DNA from: Rhodosorus marinus CCMP1338
Lineage: Eukaryota; Plantae; Rhodophyta
Direction of reading: 5' to 3'
DNA length: 64,000 nucleotides
Assembly: GCA_029953675.1 (NCBI GenBank)
Contig: JAMWBK010000002.1
Span: 620,001-684,000, forward strand
In this document: positions 1 to 64,000 of the stretch, piece after piece
How the letters are laid out: each line of letters begins with the position of its first letter
Numbering within the stretch: the stretch's first letter is position 1
The notes under the pieces: generated by a model
Databases searched by the model: none
Told to the model about the DNA's origin: nothing
Seen by the model: the letters and a program-made list of their open reading frames with translations, nothing else
Made by a program: the position numbers and the translations under genes

Positions 1-742
1 ACAGGGTTCGGTGAGGCGCTCTCAATCATCGCCAGAACCGTTCTTCTCCACAGACTGCGGTATCCGAGTGAAAGCTACCTGTTCAACGAAGTCAGCAGAC
101 CATCAAGCTTAGCCGTTCCAAGATTCTGAAGAGTCCACATCGAGCGAGATTCTAGTGCACTAGTAAAATTCCATTGTATACTAACATACCTTGTCGTACT
201 AAGAAAAGACCATCTCCGATCGCTTGATCGGTTGAGAGATGGATGTGACTCTCTGAACTCTAGTGAAACAGTTCCTACATAGTTCACTGGTCTAATAGAG
301 TGCGTGTGTCAGCATGGATGAACCATTTATCGGGATAGAAACCTCTAAACCCCGAGGGCTTTTGTCCATTCCTGGTCTTCTCGGTCGCCCCCCTTTGGCA
401 CCCACTGGTGGAGATGACGGCCTCAAGACAGAACGTGTCAATATTTTCCGTTCTAGAAGAGAAAAAAGCTTCTCTCATAATGAGTTCTCTCGGGTAGACT
501 TAATTTGCATTATCGTGACTCGAGTTTGAGCCTTCCATGGATCCCGACAAAGTGCAAGCATCGCAAGGCCTTGGAGGGGAGCAATTTCGCCAGGTCGAGG
601 GAGGTCAGTCGGTGTTGCTAAGGTGTTTGAAGAGATTCATGGTTTGATGACGTGGGTTTAAGAAGTCTAAGTTTGTATAAGTGGAAGGTTTGTTTATTCT
701 GCGGATGTGAACTTCGTAAGGGTTTGTTTTTAGTGAGGCACG

Positions 743-1027
743 ATGAATCAGTTGCTAGTTCAAGTTGGATCCGGGTTGTTTGGTTCGGTGGGGAGGGTGA
801 CGACGGCGGGGGTTTTGGGTGGGGTTAGGGAGATGAAAGTTGTGTCGGCGTTGGAAAAGAGGTGTCAGAGCTGTCGGATCGTTAGGAGAGGGAGAGCTCT
901 GTACAATCTATGTGATGACAGGAGGAGGCACAATCAAAGACAAGGCCGCCTGGGAAAGAGAAACCTTCCTCACCAAAGTGCCAGGGCGAAGGAGAGGCCA
1001 ACTTTCGGGAGGTGGAGACGGTGGTAA
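743..1027 (+). CDS. RPL36: Organellar (probably mitochondrial) ribosomal protein bL36 with N-terminal presequence
   Basis: MKVVSALEKRCQSCRIVRRGRALYNLCDDRRRHNQRQG is the bL36 Zn-ribbon signature (C,C,C,H retained); preceded by about 30 aa resembling a presequence. Confidence 0.9.
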   Translation: MNQLLVQVGSGLFGSVGRVTTAGVLGGVREMKVVSALEKRCQSCRIVRRGRALYNLCDDRRRHNQRQGRLGKRNLPHQSARAKERPTFGRWRRW

Positions 1028-1311
1028 GTGATGTACCAAGGCACTTGAGCAGTTGTCAGCAAGATATTTTGACTTTTTTTTTCTAATTATGTGGGTGGTA
1101 AAAAGTACATGGTGTATTGTTCTATAATTTGGCACATGGGATCTGGATCGCTGTTAGTTTCTTGCTAAGATGAGCGCCCCCGTCCCTTACGGAGTGCTTT
1201 GATGCATATCGTAATATGTTCAAGCGCAAAAAAAATTGCGGATTGCTGTCCTTAACCTTCGTTCGCTATTTGAGCACGTGGTACCGCAGTTTCCCTCGCT
1301 AGATGTCACTC

Positions 1312-4300
1312 TCAATTCTTCCGAAGCTCCTCCATTTTTTGTTGGTGCTCTTCCGCAACGCGGGCAACGGTATTTCTTGGTGCGCCTCGATGTTCCAAGT
1401 ATTCCATTGCAAACTCTCCCTTGCCCTGGGTTAGAGATCTAAGCTCGGTGGAGAATCCAAACATATCTCCAAGAGGAACTTCCATATCCATGACAATGTT
1501 TTCGTCGATTGATGTTGAGTTCATTACAACCTATTGCCCAGCACAACAAGTCACATTTGCACGGTAAGCCCTTCCCATGGTTTGTTCAAAGGAAAATTTC
1601 TTTAGATTTCAAACCTCACCCCTCTCCTCTTGCTCAAAGCGCCGATCACTTGTCCCTGAAACTCTCCCGGGATTTGTACCTGCATATTCATGATTGGCTC
1701 TAGCAAAGAAGGTGCCGCCTTGAGAAAGGCTTCCTTGAATGCATGTCTCGTAGCTGCCTTGAAAGCAATTTCACTGCTGTCGACGAGATGTGACCTTCCG
1801 TCCATGAGAACCTGACAGCCATAACCCGAAAAGCGATTAGCACAAGCTTGAGAGTTCTGGTCGTCGCGCTCGATTGTGCATCATTCAGTTCTGTGTAAAC
1901 CTACAAATCGAACCCCTTCAATTGCGCATCCCGCAAGCGGGCCTTCCCTAAGACCTTCCTGGAACCCTTTCTCGATTGCGGGATAAAACTGAGAGGGAAT
2001 GTTCGTTCCCGTGCACCGGTTGTCGAATATGTTCTCTCTGCTCCCGTCCCCGACGGGTTCGATGAATCCCGAAACGCCTGCGAATTGACCGGATCCGCCG
2101 GTCTGCTTCTTAAGGAGGTGCTCAAAGTTCGCCTTCCGGAGAATATTTTCCTTGTAGTTCACCTATAAAATGAACACGATCGATCCAATGTATGAGTTCT
2201 TCTTGCATGCGAAGTGGCCAACGTCTTCTCGCTTTGCTTACCCGGGGCTTTCCCGTCTCAACCGGACAGTGGTACTCACGCTTCATTCGTTCTACGTAGA
2301 TTTCGAGGTGGAGCTCTCCCATTCCGCTAATGACTCGGTCACCTGTATCCTGGTCAACCTCGAAGTGAAACGTTGGGTCTTCCCTTGTAAAGCGAGCGAT
2401 TGCTTTCGAGAACGACCCAGTATCTGTCTTCATCGGTTTCACGGCGAGGCTGATGACGGGCTCCGGAACGTGCAGCGACTCCATCGACAATTTCTGAACA
2501 GCATAGGGAGAAAACTGGAATCAGGTACTTCGCCCTTGATTGCCAAGGAACACTACCATATTGCTCCTGACGCTTACCGAAGCCTGATTTGGATTGGTGA
2601 ACGTGTCTCCACTCGCACAGTCCACTCCAAACAGTGCACAGATCTCCCCGGCTCCTGCCTTCTTCAGATCCTCCATGTCCTCGGCGTTTGTGCGAACCAG
2701 TCGGGGGATCTTGATCTTCTTGTCGTTTCGTGTGTTGAGCAGAACATCTCCTTTCGAAATTGATCCCTGGGTGATTTGAGCAACTTATGTCAGCAGAATG
2801 CTGATATCTTTGCTTTGAATATCCGATTAAACTTCCTCGGCAAAGATTACCTGGTAAACCCGGACATAAGTGAGCTGTCCGAACTTCTTATCCTCCAACT
2901 TGAACGCAAGCGCAATGGTCGGTTCTCGGTCGTCAGTCTTCACCAGAAGTTTTTCTTCTCCGATGCCGTCAGCTGCAGGCTTTATCGCATAGTTCTGAGC
3001 TTCCGTTGGACTGGGCAAGTACGCACAGACGCCATCGAGAAGCGGCTGCACGCCTTTGTTCTTAAGGGCTGAGCCGAGGAGTACCTGGATACGAATCCGT
3101 AACACGTTGGCGTTTACATCTTAGATCGTCCGTCCCAACGTGGTATTGACAGTTCAATTGGGGAGGCACTTACTGGTGTGAATGTCCGTGCGATCGTGGT
3201 CTTCCTGATAGCCTCGTAGAGATCTTTTTCTGATATTCTGGCCTCCTCCAAGTACTTGTCTCCAATGTAGTCGTCAACATCCGCCAGCTTTTCAATAAGC
3301 TCGATTCGCTTAGACTCCATCTGGTCCACGAGCTCGGGTGGACATTCAGCAGTCCTCAGGATGTGGCCATGTGCTCCCTCGAAATAGATTGCTTCCTGTT
3401 TTATCGAAGAAGTTCATCAAACTTCAGCAGTCCATGAAGGCGAGTAACCTGAAATCTCATTGAACGATTCAAGTACCCTGGTGATTAGATCTACAACGCC
3501 CTCGTGGTCGTCCTCCAGCCCGATTGGAATCTGCGTGGCTGCGCAGTTGTTCCTCAGCTTGGTTCGAATCTGCAGAGTTTGTGAACGGCTATCAGCAGCT
3601 TCTCTCACTTATTGGTTAGAAAGAAGAGTAATTCTCACCTGCTCGATAATGCGCCATGGATTTGCCCCCCGGCGGTCAAGTTTGTTAATAAACGTCAGCC
3701 TGGGTACATCATAGCGTTTCATTTGGCGATCGACGGTAATGCTCTGACTTTGAACTCCACTAACACCGCATAGAACCATCACAGCGCCATCCAGCACCTT
3801 CAGAGCTCGCTCTACCTCGATCGTGAAATCGACATGCCCTAATCCAAGACAAGCAACCGTCAAGTAGAGTGTTTCAGATGAATTCCTGCTCACTCGGTCT
3901 AACCGCACCTTGGACGTTCCCTACCTGGTGTATCGATTAGGTTGAAGCCAAAATTGTTCCACTTCGTGTGAGTAGCAGCGGACTGTATGGTGATTCCCTT
4001 TTCTCTCTCAAGTTCCATGAAATCCATTTTCGCTCCAACGCCATCTTTCCCCTTTACTTCATGGATCGACTTGATCCTCCCAGTGTAAAACAACACCCTC
4101 TCTGTGAGCGTCGTCTTACCACTGTCAATATGTGCGGAGATTCCAAAGTTTCTCAGGTACTTCAAACGATTCTGAAACGCGGCGGACTCGGATGAGTATC
4201 CATTCGATGAGTCGCTTCCTTCAATCGTAGCCGAGATGCATGCGGGATATTCAACCTCTCGCTCCGCCAAAGTCGATGCTCTCCGAGTTCGAAGCATACC

Positions 4301-4538
4301 AGCAAGTTTGCTCCCCCCAAAGCTCGTCTGGCTGGAGCCGGACTTTGTGAAAACCTGCAAACTCATTGCATTAAAAGCCGTCCGGCAAGATCCCCCTCCC
4401 TTTTCCAAAACCCTCCTCCTCGACGCAAATCGTCAATGGATCTGGATCTGGATCCGCCTTCTCTCCACAAGCTCGCGCAAGCATTCGCCCTTACCCTCGC
4501 ACCTGACTTGCTCGATTGCGCAAAGGTCTCTTAAACAT
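1312..4538 (-). CDS. GFM1: Mitochondrial elongation factor G (multi-exon)
   Basis: Exons encode [19 protein letters not shown] (G1), ERGITIQSA-like [15 protein letters not shown]|[78 protein letters not shown] at 4538 inferred through a phase-2 intron giving an Arg-rich presequence. Confidence 0.95.
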
Positions 4539-5193
4539 CCATGTCACGAACGCCACGCCACATGAGACGAGTTTTGTGCGACGTCCTCCTTGAATGCTGT
4601 CGGGGTGGATTTGCACAGATCGAAAGTATGAGCTGCTGTTCTTACAGGAGCTCATGATTTCAGACGCAGTTTCAGTTTGTCATGGTCTGCGAGAGAATGC
4701 AGGCTAATGAACCCGCTTTTCTGTTCGGTTGGAACCTACGAACAAGTCGAAATCTCACAGAGACTATTCTGGGATGTGGATAGCGGATCTGTGACCATGT
4801 CGGAGTAGTTTGAAACATCTAATGCAGTCAATAAATACGTCTGTCTCAAATCTGGAACCTGTAGAATCAGAGAGCCCACCATCAGTTCCACCTGCCGACG
4901 GGTGTTGCGGGAGGGGGGGGGTAGAGGTGTACCGAGGGTCATACAAAAAAAATCGAATGCCGCGTTCCAAAGGAGACGTTGATCTCATCTTGAAAGATTA
5001 GCAACGTATCCGGAGAGTAGATCCCGAAGCAAAAACAGAAGAATTGCTCTATCCCGGCGCCATGGACGCGTCCTCATGACCATTCAATATGCCAACGGCC
5101 GTAAACAAGTTTTTCTTTTTTTATGCAATTAAAGAATTTGACACGTGCTCATAAATAATTGGCTATAAATAATTGAAAGACATGTGTAGATAC

Positions 5194-5740
5194 TTAATTG
5201 GATAAAATAGATGGTATTTTTGATAACATTTCAAATATTTCATTCCGTTTGGCCCGTTGCGCCGCCTGTCCGATGACCCTGTCACTGCCCCGGTCATGGA
5301 CACTATGGGGAGGTTTCTCTGGGTATAGTGCCGAAGCTGAGCCCAAAGCTTTAGCTCTCTCGATGCGGTTTTCTGGATCACGAAGTAGGCACTCCGTGCT
5401 GTCAACACTCAATCTTGTCACGCCAAATTTTCCGCTCTGTACGACTTTGGCGGCGTTCCACACCCGTCGCAAACGGGAGTATCCGCACAGCGTTTTGGAG
5501 AGATTCCCAAGGCTCTCTGATTGAAAACCGGTTTCCGATGAGAAAGTTATTCTGCCTCTGTGCTTGGTTTTCGTTGCAATATCAGAAGATCATATCCCCT
5601 GAAGCTCTCAAGAAACGGTAAACCGTTCGTTCAACAGCTTCGCCTGCCGAGGCGTGAATGCCGGCCGTGGTCAGTTTTAAGCTCCTTCGCAGAGGCTTGA
5701 GAAGTAGTGTGACTGGAAAGAGCAGGAGCATTCGGAGAGA
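5194..5740 (-). CDS. Possible small spliced hypothetical gene divergent from Puf6
   Basis: Open frames 5582-5830 (targeting-peptide-like) and 5194-5530; no recognisable motif; boundaries uncertain. Confidence 0.2.
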
Positions 5741-5796
5741 TAGAGACTGGTTTTGGCTTTGGCAGAGTATGTCGGGGGCGCTTGTTGTACTGAAGA

Positions 5797-7871
5797 ATGG
5801 CTGATACAGAGGAGAGAACTGGTAGAGCAAAGAACCGAAAGGAACGTCGGCAGAGTCTACAGGTAAAGAAAGAAGACAAGAGGAAGCGTGGTCCTAAGAA
5901 GGACGACAAGAAGAGAAAGAGGACAGATTCAAACGAGAAGGATGCCGGAGAGAAGCAGGCGAAAAGTCCAAAGGCCTTGAGGATCGAAACTGCTCAGGAG
6001 GCTAAAAAACTGTGGGAAAAATTGAGAAACAGGAAGGAGAAGGATAAGGGGTCTGATACCGAGCTGGTCGCGAAGATCATTGATGTGTTGCGTGGCGACC
6101 TGAACGGGTTCTCACATCGACATGATACTGCCAGGATTGTTCAGTGGGTTCTAAAATGTGGAAATCGTGAGCAGAGAAGTGAAGTTGTGCAGGGACTTTT
6201 GCCGCACGTTCTGCCCCTCTCCTCTGATCGCTATGGACGTCATGTCGTCATGTCAGCTTTGACCAAGGGGAGAGCCTCCAGAGGAGAGGTCCTAGCTATC
6301 TACGAACGATTTCGAGGCAACGTGTACAGCATGTGTAAAAATAATCTTTCCGCCGAGGTGCTAGATATGTTTTATCAGATGAATACTACATCTGGGCAAA
6401 GAAAAGAGCTATGTATAGAACTCCTCCACGGTGTGAACTTGACCAACACAGGTGCTTCTTGTTTAGCTGTAAGTACAAACCTGCAGGAATGGCTAAGTCT
6501 AGTCTCCAACCTTTTGTGCGCGGTTAGGCAAAGAGGGAAAGCTGCTATCTTCCTTTAGACAGAAGAAAAAGATGGCTTCGTCTCTGGAGGAGGTGATTGC
6601 GGAGGCGGGCCCGGAGTTTGGAAAGCTTCTTTACGATGGAACGAAGACAATTCTTATCGGGTTTGCGGAGAAGGAGGTGCTGAATGGCTTGCTTTCAGCC
6701 ATGAATTGAGCTCTGCATGCGCTTTATGTGGAAGAAGGTTTGAATGCTCAATGAGTCTTGTTCTTGTCCGTTCCCTACAGTCCACTGTGCGGTTGCAGAT
6801 CGTTCACGACGTACTCCACTACTTTCTCATATACGCCTGCGAGCACGACAAAGAGGGCGCGGCTGAAATGGCTGCACTCTACGCCCCGGTGGCAGTTCAT
6901 CTTATCCACACCAAGAACGGGGCCGCCAGTTTCGTTGCGTGCTTGAAACTGTTGGATGCGAAGAATAGGAAGAAACTCATCAAATCTGTTCAAGAGGATA
7001 TTCGTAAGATTTCAGAAGACCCGTATGGTCACCTGACAATTATGGCGTTATATGAACATGTGGACGACACCAAACTTCTTCAGAAAGCTGTTCTCAAACC
7101 CCACATCGGGAAATCAGATTCGGAGGTATGAAACCCTGCATACCGCACGGTTGTCGACGTCCATCTGGAGAAACTGATCAGGCGAGAAAAGCATGGTTTG
7201 TCTTCTTCCGAACAGGAGTTATCAACGCTTTTGCATAGGTATTCGAGCTTGCCGCTGCTCAATCTTTTAGCACCCCATGAAGGGCGTTACTTCAACCCTG
7301 CGAACTATGCGTTCGTGTGGACGGGGGAAACAAAGAGCGTAAAGGACGACAGCAAACGACGACAGGAGCTCGTAGACTTTGCCCTTCCACTACTGATCGA
7401 ATCTGCGCAGAAAAATGCTGTAGAGCTCTTATGTGATCCTGCTGGATCAAAAATCCTCCTCGAACTTGTTGTCAAGGACTCGCCATTGATCGAGGAAAGC
7501 TGGAAAACGGAAATACTGTCGAAAGTAGCGGATGCTCTAACAAAAGAAGTGGAACCAAGCGACGGAGAGGCAGATAGCTCTGGTAAGCCTGGTAGTCACA
7601 CCCCAGATTTTGGTGTTCGTACTTATACGTTCGATAACGATTTTCAGGCACACCGCAGATGCTTGACAGCGCGTCAGCGGTCAGAACCGCGAAGTACTTG
7701 ATCGCCTTGACCAAGGACGAGTCATACTCCCTAGGCGATCTTATACACGCTCGCTTGAAGGGAAATCTGGATCGACTGCAGAACGGCAAAAGCGACTTAA
7801 TCCTAAAGCAGATGTCAAAGATAGAGGGCTCCAAATACTACAAAGAAGCTTTGAGGGCCATGGAGGACTAA
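5797..7871 (+). CDS. PUF6: Puf6/PUM3/APUM24-type Pumilio-repeat (CPL domain) ribosome biogenesis protein, multi-exon
   Basis: Lys-rich N-terminus, then KKLWEKLR, HRHDTARIVQWVLKCG, LSSDRYGRHVV, HLIHTKNGA, EDPYGHL, YLFHDK-like LLNLLAPHEGRYF; GT-AG introns between ORFs. Confidence 0.88.
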
Positions 7872-9420
7872 CTGAAACTATCTAAAAAGTAATACATATT
7901 CAGCTATCTGTAATAGGACTTAAAAAGAACGATGGAACAAGGGCTAAATTCATATGAGAGCATTGAAGTGCTCGGCCACCAGTTTTCACACGTCGTAAAT
8001 CCAAAACACGCACCCTTCAGAGTACCCCGTACTCGTTCCCATGCGAACATCAGTTGGTACCTTGATGTCGCCCAGTTATCGACCGTGCACCCTTCAGCAG
8101 ATGATTCCAATCGGATCTATGATGGGGGATGTTTCTCAGCCTCCTGACCTCGCTTTTCCCCGTCGTTTTCTGATTCTACTACTGTGTCCCAAGGCGCGAT
8201 CATACCGGATGCTTCCACAATTTGGCCCATTTTCGTATCGTTCAATGTTCTGGGTTAGGGAGTCCACAGACGGTCCTACCGGTTCGAGCCTTCGCACTGT
8301 CAGCCTAGTATGCCGATGATACCATAGCCTACATTTTTGTAGAAACGAGTATTTTCTAAGCAACCAAGCAGCAGATTTGAACCCATCGTTTTCATTTTAA
8401 AATTGTAAAAAATTCCAAAAGACACGTGTCGCCCATTACTTCACTAACGCAATTTAAAAAACATTTAAAATATCCCCCGAACAAATCAACGTATTTGAAC
8501 CATTATGACACCCACCCCTCCCCCCCCCCTTTTCCTATTTCTTGAAGTCTGCTTTGTTCTGACAGCTCATTTTTATTTGCTGAACCCTAATATACCAACC
8601 GCCCGATAAGCACATCCTCCCCCTCCGCCCTCAAATATAGAAATTTGCTGGGGCTAGTGTTTTTTTTTCCCCTTCAAGATATTTTGGGGTAACCTGTTAC
8701 TAAAGTTTTAAAGAAAAGGCTTTTATTTTTATTGTTTTAAGAACTAAAAATCAGTATAAACCGAACAGCCAAATGTATTATCGCCACGCGTCTTAGGGTG
8801 GATAACGAGGGCCCCTCCGATTCACACAGGATTGGAGAGTATCCTTCATAAATACGAAGAATTTTCTTGTATACAAAAATAGTAGTGTTTTAAAGAACTT
8901 AGAAGTATCCTTTTTATTTTATATTTCATATCTTAGACGTAGTTAACATATCGAAGTAAGATTTACCCCCTCTGAACCATCCACCGTTTATGGAGCCGCG
9001 TCGATTTCTGGGGGGGGGGCGGTAATTTAGGTGAACTCGTACCCAATAATGCCACTGAGCAAAATGCGTTGTTTTAAAAGCTATGAACACGACAATAATA
9101 TCTATGCTCAAGAAGCTCCATTTATTTACTAAAATGTAATATATTTAGTATCGATAAGTATTGTCATCAAGATTATTTATTTATATACCATATCGTGATG
9201 GGGGGGATAAATTATCCCACCTGAACAAAGTATCGCCGGACGATCTACCGGATAAAACTCTTTCACTTAAAAGTTTGAGGGGGGTATGAAACAGTATGGG
9301 TACGATATTGTATTTTGGAAATTATTGGAGGACTGGTCTTGGATCTGTGTTCCAAAATCCTTTTATTGGATTTTTTCTGTGTGCGGTCGGTGTGGCTGGG
9401 GTTTTGTTTTGGGGAAAGTT

Positions 9421-9504
9421 AGAGAGAGAGAGAGAGGGAGAGTCAGAGAGTCAGAGAGAAAGAGAGAAAGAGAGAGTGAGAAAAGTCAGAGAGCGAGAGA
9501 GAGG
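9421..9504 (+). repeat. Imperfect (GA)n purine-rich microsatellite upstream of FBPase
   Basis: agagagagagagagagggagagtcagagag... visible directly. Confidence 0.8.
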
Positions 9505-9843
9505 GAACAAAAAGGGCCTTGTTTGCGGTGTTGTTTTTTTTGTCTTTTTTTCGTTATCTGGTCTGGAGGTGGGTATAGAGGAGAAATTTATTTTTATTTG
9601 GGGTTGAGTTTTCTGGGGAATGGGTGAACAGGAATTTGAGGAGAGACTTTTAGGGGGTTGTTGATAGATAAGGGAGGGGTTGTGTGTGTGTGAGAGAGGT
9701 GGATCTATATTAGTAGTAGGTTGGGAAGGTTTTGGGGGACCGAGGGTTTCGAGGGGGAGTTGACGGGGAAGAGGGGTTTTTACTTGTTTTGTTTCTTTTG
9801 TTTGTTGTTGTCTTTTGGGCTTTGTTGAGGGGTTGGATCTGAG

Positions 9844-11156
9844 ATGGCTTTAGAGACTAAGCACTCATACATGCCCACTGGGCTGGAAGGAATTGACTCG
9901 TTGACTTTGAGTCGATTTGTGCTGCAGATGCAGCAGATGTCCGCGGAGGCAACGGGGGATTTGACCATTTTGATGAACGCTCTTCAGATTTCGTGTAAAG
10001 TAGTTGAGACATGTGTGCGCAGAGCGGGTATCGCGAAGCTGTATGGTCTGGCCGGCTCCGGAAACGTTCAGGGAGAGGACCAGAAGAAGCTGGATATTAT
10101 CGCAAACGATGCGTTCAAGGAGAATCTCGAGGATTGTGGTAGGGTTTCTGTTATGGTCTCCGAGGAGGACGACGAGGCCATTGTGTGCTCCAAGGCAACC
10201 ACACACAAGTATGCCATCGCTTTCGATCCGTTGGACGGCTCGTCAAACATTGACGCCAACGTTTCAATTGGAACCATTTTCGCAATCTACCGGCTTGACG
10301 ACTCGAGCGTGTCGAAGACACCAGCGGAGGGCGCCAAGGCCATTATGCAGACCGGTAAGCTGGGAATTACGGACATTTGCAGTGTTGCTCGTGGGCGTGT
10401 CTGAGGGATCTTTCGCGCTCTACAATTTTGTCCAGGTCGCAACATTGTCGTTGCTGGTTATGCCATGTACGGGTCGGCTACGAACCTCGTGCTCAGCTTC
10501 GGCGAGGGTGTGCACGGATTCACCCTCGACCCGTCCATCGGTGAATTCGTCCTCACTCATCCAGGCATCCAGATCCCCAAAACAGGAAAGATCTATTCCG
10601 TTAACGAGGGAAACGCCGCCAACTGGGACAAGGCAACGACTAAGTATGTAGAGAACTCCAAATATCCAGAGGTTGGCAAGGCCAAATCCCTTCGGTACGT
10701 TGTTCGGACCAATTCTCTGTTCCAATGAGCTCAAAGAAGGAGCTTGACGAACCACGCTGAGCCTTTGCATGTCTTTGAATTCCCTCAGATACATTGGATC
10801 TATGGTTGCGGACGTCCATCGTACACTGCTGTACGGAGGAATCTTCATGTACCCCGCAGATGCGAAGAGCCCGACTGGAAAGTTGCGCCTTCTCTACGAA
10901 GCTGCACCTATGGCCTACCTGATGGAGGCGGCTGGAGGCAAGGCCACCACCGGAGAAATTGATATTCTTGACATTGTTCCAGATTCTATTCACCAGAGGT
11001 AAGCTACTGACTCACACTAGTGGCTTAGCACGCCATCCAGCTCAAGAGTTGTTTCTCAACCCGTCCCCGTGACCTCCACTCCTCCGTAGAGTACCCGTAT
11101 ACATGGGAAGCTCTGAAGACATTGATGCGATTGTTAGCCTTTACCAAAGCCAATAG
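9844..11156 (+). CDS. FBP: Cytosolic fructose-1,6-bisphosphatase (4 exons)
   Basis: [74 protein letters not shown]; last exon RVPVYMGS ends at TAG 11154-11156; no transit peptide. Confidence 0.96.
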
Positions 11157-11409
11157 CAAGACAAAGAAACTCGATTTATACTAAAATCAACCTGTCTAGA
11201 AACAAAAAGTACTAGTCAGCATGCCCCCCAAGACTATCACTGCCCCCCTATTCCATCGGAACTAGGTTCTGTGGGGTCGTCCACAAGGTAAGCATTGCCA
11301 TCGTGCCGAGGCACGTTCCGCCGGCTGCTGGGTGGTTGAGAAGCAAGCAAGATATTCGAGTTGATTGGGGACTAGGGATCTTATTCCTGGCCAAAAGTTT
11401 GGATTGAGA

Positions 11410-12093
11410 ATGTGCGGTAAGACGCCTAAGAAGAAAGAGGACCGGGCGTCCGAAGAGTATGATATTTACTCCAGACTGCCTTCAATTCTTCGGCCGCCGG
11501 GGTTCCCAAGGGTCGATGAGAAGGAGGAGGGACTAGGTGATCTTCTTTCCAAGCTGCTAGACCGGAAGCAAGGAAGCGCTGAGGCCATTTTGAAATCAAA
11601 GCTACGTGATAAGACCCTCACTCTCCACAATCCGTCGCTGAACTCCGGGAAGGCTGGTGGGGCTGACCGAAAAGGAGCTACGGATAGACGAAGGAAAAGG
11701 CTTCGGTTGAGGATTGGCGGAGTGGCCGATGAAGATCTGACCTTTTCTAATGCGCAGAAGTTGCATGGGCTGTGGAAGAGCTATGCTGAAGAGGCCCTAC
11801 AGGGTGTTGAAACGGAAATCCGATGTGATGACGAGGCAGACTTCGACTTACACGGAGCCTCCTTGAAAATCATCGAGTGTCGAGACCCTGGACTAGTTGG
11901 AGTGGATGGTTTGGTTATCGTTGAAACTGCCAACACGGTCAGGATTATCTCGAAAGATGGTCGGGTACGCACAGTCCCCAAAAGTGGAACCTGCGCACTA
12001 ATGTCACTACCAAACAGATCGCTCCACATAACCATGCGAAACTCACGCCCGCGGCAACGGTCGCAGAAACGAAACAAGTTGCGATCGACGTAG
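11410..12093 (+). CDS. POP4: RNase P/MRP subunit POP4 (Rpp29)
   Basis: LHGLWKSYAEEAL, ADFDLHGASLKIIECRDPGLVGVDGLVIVETANTVRII, VRTVPKSG match the UPF0086/Rpp29 domain. Confidence 0.88.
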   Translation: MCGKTPKKKEDRASEEYDIYSRLPSILRPPGFPRVDEKEEGLGDLLSKLLDRKQGSAEAILKSKLRDKTLTLHNPSLNSGKAGGADRKGATDRRRKRLRLRIGGVADEDLTFSNAQKLHGLWKSYAEEALQGVETEIRCDDEADFDLHGASLKIIECRDPGLVGVDGLVIVETANTVRIISKDGRVRTVPKSGTCALMSLPNRSLHITMRNSRPRQRSQKRNKLRST

Positions 12094-13344
12094 CAGCGGA
12101 TATTTGGAACATGTGATCAAAGAAAACTAGATTCCGCGCATGGCACACACACTGTGGTTGCAAGCGGACTGATTCCCCCTACCCATCAGTCCCAGACTTG
12201 TACATATCAGAATAGACCTCTCAAGCGAGCAAGCTTACTGCGCGAGATGGCCGTGCATGGGCTGCATCGTTGTTTGAATCTCAACCGCTGACTATCTCAT
12301 AGTATTAACTGGTTCCATTCCACAGTAAAAAAGTCGGAACTTCAGCAAAGTAGAGTCGATCTTAAACCGGCCCCATTGCTCCTCAATAGCAAACATGTTT
12401 CCTCATATAACATATCTGTAACGCACAAGCTTGGAGTGAGAGACTAAAATGATCCGCCCAAGGTTCTTCCGGGGCATCCCGTGATACCCTTGGCTTGTGT
12501 GAACGTCAAACTCGAATGTTTGACGATGCCTTGCGACGTTCCCTTGTGGAGAGCGACCTTCCTCTGCTTACCAGTTAGCACTGTGCTTGTCCCAAGCTGC
12601 AGTACTACTTTTGCTGGAGGCTAACCAGCGACAAATAAGCCGCAGGAGACCGTAAGGGGAAGGACAGATTACGATGACTACGCCAAGCACTGCACGAGCG
12701 AAACTTGAACAAGCTGGGAGTCGAACTGCGAAGAAAAGGATATGTATCTTTGGCTCTTCGTTAAGAAGTTCACCAGTTTTATTTTCAGAATACGGAGAAC
12801 ATCGAAAGCTCATCTGACCATTGCCTCCAGACTTACTCGCCATAGTCTCCAGTGAAAGATTCCTTCCTGTGATCGAAGTCTTGATAGTCAACAACGGGGG
12901 AGTCAGCAACAGCAACGAACAGTACTCGACACAGGCAAGCGTAAAACATACGTAGAACGAAGCCCGTTGCTTCGGATCCAACTCGTTTTGAGACGATCCG
13001 TCCACTTCATGCCGAACATCTGTGGAAGATGATTAGTACATCGTACAAAATAGAAATAGACACGCAACCGCGAAAATGTTCGCGTGGAAAGTTTTTCCCG
13101 GGAAACAATGCTTGACGGAAAATGTCTTTAATGGCTGGCGGACGAACGAGTTTTTGTTGATGGTGAAGAGGGAGACTGTCGAAGTCTGTACTGAAGCCGT
13201 TGACTAAGATGAATCTGTTTTCCGGGCCTTTCTTTTAAGTTGGAGTATAAGTTCATCGCCTGTTCGTGAGAGGTGAAAACCGTTGAGCCTCTTCTAAAAA
13301 ACAAAAAGGGAAGAAATTCTGGCCCGTTTTGAGAGGACGACGTG

Positions 13345-14559
13345 ATGTTCCTGACCGACGTTCTGGTGGCCGACGGCGGTTTGCAGCAGAGCAGCGGCTC
13401 TGTGGATGTGGAGGAACTCTTTGGGGGATCTGAAAAGCTGAGGTTTCCGAAAACCACGCTGAGCGCAACCAACGAGGATTCGAATATGGATTTTGATGAG
13501 GGTTTGATGTCCACGATAGACTCGCCTGAGAAAGCCTACCTGCTAGGATGGATTGTGGACGGTCTTGGAGCAGAACCGGACCTTAAAGATCCCACGTTGG
13601 AAGTGCAGATTCACACGCAGCCGGAGGACATGGAGACTCTCCTGGTTCTTCGCTCAGTGTACAGGGAGGACGTCTCCGTTGAAGTACCAACTCCTCGACC
13701 TGGGAAGGACGTTCAAGCTTCGTTCTCCATCCTTTCAAGGCAGATGATCGTAGATTCTTGCAAGCATCTGGGGGTTAGTGCTGGAGAGCAAGCCACTTTA
13801 AGGTTTCCCAGATTCGACGATGAAGCACTGCTATGGGCATTTATCCGCGGACTCGTAGAGAGCAGCGGCCGCATCAACGACTTCCAGGAAGGTGGAACTG
13901 CAGAATGCTACGTCCAACACGGATCCCAGAAGCTCCTCAGCGAAATGGTGGCTAAGATTGAGATCCCAGTTCACACAACAGAGGAAGGATTCTGCTTCAA
14001 AGGGGTTAACTGTATCGACTTTTTGGGGAAAATGTACGACAACTGCGGCAACTACAAACTAGAGCGCCTCCACAACAAATTCAGAGCGTGGCTGAAGTGC
14101 GTACCGGCCTCTGGAGAGACTATACAGCTGCCAGAATGCTTGGTCTACAGAGTAGATGAGAACGCTATCCTGCCTAGCAAGTCCAAAGAGTCTGATGTTG
14201 GGTACGACTTGAGCGTAATCAAGGAAGCCAAGAAGCTGCGTGGCAATGTTTCGCTCTACGATACGGGAGTCAGGGTTCGCGTGAGCCATGGGTTGTACGC
14301 TGAAATAGTTCCAAGAAGCTCTCTCTCGAAAAGTGGATACATGATGGCAAATAGCGTGGGCATCATCGATCCTTCATACAATGGGAACCTCCTCGTAGCG
14401 CTTGTCAAAGTGGATCCGGAGGCGCCTGAAGTCACCTTCCCCTTCAGATGCTGTCAGCTAATATTCAGACAGCAGGTTCACGTGAACGTGAACGAGGTGG
14501 ACACAATGTTCGATGCCACGGAAAGAGGCGCAGGTGGTTTCGGAAGCACCGGAAAGTGA
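13345..14559 (+). CDS. DUT: dUTPase with N-terminal degenerate LAGLIDADG-like domain
   Basis: C-terminal dUTPase motifs: DVGYDL, VPRSS, GIIDPSYNG, CQLIF, RGAGGFGSTG. N-terminal IDSPEKAYLLGWIVDG and WAFIRGLVESSGRI resemble the two LAGLIDADG helices. Small upstream exons (about 13133-13333) are possible. Confidence 0.9.
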   Translation: MFLTDVLVADGGLQQSSGSVDVEELFGGSEKLRFPKTTLSATNEDSNMDFDEGLMSTIDSPEKAYLLGWIVDGLGAEPDLKDPTLEVQIHTQPEDMETLLVLRSVYREDVSVEVPTPRPGKDVQASFSILSRQMIVDSCKHLGVSAGEQATLRFPRFDDEALLWAFIRGLVESSGRINDFQEGGTAECYVQHGSQKLLSEMVAKIEIPVHTTEEGFCFKGVNCIDFLGKMYDNCGNYKLERLHNKFRAWLKCVPASGETIQLPECLVYRVDENAILPSKSKESDVGYDLSVIKEAKKLRGNVSLYDTGVRVRVSHGLYAEIVPRSSLSKSGYMMANSVGIIDPSYNGNLLVALVKVDPEAPEVTFPFRCCQLIFRQQVHVNVNEVDTMFDATERGAGGFGSTGK

Positions 14560-14754
14560 AAAAATGAGAACCGTGTTTCAATTCCATAGATATCCAGCCT
14601 GTAGGAACCTTATGTCTTAGTAAAGATTATTTCAACTTTGCTTACATCCTTCCGATCGTTCACCACTCCGGTATGCCCGTAGTATCTTCAACAGTTGTGA
14701 AAGAAGCGCGTCGGACCCCCTAGCAAGTCACGCTGTTAACGAGCACCCCCTGTG

Positions 14755-15399
14755 TCAGAGCTGCTCCGCTGTGGTTGCGCTATTTTGGGTTCAAGAACAA
14801 TGGATAGGGGATAAAGAAGACGATCGGATTCGTGTGAATGATCTGTGAAGTACAATGTTGCTCTTCTGATTCCTCTTCGACCTTACCATTCATCTTTACA
14901 TTCAGTTCGACATGAACCCCTGTCCTTTGCAAGCGTTGCTTTCGGTTGAGTGCAGTTGTAAAGACACTGACTCAGGCAAAGTTGGTAGGATTTCTCTTCC
15001 TTCGTTCCCTTTTTGGGTTTTTTCACCCTCTTCGGCTCTTCCGCCTGAAAATTGAGCAAATAACAGAACAAATAACCAGTAAGGATCAAGCTGTACGTGC
15101 CAGCAGTACCACTCGATCTTCACTAACCGGAATCGTCTCTCCTGGAATACCCTCTCCGAGCGTAAGGCCAACCAACACCGCAGCCAAGCTGAGCGTGACA
15201 TCCCTTCTCGAAGTTCGCTGTGTTTCAGTATCAAGAAGCGATCAAAAAAAAGGCATTCAGCGCTTTTCATATCACCCTAAACGAACGCTTTCCACCTGAA
15301 CAATGCCAAAAGCTTACCCAATCCCGATTCACCGCGCACGTTCTCGTCCGTGTACGTCTCTCACGCACCACACATCCAGATCCAACGAAGCCAATCATG
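14755..15399 (-). CDS. Small nucleus-encoded thylakoid-lumen Cys-rich protein (4 exons, Tat-type targeting)
   Basis: Reconstructed: MIGFVGSGCVVRERR.. transit peptide | RTSRRDVTLSLAAVLVGL twin-Arg plus hydrophobic signal | AEEPK..CLSQCLYNC..CRTECKDE|CATTAEQL*, joined by GT-AG introns. Confidence 0.7.
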
Positions 15400-16518
15400 A
15401 CGGAAATTCTCCTTCTAAGCACTCTCGTTTTTTGAAAACAGACAAACTCCAGAAATAATAATAGTAAGTAAGTAACAGGCTGCGCTTTCAGTTGTATGGA
15501 TCCGATCGCCTTCCCTCCCTCTCCCCACTCATCGTCCCGTCATCGATTGCCACTCACCACTTTCCCTAATCCATTCCTCTAAAAGACCATCAAAAAATCT
15601 CCGATCCATTGAGATCGATGAATGAACAGCCTGTCCTAAAGAAAGAATATCCGTTTTTTTACTTCAGGGTTGGTAGGTCTCCCGTTTTCCGCGACTGTCG
15701 CCGGTGGTACCAGTGAGGGCGAAGTCTTGTAGGCAAAAACGCCTTTAGATTCTTTTGCAAGACGAGGACTCGAGAGTCCGAGCCTGCAATATTTTTTGTT
15801 TGCGTCCGGATTGAAAACGGCCAGGCACGGAGTTTTACCGCAAAATCCCCATTACTGTAGGGTGGGATATCGCTTGTTCAGGTTGGCTGCCCGTGCGGTG
15901 ACCCCTGGAGCGCGAAGCCTCGCCGTAGAAACACAACAAAAACTTTTCTGGTTTTTCCGCGGAGCGTTTCCGAGAGCAAGCGCTGGGAAGTACCCAGGCT
16001 TATTGGGCTACAATCCCTTGGCAACCTTTCGCAACAGGCTAGGAAGACTTAGGTTTGCTGCAGGGTGGGCGTGTTGGATTGCCGTGAGTGAGCACGCGGG
16101 GAGATACCAAGCGGTAGCCCTTGTTTTCTGAGAGCCAACATCCAGCCGTCCCTTAATGGCACAAAGCCATTTCAACAAAACGCCAAAAGGTCCAATGCGA
16201 AAACTACGCCAGCTTTCCTATGCCGTTGGCTGATTTGATGAAATGCGCGCGACCAACACCTCGGAAAACATTTCGACAAGGTGAGCCGTGCGAAAGTTGG
16301 TTGAGTCCCCGAAGTCTTGTTTCTCTTCAGGACGCTCATAGACAACAGAGAAATAGGCGAGTGATCTTCACATGATCAAAGCGCAAAGCCGTGCTTGGTG
16401 CATGTTATACCGATCCGCTCGAAACTAAATCCCAGGAATAAATTCAGTTTTATGTCCAAGCGCTACATCGACGGGCTAGTTTCGGATGGCAGATCAAGTT
16501 GGCGTTCATCAGCAGAAG

Positions 16519-17444
16519 CTACTTGGCAACTGATGCCTTGATTCGCTCAAAATCTGCGAGCGCTTTGTCCCAAATCTTGGACGTGACGCCATCGGGGGTG
16601 TAAACGCATTGGACTCCCAGCCGTTGCACCGAGTGCAGATTACCTCTCTCGTTGTCAAAGAATATCATGTCTTCGAAGGCGACCTTGCTTCGTTTTGAGA
16701 GCTCCCTGAAGTGGTTGGTCTTGTCTCCTTTGTATATTGCCTCATAGTCGACTGTTTCCTTCATCGAGATTCCCTCACCAACGTCGAACTCCTTCATGCA
16801 CTCTTGTGCCCATTCCGGTTCGTCTGTTCTGGACGCGATTCCGACTAGCGTGTCCTCAAACTAAGTCGCGAACACATAACCAGCATCACGCATGCGCGTA
16901 GAAGGCACAATTAGATTGTTAATTTGGGCCGGAACAAGCCTTTACAATGACCAGGTGCAACTCACCTTTTGGTCGGTTTTCAGAGAGTACAGCACGGATC
17001 TGGACGAACCAAGAAGCTTGACCATCTCGCCGCCTGCTGCTCTTACGTTTCCAGTTTTCGCGTCTCTTCTGAAAGGCGGGCCACTACCCCACAACATGTA
17101 CATCTCAGGGTACCACAGCGTTCCGTCCAAGTCGAAGACAACCTAACCAAAAATCTGAATTGTAAGAAATCCTCATCTGTTTTTCTTTCACAACAGAAAC
17201 CCACAATATTAGAACCGAATGAAACAAAGACACAACCAAATAAAAGAAGGAAAAAGAGAGCCGAAAATCTGTATACCATCTTCGGCAAACGACTGTCTTC
17301 ACACCTTCCGTTCTCACCCATCCTGCACGTCGCTGCCTCCCTAGAAAAGTTAACCTTCGATGTTGATCGATGACACAAAACGGAATTCGTAAATGCAAAT
17401 GTTGTTGTCATCACTAAAGCCAAATTTGTCAGGCTCGTCTTCAT
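16519..17444 (-). CDS. MDP1: Magnesium-dependent phosphatase 1 (HAD IIIC), with N-terminal extension
   Basis: RLPKM|VVFDLDGTLWYPEMY (DxDxT), IASRT region, YKGDKTNHF, MIFFDNERGN, LGVQCVYTPDGVT. Confidence 0.88.
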
Positions 17445-17870
17445 CCGCTGACAACATCAACACCTCTCCTCCAACCTTTAGCAACCAAATCAGTAGAGCG
17501 TTCTAGTTCGGCATGTCCTCTCGGAAACGCATTTCTAACCCGCCCTCATCGGAAGCCGAAACCTCCATTTTTAACTGTCATATGCGAGGCTCATTGAAAA
17601 CTCACGATTTCAATACTATTTCGAACACTTTCCCGATGAGTCCGATCTTTTCGAGCGTGTCACTTAAATGTAAAACGCGAATGTCTTTTTCAAGTGTCAT
17701 CTTTTGGTTGAACGAGAATGTTCGAAAAATTGTCTGCAGAGCAGGGTTTAGGAGCTTCTTTTGCAGCATTGGATATGACACTTAAATAGAATTAGAACAA
17801 ATCGCAACTGGCCTGCGGCGAACCGGTGGGATGTTCTGGATAGAAAATAGAGCGCGAGGAGGGGTGCTGA

Positions 17871-17948
17871 AAACGTTCAGTAGAAGGTGATCAAATCCGC
17901 TTCTGTGAGTATGCAGAAGCGGATTTGATCACCTTCTACTGAACGTTT
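17871..17948. repeat. Perfect 35-bp inverted repeat with 8-nt loop
   Basis: 17871-17905 aaacgttcagtagaaggtgatcaaatccgcttctg is the exact reverse complement of 17914-17948; loop tgagtatg. Confidence 0.95.
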
Positions 17949-18241
17949 GCTGAAAACCAGGGCAGTTCTGCTGGTCGACTGCCGGAGCCTAGGTTTTACA
18001 TAGTACAGCGTGCGCAAAAAGAAATCCGGTTTGCTCCATATCCCTGGGGCTATGCTAGGAACATTGATCCAGAGCAGATCCACACTATCCCACCGTTTCT
18101 AGAGAAATCTGTCTTGACGGTGAGAGTTTGGTTAGTGGCCTGAACCTCCAAAGCGCACTCCTAGACCGAAGTCAGAAGTCATTCGCTTTAACGCCGTTAA
18201 TCACTACACACGATTCTTTCGGGGGTCACGTTGATACTGTT

Positions 18242-20304
18242 CTATTGCTTGTGGGTAGCTATGTACCAAACAGGCAACAAGAACAGCGCTGATCCAATTG
18301 TAGAACCGAAGAGAAGGCCCAGGTACGCATTCCAGCCCATCTTGTTCACGAACAGACTAATGGGATACCCAGAGATGGCGGCGCCGAGATAGGAAATCCA
18401 CCCAAGAATGCCAGTCGCGGTTGCGACAATTCGACGATCAACTGATTCAGCGGCCACCAGTCCCAGGAGGCATTGCGGCCCGTTGACAAAAAATCCTAGC
18501 ATACTTATTGCTAGCGAGTCAATCAGCGGCGTGGTCTTCGGGAACAAGGCAACAAAGAGGATCGTCGCTGCAAGGCCTTTCAAAAGTAGGACGATTGGAT
18601 ATCAGGCACGAACCTCACGAACAGGACAAGTTGTTGGGCTACATCATGCAGCATGGGGCTCACCTGCAAGGTACACAAGCATGACAGGTATTCTACTTCC
18701 CTTGACCTTGTCCGATACTACTCCAGATGAGAAAGTGCCAAGCAGTCCGCCAATTTCCATTCCGCTTACGCGATAAGCCGCCTGAACATGGTGCGGAACC
18801 GGAGAGTAGGCCGTTGCAGTTAGGACTGAGATCACATACGAGGTGTTCCAACCTGCGAAACGACAGGATTTTGAAAGGGCCAAGCACCTCAGCGACACGA
18901 ATCTTCTGAGTATCTGCGAGATAGAAGTGATGCCAAGACCGCATCCCTGAGCGAAGGAAGTAGATGAAGCAGTTGCTAATGGCCAGGAACCATAGGGTTT
19001 TGTTGAAGAGCACCCTTTCCACTAGAAGCTGAGACGTAAATCCAGATGAACTGGTGTTTAGAACCCGCAACGGCAATCACGTCGTTGTTTCGAGTATTTC
19101 TGCAAATCGAACCTTCAAATAAGACATTTTCTCGTCGCCCTCTGCAGTTCCTGAGTTGGAGCTCGTCCCCTTCGGATCGTGCTCGACCGTATACCCCAAA
19201 TCCTCGGGTTCATCTCTGAGCCATGGGATCATCAGAAATCCGAAAACAATTGCCCCGATACCAGGAAACAAAGCGCCCGCTTGCCACTGAAAGTTGGAGA
19301 CCAGGAAGCCGCAGACCAATGGAGCCAGGAATCCACCAAAGTTCGACGAGGTTGACCAAAATGCCCACCTACGCAGAGAACAAGTAGAACAGCCGAGCAA
19401 GGCCTCAGAATACTATTGGTTGAGACTGGATTCCAGTCCGCTGAACCCAAGAAGGAAGAGGACTTGGAGTTTGAGGTGCAGCATACCAGAACCCCCGTTC
19501 CTTTCTTGTATACCACATCGTAAGCACACGGGCGACCGCACCAGCTCCAACGCCTTGGACGAGGCCGTTCAAAGCCCACGTCATTCCAAACCCTCGGAAA
19601 CCGCTTGCCAGAGCGAGTCCTACATTCGCCAGGCCTGTTAAGATCATGCCTGACCCAAGAACCTGTTTTGAGACCAGCAAAACCAGTGTTAGACTGGCAG
19701 GGTTGTGAAAAGATAGTACTCGGATTAGGGAAGGATCTTTGCTGCCCACCAATCGCGGAGATACATTGTCAGCAATGAACCCAGAAATGAGCTTCGAACC
19801 ACCATACATCATGGGGAAAGCAGAAGCCACTGCTCCGATTTCGGCGAGCGAGAGAAGCCCTTGTCTTTGAAGAGTTGGAGAGATGAACGTAAATGTCGCT
19901 CGAGTGAGTGCATAGACAACGTACCTGAGAGCAACACAAAGATGTGAGATAACTGTGTTAGTTTCAAAATCCGTGAAAGCCAGGTGTATATGGAGCCTGT
20001 ACTTCGGCTACCAACGGGGTTGGGCTTACGAAGCATAGAGACCGAAAAAAACTCTGTATCTCCACTGTTTGAAACCTTTCTGCTGAAGGTGATTGTTTTC
20101 GCTGATTTCTGCATCAGCGATTTCGAAGCCAACCTCCTTACTGCTTTCGGCGAAGACTTTCCCTTCTCCAGATGAAACGCTCTCAGCCAGTCTCACCCTC
20201 CGTCTCGGCGGCTGTCCGGGTTCCCTCCGGTGTCCGTGCACAGCATTTACTCGGGCTCTATTGGGTGCTATAACCCCACCTAACCCAGTAAACCCGACCT
20301 CCAT
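18242..20304 (-). CDS. UhpC: UhpC/GlpT-type (MFS OPA family) sugar-phosphate transporter with plastid transit peptide, multi-exon
   Basis: WRYRVFFGLYASY, YGGSKLISGFIAD, WALNGLVQGVG, WYTRKERGFW, STSSNFGG, WLRDEPEDLG, EIGGLLGTFSSGVVSD, GFFVNGPQ, ATATGILGWISYLGA; N-terminus MEVGFTG. Confidence 0.9.
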
Positions 20305-21266
20305 AATTGATCGATACGAGAATCAAGTCTCGTTCATGCACTGGACGTACGAGACGATCGCCTAACTCAGAAAGTGGCAACCTCGAATAGCCAGAAACAC
20401 GGCAACACGCAGGCACTAAGTACGGAAAGACTTCAGTTAATGCCATTCATGCTTTCAATGCTTCTCCTCTTCCATCGTCCCAACAAAAATCGAGCCAACG
20501 GTTTACGATTTTCAAGGCCGTACTGCAAGCTGTGCGGGGTGGGGGGGAGAAAATACCGGATCATTGAGAACGCCGTGACGACCAGGCAAGATCAAAGCTG
20601 TCCTAAGGACGGCGATTTATTTTATGGCAAGATTCGATTCAATTAAGGCATCTACTGAATCCCTCACAAAGGATCATCCGCGTTGCGTTTAGAGGTTTTC
20701 AGTGACCGCAATGGGTCCATGTGCCGGGAAGAATAGCGAATGAGTGTTTAGCGTATGTTCCCCCATCAGGGCAAGAAGGAACTTTCCATAAGCCTAGCTT
20801 AACTTGAAAGACTTTCATGTCTTCATGTGCTCCTTGTTACACTTCAAGCTATTCTTCCTAGATCGGATCTCCCCAGTAGAAAACTGCAGGGTGACTTGTT
20901 CAAGCCTTTTCGCTCATATGGATCCGATCTCCGCGAAACCATGAAAAGAGGTACTTCTTTTACTACATTCAGACAATTGGCGTAGAAGAACTTGCTGTAG
21001 CGAATCATCTCTCGTCGTGAAAGGGAATATCTTTCTACAGAATTTAATTGGACGTAGGGTTTCATGAAACGCCACCGGTTCAAATTTATGATGATATGAT
21101 TGGTCGAATGGTGAATTCTCCGCGTTTTAAAATAACCCGGGGCCTTAGTTGTATTACCAGACCGAGGTCTCAACCTACTGTCGATACGGCCGGGATCGCG
21201 GACGATCATCCCCCCGATGAGGTTTCCGAACAACATGAGCTCCGGAAGGAGGTTCGCCAGAATGAG

Positions 21267-23515
21267 CTAGGCAGGCATAGGTTCCTTTTCTTCCGCTTGG
21301 TGCGGGGCTTCGCGCTTTTCGGCTTGAACTGTGGATGTGGTGACACCGACGCGCCGTTTCGCAGTTTCCAAGTTGGGCCGAACGCTCGGCTGACTGCTGT
21401 TGGCATCCTGTGGAGGAGAACTTTCCTCGGTGTTAAGAACGGTGCTGTCATTAGTCACTTCGGCGGCACCAAATGACCCAAAAGCGTCGGATTGATCGGA
21501 CTGAGCTGGATTCTCCGAGAGTCCGCTACTCGCAGCTGGTGCTTCTCCGTTCATTGCAAGCCCTGGTATGCGATTTTCGACCGCCGCGCTCTGAGTCAGA
21601 ACGTCGCTCGGTAGACGAATATTTGGTGGCTCCTCGCTACGTCCCACTGGAGATATCTTCGTTTTCTCCAGTTCCGCGGCTAAGCTCTCCAGCTGTTTCT
21701 CAATAGCATCATCATCATCAACATCAGTCTGACTTCGTTGTGAAAATGCCGCGTTGATTTGTGCATTGGTCTCCATGTGACCTTCCATATCAACCATTAG
21801 ATCATCCAACCTATCCACATCAATTTGAACCTGGCGAAGGCAGCAAAGCAAAAGTCAAGCTCAGGACAAGCGCTTTCTGGCGTGGCTCTGCTTTGGAAAG
21901 CACAGTCAACGTGGTCCAAGCAGTTTGGATACGGGCACCACTTACGTCTTGAAGCACCTTCATACTTTGCTCCAGGGTTTCTACAGCATCCATTGTACTG
22001 TGTGCTTCGTCCACGGAGGAGAGCGCAGTTTCAATATTCCGGCTTAGCACGATGAGGTGATCTATCTGTTTCTCCGTCATTTTGCTTCTCTGCATGAAAG
22101 CGGAAGCCCTAGATTTTCTAGTTTTCTCTGGAAGGCTCATGTTTCCGTAGGCAGTCTTCGCTGACGCCACGTGCGACTGCAAGACTTCCTCCAGTTGTTG
22201 CTCTTGGACCCTCAATGCCCGCAGCGTAGTCTTCATACTGAGCACCTGGACGTCGTTTGAGGTGAGCTGTTCACTGCAGGATTTTACGGCGTACTTTCCA
22301 GGAGCGATTTCTGCTGTTTGCCATTTTCTCTTTGATGTTTGATATGCAGCGAGGGCGATCGCCTCTCGGATATCTCCGTTGCACTCCTCTAAATGATTAG
22401 AACAGGGATAGTACCAGCAAAGAAAGAACCACGATCAGCATATCCTTTCTTTCAGTGATACTGAGGTCCAGATTTCCTGAAGGCGAGGTTGCGCGAAGTG
22501 AGGTGTAGTTGATGGCATACCTTCAGCAACTTCTTCCAACAATTTCAAACTATCGGTATAGCTCCCGCCGCTGATCTGTACTTCAACGTCTGCGGCTCTC
22601 CTTTCTAGGTTGCTTTTCGCGCACAAAACCCCCGCTGTGCTGGGATTTGTGCTTAGGTACCTGGTGGCCCATCTCCACATCGTTTTCATCGCCGAACCGG
22701 CCTTGGCCGCAGCGGTCTCTGGCAAATATACAACTCTAGCATAATCTATGAGTTCTGGGGGTCGTATCAACTCTCCTTTCGCGACGAGCTCGCTCACTAT
22801 TCGAGAACCACTTTTTGGAAGCCGTCCTGACCATTCAAGTCTACGAAGAAGCTCTTCCTGTTGGAAATACAGAGAGAGCGAGAGATTCATTGAGTGCCTC
22901 CTCGTGAATCAGGTTCGGTCTTTTGGTCAACGCAATGTACAGAAAGTGTTGCGTTTCCGCTCAGCACGAGGCAAAGGAACAGACTGAATCTCAGTCTACA
23001 GATAGCTGCGCTCTTCAGAGGACAATGCATTTCAAAGAAATTTCGAACAATCCAAGTGCGCTAGTTAGATCACCAGGTTATGCTAATAAAGCAAGCCAAT
23101 AAAGCCAGTTAGATCACCAAATTAGTCTGGGGTCTAGTGATCGAGCCCCCCAGGGTTCAGAGCTTGGAATGCTCGGAAGGCGTGTTTGATTCAAGGAACT
23201 TTTTTTCGATAGCTGATACCTTGGTTGCGACCAATCTTCCGGGCTCTGCGGTTACGACAAGAACGGTCTCCGTGAACCAATTTATAAGTTCATTCCACAA
23301 TATCTACAAAACGGAGAGCCTCAACGTTCAGTTTTAAAAGGGGCCGCAACGGAAATACGCACAAAAACACGAAGAACGGCGTGACAACAAGAACAGCTCA
23401 CCGGATTGGTTTCTTTCTCAGGAGGAAGCTCGGCGGACCACAACATTTCCAGGTCCACCGGATCTTTGTCCACAATAAGAGCTTTCAGCTCTTCGCTCTT
23501 GCCGGAATCAATCAT
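21267..23515 (-). CDS. CHMP7: CHMP7-like ESCRT-II/III hybrid (winged-helix region plus Snf7 domain), multi-exon
   Basis: ILWNELINWF, LRRLEWSGRLPKSGSRIVSELVAKGELIRP (WH region), then Snf7 coiled coil (ETALSSVDEAHSTMDAVETL..QVQIDVDRLDDLMVDMEGHME..DDDDAIEKQLESL) and a low-complexity tail. Confidence 0.7.
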
Positions 23516-23878
23516 GTTCACATCTTATAGTCCAGGGGAAATCCAAAAAAAAGCAAAAAGATTGACCTTCCTTCTTCAGTATATCTGCTCTGGAAACCCC
23601 ATCCACCGCCAACTTATCCCTACAAGGAAACCCATTTCCAGATGTACTTCTTGAGAAGGGGTGTATACCGGACGTCTGTTTGCAAGAGTATCATTGCATC
23701 ACAAACCCGAATCGCTCCTTTCACTAAGGCCATTCACAAATCAACCCCAATGTCGTCAACCGATTCTCGCCTTAGGGTTTTCAAAAACTGACAGCTGTCT
23801 TTTCGAAAGTTTACGGAAAACTATTTTGGCAAGTTCACGATTGGAGTTGGGAAGCAGGGGGCGGCTGAGGCAACACCT

Positions 23879-24024
23879 GCGAAAGAGGAGCGCCCCGGAC
23901 AGTGGATATGCTCAATTGAAGTCTGCTTCAAGTAGTAATGGAGGGATGACCCTGAATGGCGAAAGAGGGAGCCCCCCAGATGCTGGATTTATGCTCGATT
24001 GAAGTCTTGGTAGAGGGACGACCC
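23879..24024. repeat. Degenerate tandem duplication, period about 80 nt
   Basis: Both units read gcgaaagagg(g)agc.cccc...tggat..atgctc.attgaagtct...gtag...aggga.gaccc, starting at 23879 and 23959. Confidence 0.7.
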
Positions 24025-24550
24025 GTCTTCCTCGACCTGGGCGATTCTGGAAGTTTGGTTTGAGGATGGATGGATGGTCGAGTGGGATCAGGTGGTTGTG
24101 CGTAACGCCCTGTCCGAGGGATAGCCTCAGAACAGGAAAAGGGGATCTGTCCAATAACATATGGTCAGCGGACCCGACGGCTCCATCGGTCCAGATCAGA
24201 ACTTCTGCGTTGGCTTCCTCAGTTTCTCGATGGATACCTTAATTGCGTATTGGAGGTCTTTCAAGTTGGGAGTTTGGAGCTCTCTGCCTATTGACCACGA
24301 ACCGATATTTCGTAGAGGCAAGCTCATCTTAGTAGTCTCCCAAGGCCGCAACCATAGTAGAAGCTGATCGTTACTGCTGGTGAGCGAAGTAGAGTCGAAA
24401 ACGGAAAGGCTCGGGCACAAAAACAAGTCCGGTTCAGTCTCGCTTTTTTGAATGTACCCGAAAAACGGTCGGCCCAATATGTGCAGACGAAAAAAAAGGA
24501 AAACAAAAATGATTCGTGCTGGTTTTAGGATGCCAGGCATCGATCGAACT

Positions 24551-27500
24551 CTATCGCTGGCACAACGCCTCAAGTTGCTTCGTTAGTTCCGAAAACCGAG
24601 GCCTCTTCTCGGGAGAATCGTTCAAGCACTGCTTAATCATCTTTCGAAACTCCGGGATACACTCAATCCCGTCAGGAACATGAAGCTTCTCCCCGCAGCT
24701 TCCAACCTAGGATTGGTCAAGGAACGCCCATTTCAGCGGAAGGACGGGAAGAGTACCATTTTGCCTGTCATTGCCCTCCAGGGCTACAAACCTTGTACAC
24801 GATCTGCAGAGAATGACTATCTTTCCAGGGCTTCTCGCACATGACGAGTTCCCACAAAATAACTCCAAACGAAAACACATCAGATTGCTGATTGAACTTT
24901 TCCTGCCGCAGAGCCTCCGGGGCCATCCACTCAGGGGTTCCGTTGGGAGACGTGTTGCAGCGCGACTCGATCAGAGGTCTCGACAGACCGAAATCGGTTA
25001 CTTTCACCTAAAGGTCAGGATCAATCGCACCGCATAGTGAACGTCAGACGAGAAAATCCCGTACACGCTAAGACTGGGGTTACTTTAGTCTGGTCTTCGT
25101 CGATACTTACCTCAAGGACGTTTTTCCCGAGAAGAACGTTCGGTGACTTCAGGTCGCGGTGAATAATTATTGGATTAAGACCGTGGAGGTATGCCATACC
25201 ACGGGCAATACCAAAAGCTATATAAGCAGTCTTAACAAGTGGGAAAGGGCCCAAGCTCTGCCTTCTTCGTCTGTGAATGGCCCTATACAAACTTCCTCCT
25301 TGCATGTACTCAAGCAGAATGGCATAGTTTGGTGCCTGCAAGCTAGCGCCGAGGAACGATACAACGTTCTGGTGACTCAGTCGGCTCATCAGCTTAATCT
25401 CCAGCATGAACTCCGCGATCACGTCCTCCACCTCTTCATCTTCAATCTTTTGCAGTGTCTTCACTGCAACCATTTCTGTCTTATACTTGGCCTTATACAC
25501 CTGAAAACGGAGGAAAACCCAGGACGGTTTGCATTAAACACACGCAAACTATAAAACTAGGAGGAGCTTGAGTGAGTCCTTTTTGCTGTCTCGCTGTCAC
25601 TTTGAAGATACAATACCTCTCCAAATCCACCACCACCGATTCTCGGACCAAACACAAGCTGGCTAAAGTCTATCGACCATGCATCCTTCCAGTGTTGATC
25701 AAAGTACGCATTCACTATGCGGTCATCTTCACTTTCTCCAGGGTGGGCGGTATTAAATAGTTGATTATGTTGATTATCTTGCTGTCCTCCTTGTTTTTCC
25801 ATCATCAATTTGTCAGCAACGGTAAGTTGAGACCGCAGCATTGTGTCCGCCCTCTCCATGTTCGACTGTGTCGAGCGTACGGAGTGTTCGTCGCTCATTG
25901 GATCGAGCTTGACCTTTGAGTCTGGCGCCTGCACCATCGACAGAATGCCGTCCAGCAGCAAACGAGCCTTGTCAAAGGATCTACAAAAACCGAACCCGCT
26001 GACGTTAGAACAAGAAGTTCTACTTTGACGTATTCACGAGAGGTTAGACGACGACGTACTCTTCTCTGCAATCTATTCCCTCTGTAACGACAAGCCGGCC
26101 AGCCAGTGGAGTAAGATCGCAATTCTTCCAAAAGAGGGGAAGTATAAATCCTCCCTGTTCATCGAAATGACGGCAGTACGCAATTGAGAACGCTTCAGTG
26201 CATTCCACGTTGTTAAAGTAGTCATCCGACAACAACGAGAGAAACATTCTTGAGTGACTGATCGCATCCATATGCCTGGAAACAACACCCCTATCGCGAA
26301 CAGACATCATGGTCCTGGAAGAATAAGAAGCATTCTTGTCTCAGCATGCGCTAAGGAAAAGATCGAATTCAAACTTGCGGGCCCGTTGCCTACGTTGGCT
26401 CTGCGTTGTATATTCTAATGCTCGGCTCGTTGGTTCGCAAATAGTCGATCATCTGCATCGCGGTTTCGCTCTCGGCCACGGAGTAACTCAAAAATACGTC
26501 GTAGGACTGCTTAGTCTGGAGAAGGCTTGCGCCCATTAGCTTTTCCTTCATCCCAGCGAATATTTCCATATCCTTCGTGATATTATCATCGTTTGGTAGC
26601 AGTATCCTGACACTGGTCAGAGGGAGTCCCATCTGCATCCAATGGTAGCAGACCTCCGTTGTGACCTTCACAAAATGCTTTCTAAGGGATGGACTCAGCA
26701 AAGCTCCCGAGAGTGGTAGCATAACGGAGCTGTAGTCGGAAAAGAAACCAAACATCCGTGAGTAAAACATCGCTTATCTACGGGTTTTTTGACTGACTGA
26801 AACTACTGGAACTGAAAGAAGGCTTACCGTATCTGTATGTCTCCACCAATAACCGTCGTCAAGCACTTCATCACGTCAAGAACGATGTTGTCGTCTTTTG
26901 TCAACTCCTCTCCCGGGTCCTCGTAGACAAGGAGTCTCTTGTATTCGAGACCTACTGGTCTAGGCTTATGCAGAGGCCCAGACAACCAGCAGTGGTAGTG
27001 TCTTCTGTACGAAGGCTGCGGCTTTGTCTCCCCTTCCAAAGCACTCAGATCGATTCCACATCGATTCAGCCCAGCAAGTGCAGAATCTCGCTTCCCCTTG
27101 TAAAGACCGCGTTTTCTTAAGTAGACAATTAGCAGGTCCGTCTCATCTTCCCCTGAGAGCTTCTCCACGGATCCCTGCACCAACTCAATTCTTGCAACTT
27201 TATCCTTTCGATGTACATTGATGAAATCAAGATGCTTAAGGCCGAACTGTGCAGCGTCGCTGTGAGCCGAAGTCTCGTCACCGTTGTTCGTAACCCAGGA
27301 AACGACATCGACGAAATTGGAGTCCTCCGCATTATTATTTACACCGGGCTTGTTCAAAGCCCTTCGGGAGGAGGACGTCACCTCGGCCTTCGATCCAGGA
27401 ACACTTGATTCTCCTCTCTCTGCCATCGTCTCGGATTTTGGTCGAAAAAGTCCACGACGCTTTCCCGAACGAGATTGTCCACTCTTGGCGGTTGAATCTG

Positions 27501-27558
27501 ATTCAGGCCCATCCTTGTTGCTAGATTTCGACGACACAACAGATCCTCTATTCCCCAT
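24551..27558 (-). CDS. N-myristoylated Macro-like + TIR + Raf-like (TKL) protein kinase, 7 exons, 815 aa
   Basis: Exons 27558-26828, 26729-26394, 26314-26060, 25980-25617, 25500-25111, 25007-24792, 24706-24551. All junctions are GT-AG and phase-compatible; total 2448 nt. Motifs: MGNRGS; RIELVQGSVEKL..DLLIV; YDVFLSYS; LLSDDYFNNVECTEAFSIA; GGGGFGEV, VAVK, HRDLKSPN, DFG, GTPEWMAPE. Confidence 0.88.
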
Positions 27559-28153
27559 GTTAACTTATTCTATCTCACGAAACACACAAACAAAATCTGT
27601 ATTATCCTAAACCTGCTTTCGATACGGCTCTTACACCATCAGCAAAGCTTGCTAACTCAGTTCCAACCTCGTTTGCAACAAGAGCCAAACCGCTCATCAT
27701 TAAACCCTCGCTCACCTACCACCATCCCCTACTCTCACCCCAAACTAAACAACTCAACCGCCCTCCACCCCTCTGCTCCCTACTCCACCCAACCGCTTAA
27801 AGCCCTTGGATTTTTCAAACCAACCAGAAACCTCCCAACCTTGGCAAGCCCCCGTATCTGTCAGGCCTAACAGAAGAACAATAACTCTGTACCCCCACCA
27901 CCCCCAACCCCCCGACCCGCCCCGCCCCGCCCCCGTCTCAACAGCCAAGCAAGAAGATGCTCAACTCTTCATACATTCAACTCATCCATTTCCAGATTAA
28001 AAGCAACAAACAAACCTTAAAAAACCGAATCCAAAAAAAAACAACAAACCCGTAGTCCATATCACACCCACCTCCCCCTCCCCCTTCCCTCCTAAAACAG
28101 TCCTCCTTATAACCCTGAATACCCTTGCTAGATCCTCATGCCAACGTACATCC

Positions 28154-28213
28154 CCATCACCATCACCACTACCACCACCTCCACCACCACCACCACCACC
28201 TCCTCCTCCTCCA
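28154..28213. repeat. (CAC)n(CTC)n trinucleotide microsatellite
   Basis: ccatcaccatcaccactaccaccacctccaccaccaccaccaccacctcctcctcctcc. Confidence 0.8.
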
Positions 28214-29421
28214 CCCCTTCAGTACTATGCAGCTATGCAGAATACACACAGCTAGCTCCCCCGTTTCTCTTTGTCATCTTCCTCACCGCCATTTTTCCCA
28301 CTCAAACTTACAAAAAAAAGTCTCCTCCTTCCCCCCCGAAACAAAGAAAATTTCGTATTCTTTTTTTTTTAGTACACTAAAACCCTTCGAACGCTTATCC
28401 TTACACGGACGCGACCCTTTAGTACAAACCAGTTCCGTACTAAAGCAATATAGTAGTAATATTTTGAGTAGATAGTACAGAACAGGCTCCATAAAAAACC
28501 AACGCAACTTGAAATGTGCTATTTATCCGGTTGATCACCTAATACCCTCAACTTCAATAAAAAGGGAACAAAAATAGGGTTTATTTCTATCTCAAGTTGT
28601 CGTGGAAGGGGGGGGGGGGTGGAGGGAAAGAAATGATGCCTCGTGATCGTAGCAACATAGTGTACTACACCCTAGATGCCTGGACCGAAAATATGTATAA
28701 TATGGTTTTTTATTTAAACATTCAACAACAACGGTTCGAATATACCCCCCTACCCATTTGTCATTTGTGTGAGATATTGGGGTCTCCTATCCCTTGATTA
28801 TTTCACACAGCAAAGGGGTGTTGAAAACTCAAACTTTGCTTAACTTTTCATGCTCCATTTTTTTCCTGAAAATCTTTTGAAATACCGAAAATAAGGAGGC
28901 GGAAATTTCTATTTTAGAAAGGCTAAAATGAAACGGAAATTCATATAAAAATAATTGAAATAAAATTGTCCTCTCTATATTAAATGAATAAATGCATATA
29001 TTTATTAGTTAAAAGTAAGAAGATACTCTTCAGCGACAATAGTTAAGGGGGGGTCGTGGATATCCGCACAACGGGAAATGCCAAAATGGAAAGAAAACTT
29101 CTCAGAATGTCACTGAGAGAGGAATAGGGGAAGGGGGATGAGGTTATATTTACAGGTAGAATTGTGGGGGATAAAAGAGTTTGGATTTTTAGAGTATCTC
29201 TTGCAGTAGAAGAGCAACCACAACAGTCCACACATGGACGGGAGACTCTCCGGGAGCGTTGGGATGGTAATGGACTGGTAAGAGACTCACCTAGTTAGGA
29301 AGGAGTAAGCAATAATCCCGGTGTTGTAAGCTGAAACTCTTCAAAACGATACACATATTTCCGACATCTTGTTTGCGCCGCATCACGCACTCGACTTAGA
29401 CAGTTTCCGAGTATTTTCCCA

Positions 29422-29534
29422 CCACCATGGCCCTCTTTCAGTTGCCCCCACTCCAGATTCGCTTTTTTTACCGCTTAAGCTCATTCAGTAACGTTTACGT
29501 TCTTCATCGACAGGCCATGGTGGATGTCTCCTGA
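29422..29534 (+). ncRNA. Weak candidate structured or guide ncRNA
   Basis: 11-bp inverted repeat (29422-29432 / 29513-29523) enclosing a 15-nt segment antisense to the conserved 5.8S rRNA motif; CTGA at 29531. Confidence 0.2.
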
Positions 29535-30580
29535 TGAGTTCCTATGACAAAAATGAGCATATTATTTAATTTGTTTTACAATTTAAGGAAAACTCTTGGG
29601 AAAAAGGTCCACAAGCTTTACAGTCAGATAGATATGCATTTATGCGTATATGGTGCAAAAAGTAAAAAAACAACACGTCCCAATGGCATTATTGAAGAAA
29701 AGCTTCGGCGGATAAGCGCATTTATAAGGTGTTTTCCCAAAATATATGTTCAATGCCCAAATTTTTTTGTGGGAAGGGGTGGCGGCTTGGTTTTTTTTCC
29801 TTCCTTCGTGTAAGTTAATATCGCCCGGTGGACCAGATTTACCCTCCCCCCCCCGCTTTTTTACATTTCGGACTGGAGTCGAAATAAGACTAAATGGCAT
29901 TTTTTGCCATGCAAAAAAAAATCTTCAAAAAGTGATCTCCCCCGGCGAATTTTAGGGGTTTTCTCAATCGTTTAGCTCCAATTGGTTCTGGAAGGTATTT
30001 TCCTGAGCTCTGTTAGTATTTGTGTAGTTGCTCAAATCCCAGACAACGATTTCTCCATAGACCTGATTTGAGATAAAATACAATATATGAAAACCTTAGT
30101 CAAAAGATGAATTATTGAACACGCTCAAAACACTTCAGTTTGTGGGGAGAAATCGTAGTTGTGAGGCATGATGTATTAACATGTAAAAGGAGTCCAAAAT
30201 CGATGCCAGGTCGGCGACGACAGTAAGGTGACACTTACAGCATGTTCATCTTTCTTTTCTTTTTTTTCAAAACCGTTTTTAGATTTTGGTCAAATTCGCC
30301 GTAAAGGCAAACGATCGTCCAGGAACATTCTTTGCATTAGCGGCCGTCGCAGGGGATATCAAGAATATGCGCCCTTCCCAGTTTATTTCTTTGCTTTTCT
30401 CCTGCCTGAAATTTGGGCGGTGATTCCGCTGTGCCATTTGGAGTCATTACTAGTTGGAGACGTTCCCCTAATCTGTTAGCTTGATCCTTCCAAACTTGTG
30501 AGACAGGTTAATCGAGCCTTTATCTGCAAGGCAGAAATTGGAAAATTTATGTACGGCGGCGTGCACCCTATTAGTCTAGC

Positions 30581-30793
30581 TCACGCAGGAAGAACAATGT
30601 ATGGGTCAAAATCCTCGACATGGTTGACTTCCCGTCGTTTTTGGCTGCTTCGCTTTGCCATTTGGCCAACTCTTGACAAAGCTGAGCTCAGCGAGAATAG
30701 TTCGCTCAATACGTTTTGATACAGAAGCTCAGAGTAGAGCCTCTCGTATTTCTGCTCAGCGGGTTTTCCCGCTGCTGCAGCTCCAATGTCCAT
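30581..30793 (-). CDS. Possible small hypothetical protein (70 aa)
   Basis: True ATG in aaatATGG context with a helical-looking sequence; no recognisable domain. Confidence 0.25.
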   Translation of the reverse strand: MDIGAAAAGKPAEQKYERLYSELLYQNVLSELFSLSSALSRVGQMAKRSSQKRREVNHVEDFDPYIVLPA

Positions 30794-30928
30794 ATTTCTG
30801 CTCCAAATCAGAATAATAGCTCGTGTGACGTCTGACTCCTACGTAAGTGCAAGTTGTTCCTCGACTACAACAGGCCTGAAACAACTCACATCCAAAGCTT
30901 TTGTTATTAGTGGGAACCACGGTCTTCT

Positions 30929-32314
30929 TCATCCGCAACTGGCGTCTCCTTCAGCGTCCTTGCCGGGCAGCTGGTCGTCATCTCGGGTGAGCAAGTAACT
31001 GGCGGGAATCTTGACCTTTTGATAAAATTCCTTCTTGACAGTCCTCGGTTTCCTATCGCCTTCGGACGGAGGGCACTGACGATCATCGAGCGTATGGAGG
31101 TACCATGACAGCTCCGTAAAACTATCTGCGCTCATCAGCTGTCCCATGACAACCGAAGGGATCGAGTACCCGGTGAGGTACCACTTGATCACCTTCCTCA
31201 ACGATCTTATTAAGTACTTCTCCTCAGTCCACGTGCTCGACCATTCCAGGGCAAGCTGGACGTGTCTGAGGATCACCTCTCGTACCTGAGGAAAACGGTG
31301 GAAGGATAGCACACGCCCAGTGAGCAGTGGGAAAGGAATGGTTTGGCCTAACGAGCTCTCCGCTTTCTACTGAAAACCAGTGCTGCGTATTTTTGGAAAG
31401 TGTCTCACCTCGCCAAGGGTGGGGTTCAACGGGACATCATGGCCTTTCAATGAGCTTTCTATTTCTCTGAACAGCCAGGGGTATCCCAGGCAACCTCGGC
31501 CAATAATTACTCCAGCACATCCTGTCTGGTCCATCATTTTCCGAGCGTCAGAGCCTCGGAATATGTCGCCATTGCCCAGCACAGGAATGCTTAACGCATT
31601 AACCAGCTCCGCGATGTTTGACCAGTCTGCTTGACCGGCGTACAACATTTCCGCAGTTCTCGCGTGGAGTCCTACTGCGACGCATCCCTCAGCCTCACAA
31701 GCCCTCCCAGCGTCGAGGAACGTGGACAGCGAGGCGTCGATGCCCGCTCGAAATTTGGCAGTTACTGGAACGCCCTGTGATGAGGACGCGACACTTCGTA
31801 CCAGTCGCGCCAATAGTTTAGGCTTAACGCAAATCGCCGCTCCTCCTCCTTTGGACGTGACCTGGACAAAGACGCCCAACCAACCAAATTTGGTCGTTAC
31901 TTAATCGTGCGCGGGTCGCGGCATTTTGATGATGCCACGAACCTTTTTCATCGGACATCCAAAGTTGAGATCTATATGGTCAACCTTTCCGTCTTCTACC
32001 AATCTTTTCGTGGCCTCGCTCAAAGTACGCGGATCGACCCCATAGAGCTGAATGCTACGCGGATGCTCATCCTCGCCGAAGCTAGTCTTCATGCTCGTCT
32101 CAGCGTTCGGTCTAGAAACCCCGGAAGCCAGAACCATCTCAGATACGCACAGCGGGGCTCCAAATTCGCGACAGATCTTCCGAAAGGGATAGTTGGTCAC
32201 CCCCGCCATCGGGGCCAGGACTACTGGGGGGTCGACAACCAGCGGTCCAATCTGGAGCGGCCGAGCGGATCCTGGAGTTTTCACTCCAGAAAGGCTCGAA
32301 GCGAACGCGTTCAT
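30929..32314 (-). CDS. dusB: tRNA-dihydrouridine synthase, bacterial DusB/NifR3 type (3 exons)
   Basis: VVLAPMAGVTN, SIQLYG, HIDLNFGCPMKKV|TSKGGGAA, PVTAKFRAG, LHARTA, IPVLGNGDI, IIGRGCLGYPWLF, RKVIKWYL. Confidence 0.92.
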
Positions 32315-32440
32315 CCCTTCGCTCAATCTCTAAACCCTCATCAAAGGAACAAACGTAAACTCATCCTACCAAAGACAGTGCATCTGCTTCTGCCCTCTCC
32401 AGTTTGCTATCGACATTTCCAAGGCGAATCTAGTTGAACA

Positions 32441-32653
32441 ACTGACGGAACTCTTTGAAGATCTCATGAATAGAGGAAGATTTTCTCATTGCGTTCTTGA
32501 GAAGAGTCCTACAGCAAGCTGGTAAGCACTCTTGAGGGATCCTCTCCATCGCGGAATGAGATGACGCTGGCACAGATTACTTCACAGACAGTGCCAACAC
32601 CTATCTTCCGAGATTCGTTGGCAGGCATGAGATCTTCAAAGAGTTCCGTCAGT
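32441..32653. repeat. Perfect 28-bp inverted repeat with 157-nt spacer
   Basis: 32441-32468 actgacggaactctttgaagatctcatg is the exact reverse complement of 32626-32653. Confidence 0.92.
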
Positions 32654-33000
32654 GCTCTATTCTGTGGCGAGTTTAGCAGTGGGTTACATCCATCAGACCA
32701 TAAGGTCTTCATAAGCAAATGGCCTCGTTGAAGACGTGCCAGAGCGCGCGTTGCTCGCAGGACCTTCCAGGTTGTGCTTCGAGGTCACTGGAAACTCGAA
32801 GGCCTGGGTGTCTCCGTGCTTGACTTTGTCAGTGAGTACCGCGAAGTAGTTTGATTTGCAAGGAGCGTGAGACGTGGAAGAATTGGCACTAGAAATTTCC
32901 GTGTTGGCTTCGAGCCGGCATGTTGGGTTGAGCGTTCCATGAGTAAGAGCTGGGTGGAGTAATTGAAGTTTATTAAATCTTACGAGTTAGAGTTAAACAA

Positions 33001-33873
33001 TTAGGTGCTGGATTCACCGAGGGCCTCAACCTTCAAGGACGGATCCAAATCCCAGCAGATGGGAGTGTTTCCAGTAAGTGCGTAGACAAGGCCTTCCAAC
33101 TTCCTGAAAAATTTGGTCCTATCCAGGAAATCGTTGCACACACCGTTTACGATACAGTAATTGCCTTCGAACGGATTGCGGTGGTGTTGGCCATGAACCT
33201 TGGTTGATATCAACAGACCAGCGGCCATGAGAAACTTAACCGGTGCGCTCGGTCGCTGCATGTGGGACCACTTGTGGAATTCCTGAGCCAATACCGAAAG
33301 AGTCACAGTCGTGCATAGGAAGGCCTCAACAGCAACTGGCATTTGAAAGGCCAACATCAATGCGAACATGGGAATCCCGACAATTGCCGGCCTCGAAATG
33401 TTGTTGAACAGCCCGCGGTTCGTAATGGTCCAGGGAGAGGCATGATGTCCCTGGAAAGCTTCAATCTGGTAGCCGAAAACTGGAGTATCCTTGGTCCCGT
33501 AATTGTCCAGCGCCCAGTGGTAAATTCCACTTCCAGCGTCAGCAAACAGATATCCAGCCGCCACTCCGAGCAAAGCTGTTGCCAGACCAAAACCAGATCC
33601 AACTTGCGTGGACAAGGAAATAGCCTCCGCTGCAGCCAGCATACCAGCTCCTAGAACGGAACCAATCATCCACGGCTCATCTTGTAGTTTGTCACCCTCT
33701 GTATGCAGTACGGGTTCTCTTCCCCTGTTCTTCTCCTTCAGCGGTTCCGTCCTCACTGATCCCACTCGTGGAGTTTCCACTACACTCACGGTACACCTTC
33801 GGCGCTTCTCCACACACTTCGTCCCTCTCACTCCGGTCACAGTGGACCACGCGCTCACCCCCACGAAAGCCAT
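33001..33873 (-). CDS. FAD4: Plastid fatty acid desaturase 4 (FAD4/TMEM189/CarF family)
   Basis: MAFVG transit peptide; ADAGSGIYHWALDNYG, FQGHHASPW, QEFHKWSH, HGQHHRNPFEGNYCIVNGVCN His motifs; intronless. Confidence 0.93.
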   Translation of the reverse strand: MAFVGVSAWSTVTGVRGTKCVEKRRRCTVSVVETPRVGSVRTEPLKEKNRGREPVLHTEGDKLQDEPWMIGSVLGAGMLAAAEAISLSTQVGSGFGLATALLGVAAGYLFADAGSGIYHWALDNYGTKDTPVFGYQIEAFQGHHASPWTITNRGLFNNISRPAIVGIPMFALMLAFQMPVAVEAFLCTTVTLSVLAQEFHKWSHMQRPSAPVKFLMAAGLLISTKVHGQHHRNPFEGNYCIVNGVCNDFLDRTKFFRKLEGLVYALTGNTPICWDLDPSLKVEALGESST

Positions 33874-36537
33874 GATCTCCCAAACCGCTAACTTTTCTGG
33901 TCTCTAGCGGCCACAACTGGCAAAGCAGTGAGTTCGTTGATGCATCTTTATATTCATGCGCATCCTGCAATGCAAGAAAACCATGAAACGCCCTTCTCCC
34001 TCTCTCTCTGGTCAGAACAACAGAATCAATCATGCAACCATCCCTTCCTCACCCCAGAGAGCCAGGAATGATTCCCTATAGAATTCTCCAATTTGCAAAC
34101 AACCATAGGAAAGCCTTGGCCGTAGAAAGCAAGTTGCTTGGAAAAGCAACTGTCACCCTATCCGCCAGTTACTTGGCAACCAATGATATCCAGATGTGGA
34201 AAAGGGGACTGGCGCTGGATACTGGATCTGCATTTATTAAGCCAGAAATTCCTGTTTAGAGTAAAAATATTCTGTGGGCAGCGTGATTCTAATCAATTGT
34301 CGTGAACCGGTGGAAATATTCTCGAGCTTACAGCTCATTATTAAGGAGAGGATTGACTAGATTTAGATGAATTGTTTTAGATGAAAAGGTGGGAACATCG
34401 GGGATTGGGGTAGCGAAGGAGGGTGTGGTGATGAGCTTGGCCGGGGGATCGTCTGCGTCTTTCGTCTTATGTTTTGGGACTTTTTGGTGGCGCAAGCAGA
34501 GCTTCCGTACACGTGTAGTGGACTGAACGCCCTCACTCCCATCTGTTGTAACTCTGCTGGAGCAGGGCACCACGGATTTGTTTGCAGCGCACTGGTTTGC
34601 TGTCTGCGGTGACCCTACTCAGGCACGCGGAAGAAGATCGATAGTCTTCCTCGTCAATGATCTTGCTTTCTGAAAAATTCGATGGCGTGTCTAGATTTTG
34701 TATAGACCGACTATGTAGTTGAATAGTTAGCGCCCCTACACTTCCAAGTCGTGGAAGGTACGACGCACCTGGTGCCCTTTCTCAAGTAGAAGCCACAGGC
34801 GGGGGGAGCCGTCGGAGGTCTTACATGACGATGCCGATACCTGTGGATAATTCTTGAAGCGCTAATAGAAGCTCGTCCTACCAGTCTTCCGATCTATTAC
34901 CCCAAACCCCTCGAGCGGATCTTTTCCCAACCCGAACCCGACGGACTGCTCCAAGACGTACCCAGCCTAGTTTTATTCTTAGTTTCTCCATTACTAAACA
35001 AGGAACCGTTCTACTTTGAGCTAAACCACCGCAGACATGGAAGGCTAATGGTCCTTGTACTTTCAACTGAACCAGATCAACCAATTTCGGTCTAAATCCA
35101 CCTTATATAGCTTTCCGAAGAACCAAATATAGACCGTTGATGCCCACAATGGGTTTCTACAAATACACCGCTCTTCCCCTAAATCTATCCCCCCAATAAG
35201 CGTTGCCCTTTCGTACTGGTGACGAGTTTCTGCCCTCAGAGCTCCAAATTGGCTGTTGACTTGTAAACCACAAAAGGGCGAGATCCTTCAACAGACCAAT
35301 CAATCGACATCACCAAGAAACCCGTTGGCCTCAATTTCCCAATCAATTAAATTCTTTTTATCCAATAAAGTTTAATTTCGTAGCCCAACCTGTGATGATT
35401 GGATAAAAACGAAACAAAAATAGAAGAAATGTTCTATCCTAACTTCATATCATTGGACAAACGTATATCAGTATCAAGGAAAAAAAGAGACCAAATATCG
35501 AATATATTACTACAATACTATAAAAGTGACAATGAAATATGATATAATAATGAAGTACGGAAGATACCTTTCAGGATATTTTGAAATTATTTTGTTGAAT
35601 GGAGGTTTTTCTTTGGAATCTTTGAGACCACCAATCAAGACTATCATTTTTTTTTCTTTCTTTTCGAGTCTGTTTGCGAACTAAGCAAGCCGGTCGGGTT
35701 GAATGGATGATGCTTTCCTGCGGACAAGAGCAATGCCGCTTTGAGGAGGTGGCAAATTCTCCTTTATGGTCTTGTTTCCGTGCATTGGAAACGGCAAGAC
35801 TGACTCTATCTCGATTTCCTTCGTTCCCCGTGGTAGGTAGGTGATGGGTGGATCGTAGATGTTTGTGGAAGAGCTGTCGTTCACAAGGCGAGAGCCCGTT
35901 CCTTGTCCGATGAGGTGGGAATAGATGATGAATAGTCGCTTGCAGTAGTAGCATTCTGAGAGCGTCCCGCTCGTGACGAATAGACCTGCCGACGCTACCG
36001 CTTAAGGGAGCCTTCAATGTGGGAGGGAGACCGGTGCGGAACAGTCTGTTCCGTAGGAGCACTAGGGTTTACATTGTATCGAACGTAGACCACTCGCATT
36101 CTCTGGTAGCCGGGAAGTCATCATCTTAAGGGTTTACCTTTAACTGCACTCTGTCTCGAACACAATGCTTGTTCGCTAGCAGCGAGCCTCTTAGATTTAC
36201 AGACAGTATTGACGCTGAAAGTGCCCGCCTCGTCGGCAGAACAAATGCACCGGAGTTCGAAAAGGTTTGACTTATTAACTGTCAAGCCAGAATTTGAGCG
36301 ACTTCGGAGACTTTCGGAAGTTCGTTCGTCGTTGTTGTCATCAGGGAATAGGCTAGTAGCAGAGTCGCTTAACTACGGTTGACTTCGACCTTCCTGGAGG
36401 CAGGGTTGTCAAGAAGGGTCTGAAAACCAGTTGTATTGATCAATCTTAGTTAAAAATGTTTAGAAGGAGGGCAGATTTCGTGCATGGTCAAGAAAGCGGT
36501 GCTCAGCTGAAAATAGCGACTCATCTACAGTTCTCCC

Positions 36538-39500
36538 TTAGGAAACGACTGCTGGCTTCGAGCTCGACAATCCAGCCCTCCGCTTGTATATCTGAAGGAG
36601 CTTCGGGCCTAGCTCTTTCAGAAGCTTGTATTCCGGGATCATGTCCACTGCATTCTGGGATTCATCGGACTCCGTGAACTGGTTTTCCATCGAAAACGTA
36701 GCGCGCGTAAGTGTCAAGCTGATACAAAAGAAACACGTAATTGAGTTGCGCGTTTCTCGCCTACCTTCTCGTACGCTACTAGGCATTCGTTCGCGCTTTC
36801 CATCGCCTCCTCTTCGCTGTGGCTATCTATCCATTCGACCATGTACTTTGTAGACCATTGCATTCGTCTATGCGGCTGTAATAGAGGAGCGCGAGCTCGT
36901 CCAAGTATATGGATAACGACGCAGCTAGGTTTGAGCTCGCTCAACATCTCGAGCAAGTTGTCGTCTATTGATGCCAGCTCATCGATCTCCATCTGAACAA
37001 GCTTTCGGAACGCGCGAAAGGCGCTGTAGGACTCTCCCAGATCCTAATTCGACCAATATGAGAGGTAATACAGCGCAACTGTCAAGAGCTAGTTGCCAAA
37101 AAGCTAAGGGCTAGACCGATGACTATGCGTTGGCAATCACCTTTTGAGCGCAGACTTTAACAACTACTGCCTCAAGTTCAGACATGTCGGCGGCGAGAAC
37201 GGTTCTTCGTCTTAGGTCAAGCGACCACAAGAGTGAAGCGTGCAGCACAAACTTGCTCAAGGTTTGCCGAGCTAGAGTGTGGACACTCATCGACAGCGCC
37301 CGTGATCGGACTACCCTGTCCAGGGATTCAGTCTTAAATCTTCGAAGCTTCTCAGATAAGACGAGGATGTATCTTTCCTTCATGTGAGTTGTCGACTCCG
37401 CTGAAGCTTTGCCTTCCTCGTTCATAAAGTCATCCTTCATCTTCAGCAAAGAACTGTCCACGGTTGTTCGAATCTACATGAAGCACGTAGTTCCGGATAT
37501 TAGTGACTGCGCTGCGTATTGAGGAGAAAAGCGGGAGCAGTAACCTACATCCAGGAACAACTTCTCCAAGAAAGTCTCTGACAGCGCTGTAAGGACCTCC
37601 GCCGCTTCAGTCACCTCCTTTCCATTCGTGATCTGGAGACCGAACATAGTATGGGCAGCAGCTCCCAGCGCGTAAAGACCTTGATTTGACATAAAGCGCG
37701 AAACCTCAGAACGCGAGCGCTGGTGCAAAAGGAAGCAACCTGCGAAGTCAACTTCTTCCAAACAGTCGGGGACGTACCGTCATAAAGGTCGCTTACGCTC
37801 TTGTCTTTTGCGTCTCCGAGCACCTCCTGGGCTTTCCCCGCGTACATATACAGCGCAGCTGCAACGTTCTTCGACGAGTTCACGAACAATTTGGGATCAC
37901 TCATGGTGCTTGAGAGCTCCGCCGCAAACAATCTAGCTAGCCCGTTCGCTGCGATCGTGCCCGGAGAGGGTGCATCCGGGCGGAACAAACTGATGATCGG
38001 ATCAGTGACACGCGAAAGGGATAGAGCGAGGTATTGCTTCTCTATCGGTAGGAGAGCGTCGAGGAAGTAGCCATCCAGCTCATCCCGAGTGATTACGGAG
38101 CCAGAGACGAATCCATCCAGTTGAGAAAGAGTAGCGGTGTTCATCAGTCGATCACAGAGGCTCCCAAAAATCTGCAACAACCTCGGATAGTCGTCACAGA
38201 GCGCGTGGAAAAGTACGGCTCCAGGAGTAAGCTGGTCGGTTCGGGGGAAACATGATGACGATTGTTAGACTCAATTCTACTCTTTCGAATTCAGGTGTTT
38301 GGGTTGATCTTACAGACTTGGCTCTATTTAGGGATCGGATGTGGTCCAGAAAATTCTTCGTGAAAAGCTTGAAAAAGGCCCGACAAACATGGAGTTCAGT
38401 TGCGTTGTTGAGAAAACTTGGGACCGTGGGGTCCTGTTTCCATTGGAGTACAAACTAGAAGAAGGAAAGAGGCTGGATGAGCAAGCGACGGCTTCAAGGG
38501 GTACATCTTTCGCATCCGTTTGTGCACTAAAACGTGGGATCCATACCTGCAACTTGATGATTTGTACTATTACGTCGTGTAGCTGCTCCATCGCGCCATC
38601 CAATCGCTTCCACATTTCAGGTGGGGCTATGTCGGCACGTGTGCTTTGGGCCGTCTTTTGCACCACTTGTTTGGTGTCAAATCCCTCGATGATTGCTTTT
38701 TGAGCTTGTGCGACCAGATTCTTCACCTCAACATTAAGCCGTTCCTCAAGGTTGCCTAAAAGGGCGAGCGACTGCAGAGCCGCGGCAATGATTAGCGGAT
38801 CACCGCTAGCCATCGCGTTCCTAAGCGTATCCGTGACCTTATTTTTGTACTCGCTGCTGGCTTTTCGTATAGCGGGGAGTTCTCTGGCAACAATGTCCAC
38901 CCGATCAAGTGGTGGCGTTTTTGCCAGCTCTTCCAACTCCCGAACAGCTTCAGCAGTGGATTTTAGACCATCCGCATCCATGCTATCGTTGCTGTTACAA
39001 AATGATTGCAGCTTGTTGCTACAGGTCTGGAACCGTACAACCTGCTGCAGCAAATCTGCCGCCAAGGCGGCGTTTTTCATCTTGTGGATTGACCTCTGAA
39101 TCTTTTCGAACGGGTCGTTCAGACTGTCGACAAGCTGGTCCGTTGTAGTTGCGAGTTTGTTAAGTCCATCGGATAGGGACTCTATCTGCTGCTCAAGAGC
39201 ACTGACAGCCTCCACCTCACCGAGCAAAGCGTCCTGTCTCCTTATTACCTCCTCTCTAACCTGCGCTGAGACAAGATTCGCCGCGTTCTCTGTTTCTTGA
39301 AGAGACCTGGAGACCGTCCCATTTCCGATCGCGTTCCCCACATGTTTCACAGCGTCGAAGTCCTCAGAGAGGAAGAACTTGAGGCTGCTGTCGGTCTTAA
39401 AGCTCGATAGAATCGTGTTCAATTGGTTTCCCACATTTTCACTGTTGAGGTCGAGAGTTTCCATCCCCGGCAGCTCCCCCCCCGCAAGCATTCCGGGTAT

Positions 39501-39599
39501 AGGGGACATCAGTGGGGATCCCAGACCACTCCCAGCGTAGCTCCATGGGCTCTTCGCCGGTGATCTAGATCCAAGCTGAATCTTAGATGGGGTCGTCAT
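36538..39599 (-). CDS. COG5: Conserved oligomeric Golgi complex subunit 5, multi-exon
   Basis: N-terminal FLSEDFDA..VREEVIRRQDALL..LNDPFEKI..ADLLQQVVRF; C-terminal FVLHASLLWSL..LAADMSELE and PSCVVIHILGRARAPLLQPH..WIDSHSEEE. Confidence 0.82.
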
Positions 39600-40919
39600 C
39601 ACTTCACCTTCATTCCGGAATAATGAAACAATACAACACGGTCATCTGATACACCCGGTCATTATACCAGCGGCGTCTTCCCCTCCAAAATACTGCGTTT
39701 GTCAATCCGCTGTCTAATAGATTCCAACCCAGCGAGGGATTGGTTTTTGACGAGTGCTTCGAACTCTGAGCAAGGAGCAAAAGAGCGTAAAATCAAGCTC
39801 GGTTCTCAGAACGCTTGCCTGAGAGGCATTTCTAGAGCTCCATTGCTCAATGGGTGGATGCTTGGCTCACTGGGCCTTTGCACGAGACCTGAAGAAATCT
39901 ACTATCACGTGGGTTTTGGTTTGGGTTTGATAAACGATGAACGGAGCTAGATATCCTTTGACCTGGACCTGTTGCTCACGGATTGTCTGAAGAGGGATTA
40001 GCAGGAAGCCTCAGGCACGCCGGGCTAAGGGGAAGGTTGAAAACACCCCGAGAGCACAGGTTCTTGCAGTCTTCGACCGCTGCTTGAGAAACTCACGTTT
40101 GAATGATCAGTGCTCTACCGGCTTTCTAAAGACTGTTGCTGCACCGTGGGACAGAGTTCTGCTATACCAGAGACCAGAAATCTTCCGCAGATGATCAGAA
40201 CCAACGCTAGTATCCGTTTGCGTCCGGTCCCGTAACCTCCAGCCTGGCAAGCGTTCGGACATAACTCATGCCGATCCCTCCTTCAAGTGCCCCAATCTTG
40301 AATCCACCGGGGAAGGGATCCTAACTGTATTCTGAATCCTCAGAAGCAAACACAAAGCTGAAGACAGACCGTACATGTTGCCAACATCACTCTTTCCATC
40401 CACCTCGACGTCAACCTCCAACGCTTCCAAACTTTCTAAAACAAGCCCGTTTCTGACTCAACATTTCTAATAAATCCTAACCATATTTTCTCAACCTCCC
40501 CCCTTTTACATTTCTTTTTACTGCATAATTATTTAGAAAACAACTTTATTGATGTTGATCTACCCCTGTCAAATCTTTCTTCGACGTTATTTATGTTCAG
40601 TTGTTCTTAATTTGAGATTTCTCTGACCGCCGTGGGGATGGATTGGTTGGTGTGCCAGTCGATGAAGACGACGTCGCGAGGTATCTGCAGCGCTTAGGGG
40701 GTGTTAGGGATGTGGCGTGAGTTTTGCTATTGGGAGCGTAGCTGTTAGCGTAGCTTTTTTTGGTGACGTAGTGAAAGTCTTCATCATAATGATTTAGACT
40801 AGGCGGATAATTTGCAGTGAAATTTTGGAAGCGAAGGAAAGAGCTGAGGCGGTTGTGTTCGTCGTTTTGCCGGGGGGAGGGGAGGGGGGTGGTTTGGTTA
40901 AGAAATAGGATGGCGTTGT

Positions 40920-42622
40920 CGCTTCTATATGAATCGGCAGTTGGATACGCTCTTTTTGATGTTGTAGAAGGGCCGGATATATCCCTGGGGACGGAGGAGG
41001 TGATTAAGGCTCTGAGTGAGGCGAGCAGGTTTGCCAAGTTGGTGAAGTTGAAGGCGTTCTCGCCGTTTACTTCCGCCGAACATGCGCTTGAGAACATCAA
41101 TTGTATCAGTGAGGGAACTGTCTCAGAGTACTTGAAGTCTCTGTTGGAGGCAAACCTTCCAATCGGGAAGAAAGGGAAGAAGAGCAAGTTCTCGCTTGGC
41201 GTTATGGACAGCAAGCTCGGTAAGTGGGGATCAGACTGTGAAGTCGTAGTCGTTTCTTCTATTCCATGTCGTTCGCTAAGAAGGAGATTCTGATTCACAG
41301 GAGCCTCACTGCACGAGGAACTCGGCTTATCTGTGACCTCAGCCGAGAATGTGCAGGAGTTGATCCGCGGGATTCGGATCCACTACGAGAAGCTGATCGG
41401 GCAGCTTCAGACCGGGGATCTTGCACGGGCCCAACTCGGATTAGCGCATTCGTACTCAAGATCGAAGATCAAGTTCAACGTGCATAAGGCTGACAACATG
41501 ATCATCCAAGCAATTGCCTTGTTGGACCAGCTGGACAAGGACGTAAACACCTTCGCGATGCGCGCTAAGGAATGGTATTCCTGGCATTTCCCAGAGCTGG
41601 TGAAGATCGTTCCGGACAACTACAAATATGCCCGTCTGGTGAATATTATTCGGAACAAGCAATCACTGGATGAGTCGAGTCTGCCTCAAATCGCAGAGGT
41701 GGTTGAAGACGAGGACATGGCGAAGGAGGTTCTAGAGGCCTCAAGGTCCTCTATGGGTGAGGAATGCTTTCTGGTGCTCGTTTGGCACCAAACCTTCTAG
41801 TTCGACCTCGGCCAACTGAACCGAACCGTTTCTTCTCTTACCCTTGCCAGGAACCGATGTCTCACCAATCGATCTTATCAACATTGAAATGTTTGCGATG
41901 AAAGTGGCTGAACTTGCTGACTTTAGGCGTGAGCTTCAAAACTATCTTACGGGCAAAATGCATAACGTCGCACCAAATCTCGGCGCGTTGCTCGGGGACC
42001 AGGTCGGAGCGCGGCTGATAGCTCACGCAGGGTCCTTAACCAACCTTGCAAAGTACCCGGCCTCCACTGTACAGATCTTAGGGGCGGAGAAAGCTCTGTT
42101 CAGGGCTCTCAAGACGAAAGGGAAAACTCCCAAATATGGTCTTCTATTCCACTCATCATACATCGGCAAAGCGAAGCAGAAGAACAAGGGTAGAATCTCA
42201 AGGTATCTCGCGAACAAGTGTTCGATCGCCTCGCGAGTGGATTGTTTTGCGGATACCACGTCTGATGTCTTTGGGCTGAAGCTGAAGGAACAGGTTCGTG
42301 CTTTGCATCGTTCGTGTTTATGACGATCGTGAGTGTCGCTAATATTGTTAACTGGTGATCTCCTGGGTTTTAGGTCGAGGAGCGGCTCAAGTTCTACGAG
42401 TCTGGTGCGCGACCAAGAAAGAATATCGACGTAATGCATCTCGCACAGAAGGAAGTAGCTGCGATGGAGGACGCTGAAGATGCTGCGGCAGAAGAGTCTG
42501 AGAAGAAGAAGGACAAGAAGAAGAAGAAGAAGAGAAAGGCAGAGGACGCTGGCCCAGAGAAGGAATCCGACGAGCCCGTGAAGAAGAAGAAGAAGAAGAA
42601 GAAGAGCAAGGACAAGAAGTAA
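40920..42622 (+). CDS. NOP56: Nucleolar protein 56 (box C/D snoRNP), multi-exon
   Basis: [107 protein letters not shown] tail. Confidence 0.96.
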
Positions 42623-43192
42623 GAAAAGTTCAAAGTATTCTAAAAGGGAGACCCAGACGTTTTTGGTGAAGCGAAACCCTGTTCTCCTGGATTGGTCTTT
42701 TCCAACCTTCCTAAGTATTACATATTCCACGAAAATTAAAAATCGCGATGACTACAACATGAAATGCTGTGTAACAAAGCAGACAAGCATCGGGAGGCCT
42801 CCCTGATCACGAGGTAGTTAAGGAGAACGCTCGTCGCCATGCGACCAATCCATGACTCTAGAAGCAAAACCAACCTCGCTGCGCTGCCACGAGAATCAAT
42901 CATACAAATAGAGTCTTAGCCGCCTGCCTTGCAAGTTGCTTTGTAAAGGGAATTATTCCAGTGCTGCCGATCGCTGCCTCAGCGTCATCACCTTCAGAGC
43001 TGGATCGGATGGATTGTGAGTTCACATGGGTCGTCAACGGACTGTGTAGCTAAAGGAGCGGTGTGGCTGCTACTTCTCCTGCGACTGTGTGTGATGTTTT
43101 CATGACGGACACTAGTATTGGTTCGAAGTGACCGCCAGAGATCCCCAGCTGCGTCTGGGAGTGTCTATTTACGCTTCAGAGCGTGAATAAGG

Positions 43193-44187
43193 ATGAGTAC
43201 CAGAGCTGCTAGACGGGCAGCAATGCAAGGGGAGGGGCACTTCAGGATTCATAATCTACACGGAGCATATCCCACTCCTAGATCAAATCGGTTGACGTTG
43301 CCGGATAGGCACTTTTTGAACCTGGATTCAGTGAACGCGGCTGGCCTCAAGGGTCTTCATCGACTGGTCACAAAGTTCGTGGCGAAGGGCGAACCTCTTC
43401 AGTATGTCAAACTGCAATCGGAAGACTGTGAGGGTGAAAGATTTCGTGAGCTCATAAAAGCTTTCGATCAGAACCTGGCCGTGCAACTGGGTAAGGAGAA
43501 GACCGATTGAACGTTAGCGAGTGCTTTTCTATGGATGAGAGCTAAGAAAATATGATTCTCGCCCTGCTTGCATTCCAAACTGAAACAGCCATTGGACATC
43601 GATGCTTTGTTTACGGATTGTCACGAGGTGACAAGGCTCCCAGGGCCATCACGCACGGAGTTCCCTTCGTAAGGTTTACTTTAGGAAGGGCGTGGAGATT
43701 TGAACGCATGCCCGTGTCGTCCGGGTTGGGTGCGGTAGGATACTTCAATCGAGACCCAAAGATCCCTGCAATTGATCTCGCTTCTGTAGAATGTTAAACA
43801 AATCCTTTTACGTTGGGTTTCGTCCGTTCTGCCCCAAAGGTTATTGATGGGGTAAACTATGCGCCTTTGTGGTCGAAGCTCAAATTTGATGAGAAGAAAC
43901 CTGAGAAACGAAGAGTGCGATATGCGCGGTACATAGCTCAAGAAATGGGTGTAACCGAGCCATCTCTTATTGGCGTCTCGATACCAGAGTGCAAGCATGA
44001 GCGTGACGAAGCGACATCACTTTCTCATGCTCTTGGGAGCCCAGCTCCAAAATTTGACGATCGGCCCGAGCGATTGAAGGAACACGGGCTCCGTATCTAC
44101 AATACCACGGAAAGCCTCGGGTTTGCGGAAAAGGAAACTCTTCGGCTGAAGCCTTTTAGAACTGAATGGGGTCAATCAAAGGAGTAA
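43193..44187 (+). CDS. Hypothetical multi-exon protein
   Basis: Three same-strand ORFs (43193-43510, 43552-43797, 43813-44187) separated by intron-sized gaps with GT/AG ends; no recognised family. Confidence 0.5.
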
Positions 44188-44280
44188 TTGTACACCGACA
44201 TCTCAGATGGGGAGGCTTGAGGTTCACCACGATGGAGATCCCGAAAACAATCTGGAAAGCACGACGTTTAAAGCTGGAGG

Positions 44281-45537
44281 TTAGATATGGAGCCGTTTCC
44301 GTATGCATCTGAAAATCTCACCTTTGCAGAAGAAGGCTGGGCTTTCCTCCGCTAGCGGATCCTCGAGAACAAGCTTCGTTGCTTGCCGAGATAAGCAGAC
44401 CTGAGAGTGCACATCCCGAACGTCGTGAGCAATAGTTACCTGCTGGGTACGGAGACGCTCATGACAGCTGATAATCACGCAAAGTCTTCACTCACCGTGC
44501 ACTTTCTTGTTCTTCCGGGCAGCTGGTAGACTGTCATTGGAAACGATTCCGGCCCAGATGCCTCGAGCCCGAAACTCCTTGAGTGCAGGTCTCGAAAGAC
44601 TATAAGATGCTCGCAGTTTTGCTATAATACAGTAAAACACAAAAGAAAGATGCCAAAGTCGTGGTTCAGCTGCGGAGATATGTGAACGGTGAGGTTTGAA
44701 GCCATCTCCTACTCTGTGAACATAGATATACGGAAACCCGAGACGAATCTTCAGCCTATCAAACGTTGTAGAGGACATCTCTTCTATGGACAGGTTCGAG
44801 TAGTTCAAGCTTGGCGCCGCGTTCACAGCAGCTTCACGAAATTCCGACTTGATTCGCTTTCGAGACGACGCTGCTCGCGTGGTTTTCTTAGGTGTTTGCC
44901 TCCATTGCTGCTTGTGCCTATCAAGAAACTGCTTGACTGTAGCGGAGGAATCTCCAGGTCCACCACATCCGTAAAAGACGCCTTCGATAAAGAAGAACCC
45001 GCCATTGGAGACATTTTCACTGGCTTCGTCGATTCTACAGGAGATCTTCGTGCTGAGTGCATCCAGCTTCTGGTTGCTAAGAACGAGGAATTCCTGCGAT
45101 TTGTTCGCTCGAGTGGACTCATAGACGGCGACATGGACAACAGCCACTTCTTCGCCGCCCCCTCCATCATGGGGCCGAGATGGCGCCATGTTCGCTTCGC
45201 GGCCATTTTCCGTGGTTAGTTCGAGGGGAGTGAAGGGCTTCTTCGTCAGGACTTTCAGCCGATAAGACTTCAGGGCACAGTCTGTATCGACTAGAGTTCC
45301 TTCCTTGTCCTCATCATCAGCTCTAGCCTTATCTACATTGCTGCGCCGTCCTCTTCTACGAGCAGGCAGAGGTGGTCGAACTTGCCGAAGTCCATTCACA
45401 TCAACTCCATCAAGAAGCCTGGAAGGGTCTTCCTCCTTGACGGAACTCACAAACTGAGAAAAATCTTGCAACTCAGCACCAAATTCGCCCACGCTCAACA
45501 AATCTGAGAACCCCTTTCGAAGTTGCTCATCCACCAT
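44281..45537 (-). CDS. SNAPC3: snRNA-activating protein complex subunit 3 (SNAP50)
   Basis: QEFLVLSNQKLDALSTKISC, GFFFIEGVFY, MSSTTFDRLKIRLGFPYIYVH, CLSRQATKLVLEDPLAEESPAFFC; 3' end approximate. Confidence 0.85.
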
Positions 45538-47199
45538 CACGGACAATCCTGTCACACGACGATGCCTGCTGTAGAGCAGCTCAGTCCTCTAAGAGGGCCA
45601 TATTAAGTACATCGATGATTGTCAAGAGAGTCAGCCACACAAGGAACAAGATCCTTTCTTCTGGAGGAGTCTGACACCCCGAAGACGCGGGCAAATGGTT
45701 TCTTGGTAATGCACGGAAGCTTCCAACCTTCTCAAACAGAGAGAATCCTTCAAGGGCCAGACTAACTTTGCGTGTCTTCGACTTTGACGAAACGCACTAT
45801 GACCGGATTGAGAAGACTCAGCAGGCTATACTAGAACTACCGTACAGAGGCCAATGTAGGTTGGAGAATGGCAGGCGTCGTCACAAGATCGACTCAACAT
45901 GCTGTAGCGACCAAGGGCGGTGAAGTCCTCCTTTTCAGCCCAAAAAGCATAGAGCGGGTGCTGGAGACACGCTCGGCAGCTGGATAGTACAAACGTCTGG
46001 CAGCCGCCCATGAACAGCACGGCAACAAGGCAGGCTTCAGAAGGGAGCACAGGGAGTCTCTCTCCGGAACCGCATCCAGACCAACTGGAAAAATAATCTG
46101 TTCCAGCTTATCAAAAAATAAGACTATATAAAGCCAAAGGTCTTATCTGAAAAAATCCATTCGCGTGGCGGGTTGAGAAAAACGACCCACTCCATCCCTT
46201 CCCGCCACTGCCGTACCTCGGAAAAAACTTGTCTCTTTCACGTGGCGCCGGGGAGATATGGATAATTCTCCCTGCAAAGACCCATCTGCATTAAGTACCG
46301 GGAAAAAAAAGAGAACATCGAGCACGTTGCTACTATGTTAGCAGCCCAACGTCCACCTTCTTCCCTAAACTGGAGAACCAAAAGGAATTTGAACCTCGTC
46401 AAAGCCCACAACAAACATGATTAGTACACATTAGTAAATAAAACATGTACTGAAATTACACTGCCAGGATTTCTTCAGTCAATTCTAGACTGAAGCCCTT
46501 GTAGACCATTTTCTTCTCAAAAACAAAAGTCAAACGACCTTCCAAAACTTCCAACTCGGCTGCTTACAGTAGCAATCATTTTGAAAATCTAGTTGACTGC
46601 TTTATACCGTGAAACTCGTCGGCATATTCTACCAACAAATGCTGGAATAATACGGTTTATGCTTTTATTTTGAGGAAAATAATCAACTCATTATCGTACT
46701 ACTTGGTAATTGTACGGTCCTGTCGTCAGTTTATTTTTGACTGAATATAGTATATTGACTGTATATCAGTCATTATATTTGTTTGTTTGGTGCGTTTTTT
46801 TTTTCCGTTGATTGGGGGCGGGGCGGGTTTGCTGTCGGGTTTTCTTTCTTTCTACATATATATAGACTTCCGTGCAAATGTCTGCACCGACCACATGGAG
46901 GAGCTGGCTTGGGTTTGGTGGCAAGAAGACTATGACCCAGATGATCTTAATCCGACTATTGTTGCTATTGGAGAGTGCTTACGGATTGCTTTTTTTTTCT
47001 GAGCGAAGGTGTTTTTGTTAGATATCTGTAAGTGTAACTGCTTGCTTTGGTCAGATTTTTTTTTGGAGGCGTTACTGTGGGTTTTTGTGGTTTAGGATCT
47101 GACCTGCTTCTTTAGGAAGCTTGCGGGTTGGTTTTTGTTCTTAATCGGAGTAGACGCACCTAGCTCTGATCTTTGTGTGATCCCTGGATTGTCGTCAGG

Positions 47200-48773
47200 A
47201 TGAGGAGCGGAGTGTACGCCTCGGTCTTGGTGGTGGCCGGGCTTTGGCTCTCCGTGAACAGTTTCAGCCTAAAGTTGGAGGATGTGAACTGTTCCGCTGT
47301 TGAGCTTAATGATGCGAATAAGGGTCTCAATGACGTTTTGTCCAGGTTGACATCTCGCTCGAACTTTTTCAGCATTTTCAAGGTAGATTTGCTGAAGGAG
47401 TGCCCCTTCTGGCCCGATGATGGCATGTGTACGAGCAAGGACTCTTGCGGGGTCGAATGCTGCGGAGATGATGAGATTCCTGTAGCCTGGAGAGCTGATG
47501 GTGAGGTTCTTATTCCCATAGATGCCCCTTATTGGTGGCAAGCACCGACGTCGATTCAGTATGTTAACCGATTACCCACTGTTCGCGTCTGATTCAGGTG
47601 AAGAAGGATGTGTGGAGTGTAAAGATGATCCTAAGCTTGATACCAGAGTCAACGACGAGGGGCTGTTCTCATTCCAGGCAACAGACAACGATGTTTGGAC
47701 CATCCAGGATGACGAGAAGGAAATGATATATGTGGATTTGAGGACAAACCCTGAATCGTATACGGGGTACAGGGGAGACTCCGCGAGGAAAGCTTGGACA
47801 GCGATTTACGAAGAAAACTGCTTCAGCTTTGCGAAGAATTGTCAGGGCGGCATCTGCGACTCAGAATCTTGCAAAGAAGAGCGAGTATTGTTCAAGCTAA
47901 TCTCTGGGATACACACGTCTATCACCATGAGCATAGTCAAGGAGTTTGTAACAAGAGATGACGGGTAGGCTGTTAAAGTTTTCTCGAGCTCATCTAGTGC
48001 CATGTCAGGGTGCGGAACTGAGCGAAGGCTTTTATCATCGTAGGTCATTGGATCTTGACATGTACCTGAAGAGGGTTGGGTATTTTGAAGATAGGAAGGG
48101 TAACCTCTACTTCCTACTGGCACTGCTCACTCGAGCAGTTGCCAAGTCAGTAGATACGTTGGCTGAATTCGAGTACTCCACAGGGAATTCAACAAACGAC
48201 TCCGAGACTGCGATGATCTTGCAAGAGCTGTGGGAACATCCTTCAATTAAGCCTGGATGCTTGAAAACCTTCGACGAAACAGATATGTTCCAAGGGCTTC
48301 CTGATCTTAAGGACGAATTCAGACGACATTTTCGGAACATTTCCTCAATCATGGACTGCGTTGGATGTGAAAAATGTAAACTATGGGGGAAGCTGGAGTT
48401 CTTGGGACTTGGAACTGCATTGAAGATTCTGTTTGACGGCTCTCCGCAGCTGCAGAGAAACGAAGTCATCGCGCTTTTCCAGACCTTGAAAAAGACGAGC
48501 GACAGTGTAAGCCTGGTCGAAACTTTTGAATATGCAGTACTTGAAGAGAAGGCTAAGGAAGCGAAGAAGGCCCAGGATACAAGGAAGGCGGAAGCGGTCA
48601 AGGAAGCGTTGTTGATAGCAAATGAGTACGCTTTGCCAGTTCTCGCGTCTGTGCTGGTGGCCTTATTAACTACGGTAGCGGCGCTTCTGCTTCGCCGTCA
48701 ACCTGCCGGAACTAAGAAACAGGTCTTTGCGGTCCCAAAAACCAACGGGTCAATCAGAAGGCGCACGGAGTAA
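47200..48773 (+). CDS. ERO1: ER oxidoreductin 1 with predicted C-terminal membrane anchor, multi-exon
   Basis: Signal peptide; FFSIFKVDLLKECPFWPDDGMC, YVDLRTNPESYTGY, FKLISGIHTSI, FRNISSIMDCVGCEKCKLWGKL (CxxCxxC). Confidence 0.94.
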
Positions 48774-49625
48774 CCACGATCTTTGTCAAAAGGAGAGTCT
48801 TTTGTTTATGGTGATGTATGGAGAGTATTTTAAGGAGTAGTAAATAATTGCTGGCGTTTGCGAGTTGCCTGAATAAACCAGTGGTTCTCTTGCATCTCGC
48901 GAACAACACTCGAAGCTCAACACCGTGATTTTGGCTAGATCGTCATCCATTGAAGTAGTTTGCAACGAGAGATGTGGTCAGACCAGCCACGGCACCGAGG
49001 TCATGAACAAAGCGGGTCCGTGGCAAATCGATCCTCGCGGCTAGATCACGTGTAGTCCCTCAACCTTTCTATCATAAGCCTAGACCCGCTTTCCAAAAAT
49101 CTAAACTGACCAATAAAGGTACGGTATATCTGGATAACACGAGGATTCAATCATTAATATGTTTATTCCTTTGAAAGGGCGTAAATTAACCAACCATGAA
49201 ATCTATACTCTACTAATGAACAAAACGAAATTTTTAATTGGTGAGATTAGTCCATTTTTGACTGATGTCATCACTTTGCTTATCTTGAATTAGTTAGCGT
49301 ACAAATATCCAATTAAAAAATAATACGTGTCCTAAATGACTTAAACGTATGATAGGATTTATTATTGGTTAATAGGCTACTATGGGCTTAAGTCAACGTT
49401 CGACGCCGTCGGGGCGTCATGATTAGTTCTAAAAATCAATCTGCTGCTTGGGAAGCCACTGTTGATGATAAAACCAAAGGTTTTTTTGGTTGTACGAAGT
49501 CAACGGGGGAGGGCAGGGAAGCGAGTTCGTTGAAGGTCTGAGAACGAGGATTGTGCTTGAGAGTGTAGTTCTGTATAGTTTGGATTGTCTGGAAGTTTTT
49601 GATCGTCGCAAGACAGGAAACAATT

Positions 49626-49985
49626 ATGGTAAGTATTTTTTCATTGTCAAGCTGGTTTGAGTCGTGTTTTGCTTTGGTTGTTCTACCTGTTTAGCAGGGC
49701 GAGACTCTGCTCGATTGGTTTGGGGAAGGGTTGTTAAAGGTTCGCTTTGTTTTCTTTGGCTGTTGCTTGTAGGATCAGCCCGTTAAGAATGCGAAAGTTA
49801 AGCAGATCATCGGAAGAACCGGCTCCCGAGGAGGAATCACTCAGGTCATGGTAGAGTTTATGAATGACGATGGCGTTGGAGGAGGCGACAGCCGATCGAT
49901 CATTCGAAACGTTAAGGGGCCTGTGAGAGAGGGAGACATCCTTGCACTTTTGGAAACTGAGAGAGAAGCTCGTCGACTGCGCTAG
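49626..49985 (+). CDS. RPS28: 40S ribosomal protein S28 (ATG-only first exon; intron 49629-49772)
   Basis: M|[59 protein letters not shown]. Confidence 0.95.
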
Positions 49986-50781
49986 ACCCATTCGCCGTCC
50001 GACGCTACCGTTTGACTGCAAAATGTATTCCGCTAACCACATGTACGACGCACTGGAGCTATAACCATCTGAATCGGATCAGTCGAGGGGGCAGACGTTT
50101 GAATGGGAAAGTGGTTGAGCCTTTATCCCAAAGCGTCGGTTCCTGAACTGGTTTTTTCAGAATAATTAAAAACACGAGGATTCCTGAAACCCCAACGTCC
50201 TAATGCCATAGAGATTCGGCCCGGCGACCTGACTTAGATCGACGCAAGCACGGAAAAGAACCCAACTTTCCCTGCCTCAAACCGAGGAAGAGCGGAGAAC
50301 CCGTAGTCCGCAACGCTATGGTGCCGCATTCGAAAATTGACAGGACCTCAAAGGTTTTGTTACGCCCAGTCGTCCAGAAAAGCATTTAAAAATCGATTAA
50401 GATTCTCTCACAAGGTAATTGCAAGAGAGCCTGAACGATGATGCTTTCGATGATAATCCTTTAAAGCATACCCCTCACTCCGCGACAAGTTTGAAAGAGC
50501 ACCCCAGAGAGCCTGTGCTTTGTAAAAACACGTTAAGAGTCATCTCCAAAACGCAGTCAATATTTCTAATAGACTGAATATACTTGTTTTTATTGATTGA
50601 TAACAATATCCGTATTCTAAATAGACTGAATAGTATTGACACTTAAAGTTTGATGAGACGCGAATCCGATTCTAGATAAGACGGTAGAGGTTCTGGTCGT
50701 CTTGCAGGTTGCAGAAACTGGGGCTTTGTTTATGACTCTGGGAGGTCAGGAGGAAGAAGTGTTTGTGTCGAGGAAGGAACA

Positions 50782-51373
50782 ATGAAGAGTGAAGTATCAG
50801 CAGATCTGCGCAGGCCCAGCGAGAAAGTTGAGTGGGTACTGTACAAGCTTGATAAGGATGAAGTCGCCCCGAATTATTACACGATCGTGTCCCTTGTGTT
50901 TGGAATGATGGCGATTACGATGAAAGTAGGTCTTTCTTTCCTCTCTTGCTCATTGAGAATAGGATGAGAGACGGAATTTTCTTCCTAGAAGATCCGTAGG
51001 GACTGAAGATAGATGAGCTTTGACAATGTCGCTCTTGTTGTCTCTTTCTACCCGTTTCAGGTGAGGCTTCATGCGTGGTTGTGCTTACTCTTCTCCTTGG
51101 CTCAATTGACTACAACAAACTTTTCCGATATGGATTTCAAGCAAACTGTTGGATCCGTCATGTAAGTAATGAATTTGAATTTTTCGTTCCGGTGATTTTT
51201 AATCAGGATGGAGATTTCTGCACCAGCAAACTATCTCTTGAGAGTGGGATGAAAATCCTTATATACTTTGTGCGTTGCTTTTGTTGCACAGGCTTGCCGG
51301 AATGACGTTTTGGGCTGCCTTCGCACAGAAGAGTTCGATACCAAAGCCACCAGCTACGCCACCCATGCAATGA
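50782..51373 (+). CDS. WDR83OS: PAT complex subunit Asterix (UPF0139/WDR83OS), 3 exons
   Basis: DLRRP..YYTIVSLVFGMMAITMK|VRLHAWLCLLFSLAQLTT..DMDFKQTVGSV|..LAGMTF; small multi-TM protein. Confidence 0.75.
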
Positions 51374-51400
51374 GGACCGTGGAGGGCAAACTGCATTCGA

Positions 51401-52739
51401 TTAGTGCTTCTCCGTAAATTCTGAAGAAGGAAACGCACTCTCGAAGACTTGGCCGACAGTATCCAGGATATCAGTGGTGAGCATTGCTCTACCGTGCGCC
51501 TCAAAGGAAATCGCCGCGGCACACCTAGTTACTGCGCTCGCAAAGTAGGGTGCAATGTATCTGTACAAGCGTAGAGAGTTTTTGTGGTTGAGATCTAAAT
51601 GTACAATACATATTCTATGACCCAAGGACACATCGTTCAAGCACCTTAGAAAAGTCTAGAATCGGAAGAACTCACGCTTGATCCCACGATGCATTCGACA
51701 TCATTACCCACGCTGCATAGAGCGTAGTCAATCCCGAGAGAACGTCGCCCTGACCTCCACATCTTCTCGGGCTGCCCAGAGCTGGCATGTGCACATTGAT
51801 CAAGCCCCCCTTTGAAGCAACGACATCAGTTGGTCCCTTCAACAGAACCACGACATTTTCGCCGTAGAGCGTGCGCGTGGCCTCGACCGATTGATCGGAG
51901 TTTGCAGGAATCAGTCTGTTGTACTCCACTACGTTCGGAGTGATAATCACCGGACTGGTCGCTTCGTGAATCAGACCGGGTCCATCATCACGCAGTGCTA
52001 AGAACCAAAGTGCGTCGGCATCAAGGACAACTGGGATGTTCTCATTGCTCGCCATTTTCATGACTTCGGAGATGAACTGTCTAGCCTCTGAGCTCCTGCC
52101 CAAGCCTACTCATCGGAACCGCATGCAGGGTACTGTTGTCAAAGGTCTGTAGCGAAATATCTGTATGGGGAGGTGGAAACGGCACATACCGGGCCCGATC
52201 GCGATCGCGTGGCACCTTTTCAGAGTCGCCAGAGCAGAAGGAAGTCCCTCCATGTTGAGAAATGGGAGGACGATCAACTCAGGGCTGTAAGTTTTGATCG
52301 GTATAGCAGCGTCAGGATGGCAGATTAAGTAAGCAAGCTCTGCACCACTTCGAAGTGCGGCCGTGGCCGCATAATAAGGAGCACCAGTGTACTCAAGTGA
52401 TCCGCCTACAACTCCAATCCTTCCGTGCTGTCCTTTGTGATTGGAGTCCTGTGGACGGGCAAATGCTAAGATGAGAACAGCTCGTCATCCAAAGCGACGC
52501 GTTTTGCATGTCTGTCGATGTACTCTAGCCACTCGCCCCGTCCTGGAGGGGTCTCTTACCGAGAAGCGTGGTATGCACTCTGAGAAAACCTTGGCCTGAC
52601 TACCAGCATACTGATTCATCAGACGAGCGGCTGCGGCAATACTCTTCCTCGCATCGTCTCCCATCCTCAGCCGAGTTCTTCCGGTTATCACAGAAGGAGG
52701 TGCCAGGAACGAACTTAAACGAACTGAGTTTCGAAACAT
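51401..52739 (-). CDS. NAXD: ATP-dependent NAD(P)H-hydrate dehydratase (YjeF-C/CARKD), multi-exon
   Basis: HKGQHGRIGVVGGSLEYTGAPYYAA, AAIPIKTYSPELIV, IAIGPG|LGR, VVLDADAL, IITPNVVEY, GSPRRCGGQGDVLSG; Arg/Ser-rich presequence. Confidence 0.92.
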
Positions 52740-52879
52740 CCAAGCTCAGATCCCTACTTTCAGTGAACATACAAACGATCACCAAACCCAAAAGCAGAAC
52801 CTCTCCAACTGCCCCGTCTGGTTCGCTCATCCTCACTCAGCCGTCTTTAGATGCTCCTCGTCAACACCGATTAATAGCG

Positions 52880-53090
52880 CAAGATTGATTTTTATTTTTA
52901 TTTAGTTCACTTCTTATCAATAAATTAAGCACATACCTGTTTTTATTTTCATATAACCATTATATATATATTTATAATATTTATTTTGTTCATTATAATT
53001 TATATTTTAATAAATTTATAATAATCTAGGAATAAAGTATATATTTAAAATATAAATGTTGTTATTGGTATTGTGGCGATCTGTTGGATA
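52880..53090. promoter_or_regulatory. AT-rich intergenic tract between divergent NAXD and PUS1 starts (probable bidirectional promoter)
   Basis: Visibly almost all A/T against balanced-GC flanks; lies between head-to-head ATGs at 52739 (-) and 53216 (+). Confidence 0.45.
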
Positions 53091-53215
53091 GTATCCCATA
53101 ATGAAGGGTTTTGGTTTGGGTGCTCAGTCAAGGGTTTGGAGATGGAGTAAGGGCTCGATGCAGGACACCAGTGGAGCCGTTCTTTGCGAAATATTTACAG
53201 CTTTGACTTATTAGT

Positions 53216-56200
53216 ATGATGGAATTGACGAATACTGAAGACGATAAGGGAGAAATCCAGGCTCCAAAGCCCAAGAAACGACGTGTGGTTCTGTTCATGG
53301 GGTATTTGGGGTCTGGTTATCAGGGAATGCAGAGGAACCGAGGAGCGAAAACGATTGAAGGAGAACTTATGCGTGCACTTGTGAAGACTGCTTGTGTGCC
53401 GGAACATCTTCAAGATAACTACGCCAAGCTTAAGTGGTCGAGGTCTGCGAGAACCGATAAGGGTGTCTCTGCTGCCGGGCAGGTCGTGTCGGCCGATCTG
53501 AAATGTGAGGTTGATGGAGAGCTTTCCCAGGACTTGCTGGATCAGATCAATGAATCCTTGCCGAAAGACCTTACGGTAAGGGATATTTTGATATCCGTTT
53601 TCACCCAAAGACTGTGAAGATGAAAGCTCCCTGCCTCCTTGAGGCACGAAATTGAAGGAAGACACGTAAATTGTCCTGACTTTAACATAGGTGTACGGAT
53701 GGATGAGAGCAACTGGAAGCTTTAGTGCAAAATCAGATTGCGTGCGGCGAAGATATGAGTACTTACTCCCCACCAGCGGCCTCGGGGAGGACGAAGTGGA
53801 CAATGATAAGGTCGTGCATGACCGGCTCGCACGATTTAACGTTATCCTTGCGAGGTGCTATTCGTCATCTATGCTTTGTGGATTCTTTCCAAACGCACGT
53901 TCTTGTGTGCTCACCAGCTTCGAATCCTTCGGCACTCCTTCCGTGGAAACGCAGGTACTTAGGCTCGCACCTCTTTCACAACTTTACCGACAAGATGAAA
54001 GGAGATGACCCCACTGCACAGAGGTATATCCTGGAGTGTACCTGTTCTGAACCGTTTACGATAGAGAACAACAGCTTCCTTAAGGTGTCACTAGTAGGAC
54101 AGAGCTTTGTTCTTCATCAAATACGGAAGATGGTCGGCCTTGCTCTACAGGTTCGTTCGCCTGTGGCCAACCCATTCGCAAACACGTTAGCTTCAGTTAA
54201 GCGTACCAGAAGAGATCTGGACTGCCCCACTAACAGAGCACAGGTGTTTTGGTCAGGACTACCTCCAGAGACTCTCGATCTATTCATGTCACCGGAGAAG
54301 GAACTCCAGACTCCAACCGCGCCCGCACCGGGGCTGTTGTTGGCTGAATGCTTCTTCATTTTCTACAATCGTCGCTACCAGAAGGAGCTTCGAAAACCGA
54401 TCGCCCTGGATCACTTCCGAGAAGCAGCTGAGGACTTCAAGAGGAGTCGCATATACAGTTTCATTGCAAGCGAAGAGGCCAGGACAAGCTCTATGAAAAG
54501 GTTGGTAAAAGTTTCCCTTGATTCTGACGTAGGATGGTTTGTTAGTCACGCTTGACTCAACGGACCTACCTTTCCTGCAAAGCAGATGGATCAGCCTTCT
54601 GCCGGAAAGCATACCTCTGGATACTGGTACAATCATTGGAGACGTTGAAATGCTTTCAAACGCGAAACGAGAGGCCGAAGAGAGGCGAAAACGAAGACTG
54701 GAGTCACTTTATCCGGTCTTCGAGGATCTGGATTCAGTATTCCAGGTTCAAGACGTCGCCGAATTGGAGCAACGGAAGAACACGGTGAGTGGCCGTGCCT
54801 TAGATTTGTCCTGCTCTGAAGGACAAGAGGACCGTTCCGATTTAAACAGAAGCTCTCATGGCGATAACGTGCAGGTGCTACAGGTGAAACAGAGATTCGA
54901 TCGTGAGTTTGGGTACTCGCCCTCTTCAATTGTCCGGGTCCCCGGGTCGGTTATTCTGATTGGAGATTGGCTCGAGCTGCTCGAGCTCCCGTGCATTGGC
55001 TTTGCGCTTCCTGGTAAGATCTCGGACCTATACTCCGAATACCTGAGGTTTAATATACACTTGTTGACACGGATGGTCGTTTCCCGCGTGTCAAAGATGG
55101 AGTTCTCACGGCCGTGGCAAAGAGCTCAGATTCTGAGAACGTCCGCGTCAATCATTCCAATGAGGAGCTTGCTGATGCTGTGTTACGACCTAATGGTTGC
55201 AGAATGGCGTCCGCGGAGGATTCGACGAAGGTGGAGTGGAGCAGGTACGCCGGCAGCATAAATCCTTTGGTTGAAGTAAGCTTCGGCGGCTGAGCTCATC
55301 TGGAGCTTGTTCGAGTAGAATGTTTTCCTTAGGATGGCAATGCGGAGTTACAGGAAAGGGAATGCGTCCGAAAATGCTCCCGGCCGCGCGAGTTATGATC
55401 GGAGGCGAGCTCGGTGCACGCGACAACGAGCTTGGCGTAGATTCCGCATACCTTTTGGCCGCGTTGTTGACGTTCATGGACTTGCACGCGTGGAAGATGC
55501 CAAGGCTGGAGATGGCCAAGATGTGTTTCGGTTGGGAAAAGCAAGGCCGTGGATCTGCAACTGGTAAAGTGACGGATCCAAATGGCCCCTGCCAAGAAGA
55601 GCTTCAATCTGCATAGCGTTGCTCGTTACGGCTCAAGAATCTGTTCCCGTTGTTTCGCATTTGCTCCGAGTGCGGTCCTTAATAGCAAACAAGGCACCCT
55701 TGACTTGCTGAACAGTTTTTGCTTGGCCCGGTCACTCCCCGTGGAAGACCAAGCCGAAGCCAATATGTTAATCTGCTGTTCAACTCTTTGTCTTATCCAC
55801 TGCTACCCGCTATAGGTCTGATGAAGTACCTGTGTAGTCTGGAAGGGAAGCACAACCAGTTGCTACTAGCGAGCATCGCCCCAAAGCTGTCCACATCGAA
55901 CGTAACGCTACCGAGCATGATCTCGTTGGTGATGATCCGGCTCGGAAGTCTATCCCATGCTGAAGTGGAACGGAGGAAGAAGACCAGAGATAGGGTCAAG
56001 GCTGAAATAAGCGTTACGTTACGCATCATAACAGCCCGTTCTGGACGAGGCGAAGGACCTCAAAAGTCTCTCGCGCAACTGATCCAGTACAAACCGTCGG
56101 GGACGCTTGAAGCATGCGGCATAGTTCCGGATGAAGTGGTGAGAGAGCATCGGCTGCTGTCAACCCGAACCAGATACAAACCTCTGAACGAGCGCTGGGA

Positions 56201-56850
56201 TATGCCGACAGGTATCGCTTGACGCAGCGATGGTGGAGCTTGGAATTGAACTTGAAGCAATGGAGAGGCAGGAACCGGGGATCAACGATCTGCAAGAAAT
56301 TAGGCTTGGCTTAGTCACCATCAGTGCCGCCATGGAAGCGCAATGTATTGGTAGGGTGTACAGCATTTTAGAAAAAAGTGAAGACCTCTCGGGACTGGAG
56401 TTGATGGAGATTGGAAAGCTGTTGAATGACAGCGAAACCATTAGGAGTAAACTGGAATCAACGAGTGACGAGGTAATGATCCCGAACCAAACAGATTGGA
56501 AAACTGGAATGCTCCTTGCGCAACCATGCCTTTCGAGTTCTCTGTCTGAGACTGGAAGAGTAAACATCCTGTGTATCTGACAAAACCAGGCTACGCAAGT
56601 TGTACAAATGTGTATAGAGAAGGGAGCTTTGAGCGCTCGCTTGAGCAGTGTTTTCGTTGACGTCAATACAAGCTACGTTCTATGTACAGTGAAATCAGAA
56701 TCTGTTGCCGCATTTTGTCGAAGCTTGGAGGACGAGAGCGCGTCAATCATGGACGGCCTATCGATCGCGCCCGTAGTCCCAGGCATGGGGGCTTCTGTCT
56801 GGGAGTTCATGAAGAAGCCTGTGCCGAAACATAAGAGGAAGAAACAATAG
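53216..56850 (+). CDS. PUS1: Pus1/TruA-family tRNA pseudouridine synthase apparently fused to a degenerate galactokinase (GHMP) domain, multi-exon
   Basis: Pus1: GYLGSGYQGMQ, SARTDKGVSAAGQV, YLGSHLFHNFT, GQSFVLHQIRKMVG, APAPGLLL. An in-frame intron 54501-54585 joins it to galactokinase-like exons (FDREFGYSP..RVPGSVILIG, WSRY, GLMKYLCSLEG, IGKLLNDSE, GALSARL, PGMGA). Confidence 0.75.
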
Positions 56851-56935
56851 TCGAGGCGGTTTTTAAGCGATTGTTTATGTGTTACAAGAAAAGTACTAAT
56901 TTACACATGCCCAGTAGAAACGCTGAAGTTGAGAA

Positions 56936-58271
56936 TCAGAAAACTTTACGCTTCTTCGCAATGGAACCAGGCACCGGCTCGTTGCGTCCGAAGGGCAACA
57001 TGGCCGTGAAACCGAGGAGAAGCAGAAGGGCGAGGGTCCACAATGCCCGAGCAACGACCGGAATCGATTTGAGGCCGTTGGCTGGAAAAGTGTCGGATGA
57101 AAGCTTCCACGACAGGGCCAATTCCATGAGAACGCTGTACAACAGGACGGCTCCTTGACTTCCAATTCTGAAGTGTCCGCTCACAGAGAGAGTTGCGTAT
57201 ATCTCCGGGACTCCGACTAGGCAGGGAAGTCCGACGAGCAGAAGATTGCACAGGACAAGCGGCGATTCAGCCGGTATGAAAAGTGCGGCTTTGAGAAGAA
57301 AATTGATCAGATCTACAAGGGGGCCGATTCCGACCACAAAGCACACAGTTAGGAAGTGCTCTCTACTCGTCAAGAAGCTTGGGACGCGGGATTCCTGCAA
57401 CATTAGGACAAACAGTTGCTCAGCTTGAGATACAAATGACACACAAGGAAATGCAATGCTATCACGTCCCCTGGACTCGATTGATGGCGATCACCTCATG
57501 TGGCGGTCTTGCCCTCTCGTGGGTCAGTGTAAACCAATTGAACGGTTCCGCAAACCTGTTTATGAGGAACAGGCCGATCTCCATGCCAACAAAGTTACAT
57601 AACAGTACGTCGAGAACCCACCTATCCCACCAACATTCATTGAAGTTGGGCAGGACAGACTTGACCGACTCCTCAATCAGCTCAAACGTGATGCTCTGAA
57701 TCCAGAGGACGCTCCGGTTGCGCATGATCAGCGCCTTGAAACACCATCCGAGCAGATGGGCGAGAAAAAATACATCATTCACAATGTCTCTAACGTTACC
57801 GAATGTGAGAGCACAGTTCTCGCCATAGCCCTTCTCATGAGGAGCTGGGGAAATTCCAACACTTGGATCCACAAAGTTCTGCGCTGGGAACAAAACAGAA
57901 CGGGCCAATCTCGATTGTCAGGAACGCGGCTCTCAAACCCCTCCGGCTTCAGTGAGGCATCCTACCAATACCATCCTCGCCTGTTTAGGAGGTAGCCAGA
58001 ACATGCAAGTGAGGAGCATTGAATACAAAATCGAGGCTGCCATGACAACCCTCCACAATGCTGGATGTGGCCAGCAGAAGAAATCTTCTCGAACAAGGAG
58101 CAACCAAATGCTGATAAACACCACGCTCGCCATGAACAGGCTACAAACAACAGGTGACCCACTCCAATCTCCAAAATACCACACCAACGAGCTCAGGACG
58201 GCTCCTGTAATCACAGAAGCCGCCCACGATGAATCTCTAAGACCCATTCCTCCAGTCACCGATCCCATCAT
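56936..58271 (-). CDS. PSS: Phosphatidylserine synthase (base-exchange, PSS family), multi-exon
   Basis: FCWPHPALWRVV, GYGENC, DVFFLAHLLGWCFKALIMRN, SITFELIE, LPNFNECWWDRWVLDVLLCNFVG, INFLLKAALFIP. Confidence 0.92.
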
Positions 58272-59348
58272 CCGAGATTTCTCATCTTATGATACGTCCT
58301 TCTCAATCCTTGAACAAGAACCTCAACAACCTACATATCTTCCAATCGACAATCTGAGCTCACGCCAAGTCTACTCAGCGCAAAGCTCTCCTCCAGACCC
58401 AAACTGTCTTCGTAATGACCTTTTCAAAACGGCACCCCGCCCTGATCAACCCTGACGGACTCAGGCGCTGCAAGACACTCTAGAAGCCTCAAGGATCGAC
58501 AAACGAAGGAATGGGAAAGGTTGTGACGAATTGGTAGTATCATGGAAACTAGAAAGCATCCGGTTTTGTTGGACTGCAGCTTCGTGTAGGTGGGGTTTAG
58601 GCTCGTGGCCGATTACCCATTTACTCATTCTGCAGAGCCCTGTTGAGGATTACTTAGTTGCTTGAGTGTAGCACCAGTCCTACCTAGGTGAGCGGCAAGC
58701 AGGTCATTGGCAGTACTAGCAGGTGAACAAAGAGTGGTCGTTTGAATAACTTGGCTGCGAGTGGCTGAGGACGAGTGCCCTGCTTGCGCGTACAGAAATT
58801 AAAGCTTTCTTGAAGTGCAGTCTGTGTGAGATCACAAATCCAGATTCGTGATAACCCCCTCAGAAGTGATGTGACGGCTTCGTGGACTCTGGACCATGTT
58901 GATGTCAAGGTTGTGTACGAGAATTGTGCTGGACGGATCCTATGTTCCATACTCCAGCAGCCTCATCATCGTTGCCTTCGCCCTTCGGCCTCGTTCGTTG
59001 GACTCATCTCCTCATACCCACTGGTCATTGGCGAGCCCGCTCGTCCAACAGAGCTTAAAAACGACACATTGGGACGTCGGCTCGTGGATCCCCGAGCTTC
59101 GGACGAGCACTCTATACCGCTTCACTGGCGGACGCATCTTCAAGTACGCAAGCTGCGGATTCTTCGGACGCGACAATGCCCCAGGATTCTGTGAGCGCGG
59201 ACGGCTGGCGTGGCCTCAACCAAGTTTGGACGTAAGTATCAGCGTGCGAATCTCTGGTTAGTTCTTCAGCACGATGCTACGCTGCCATGTACAAGAAGCT
59301 TGACACTTTAATACATTGCACATCTTTAAACACATGCTTCCTGTGAAG

Positions 59349-60206
59349 CTAGAACCTGGTTGTCCCAGAAAAGCTAGGAGTGACTGGACTCAGTATTTCA
59401 CCCTCCTTGTGACTGTTCCTATAGGACTTTTGACAAACTGGGCAATGGCCCATGAGTTTGATGACATGCAGAATATTAGTATGCATGTCGCAGTTGCGAT
59501 GGAAGAAGTGGCCATGACAGTCACGAAGACGCATAGCTGGTTTCTCATGGTCAAACTCATCCAAACACAATATACAAGCGTCGGCGAGAGTAGCGTCCGC
59601 AGACACCAACAGGTTGTCCTCATCGTCAGAAAAAGACAGGGAAGTATCTGGAGTGGATACTGTAACCTCTTCCTGCTGCACATCTAGGACCTCTTCGAGA
59701 ATGCCGACTTCGAACGGGCTTGGTCCATACATTTCAGAAAAGTCTACCCTCAGCACGGGTCTTATTGTCCCCACTGAAAGATTCTTCTGGAAGAACAGAC
59801 CCTCGCAGAAGTTAACCTCGTATCTCCAGCGACCAATGGTCAAGACAGCAGAAGTCTCTCCATCAGAGAGTGCCTTCTCAAGCTTCTCCCGTTCCTCCTC
59901 ACTGTACCGCACCCACGTCACCCCATCATCCCAGAACCACTCCGGAACCTGAGTAACAGCCCTCCGAACCCGGCTCTCTCGGCCACCGTCGTTAACAGAG
60001 CTATCCTTCAGATCCTCAACGTCAATTCTCCTCGTCTTTCCAAGTGCCGAGTACTCAATTACAGTCTTCCACCCAGGACCACTAGTGCCATACGCCAACT
60101 CCAGCTCTGCATTCAGAATCGGACCATACGGCCTCCACAGACGGTTCCCGTCCGAGTCCTCCCGCTCCCAAATTACAACACCCGCTGTGAGAGACTCCAT
60201 CTCCAT
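59349..60206 (-). CDS. WWE-WWE-RING-H2 (Deltex-like) E3 ubiquitin ligase; further 3' exons probable to about 58900
   Basis: VIWEREDSDGNRLWRPYGPILNAELELAY (WWE1), WFWDDGVTWVRYSEEEREKLEKA..YEVNF..QKNLSVGTIRPVLR (WWE2), CILC..CHGHFFHRNC..CPVC (RING-H2); donor site after HKEG. Confidence 0.8.
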   Translation of the reverse strand: MEMESLTAGVVIWEREDSDGNRLWRPYGPILNAELELAYGTSGPGWKTVIEYSALGKTRRIDVEDLKDSSVNDGGRESRVRRAVTQVPEWFWDDGVTWVRYSEEEREKLEKALSDGETSAVLTIGRWRYEVNFCEGLFFQKNLSVGTIRPVLRVDFSEMYGPSPFEVGILEEVLDVQQEEVTVSTPDTSLSFSDDEDNLLVSADATLADACILCLDEFDHEKPAMRLRDCHGHFFHRNCDMHTNILHVIKLMGHCPVCQKSYRNSHKEGEILSPVTPSFSGTTRF

Positions 60207-62680
60207 ACCATACAAAGCTCTCAGTTCATTTCATCCCTGCACCCCAGCAACTCGGGCGCCTCACAAACCTCCCCCACAGCAACGCAAAACGATCCGGGCA
60301 CAAGCCTACTCTTCTGAAGTCTTCGCTACCAGAGCTACGCACTAAACGTCTACACCCGTTTTAGAAGCTTCCCTCTTATACCCAGTCCAGTACCCGTCCT
60401 GACCTCCTTACCTCCCCTCCCTCCCCCCCCCTTCTAGCAGGGAGAAGAAAAAAAAGAAGAGCTGTTCGGATCTCACCAGACATTCCCAAGTTGCAAACGA
60501 GAATCCCCCCCCTCCACTCATAGCTTCAATTTCATTATATTATATGAACGAAATAGTTTGAAATAAATACAACCCCAGGATGTGTTTCATGAAGCAGGGA
60601 GAACAATGGTCACGAAATTTGCAAAAATGGATTCGGTCTTTCAGGATACAAGCATATTCTAGGGCCCAAAAATATTTTGACTATACGAGTATTGCGGGGA
60701 GATATCATGCACGCCATGCAAACAAAACAGACCACATTCAATGGGACCCCTCAACCCACCCCCTCACTGTCTCTCCCCACCCGACACCGGGGGGGGGGAG
60801 GGATATTTAAATTGGTCCGTGTGGTAAACGTCGTGTGGAGCAATCATGCCTCGAAAAGCCTCATTTTTCGTATGAAATTGATTTAAATGGAATGCTTCCA
60901 CGGGGTGATGAAACTCTCGGCGGGTAAAATGTGAAGGGGCATCAATTTAGGTTTTTTTCGTTGAATCTTTGAAGATTGTAGGAAGGGGTGGGCTGGAACC
61001 CTCTGCCAATGGCTAACAGTTCTCCTACCCCTGTTAAGAGGTGGGAACAGGTAAGTAATAATATAATAAAGACGACATAAAGTTCTTATACTTTATCTTG
61101 TTTTTGGCCGTTATGGAATAACTAATTCGTTTATTTATGTCCTTTAGTTTATATATTATTGTCATCTGAAGTTTGGGCAGCTGACTACCCCTCCCTCAAG
61201 TTGACTCAACCCGCACTCTATTGATATCCTTCGGTAACTAGTTGTTTAGCGTATGGGGTGGTTGAGATGATGAATCTCATCCTAAGCAAATGATCCGTCC
61301 TTGCAAATTGTGACCCAACACGACAAATACCAATATTACGATACAAAATGTGAGTAAAGAGCCCTGAAAAGTAGTTTTATTCTATGAAAGTGAAATGATG
61401 GATGTATATAGAGATAAAAAGAGTATACAATATCGATAAACGTGTCAATGTTGGAAGTGAGTTAGTTTTCGTGGTTGATGTTCGTTGTCTTGAATTATGT
61501 CCATTTTTATATGAAAATCGATGGATTCTGGTAGATATAGTTTATTTAAGGAAAATGTTGGCTGGGGTGCCCATCTGAGATGTGATAGTTGGGGCCCTGG
61601 ATGGGGGCTTGCCTGGCGGGGTTTGATACCGGGTTCTGACTGAGAAAATTTGGATGGAATCGGAGAAACCCATTGACCTGAATACCATCATACTGGTTCT
61701 TCACGCGACTCCCAGGGTCAACGCTTTCCTTCTCGATGGCCTACAATTTTCAAGAAGAGGACTGAGGAGCTGTTCGAACTGAATTGGGTTCGTTTAAGGA
61801 ACTGGATCGCTGCGATGCGGGGCTAACGACCATGTATCTCCAGCTTAGGGCAACAACAGAGATCTCGTTCAGACTGCCCACAGAGGCGACCATTTTGCTG
61901 AACGTCCGTCAACAGCCTGTTAATTCATACTTGAACAGTGATGGAGACTACTACAGCCAGAGCCAGAACGCCATCCACTGCGGGAATCCAATTTCAGCAC
62001 GAGGAAGCAGCCCTATCCTGGCCCGTGTACAGGAACTGGGTTGCCGAAACTCACCCAGAAAAGTGGTCAGTAGTAGCGCATCCCTTTGGTAATCGTAGGC
62101 TAGGGACGCAGGCATCTAGAACGGTCCCCCGAAGTTAACCTGCCCTGACTCTTAACCGGTCACGAACCACCGTTTTCAATATCTCCTTGACAGACTGTCC
62201 ACCCAAAATATTTGCATATTCATCCCCAAATAGCAGATTTCACGAAAATCCTGATGTTAGATATAGAAGGGGGGTAGTGCTGGATGCGTGTGATTCTAAA
62301 TATGGTGAATTAATAATTGAAAAGTTATTACTATACCCCACTGCGTCATATTTGTTGAGGGGAACATGGGCAGTAAATTCACAGCGCTGGATTGTGCAAC
62401 GATATGGAGGGGATCGTTTCGAGGTGTCAGCGGGGACGTTCGGGGCCTAGTCTTCGGGCTTGATCTGAGCGTCTTGTTGACTTCGAGCGAGGGTTTTGAT
62501 GTCAAAGTTTTTGTGAACAAGAGGTACTGAGGAGGTGTACTTGTTTTCAAACGGAAATTTTCATCTGGCTTTGCAATCGGAAACGTTTTCCAAGACTGTG
62601 TGGAGCGGTTGGACGAGCCTTGGCTTGTTTTTTTTTTGGTACGCTCTTCGCGCTCTTTGCTGAATCATTCGCGATCTGGA

Positions 62681-63481
62681 ATGGGTCAATCTAGAAGCAA
62701 ACCGCAACAGACTGCGTCTACGCTTAAGCTCGTTGCAAATGACGAGGATGGCGGCGGTCCGAGTATTCCTGGATTGGCCATGGAAGCTGGTGATTACGAG
62801 GAGGTTGTCACGCAGATGGAGAGTGCGAGGAAGGCCGATACTGTAGCATTTCAACAGCGACAGGAGGAGCTTTCTAGCCGTCAGAGGGCAGAGGGAAGCG
62901 CACAAGCATCTATTGAGGAGAACAGCAGGCTGACGACGCAGCTTGTCAAGTCTATCGAAGATCAATATCAAGTTGAGGGAGCTGTTGGTGAAAGCGTTAG
63001 CTCTCAAAAGATAAACAAGCTTATTAAGGCTATAGAAGTAGCATCCGAGGAAGCAAATGGCGTCACTGCTGAGGATAGACCACCGCAAGAGTTCAGCACT
63101 ACCAAGGGGAGCTTTGTTGCGAAGAAAGCTAAAGCCTACGCAAAGAAGGACAAGCGCGCCCGTAGGAGGACAAGTGAAGAGAAGTTCGCAAGGGACCAGC
63201 AGATACGGGAATACAACAAGATCGCTGAACACCTTCGCGCGCGCTTCGATCTCGACGCAGTATTAGCGGCCGCGGGTTTGAGTTTTGAGCAACTCGTTGA
63301 GGAGCAACCGGAAGACTTTCTCAGGTTGTACTTCCGCAGCAAATATATACTTGGGGAAACTGAACATTCCCGAAAGGAGACATCGTATCAGGAGGTTGAA
63401 GACGCGATTAGGTTATCGAAGGCTCATTTGCTCCAAGCAGCGGAGAAAGGAAAGGATACCGCGCCATTTGTTCTTAGCTGA
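62681..63481 (+). CDS. Hypothetical protein with N-myristoylation motif
   Basis: Long single ORF; ATG at 62681 gives MGQSRS (MGxxxS); charged coiled-coil composition; no recognised domain. Confidence 0.6.
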   Translation: MGQSRSKPQQTASTLKLVANDEDGGGPSIPGLAMEAGDYEEVVTQMESARKADTVAFQQRQEELSSRQRAEGSAQASIEENSRLTTQLVKSIEDQYQVEGAVGESVSSQKINKLIKAIEVASEEANGVTAEDRPPQEFSTTKGSFVAKKAKAYAKKDKRARRRTSEEKFARDQQIREYNKIAEHLRARFDLDAVLAAAGLSFEQLVEEQPEDFLRLYFRSKYILGETEHSRKETSYQEVEDAIRLSKAHLLQAAEKGKDTAPFVLS

Positions 63482-64000
63482 GTAGCTTTTTATTTTGTCG
63501 TATCGGGTTGGCTTCTCAGAAGGCAGCACTCCGCGGGGTTCGGACGCTGGGCAGCGCTGTTACATACAGATTCTGCCCTTCTGCCTGGCCCTTGACCACC
63601 GGATCCTTGAAAATCGGGCTATCCATTCCAGGCGTTTACTGACTTAGATTCAGCATATTATTGTTTAACATCTTATTCAACGTATGTAAATATTTGAACA
63701 GATTGGGGAAGAACAGGTGTACGAGATGCCAGGCCGTGTGGAGCTCCATGCAACGCTTGCGGACTGTGCAAGTTATCTCGACATAATTTAGAGCATTGAA
63801 TCGCAGATGTGAAGCAACCAACGTAATAACATCATCGCAAGCGAAGGCGACAATAAATTCATCAGCTCCGCGCCCGCTGTTGGGGGAAGGAATATCTCTG
63901 CTTGAAGCCACGCTTCACGTTTAGATAAATAGTAGTAGCCCAAACACACGTAGCCGGCCCTTCTCCTCCACTGACCTTTCTCAAAATCATGAAGTGCCGA

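What the first reader, a model, noticed from the sequence alone, without database searches (positions are those of the whole stretch)
24551..27558. Membrane-anchored Macro-like + TIR + Raf-like kinase: candidate undescribed immune-type signalling receptor in a red alga
Seen in sequence: seven phase-compatible exons give one 815-aa protein. It has an MGNRGS myristoylation motif, a domain opening like a Macro fold (RIELVQGSVEKL..TDLLIV, later SVMLPLSG, CYHWMQMGLPL), a TIR (YDVFLSYS..SRMFLSLLSDDYFNNVECTEAFSIA..ILPLFW..IDCRE), a Gln-rich linker, and an intact TKL kinase (GGGGFG, VAVK, HRDLKSPN, DFG, GTPEWMAPE). Established: TIR NADases need a Glu three residues after the Cys in the WC-x-x-E helix; Macro folds bind ADP-ribose derivatives; TIR and Macro domains pair up in bacterial Thoeris defence; in animals TIR scaffolds recruit IRAK kinases of the TKL group. 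Here the catalytic-Glu position is Ala (C-T-E-A), and the Macro GDIT motif reads GSVE. Inference: a scaffold TIR plus a nucleotide-sensing-like module wired in cis to a kinase, a one-protein analogue of TIR-adaptor-IRAK signalling. The Macro assignment is the least certain part.
Basis: partly seen in the sequence, partly recalled or inferred. Interest (0 to 1): 0.88.

Follow-up and report, generated by a model that had tools for sequence, protein, structure and literature searches.

The report
Red-algal Macro–TIR–Raf-like kinase fusion
This is a real, intact red-algal gene for a lipid-anchored signalling kinase whose regulatory half is a Macro+TIR pair related to prokaryotic NAD/ADP-ribose proteins. 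Both of those domains have lost their usual active-site residues, so the protein probably signals by assembly and phosphorylation, not by NAD chemistry.

Summary
Seven GT..AG-bounded exons on the minus strand (27558-24551) give an 815-aa protein. It aligns without gaps across all six splice junctions to a complete transcript-derived orthologue from Agarophyton chilense.

- **Domains.** AlphaFold2 plus Foldseek shows residues ~105-312 are a Macro fold (macroH2A, E=8e-8) and ~318-445 a TIR. The kinase is closest to Arabidopsis CTR1 (E=3e-61), with all catalytic motifs present.
- **Relatives found here.** The Macro+TIR pair belongs to a large family of ~345-aa prokaryotic proteins (1064 cluster representatives). 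In that family a divergent Macro is directly followed by a TIR in every member inspected. Extra fusions include NUDIX, Hsp70-like, CHAT/NB-ARC and pseudokinase domains.
- **Lost residues.** Prokaryotic members keep the TIR catalytic Glu (109/109) and Macro-type motifs. All eight red-algal sequences have Ala instead of that Glu, and the Macro motifs are replaced. The module is still 56-67% identical across red-algal classes.
- **Membrane and immunity.** No transmembrane segment exists; only a conserved N-myristoylation motif.

Best reading: an active MAP3K-like kinase controlled by an exapted, non-catalytic Macro–TIR module. An immune role is unproven. "TIR+Pkinase" genes were already listed for Pyropia, one mildly pathogen-induced.

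The parts
24551..27558 (-). Whole coding region: 7 exons (27558-26828, 26729-26394, 26314-26060, 25980-25617, 25500-25111, 25007-24792, 24706-24551), 815 aa plus TAG
   Evidence: Spliced and translated. All introns are GT..AG. Alignment to the transcript-derived orthologue P0138 is gapless across all junctions.
27538..27558 (-). N-myristoylation motif MGNRGSV (Gly2, Ser6)
   Evidence: Read from the sequence. M-G-x-x-x-[S/G/A] is conserved in P0002, P0004, P0005, P0006, P0008/P0279, P0009 and P0138. Lipidation itself is inferred.
27259..27558 (-). Ser/Gly/Asn-rich, poorly conserved N-terminal region (aa 1-100), predicted disordered
   Evidence: pLDDT is about 30 over residues 1-100 in the full-length model. 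Length and sequence vary among orthologues.
26525..27246 (-). Divergent Macro-fold domain (aa ~105-312; contains intron 1)
   Evidence: AF2 pLDDT 89.8. Foldseek matches macroH2A, YmdB, AF1521 and PARP14/9 macro domains at E=8e-8 to 1e-4, TM-score 0.61-0.73 normalised to the target. The profile of prokaryotic relatives hits PARP14 macro at E=7e-7 and AF1521 at E=1e-3 by sequence. There is no Pfam Macro hit for the alga itself. The Macro-type motifs are replaced.
25968..26509 (-). TIR domain (aa ~318-445; contains introns 2 and 3)
   Evidence: Pfam TIR_2 scores 32.9 bits against a cut-off of 28. Foldseek matches the MAL TIR at E=2e-5, TM 0.70. The family profile hits the TLR2, MyD88 and L6 TIRs at E=1e-11 to 1e-13.
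26191..26193 (-). Codon for Ala397, at the position of the TIR catalytic Glu (C-T-E-A)
   Evidence: At this column, Glu occurs in 109/109 prokaryotic relatives and Ala in 8/8 red-algal sequences. The column aligns to the Glu of TLR2 W-C-K-Y-E.
25668..25967 (-). Linker (aa 446-545) with two conserved short motifs: (L/I)A(D/E)KLLMK, and FFD..W...WA(I/V)DF just before the kinase
   Evidence: Orthologue alignment. pLDDT is low apart from short helices.
24572..25652 (-). CTR1/Raf-like (TKL group) protein kinase domain (aa 551-809; contains introns 4-6), with all catalytic motifs present
   Evidence: Pfam PK_Tyr_Ser-Thr E=1e-59. The best solved relative is Arabidopsis CTR1 at E=3e-61, followed by MLK1, DLK, ZAK and RAF. 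GGGGFG556, VAVK576, HRD676-678, DFG697-699 and APE721 are present.

Best explanation
**What it is.** The gene lies in a Rhodosorus marinus nuclear assembly and encodes a cytoplasmic kinase that is probably N-myristoylated. The catalytic half is an active CTR1/Raf/MLK-like (MAP3K-type) TKL kinase. The regulatory half is a Macro–TIR dyad homologous to a widespread prokaryotic two-domain module.

**What changed.** In prokaryotes the module keeps the TIR NADase Glu and Macro-type ligand-loop residues, and is fused to NAD/ADP-ribose-related and conflict-system domains. In the red-algal lineage the dyad was joined to a eukaryotic kinase. The TIR Glu and the Macro motif residues were replaced, and the new sequence was then frozen under strong purifying selection.

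**Proposed mechanism.**
- The Macro–TIR unit no longer makes or hydrolyses NAD-derived nucleotides.
- It acts as a regulatory, assembly or partner-binding unit at a membrane surface.
- Its self-association or partner binding brings kinase domains together for trans-autophosphorylation.
- The output is a phosphorylation (MAPK-type) cascade, plausibly in stress or defence signalling.

**Shown:** gene model, the three folds, loss of the canonical residues, conservation, intact kinase motifs, absence of a transmembrane segment.

**Inferred:** myristoylation, non-catalytic status, oligomerisation-driven activation, direction of transfer from prokaryotes, and any immune role.
For: - **Gene model and single-protein architecture.** (complete 860-aa Agarophyton transcript ORF). 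In another red-algal assembly, one search shows Macro–TIR and kinase ORF fragments adjacent on one contig.
- **Folds.** (Macro and TIR; kinase, CTR1 E=3e-61).
- **Homology to the prokaryotic dyad.** (1064 representatives at E<=1e-3, 274 at E<=1e-30).
- **NAD/ADPR flavour of the ancestral module.** Sequence-level hits to PARP14 and AF1521 macro domains. Fusions to NUDIX, extra TIRs, CHAT+NB-ARC and Hsp70-like domains.
- **Loss of canonical residues.** TIR Glu is 109/109 in prokaryotes and Ala 8/8 in red algae. Macro Asp is 102/109 in prokaryotes and variable S/A/H/K in red algae. Ser-Ala (109/109) becomes Tyr-Leu. The loop-2 Gly (109/109) becomes Leu 8/8.
- **Strong constraint afterwards.** 56-67% identity over the Macro–TIR region among the red-algal sequences found. 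Named hits come from Rhodosorus, Porphyra and Gracilaria/Agarophyton; P0006, named Rhodosorus marinus, is among those aligned.
- **Active kinase motifs and no transmembrane segment.**
- **Conserved MG...[S/G/A] N-termini.**
- **Weak link to defence.** One Pyropia 'TIR+Pkinase' gene was up 1.5-1.6-fold on Pythium infection (PMC6928737).
Against: - No experiment or transcript data exist for this species.
- 'Catalytically dead' rests on motif loss only. Glu396, one residue before the lost Glu, is invariant in red algae. The remodelled Macro loops are rich in invariant Arg/His/Lys (RKRG, YRRHYH, SLRKH), which could form a new ligand site.
- Oligomerisation is not shown.
- The full-length model gave no usable information on contacts between the domains.
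- The NJ tree places the red-algal clade on a long branch outside all sampled prokaryotes, so the direction of transfer is not resolved.
- The Pyropia genes were not shown to be orthologues.
Confidence: 0.55

Rival explanations
1. The Macro-like domain still senses an ADP-ribose-type nucleotide, made elsewhere or by a pathogen. The scaffold TIR relays this to the kinase, giving a single-chain immune receptor analogous to TIR-adaptor-IRAK.
For: - The Macro fold is real.
- Relatives are embedded in NAD/ADPR-type architectures.
- The remodelled loops carry invariant basic residues that could bind phosphates.
- A Pyropia TIR+Pkinase gene is mildly induced by an oomycete.
Against: - The highly conserved Macro-type motif residues of the prokaryotic family (Asp of GD 102/109, Ser-Ala 109/109, loop-2 Gly 109/109 and 94/109) are all replaced.
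- The adenine-contact position is unconstrained in red algae.
- There is no Pfam Macro signal.
- The very high conservation is atypical of pathogen-facing receptors.
- The kinase is MAP3K-like, not IRAK-like.
Confidence: 0.2
2. The TIR and/or Macro remain enzymes using non-canonical residues, for example Glu396 or the new Arg/His cluster. The protein would both make or process a nucleotide signal and phosphorylate targets.
For: - Glu396 is invariant in red algae.
- The module is under very strong constraint.
Against: - Position 396 is not conserved in the prokaryotic family (E70 D21 M9 L5), whereas 397 is Glu in 109/109. The catalytic role therefore belongs to 397.
- A one-residue shift on an alpha-helix points the side chain elsewhere. 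This is an inference from helix geometry.
Confidence: 0.12
3. A conserved housekeeping or developmental MAP3K with no role in immunity. The Macro–TIR is simply a docking domain for a red-alga-specific partner, as the CTR1 N-terminus docks on ethylene receptors.
For: - Slow evolution and presence across red-algal classes.
- CTR1 is the nearest solved kinase.
- The genomic neighbours are ordinary housekeeping genes.
Against: - TIR domains are overwhelmingly associated with immunity or cell death (established knowledge).
- There is weak pathogen induction of a TIR+Pkinase gene in Pyropia.
- This rival overlaps mechanistically with the best explanation and differs only in biological role.
Confidence: 0.3
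4. Gene-model artefact: the Macro–TIR part and the kinase part are separate neighbouring genes.
For: ORF-based gene calls in public collections split orthologous loci into pieces.
Against: - The seven exons are phase-compatible with canonical splice sites.
- A complete transcriptome ORF in Agarophyton (860 aa), MMETSP Rhodosorus transcripts and a GenBank Gracilaria protein (870 aa) all carry the domains in one chain.
- The linker motifs are conserved.
Confidence: 0.02

Closest known systems
Prokaryotic ~345-aa Macro-like–TIR proteins, annotated only as 'TIR domain-containing protein' (e.g. Candidatus Methanocrinis natronophilus, Beijerinckiaceae MAG)
   Same: They are homologous over the whole Macro+TIR unit, 22-30% identical and co-linear, with shared invariant residues W191, E213, W274-x3-GLP and D-C-R-E.
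   Different: - They keep the TIR catalytic Glu and the GD / SA / G-x-x-G Macro-type motifs.
- They have no TKL kinase. Where a kinase-like domain is fused it is N-terminal and has a degenerate catalytic loop (HGN or HNN instead of HRD).
- They are uncharacterised. There is no Pfam model for the Macro part, and PADLOC matches only the TIR.
Type II Thoeris (ThsB TIR + ThsA Macro effector)
   Same: It pairs a TIR with a Macro domain in NAD-derived signalling (bioRxiv 10.64898/2025.12.03.692087).
   Different: - Thoeris uses two separate genes. The TIR is an active signal synthase, and the Macro is the sensor of a membrane-pore effector.
- Here both domains are in one chain, in Macro-then-TIR order, with catalytic and ligand residues lost and a kinase as output.
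Animal TLR/IL-1R – MyD88 – IRAK pathway
   Same: Non-enzymatic scaffold TIR domains lead to activation of a TKL-group kinase. The family's TIR profile is closest in sequence to the TLR2, TLR15 and MyD88 TIRs.
   Different: - There are no death domains and no leucine-rich-repeat or Ig ectodomain.
- The kinase is fused in cis.
- It resembles CTR1/MLK/RAF, not IRAK.
C. elegans TIR-1/SARM1 acting on the NSY-1 (ASK1) MAP3K and then p38 (established knowledge; not tested here)
   Same: A TIR protein acts directly upstream of a MAP3K-type kinase in stress and immune signalling.
   Different: TIR-1 is a separate protein and needs its NADase Glu. Here the Glu is lost and the MAP3K-like kinase is fused.
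Arabidopsis CTR1/EDR1 Raf-like MAPKKKs
   Same: CTR1 is the nearest solved kinase domain (E=3e-61; HRDLKSPN, GTPEWMAPE). These kinases also have a long N-terminal regulatory region that tethers the kinase to a membrane-located partner.
   Different: The CTR1/EDR1 N-terminal regions are not Macro or TIR domains. Orthology was not tested by phylogeny.
macroH2A1.2/macroH2A2-type non-ADPR-binding macro domains
   Same: They are the best structural matches. They are examples of Macro folds kept as interaction modules after loss of ADP-ribose binding (established knowledge).
   Different: They are histone-linked, and sequence identity is only 12-16%.
'TIR+Pkinase' genes py01330.t1 and py08661.t1 of Pyropia yezoensis (Tang et al. 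2019, PMC6928737)
   Same: They have the same listed Pfam architecture in a red alga, and one is induced 1.5-1.6-fold by Pythium porphyrae. They are probably orthologues or paralogues (compare the Porphyra-type hits P0013 and P0014).
   Different: They are only tabulated. The Macro domain, the Glu-to-Ala change and the prokaryotic relatives are not reported. Orthology was not tested here because the sequences are not held.

Membership tests
TIR domain superfamily | Match to a TIR profile above the curated threshold | tested here: met
   PF13676 TIR_2 scores 32.9 bits against a cut-off of 28, over residues 322-444.
TIR domain superfamily | Flavodoxin-like TIR fold | tested here: met
   The AF2 model (pLDDT 89.8) matches the MAL TIR at E=2e-5, TM 0.70.
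Enzymatic (NADase/cyclase) TIRs | Catalytic Glu in the alpha-C helix, three residues after the conserved Cys | tested here: not met
   The position is Ala397. It is Ala in 8/8 red-algal sequences and Glu in 109/109 prokaryotic relatives. The column aligns to the Glu of TLR2 WCKYE.
Macro domain superfamily | Match to the Pfam Macro profile | tested here: not met
   There is no hit for the algal protein at E<=1. The only hit is 0.16 (12.4 bits) for the prokaryotic relative P0015.
Macro domain superfamily | Macro fold (three-layer alpha/beta/alpha with a mixed sheet) | tested here: met
   Foldseek matches macroH2A macro domains at E=8e-8 and TM 0.66-0.73, and also YmdB, AF1521 and PARP9/14 macros. 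21 of 25 PDB sequence hits of the relatives' profile are Macro-containing chains, with PARP14 at E=7e-7.
Macro domain superfamily (ADP-ribose-binding members) | Ligand motifs: Asp of G-D-[IL]-T, and the Gly-containing phosphate loop 2 (G-x-[YFQ]-G) | tested here: not met
   Red algae have G-[SAHK]-V-E and S-G-A-L-L-S-P. Prokaryotic relatives keep D (102/109) and G (109/109 and 94/109). Binding itself was not assayed.
TKL-group Raf/CTR1/MLK-like protein kinases | Kinase profile match and intact catalytic motifs (GxGxxG, VAVK, HRD, DFG, APE) | tested here: met
   PF07714 E=1e-59. All motifs are present.
TKL-group Raf/CTR1/MLK-like protein kinases | Closest relatives are Raf-like or MLK MAP3Ks | tested here: met
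   CTR1 at 3e-61, then MLK1 and DLK at 1e-47, ZAK at 3e-43 and RAF1 at 8e-39. IRAK is not among the best 60. No phylogeny was done.
Thoeris defence system | Operon of a TIR signal synthase (catalytic Glu) plus a separate effector with a sensor domain | tested here: not met
   This is a eukaryotic intron-containing single gene without the catalytic Glu. PADLOC gives no hit for the algal Macro–TIR.
Myddosome-type TIR-adaptor-IRAK signalling | Death domains linking adaptor and IRAK kinase | tested here: not met
   There is no Death-domain hit in Pfam. The kinase is not IRAK-like.
N-myristoylated proteins | Met-Gly start with a small or hydroxyl residue at position 6 | tested here: met
   MGNRGS here. 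MG-x3-[S/G/A] occurs in eight orthologue N-termini. Lipidation itself is not testable with these tools.
Transmembrane receptor kinases | Signal peptide or transmembrane helix and an ectodomain | tested here: not met
   The maximum 19-residue Kyte-Doolittle mean is 1.37, inside the Macro domain core.

The most novel reading that the evidence does not exclude
Red algae independently wired a non-catalytic TIR to a TKL kinase, this time in a single chain. They did so by capturing a prokaryotic Macro–TIR NAD/ADP-ribose module and rebuilding the Macro pocket (new invariant Arg/His/Lys loops) to sense a different ligand or partner. The protein would then be the core of a defence or stress signalling pathway ancient in red algae, in which ligand-driven TIR assembly activates a MAP3K.
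Probability: 0.25. Interest if true: 0.85.

Novelty: new variant of a known kind. Interest (0 to 1): 0.6.

Why it matters
TIR domains work in two ways. They act as NAD-cleaving enzymes (bacteria, plants, SARM1) or as passive scaffolds that recruit kinases (animal TLR signalling). How the second mode arose from the first is an open question.

This family offers a dated natural example outside animals. Its prokaryotic relatives have an invariant catalytic Glu. In the red-algal clade the Glu is fixed as Ala, the neighbouring Macro pocket is rebuilt, and an active MAP3K-like kinase is attached in cis. The whole arrangement has been kept across red-algal classes.

It gives red-algal biology a concrete candidate signalling node, relevant to nori and agarophyte aquaculture diseases. 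It also brings to attention a large prokaryotic Macro–TIR dyad family (≥1000 sequence clusters). No characterisation of that family was found, no Pfam model matches its Macro half, and PADLOC matches only its TIR.

Tried and rejected
- **Pfam on the algal protein.** It gave no Macro hit.
- **phmmer of the algal Macro–TIR against PDB.** Only marginal hits, E>=0.5.
- **PADLOC on the algal Macro–TIR.** No hit. The Macro assignment therefore needed the prokaryotic relatives and a structure model.
- **An 8-sequence mixed profile against PDB.** Only sub-threshold Macro hits, E~0.3. A prokaryote-only profile was needed to reach significance.
- **Genomic context of two prokaryotic members.** No consistent partner gene or clear defence island. 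One unannotated 401-aa gene lies upstream in three archaeal loci.
- **NJ tree of 117 Macro–TIR sequences.** The red-algal clade is monophyletic but on a long branch outside all sampled prokaryotes, so the direction and donor of transfer stay unresolved.
- **Full-length AF2.** It modelled the kinase and linker poorly (shallow alignment, pLDDT 65.7) and said nothing about domain packing.
- **Exact look-up of the spliced 815-aa protein.** Public gene calls for these assemblies appear to be ORF fragments.
- **Literature searches for a described Macro–TIR dyad or red-algal TIR-kinase.** Only the Pyropia table entry was found. Absence from the held library is not proof.
- **Plant TIR 'group 16'.** The survey's Discussion links it to protein kinases, but its Results describe the TIR as followed by a P-loop NTPase domain, so it is not a TIR-kinase precedent.
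- **Rejected readings.** Transmembrane receptor; two separate genes; IRAK-type kinase.
Full report
**Observation.** On the minus strand of the window, seven exons (27558-26828, 26729-26394, 26314-26060, 25980-25617, 25500-25111, 25007-24792, 24706-24551) splice through six GT..AG introns of 79-116 nt. They give a 2448-nt reading frame encoding 815 aa. The ATG at 27558 is preceded by an in-frame TAA nine bases upstream. The coordinates given (24551-27558) are exactly the coding region.

**Is it one gene?** A search with residues 81-462 found red-algal proteins that are 57-79% identical to it. They include sequences named Rhodosorus marinus, Gracilaria domingensis and Porphyra umbilicalis, and several carry both TIR and kinase Pfam domains.
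- The cluster of P0138 contains a complete transcriptome ORF from Agarophyton chilense (GEZJ01000855.1, 860 aa). It also contains GenBank KAI0556668 of Gracilaria domingensis (870 aa, 'Serine/threonine protein kinase').
- The window protein aligns to these over 794 residues at 55-56% identity, with no gap at any of the six exon junctions.
- In another red-algal assembly the Macro–TIR ORF and kinase ORF fragments are adjacent on one contig.

The single-chain architecture is therefore well supported by comparison, although not by transcripts from this species. An exact match of a neighbouring gene places the window in assembly GCA_029953675.1. That assembly was deposited as Rhodosorus marinus (PMC10250338).

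**Domains.**
- *Pfam.* It reports PK_Tyr_Ser-Thr (551-809, E=1e-59) and TIR_2 (322-444, 32.9 bits against a cut-off of 28), and nothing for residues 1-320.
- *Structure.* An AlphaFold2 model of residues 105-462, built on a 117-sequence alignment, has mean pLDDT 89.8 and pTM 0.74.
- *Foldseek against the PDB.* The first domain matches macro domains: macroH2A1.1/1.2/2 at E=8e-8 to 1e-6 with TM 0.66-0.73 normalised to the target, then the Oceanobacillus macrodomain, E. coli YmdB, AF1521 and PARP9/PARP14 macros. The 'SPX' entries in the list are chimeras with Core histone macro-H2A.1 (5iit/5lnc; molecule name). The second domain matches the MAL TIR (E=2e-5, TM 0.70).
- *Kinase.* It is closest to Arabidopsis CTR1 (E=3e-61), then MLK1, DLK, MLK4, ZAK and RAF1. 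IRAK is not among the best 60. GGGGFG, VAVK576, HRD676-678, DFG697-699 and APE are intact.
- *Membrane.* There is no transmembrane segment (maximum hydropathy 1.37). Residues 1-100 are predicted disordered.
- *N-terminus.* The start M-G-x-x-x-[S/G/A] is shared by eight orthologues with complete N-termini. That fits N-myristoylation, which is inferred and not shown.

**Relatives outside red algae.** The first search also returned ~347-aa proteins that align over the whole Macro+TIR unit at 23-29% identity.
- A profile search found 309 such proteins.
- An exhaustive search of 1.84 billion cluster representatives found 1064 at E<=1e-3, of which 274 at E<=1e-30.
- Named members come from Bacteria and Archaea: Beijerinckiaceae, Proteobacteria and Candidatus Methanocrinis.
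- A profile of prokaryotic members alone reaches macro domains by sequence: PARP14 macro at E=7e-7 and AF1521 at E=1e-3. 21 of the 25 hits are Macro-containing chains. G-D-L-T aligns to G-D-I-T, and A-M-P-L-V-A-A-G-D-Q-G aligns to I-A-F-P-A-V-S-A-G-I-Y-G.
- In all 20 longer representatives scanned, the Macro-like domain is directly followed by a TIR. Additional fused domains are NUDIX, Hsp70-like ATPase, VipA/VipB sheath, CHAT plus NB-ARC, FHA, a second TIR, glycosyltransferase, OGFr_N and N-terminal kinase-like domains. Two of those kinase-like domains have HGN or HNN in place of HRD.
- No Pfam model matches the Macro half, and PADLOC matches only the TIR half.
- I found no paper describing this dyad in the held library.

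**What changed in red algae.** Column counts compare 8 red-algal sequences with 109 prokaryotic ones.

| Position | Prokaryotic relatives | Red algae |
|---|---|---|
| TIR catalytic position (3 after the conserved Cys; aligned to the Glu of TLR2 WCKYE) | Glu 109/109 | Ala 8/8 (A397) |
| Preceding position (396) | variable | Glu 8/8 |
| Macro: Asp of G-D | 102/109 | S, A, H or K |
| Macro: Ser-Ala after strand 3 | 109/109 | Tyr-Leu |
| Macro: first loop-2 Gly | 109/109 | Leu |
| Macro: second loop-2 Gly | 94/109 | Pro (7 of 8) |

Residues likely to be structural are shared by both groups: W191, E213, W274-x3-G-L-P and D-C-R-E. Red algae add their own invariant, largely basic motifs: R-K-R-G, Y-R-R-H-Y-H and S-L-R-K-H.

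Despite these replacements, the seven other red-algal sequences aligned are 56-67% identical to the window protein over the module; named hits elsewhere come from Stylonematophyceae, Bangiophyceae and Florideophyceae. This is the signature of exaptation followed by strong purifying selection, not decay.

**Mechanism proposed.** The most economical reading has these parts:
- An active MAP3K-type kinase is held at a membrane by a myristoyl anchor.
- It is regulated by a non-catalytic Macro–TIR unit.
- That unit works through self-association or partner (or novel ligand) binding. Non-enzymatic TIRs do this in animal TLR signalling, and non-ADPR-binding macro domains do it in macroH2A1.2/2.
- Clustering would allow trans-autophosphorylation and a downstream phosphorylation cascade.

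The closest animal logic is TIR-1/SARM1 acting on the NSY-1/ASK1 MAP3K rather than MyD88 acting on IRAK. The closest plant logic is CTR1, a Raf-like kinase docked by its N-terminal region to a membrane partner (both from established knowledge).

The steps from 'motifs lost' to 'non-catalytic', and from 'TIR present' to 'oligomerises', are inferences. An immune role is suggested only by the general biology of TIRs and by a 1.5-1.6-fold induction of one 'TIR+Pkinase' gene of Pyropia yezoensis by Pythium porphyrae (PMC6928737). Orthology of that gene was not tested. The slow evolution of the family argues against a pathogen-facing receptor and for a conserved hub.

**Rivals.**
- Non-canonical catalysis through Glu396 is possible but unlikely (~0.12).
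- A purely non-immune role is quite possible (~0.3) and differs only in biology, not mechanism.
- A gene-model artefact is very unlikely (~0.02).

**Evolution.** The dyad is abundant and architecturally diverse in prokaryotes. Among eukaryotes it was seen here only in one red-algal clade, which favours transfer into a red-algal ancestor followed by fusion to a eukaryotic TKL kinase. The NJ tree, however, only shows a monophyletic, long-branched red-algal clade and does not identify a donor. Kinase-like domains have joined the dyad separately in prokaryotes (N-terminal, degenerate) and in red algae (C-terminal, active).

**Novelty and score.** The components and the general logic (TIR upstream of a kinase; TKL kinases with varied sensor domains) are known. 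'TIR+Pkinase' has been listed for a red alga. New here are:
- the demonstration that the N-terminal domain is a Macro fold;
- the link to a large prokaryotic Macro–TIR family for which no characterisation was found;
- the fixed loss of the NADase Glu and of the Macro-type motifs;
- the conservation of the three-part protein across red-algal classes.

I rate it a new variant of a known kind, interest 0.6. Nothing in this work required a referred step.

Noticed in passing
window 59349-60215 (-): An ORF with a WWE domain (E=1e-16) and a weak RING-finger match (zf-RING_2, 21.5 bits, below the 27.3-bit cut-off), about 32 kb from the focal gene. It may be a poly/iso-ADP-ribose-reading E3 ligase. No link between the two genes is shown.
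   Followed up: partly
window 28125-28475 (+): Overlapping His-rich and Thr-rich low-complexity ORFs (a CAC/CAT/ACC-type simple repeat) lie about 600 nt upstream of the focal gene's start, in the presumed promoter or intergenic region.
   Followed up: no
window 13342-14559 (+): A dUTPase domain (aa 274-404, E=6e-21) is preceded by a ~270-aa N-terminal extension with no Pfam match in the same ORF.
   Followed up: partly
window 5797-6558, 33001-33873, 38328-39602, 44488-45555, 47958-48773, 53725-54555: The neighbouring long ORFs are ordinary nuclear housekeeping genes: FAD4-like lipid desaturase, COG5, SNAPC3, ERO1 and a pseudouridine synthase. The window therefore looks like normal red-algal nuclear DNA (GC 48%).
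   Followed up: partly
P0006 (MMETSP/UniRef 'Rhodosorus marinus') versus the window protein: The window maps to an assembly deposited as R. marinus. Yet the MMETSP R. marinus homologue is the most divergent red-algal sequence (51-58% identity, with PLMGGLLSHS in loop 2). It is either an old paralogue in the same species or the strains are not conspecific.
   Followed up: partly
L004 6639-7844, L005 6639-7844, L006 6013-7218: In three archaeal-type loci (archaeal-type shikimate-pathway DHQS nearby), the prokaryotic Macro–TIR gene (P0048) is preceded on the same strand by a conserved 401-aa gene with no Pfam hit. A ParE toxin gene (two of the three loci) and an RNase H gene lie nearby. The 401-aa gene may be a partner.
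   Followed up: no
P0164 (aa 14-276) and P0215 (aa 46-279): Metagenomic proteins with an N-terminal kinase-like domain fused to Macro–TIR have HGN or HNN instead of HRD, so they are likely pseudokinases. They keep the TIR catalytic Glu (CLEEF/CLEEY).
   Followed up: partly
P0143 and P0149 (NUDIX–Macro–TIR); P0152, P0180 and P0202 (VipA/VipB sheath–Macro–TIR); P0153 (Macro–TIR–CHAT–NB-ARC): These are unusual fusions of the dyad. Partners include an ADP-ribose-pyrophosphatase-type domain, contractile-sheath proteins, and caspase-like/STAND modules. They suggest a mobile effector or sensor cassette in prokaryotic conflict systems.
   Followed up: partly

What the first reader, a model, noticed from the sequence alone, without database searches (positions are those of the whole stretch)
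53216..56850. Pseudouridine synthase Pus1 fused to a catalytically dead galactokinase fold
Seen in sequence: the Pus1 frame has a donor at 54501 and an in-phase acceptor at 54585 (85 nt, typical intron size here). Splicing restores a Pus1-like C-terminal helix (SMKRWISLL) and continues without a stop into PVFEDLDSVF..FDREFGYSPSSIVRVPGSVILIGDWLEL. That matches the plant/GalK2-type start PIFSSLEPVY..FGASP..RSPGRVNLIGEHIDY. Later exons follow the GHMP order to a basic NLS-like tail (KKPVPKHKRKKQ). Established galactokinase catalytic elements are all altered: the PGR Arg is Ser, GEHxDY is GDWLEL, the GxGLSSSA ATP loop is DNELGVDSA, and the catalytic-base MDQ is MKY. The Pus1 catalytic RTD is intact. 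Inference: a pseudo-sugar-kinase kept as a metabolite-sensing or RNA/protein-binding module on a tRNA/snRNA-modifying enzyme. This could link galactose metabolism (floridoside, galactans in red algae) to pseudouridylation. Some internal exon boundaries (about 55276-55330) could not be fixed.
Basis: partly seen in the sequence, partly recalled or inferred. Interest (0 to 1): 0.78.

Follow-up and report, generated by a model that had tools for sequence, protein, structure and literature searches.

The report
Pus1 enzyme carrying dead galactokinase domain
This red-alga gene really does make one protein that joins an RNA-modifying enzyme (Pus1) to a galactokinase-like half that has lost its kinase residues, but the join is old and shared with relatives whose kinase half still looks intact.

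Summary
Confirmed and re-framed. The window is Rhodosorus marinus nuclear DNA. Bases 53216-56850 (+) form one 11-exon gene whose 850-aa product is identical to NCBI hypothetical protein NDN08_007535. The proposed 85-nt intron (54501-54585) is real. It is spliced out in two transcript contigs from related strains, and the human PUS1 alignment runs across the junction. The unresolved boundary is an intron at 55245-55318.

The C-terminal 480 residues are a full-length GALK2-type GHMP fold. All four kinase motifs are replaced. This half is still under purifying selection, with dN/dS 0.18-0.23 against 0.17-0.19 for the Pus1 half.

The new point is that the fusion is not a Rhodosorus invention. At least 14 unnamed eukaryotic sequences carry the same Pus1-linker-GalK architecture with intact kinase motifs. 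A more distant transcript shares the dead state. Three Galdieria species carry a far more diverged C-terminal half, whose homology I could not establish.

My best reading is an active Pus1 with a relic kinase domain kept for a kinase-independent role. I found no evidence for metabolite sensing. I found no paper describing the fusion.

The parts
53216..56850 (+). Whole coding region of the Pus1-GHMP fusion gene (11 exons, 850 codons plus stop). Exons: 53216-53575, 53691-53854, 53955-54150, 54244-54500, 54586-54784, 54875-55013, 55097-55244, 55319-55563, 55816-56138, 56212-56472, 56590-56850.
   Evidence: All ten introns are GT-AG and 73-252 nt long. The translation is identical to NCBI NDN08_007535 / P0001. 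The exon blocks match transcript contigs L001 and L002.
53216..54604 (+). Pus1-type pseudouridine synthase half (aa 1-332). It includes catalytic RTDKGV (53450-53467), RRRYEY (53745-53762), HQIRKMVG (54115-54138) and the C-terminal helix SSMKRWISLLP, which spans intron 4.
   Evidence: Pfam PF01416 at E=2e-14. Human PUS1 structures 9h51/4iqm at E~3e-68, aligned through ...SMKRWISLLP = SMAQWLSTLP. The motifs are conserved in all family members.
54501..54585 (+). Intron 4 (85 nt), the one the fusion call rests on. If it were retained, the frame would stop at 54555.
   Evidence: It is removed in both L001 (1161|1163 maps to 54499|54586) and L002 (1044|1046). The PUS1 homology crosses the junction.
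54605..54706 (+). Linker of about 34 aa between the Pus1 C-helix and the galactokinase N-terminus (ESIPLDTGTIIGDVEMLSNAKREAEERRKRRLES). It contains the internal ATG at 54650.
   Evidence: Its length and several residues (W327, I342, R360, P369) are invariant across seven family members. The Met is not conserved in the intact-kinase members, so it is not an ancestral start codon.
54707..56850 (+). GALK2-type GHMP-fold half (aa 367-850) with all kinase motifs replaced. Motif I is VRVPGSVILIGDWLELLELP (54932-54991). Motif II is GGELGARDNELGVDSAYLL (55401-55457). The catalytic-base site is GRGSATGLMKYLCSL (55545-55841, across intron 8). Motif III is ARLSSVFVDVNTSYV (56635-56679).
   Evidence: PDB 2a2c at E=6e-07. 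hhalign 99.8% against intact GalK halves. AF2 pLDDT 90.7, with Foldseek top hits GALK2, Gal3p and Gal1p at TM 0.75-0.81. Motif table. dN/dS 0.18-0.23.
55245..55318 (+).
   Evidence: The transcript blocks end at 55244 and resume at 55313-55319 in both L001 and L002. Only this junction reproduces the NCBI protein.
55183..55394 (+). Stretch LRPNGCRMASAEDSTKVEWSRMFSLGWQCGVTGKGMRPKMLPAARV. It is the part best conserved among kinase-dead relatives and a candidate for a newly constrained surface.
   Evidence: It is 60-65% identical to P0094, against 38% over the whole half. It is also present in fragment P0005. Local dN/dS is 0.08-0.13.
56812..56847 (+). Basic C-terminal tail KKPVPKHKRKKQ (looks like a nuclear localisation signal).
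   Evidence: It is conserved in L001, L002 and P0094 (RKPEAKKRKKAAR). Galdieria has an analogous basic tail. Most intact-kinase members lack it. Local dN/dS is 0.04-0.07. The localisation function is an inference.

Best explanation
The locus encodes one 850-aa polypeptide. Its N-terminal third is a Pus1-type tRNA/snRNA pseudouridine synthase with its catalytic residues intact, and most likely active. Its C-terminal 480 residues are a complete GALK2-type galactokinase fold inherited from an old Pus1-galactokinase gene fusion. In the Rhodosorus lineage, and in at least one more distant relative, that domain has lost the galactose-binding residues, the ATP phosphate loop, the catalytic Asp and motif III. 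It can no longer work as a sugar kinase by the known mechanism. It is nevertheless kept under purifying selection as strong as on the Pus1 half. The most likely role is kinase-independent and serves the Pus1 half: folding or stability, oligomerisation, docking of RNA or a partner protein, and nuclear import through the conserved basic tail. Shown: single spliced ORF, homology, motif loss, selection, and an old shared architecture. Inferred: Pus1 activity, absence of any kinase activity, and the scaffold or localisation role.
For: One ORF and one mRNA. The GT-AG model equals the NCBI protein. Introns, including 54501-54585, are absent from two transcript contigs of related strains. Each contig retains a different single intron, which shows they are spliced cDNA and not intronless DNA. 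A third, more distant transcript (L005) also carries both halves. Pus1 half: PF01416, human PUS1 at E~3e-68 across the junction, and RTDKGV, RRYEY and HQIRKMVG all kept. GHMP half: 2a2c at 6e-07, hhalign 99.8%, AF2 and Foldseek hits to GALK2, Gal3p and Gal1p. All four motifs are replaced. Selection: dN/dS is 0.18-0.23 for the GHMP half against 0.17-0.19 for the Pus1 half. The departure from neutrality has p<=1e-14. The kinase-dead form persists at only 38% identity in P0094. Old fusion: the same architecture occurs with intact motifs in P0007-9, P0088-93 and P0226-228, and as single uninterrupted ORFs on genomic contigs. The linker is conserved. Trees built from the Pus1 half and from the GalK half are congruent. 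The GHMP half diverged about twice as fast as the Pus1 half on the kinase-dead branches: 21-23% against 40-44% identity to intact members.
Against: There is no biochemical data. Pus1 activity and lack of kinase activity rest on motif logic only. The transcripts come from related strains (about 84-94% nucleotide identity), not from the sequenced strain. An extra internal transcript or an intron-4-retaining isoform (stop at 54555) cannot be excluded. Nothing here shows what the dead domain binds or that the Pus1 half depends on it. The high-confidence AF2 model rests on an alignment dominated by active GALK2 homologues. It shows compatibility with the fold, not pocket detail.
Confidence: 0.6

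Rival explanations
1. Ligand sensor. The dead kinase domain still binds a small molecule, such as galactose, Gal-1-P, ATP or something new, and uses that to regulate Pus1 or a partner.
For: The fold is retained and under selection. Gal3p, a catalytically dead galactokinase paralogue that acts as a ligand-dependent transducer, is among the top structural matches. The former active-site lobe is the most constrained part, with dN/dS 0.08-0.14.
Against: Gal3p keeps its galactose- and ATP-binding residues. Here they are the residues replaced: R to S, E to D, H to W and D to E in motif I, acidic residues and an insertion in the phosphate loop, and D to K at the base. No ligand data exist.
Confidence: 0.15
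2. Remodelled enzyme. The GHMP half has acquired a different catalytic activity or substrate, using a rebuilt pocket.
For: There is strong constraint on the N-terminal lobe. A block conserved only among the kinase-dead members (LRPNGCR...WGWQCGV.GKG.RP..LPAAR) suggests a new function.
Against: All three GHMP signature motifs, including the phosphate-binding loop shared by every GHMP kinase, are lost. From general knowledge, I know of no GHMP-fold enzyme that works without them.
Confidence: 0.07
3. Two proteins. Pus1 ends at the stop inside the unspliced intron (54555), and a separate GHMP-like protein starts at ATG 54650.
For: An in-frame Met exists at 54650 and is conserved among Rhodosorus-type sequences. 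Intron retention is frequent in the transcript contigs, although there it affects other introns.
Against: Both transcript contigs splice intron 4 and read straight through. The Pus1 C-terminal helix lies downstream of the intron. Relatives without introns encode the fusion as single ORFs of 830-918 aa. The Met is absent in those relatives.
Confidence: 0.03
4. Decaying remnant. The GHMP half is a pseudogenised tail drifting neutrally.
For: Loss of all catalytic motifs. Faster divergence than the Pus1 half on this branch.
Against: The frame is open through seven exons in three Rhodosorus-type lineages and in P0094. dN/dS is about 0.2 with p<=1e-14.
Confidence: 0.01

Closest known systems
Unnamed Pus1-galactokinase fusion proteins (JGI/IMG automatic label 'galactokinase/tRNA pseudouridine(38-40) synthase': P0007-9, P0088-93, P0226-228)
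   Same: They share the domain order, the conserved ~35-40-aa linker (W...SLYP) and all Pus1 motifs. The GalK half forms a clade of its own, apart from GALK2 and plant GalK.
   Different: Those members keep PGRVxLIGEHxDYN, GLxSSSSL, GGxxDH and GAGWGG. The Rhodosorus protein has lost all four, lacks the N-terminal MGxxxS motif seen in most of them, and has gained a basic C-tail.
Human N-acetylgalactosamine kinase GALK2 (PDB 2a2c/2a2d) and plant-type galactokinase
   Same: Best solved-structure match by sequence (E=6e-07) and by fold (TM 0.75/0.81). The match is collinear from the N-terminal PVFxxLxxVF segment to the C-terminus.
   Different: GALK2 is a stand-alone active kinase. Identity is about 20%, and every catalytic or binding motif is replaced here.
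Yeast Gal3p (PDB 3v2u, 3v5r)
   Same: A galactokinase-fold protein that has lost catalysis yet is kept for a non-enzymatic job. It is a top structural match, TM 0.75.
   Different: From general knowledge, Gal3p is inactivated by a small lesion and still binds galactose and ATP to capture Gal80p. Here the binding residues themselves are gone, and the domain is covalently attached to Pus1.
C. elegans XOL-1 (recalled from memory, not tested here)
   Same: A GHMP-fold protein with no kinase activity and a regulatory role.
   Different: It is unrelated in sequence context, is not fused to an RNA enzyme, and did not appear among the listed hits.
Human PUS1 / yeast Pus1 (PDB 4iqm, 9h51, 7r9f)
   Same: The N-terminal half is an orthologue-grade match (E~3e-68) with the catalytic Asp motif and the C-terminal helix.
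   Different: Known Pus1 proteins end shortly after that helix. This one continues for about 520 more residues.

Membership tests
TruA/Pus1 pseudouridine synthases | PseudoU_synth_1 domain above the Pfam threshold | tested here: met
   PF01416 at 54.4 bits against a cutoff of 23.3.
TruA/Pus1 pseudouridine synthases | Catalytic Asp in the RTDKGV motif, plus the RRYEY and HQIRKMVG motifs | tested here: met
   aa 79-84, 139-144 and 229-236 are intact and invariant across the family.
TruA/Pus1 pseudouridine synthases | Full-length similarity to solved Pus1 structures, including the C-terminal helix | tested here: met
   9h51/4iqm at E~3e-68, aligned over aa 13-332.
TruA/Pus1 pseudouridine synthases | Pseudouridylation activity on tRNA or snRNA | not testable with these tools
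   Needs an enzyme assay.
Galactokinase / GHMP kinases | GHMP two-lobe fold and homology | tested here: met
   hhalign 99.8%, E=1.9e-29. Foldseek hit to 2a2d at E=9e-25, TM 0.75/0.81.
Galactokinase / GHMP kinases | Galactose-binding signature (motif I, PGRVNLIGEHxDY; Pfam PF10509) | tested here: not met
   PF10509 scores 20.2 bits, below the 23.1 cutoff. The sequence is PGSVILIGDWLEL.
Galactokinase / GHMP kinases | Phosphate-binding loop (motif II, PxGSGLSSSA; PF00288) | tested here: not met
   No PF00288 hit. The sequence is GARDNELGVDSAY, with a one-residue insertion.
Galactokinase / GHMP kinases | Catalytic base Asp (GGMDQ, or GGxxDH in the fused clade) | tested here: not met
   The sequence is GLMKY, with Lys at the Asp position.
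Galactokinase / GHMP kinases | Motif III (TGAGWGG; PF08544) | tested here: not met
   No PF08544 hit. The sequence is SSVFVDVNT, with an insertion.
Pus1-GalK fusion family (undescribed) | N-terminal Pus1, conserved linker and C-terminal GALK2-type domain in one ORF | tested here: met
   Alignment A2, Pfam architecture of the relatives and congruent half-trees.
Gal3p-like ligand-dependent transducers | Retained galactose and ATP binding residues despite loss of catalysis | tested here: not met
   The binding residues are replaced. Actual binding was not assayed.

The most novel reading that the evidence does not exclude
The galactokinase domain has had a second, kinase-independent job for Pus1 since the fusion arose early in red algae. 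One example would be tying tRNA/snRNA pseudouridylation, or the enzyme's localisation, to sugar status. On this reading, Rhodosorus-type algae and possibly Galdieria are natural separation-of-function variants: the kinase died and the other job remained. This would parallel Gal1/Gal3 in yeast, but on an RNA-modifying enzyme.
Probability: 0.2. Interest if true: 0.7.

Novelty: new variant of a known kind. Interest (0 to 1): 0.5.

Why it matters
Both halves belong to well-known enzyme families, and pseudoenzymes derived from galactokinase are known (Gal3p). Three things are unusual here. First, a tRNA/snRNA pseudouridine synthase is permanently fused to a sugar kinase. Second, the fusion appears old, being shared between Rhodosorus, Galdieria and many unnamed eukaryotic sequences. 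Third, the kinase half is retained under strong selection after losing every catalytic motif. That pattern argues that the kinase domain does something for Pus1 that does not need phosphotransfer. The kinase-dead and kinase-intact members give a ready-made comparison to find out what. It also matters for annotation. The NCBI record calls the protein hypothetical and Pfam sees only the Pus1 domain, so pathway reconstructions should not count this gene as a galactokinase. I found no paper describing the fusion.

Tried and rejected
(1) My first model for intron 7 (55276-55358, acceptor ggaaag|) gave an open frame but was wrong. The transcripts and the NCBI protein fix it at 55245-55318.

(2) AF2 on a 3-sequence alignment failed (pLDDT 36). 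A 93-sequence alignment gave pLDDT 90.7.

(3) I could not name the organisms behind the intact-kinase fusions. Cluster look-ups of the proteins and of ten neighbouring genes gave no names. Full-text searches for SRR25749194, SRR23274478, ERZ6863533, GCA_016292395/JADWZK and the JGI sample ids found nothing. A red-algal omics supplement did not help. 'Red-algal-wide' is therefore an inference from the two named lineages (Rhodosorus, Galdieria).

(4) I considered that loss of floridoside removed the need for galactokinase in this class. This is not supported, because Stylonematophyceae such as Stylonema and Tsunamia do contain floridoside (PMC8523428).

(5) Galdieria C-terminal half against the GalK profile: the alignment is collinear over 416 columns, but hhalign probability is only 15% (E=0.0017). 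Against the Rhodosorus half it is 6%. Homology is likely from position, length and the motif I remnant, but it is not demonstrated.

(6) I could not establish whether Rhodosorus has a separate canonical galactokinase. Nothing else in the window matches GalK or Pus1, and the protein searches are exhausted.

(7) Literature searches for a Pus1-galactokinase fusion returned no relevant paper.
Full report
**What is there.** The region is eukaryotic, with short GT-AG introns. I assembled an 11-exon model:
- 53216-53575
- 53691-53854
- 53955-54150
- 54244-54500
- 54586-54784
- 54875-55013
- 55097-55244
- 55319-55563
- 55816-56138
- 56212-56472
- 56590-56850

It has ten introns of 73-252 nt. Its 850-aa translation is identical to the NCBI protein 'hypothetical protein NDN08_007535 [Rhodosorus marinus]'. 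The window is therefore R. marinus nuclear DNA, and the fused model already exists in GenBank, unnamed. Pfam recognises only the Pus1 domain (PF01416, E=2e-14). It gives a sub-threshold hit to the galactokinase galactose-binding signature (PF10509, 20.2 bits against a cutoff of 23.1).

**Is the fusion real?** The critical intron (54501-54585, 85 nt, phase 2) is supported in three ways.
- The alignment to human PUS1 structures (E~3e-68) runs through ...SMKRWISLLP, matching SMAQWLSTLP. The Pus1 C-terminal helix is therefore encoded downstream of the intron.
- Two JGI transcript contigs from related strains were compared with the window (L001 and L002, about 84-94% nucleotide identity, dS 0.25-0.39). 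They align to it in blocks that match my exons. Every intron is removed except one in each contig: intron 1 in L001 and intron 6 in L002. Those retained introns show that the contigs are spliced cDNA from intron-bearing genes. In both, intron 4 is gone and the ORF runs from Pus1 straight into the GHMP half.
- In intron-poor relatives the same two-domain protein is a single uninterrupted ORF of 830-918 aa on genomic contigs.

Intron 7 is 55245-55318. My own first guess (55276-55358) was wrong.

**What the C-terminal half is.**
- Residues 367-850 align almost end to end with human GALK2 (PDB 2a2c, E=6e-07).
- They align with the galactokinase halves of related fusion proteins at hhalign probability 99.8%, E=1.9e-29, over 456 columns.
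- An AF2 model built on a 93-sequence alignment has pLDDT 90.7 and pTM 0.91. Its best PDB matches are GALK2 (TM 0.75/0.81), yeast Gal3p and Gal1p, then GALK1.
- The alignment behind that model is dominated by active GALK2 homologues. The model shows fold compatibility, not pocket detail.

All four kinase signatures are replaced:

| Signature | Canonical form | Rhodosorus |
|---|---|---|
| Motif I (galactose binding) | PGRVxLIGEHxDY | PGSVILIGDWLEL |
| Motif II (phosphate loop) | GLSSSA | NELGVDSA, with an insertion |
| Catalytic base | GGMDQ | GLMKY |
| Motif III | GAGWGG | SVFVDVNT, with an insertion |

By the established galactokinase mechanism, this domain cannot bind galactose or ATP in the usual way, and it cannot catalyse transfer.

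**Is it decaying?** No. Nei-Gojobori dN/dS among the window gene and the two transcript orthologues is 0.18-0.23 for the GHMP half and 0.17-0.19 for the Pus1 half. The deficit of non-synonymous changes in the GHMP half has p<=1e-14. Constraint is strongest over the N-terminal lobe that once carried the active site (0.08-0.14) and over the basic tail (0.04-0.07). It is weakest in a helical segment at aa 668-742 (0.57-0.75). A more distant transcript (P0094 on L005, 38% identical in this half) carries the same kinase-dead state, the same basic tail and the Pus1 half. The pseudo-kinase has therefore been kept over a long divergence.

**The wider picture.** I ran an exhaustive phmmer search with the GHMP half against 1.84 billion representative proteins. 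After the Rhodosorus-type sequences, the best hits were 900-980-aa proteins matching at their C-terminal halves. Pfam shows that these carry PF01416 plus all three galactokinase/GHMP domains. Profile searches found more of them (P0088-93 and P0226-228). JGI labels one 'galactokinase/tRNA pseudouridine(38-40) synthase'. All of these keep the Pus1 motifs and intact kinase motifs.
- The ~35-40-aa linker between the Pus1 helix and the galactokinase N-terminus (SLYP...) is conserved in length and at several positions.
- The fused GalK halves form their own clade, apart from GALK2 and plant GalK.
- Trees built from the two halves are congruent, which points to one old fusion.

Three Galdieria species have 913-943-aa Pus1 proteins with a C-terminal extension of the right length and position. 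It has a recognisable motif I remnant (RVPLENICIIGEVTKSLNVPC). Profile statistics are weak, at hhalign 15%. I treat homology of that extension as probable, not shown. If it holds, the fusion predates the deepest split in red algae, and the kinase died at least twice. I could not name the organisms behind the intact-kinase members.

**How it most likely works.** The Pus1 half should act as an ordinary Pus1, making pseudouridine in tRNAs and U2 snRNA. This is inferred from orthology and intact catalytic motifs. The GHMP half diverged about twice as fast as the Pus1 half on the kinase-dead branches: 21-23% against 40-44% identity to intact members, compared with 37-51% against 45-61% among intact members. 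It is now tightly constrained again. That is the pattern expected when a domain loses one function and keeps or gains another. I think the domain most likely serves Pus1 non-catalytically, through stability, oligomerisation, RNA or partner docking, or nuclear import by way of the tail. Two candidate new functional elements are a block conserved only among the kinase-dead members (aa 468-513, LRPNGCR...WGWQCGV.GKG.RP..LPAAR) and the basic tail.

A Gal3p-like ligand sensor is possible but less likely, because the ligand-binding residues are the ones lost. Separate proteins and neutral decay are effectively excluded.

**Verdict.** The main correction is evolutionary: this is a kinase-dead member of an old, apparently undescribed Pus1-galactokinase fusion family, not a one-off. 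Literature searches found no description of the fusion. I rate the interest as moderate. The architecture and its retention after kinase death are odd and experimentally tractable, but both parts are known families and the mechanism is still inferred.

Noticed in passing
Relatives P0007, P0008, P0009, P0088, P0089, P0092, P0093 and Galdieria P0095-97 (N-termini): Most intact-kinase fusion proteins and all three Galdieria proteins start with MGxxxS (MGSLFSS, MGGIFSS, MGLFWSH...), which looks like an N-myristoylation signal. A basic stretch follows. The Rhodosorus protein (MMELTNTEDD...) lacks this motif. A membrane-anchored Pus1 would be unexpected.
   Followed up: partly
L003, L004, L006, L007 (contigs carrying intact-kinase fusions): Gene order downstream of the fusion gene is conserved: a PF03602 (RsmD-like methyltransferase) gene, then a Trigger_N gene on the opposite strand, and an FKBP_C gene in L004 and L006. 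The contigs are compact and apparently intron-poor, with GC 0.48-0.55. The source organisms are unidentified.
   Followed up: partly
window 52860-53060: A tract of about 200 bp that is very AT-rich (GC about 26%, against 48% for the window). It lies just upstream of the fusion gene, between it and the divergently oriented upstream gene, and is probably a shared promoter or intergenic region. Transcript contigs L001 and L002 begin at about 53147-53153.
   Followed up: no
window 51672-52103 (-): An exon-sized ORF of an NAD(P)H-hydrate dehydratase (Pfam Carb_kinase PF01256, E=5e-22) on the minus strand upstream.
   Followed up: partly
window 56936-58271 (-): A phosphatidylserine synthase gene (PF03034, three exon-sized ORFs) converges on the fusion gene. 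Transcript L001 extends to 57062, so the fusion gene's 3' UTR overlaps the last PSS coding exon on the other strand. Contig L002 runs on collinearly with the window to base 60000 (the end of the stretch compared), probably because overlapping transcripts were merged in assembly.
   Followed up: partly
L001 424-545 (homologous to window intron 1, 53576-53690): In the related strain, the first intron begins ATAAGG instead of GTAAGG, and it is the one intron retained in that transcript contig. This may be a splice-site mutation or a minor isoform. The called ORF there starts at an internal Met.
   Followed up: no
window aa 668-742 of the protein (about 56070-56366): dN/dS rises locally to 0.57-0.75 in the helical insertion of the GHMP C-lobe, against about 0.1-0.2 elsewhere. 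This could be relaxed constraint or lineage-specific adaptation in that sub-domain.
   Followed up: no
L006 (NCBI GCA_016292395.1, JADWZK010351187.1) 3-1996: The Pus1 and GalK parts are in different frames and overlap at about 404-467, so the database holds them as separate small proteins. This is probably an assembly frameshift in a very fragmented genome.
   Followed up: partly
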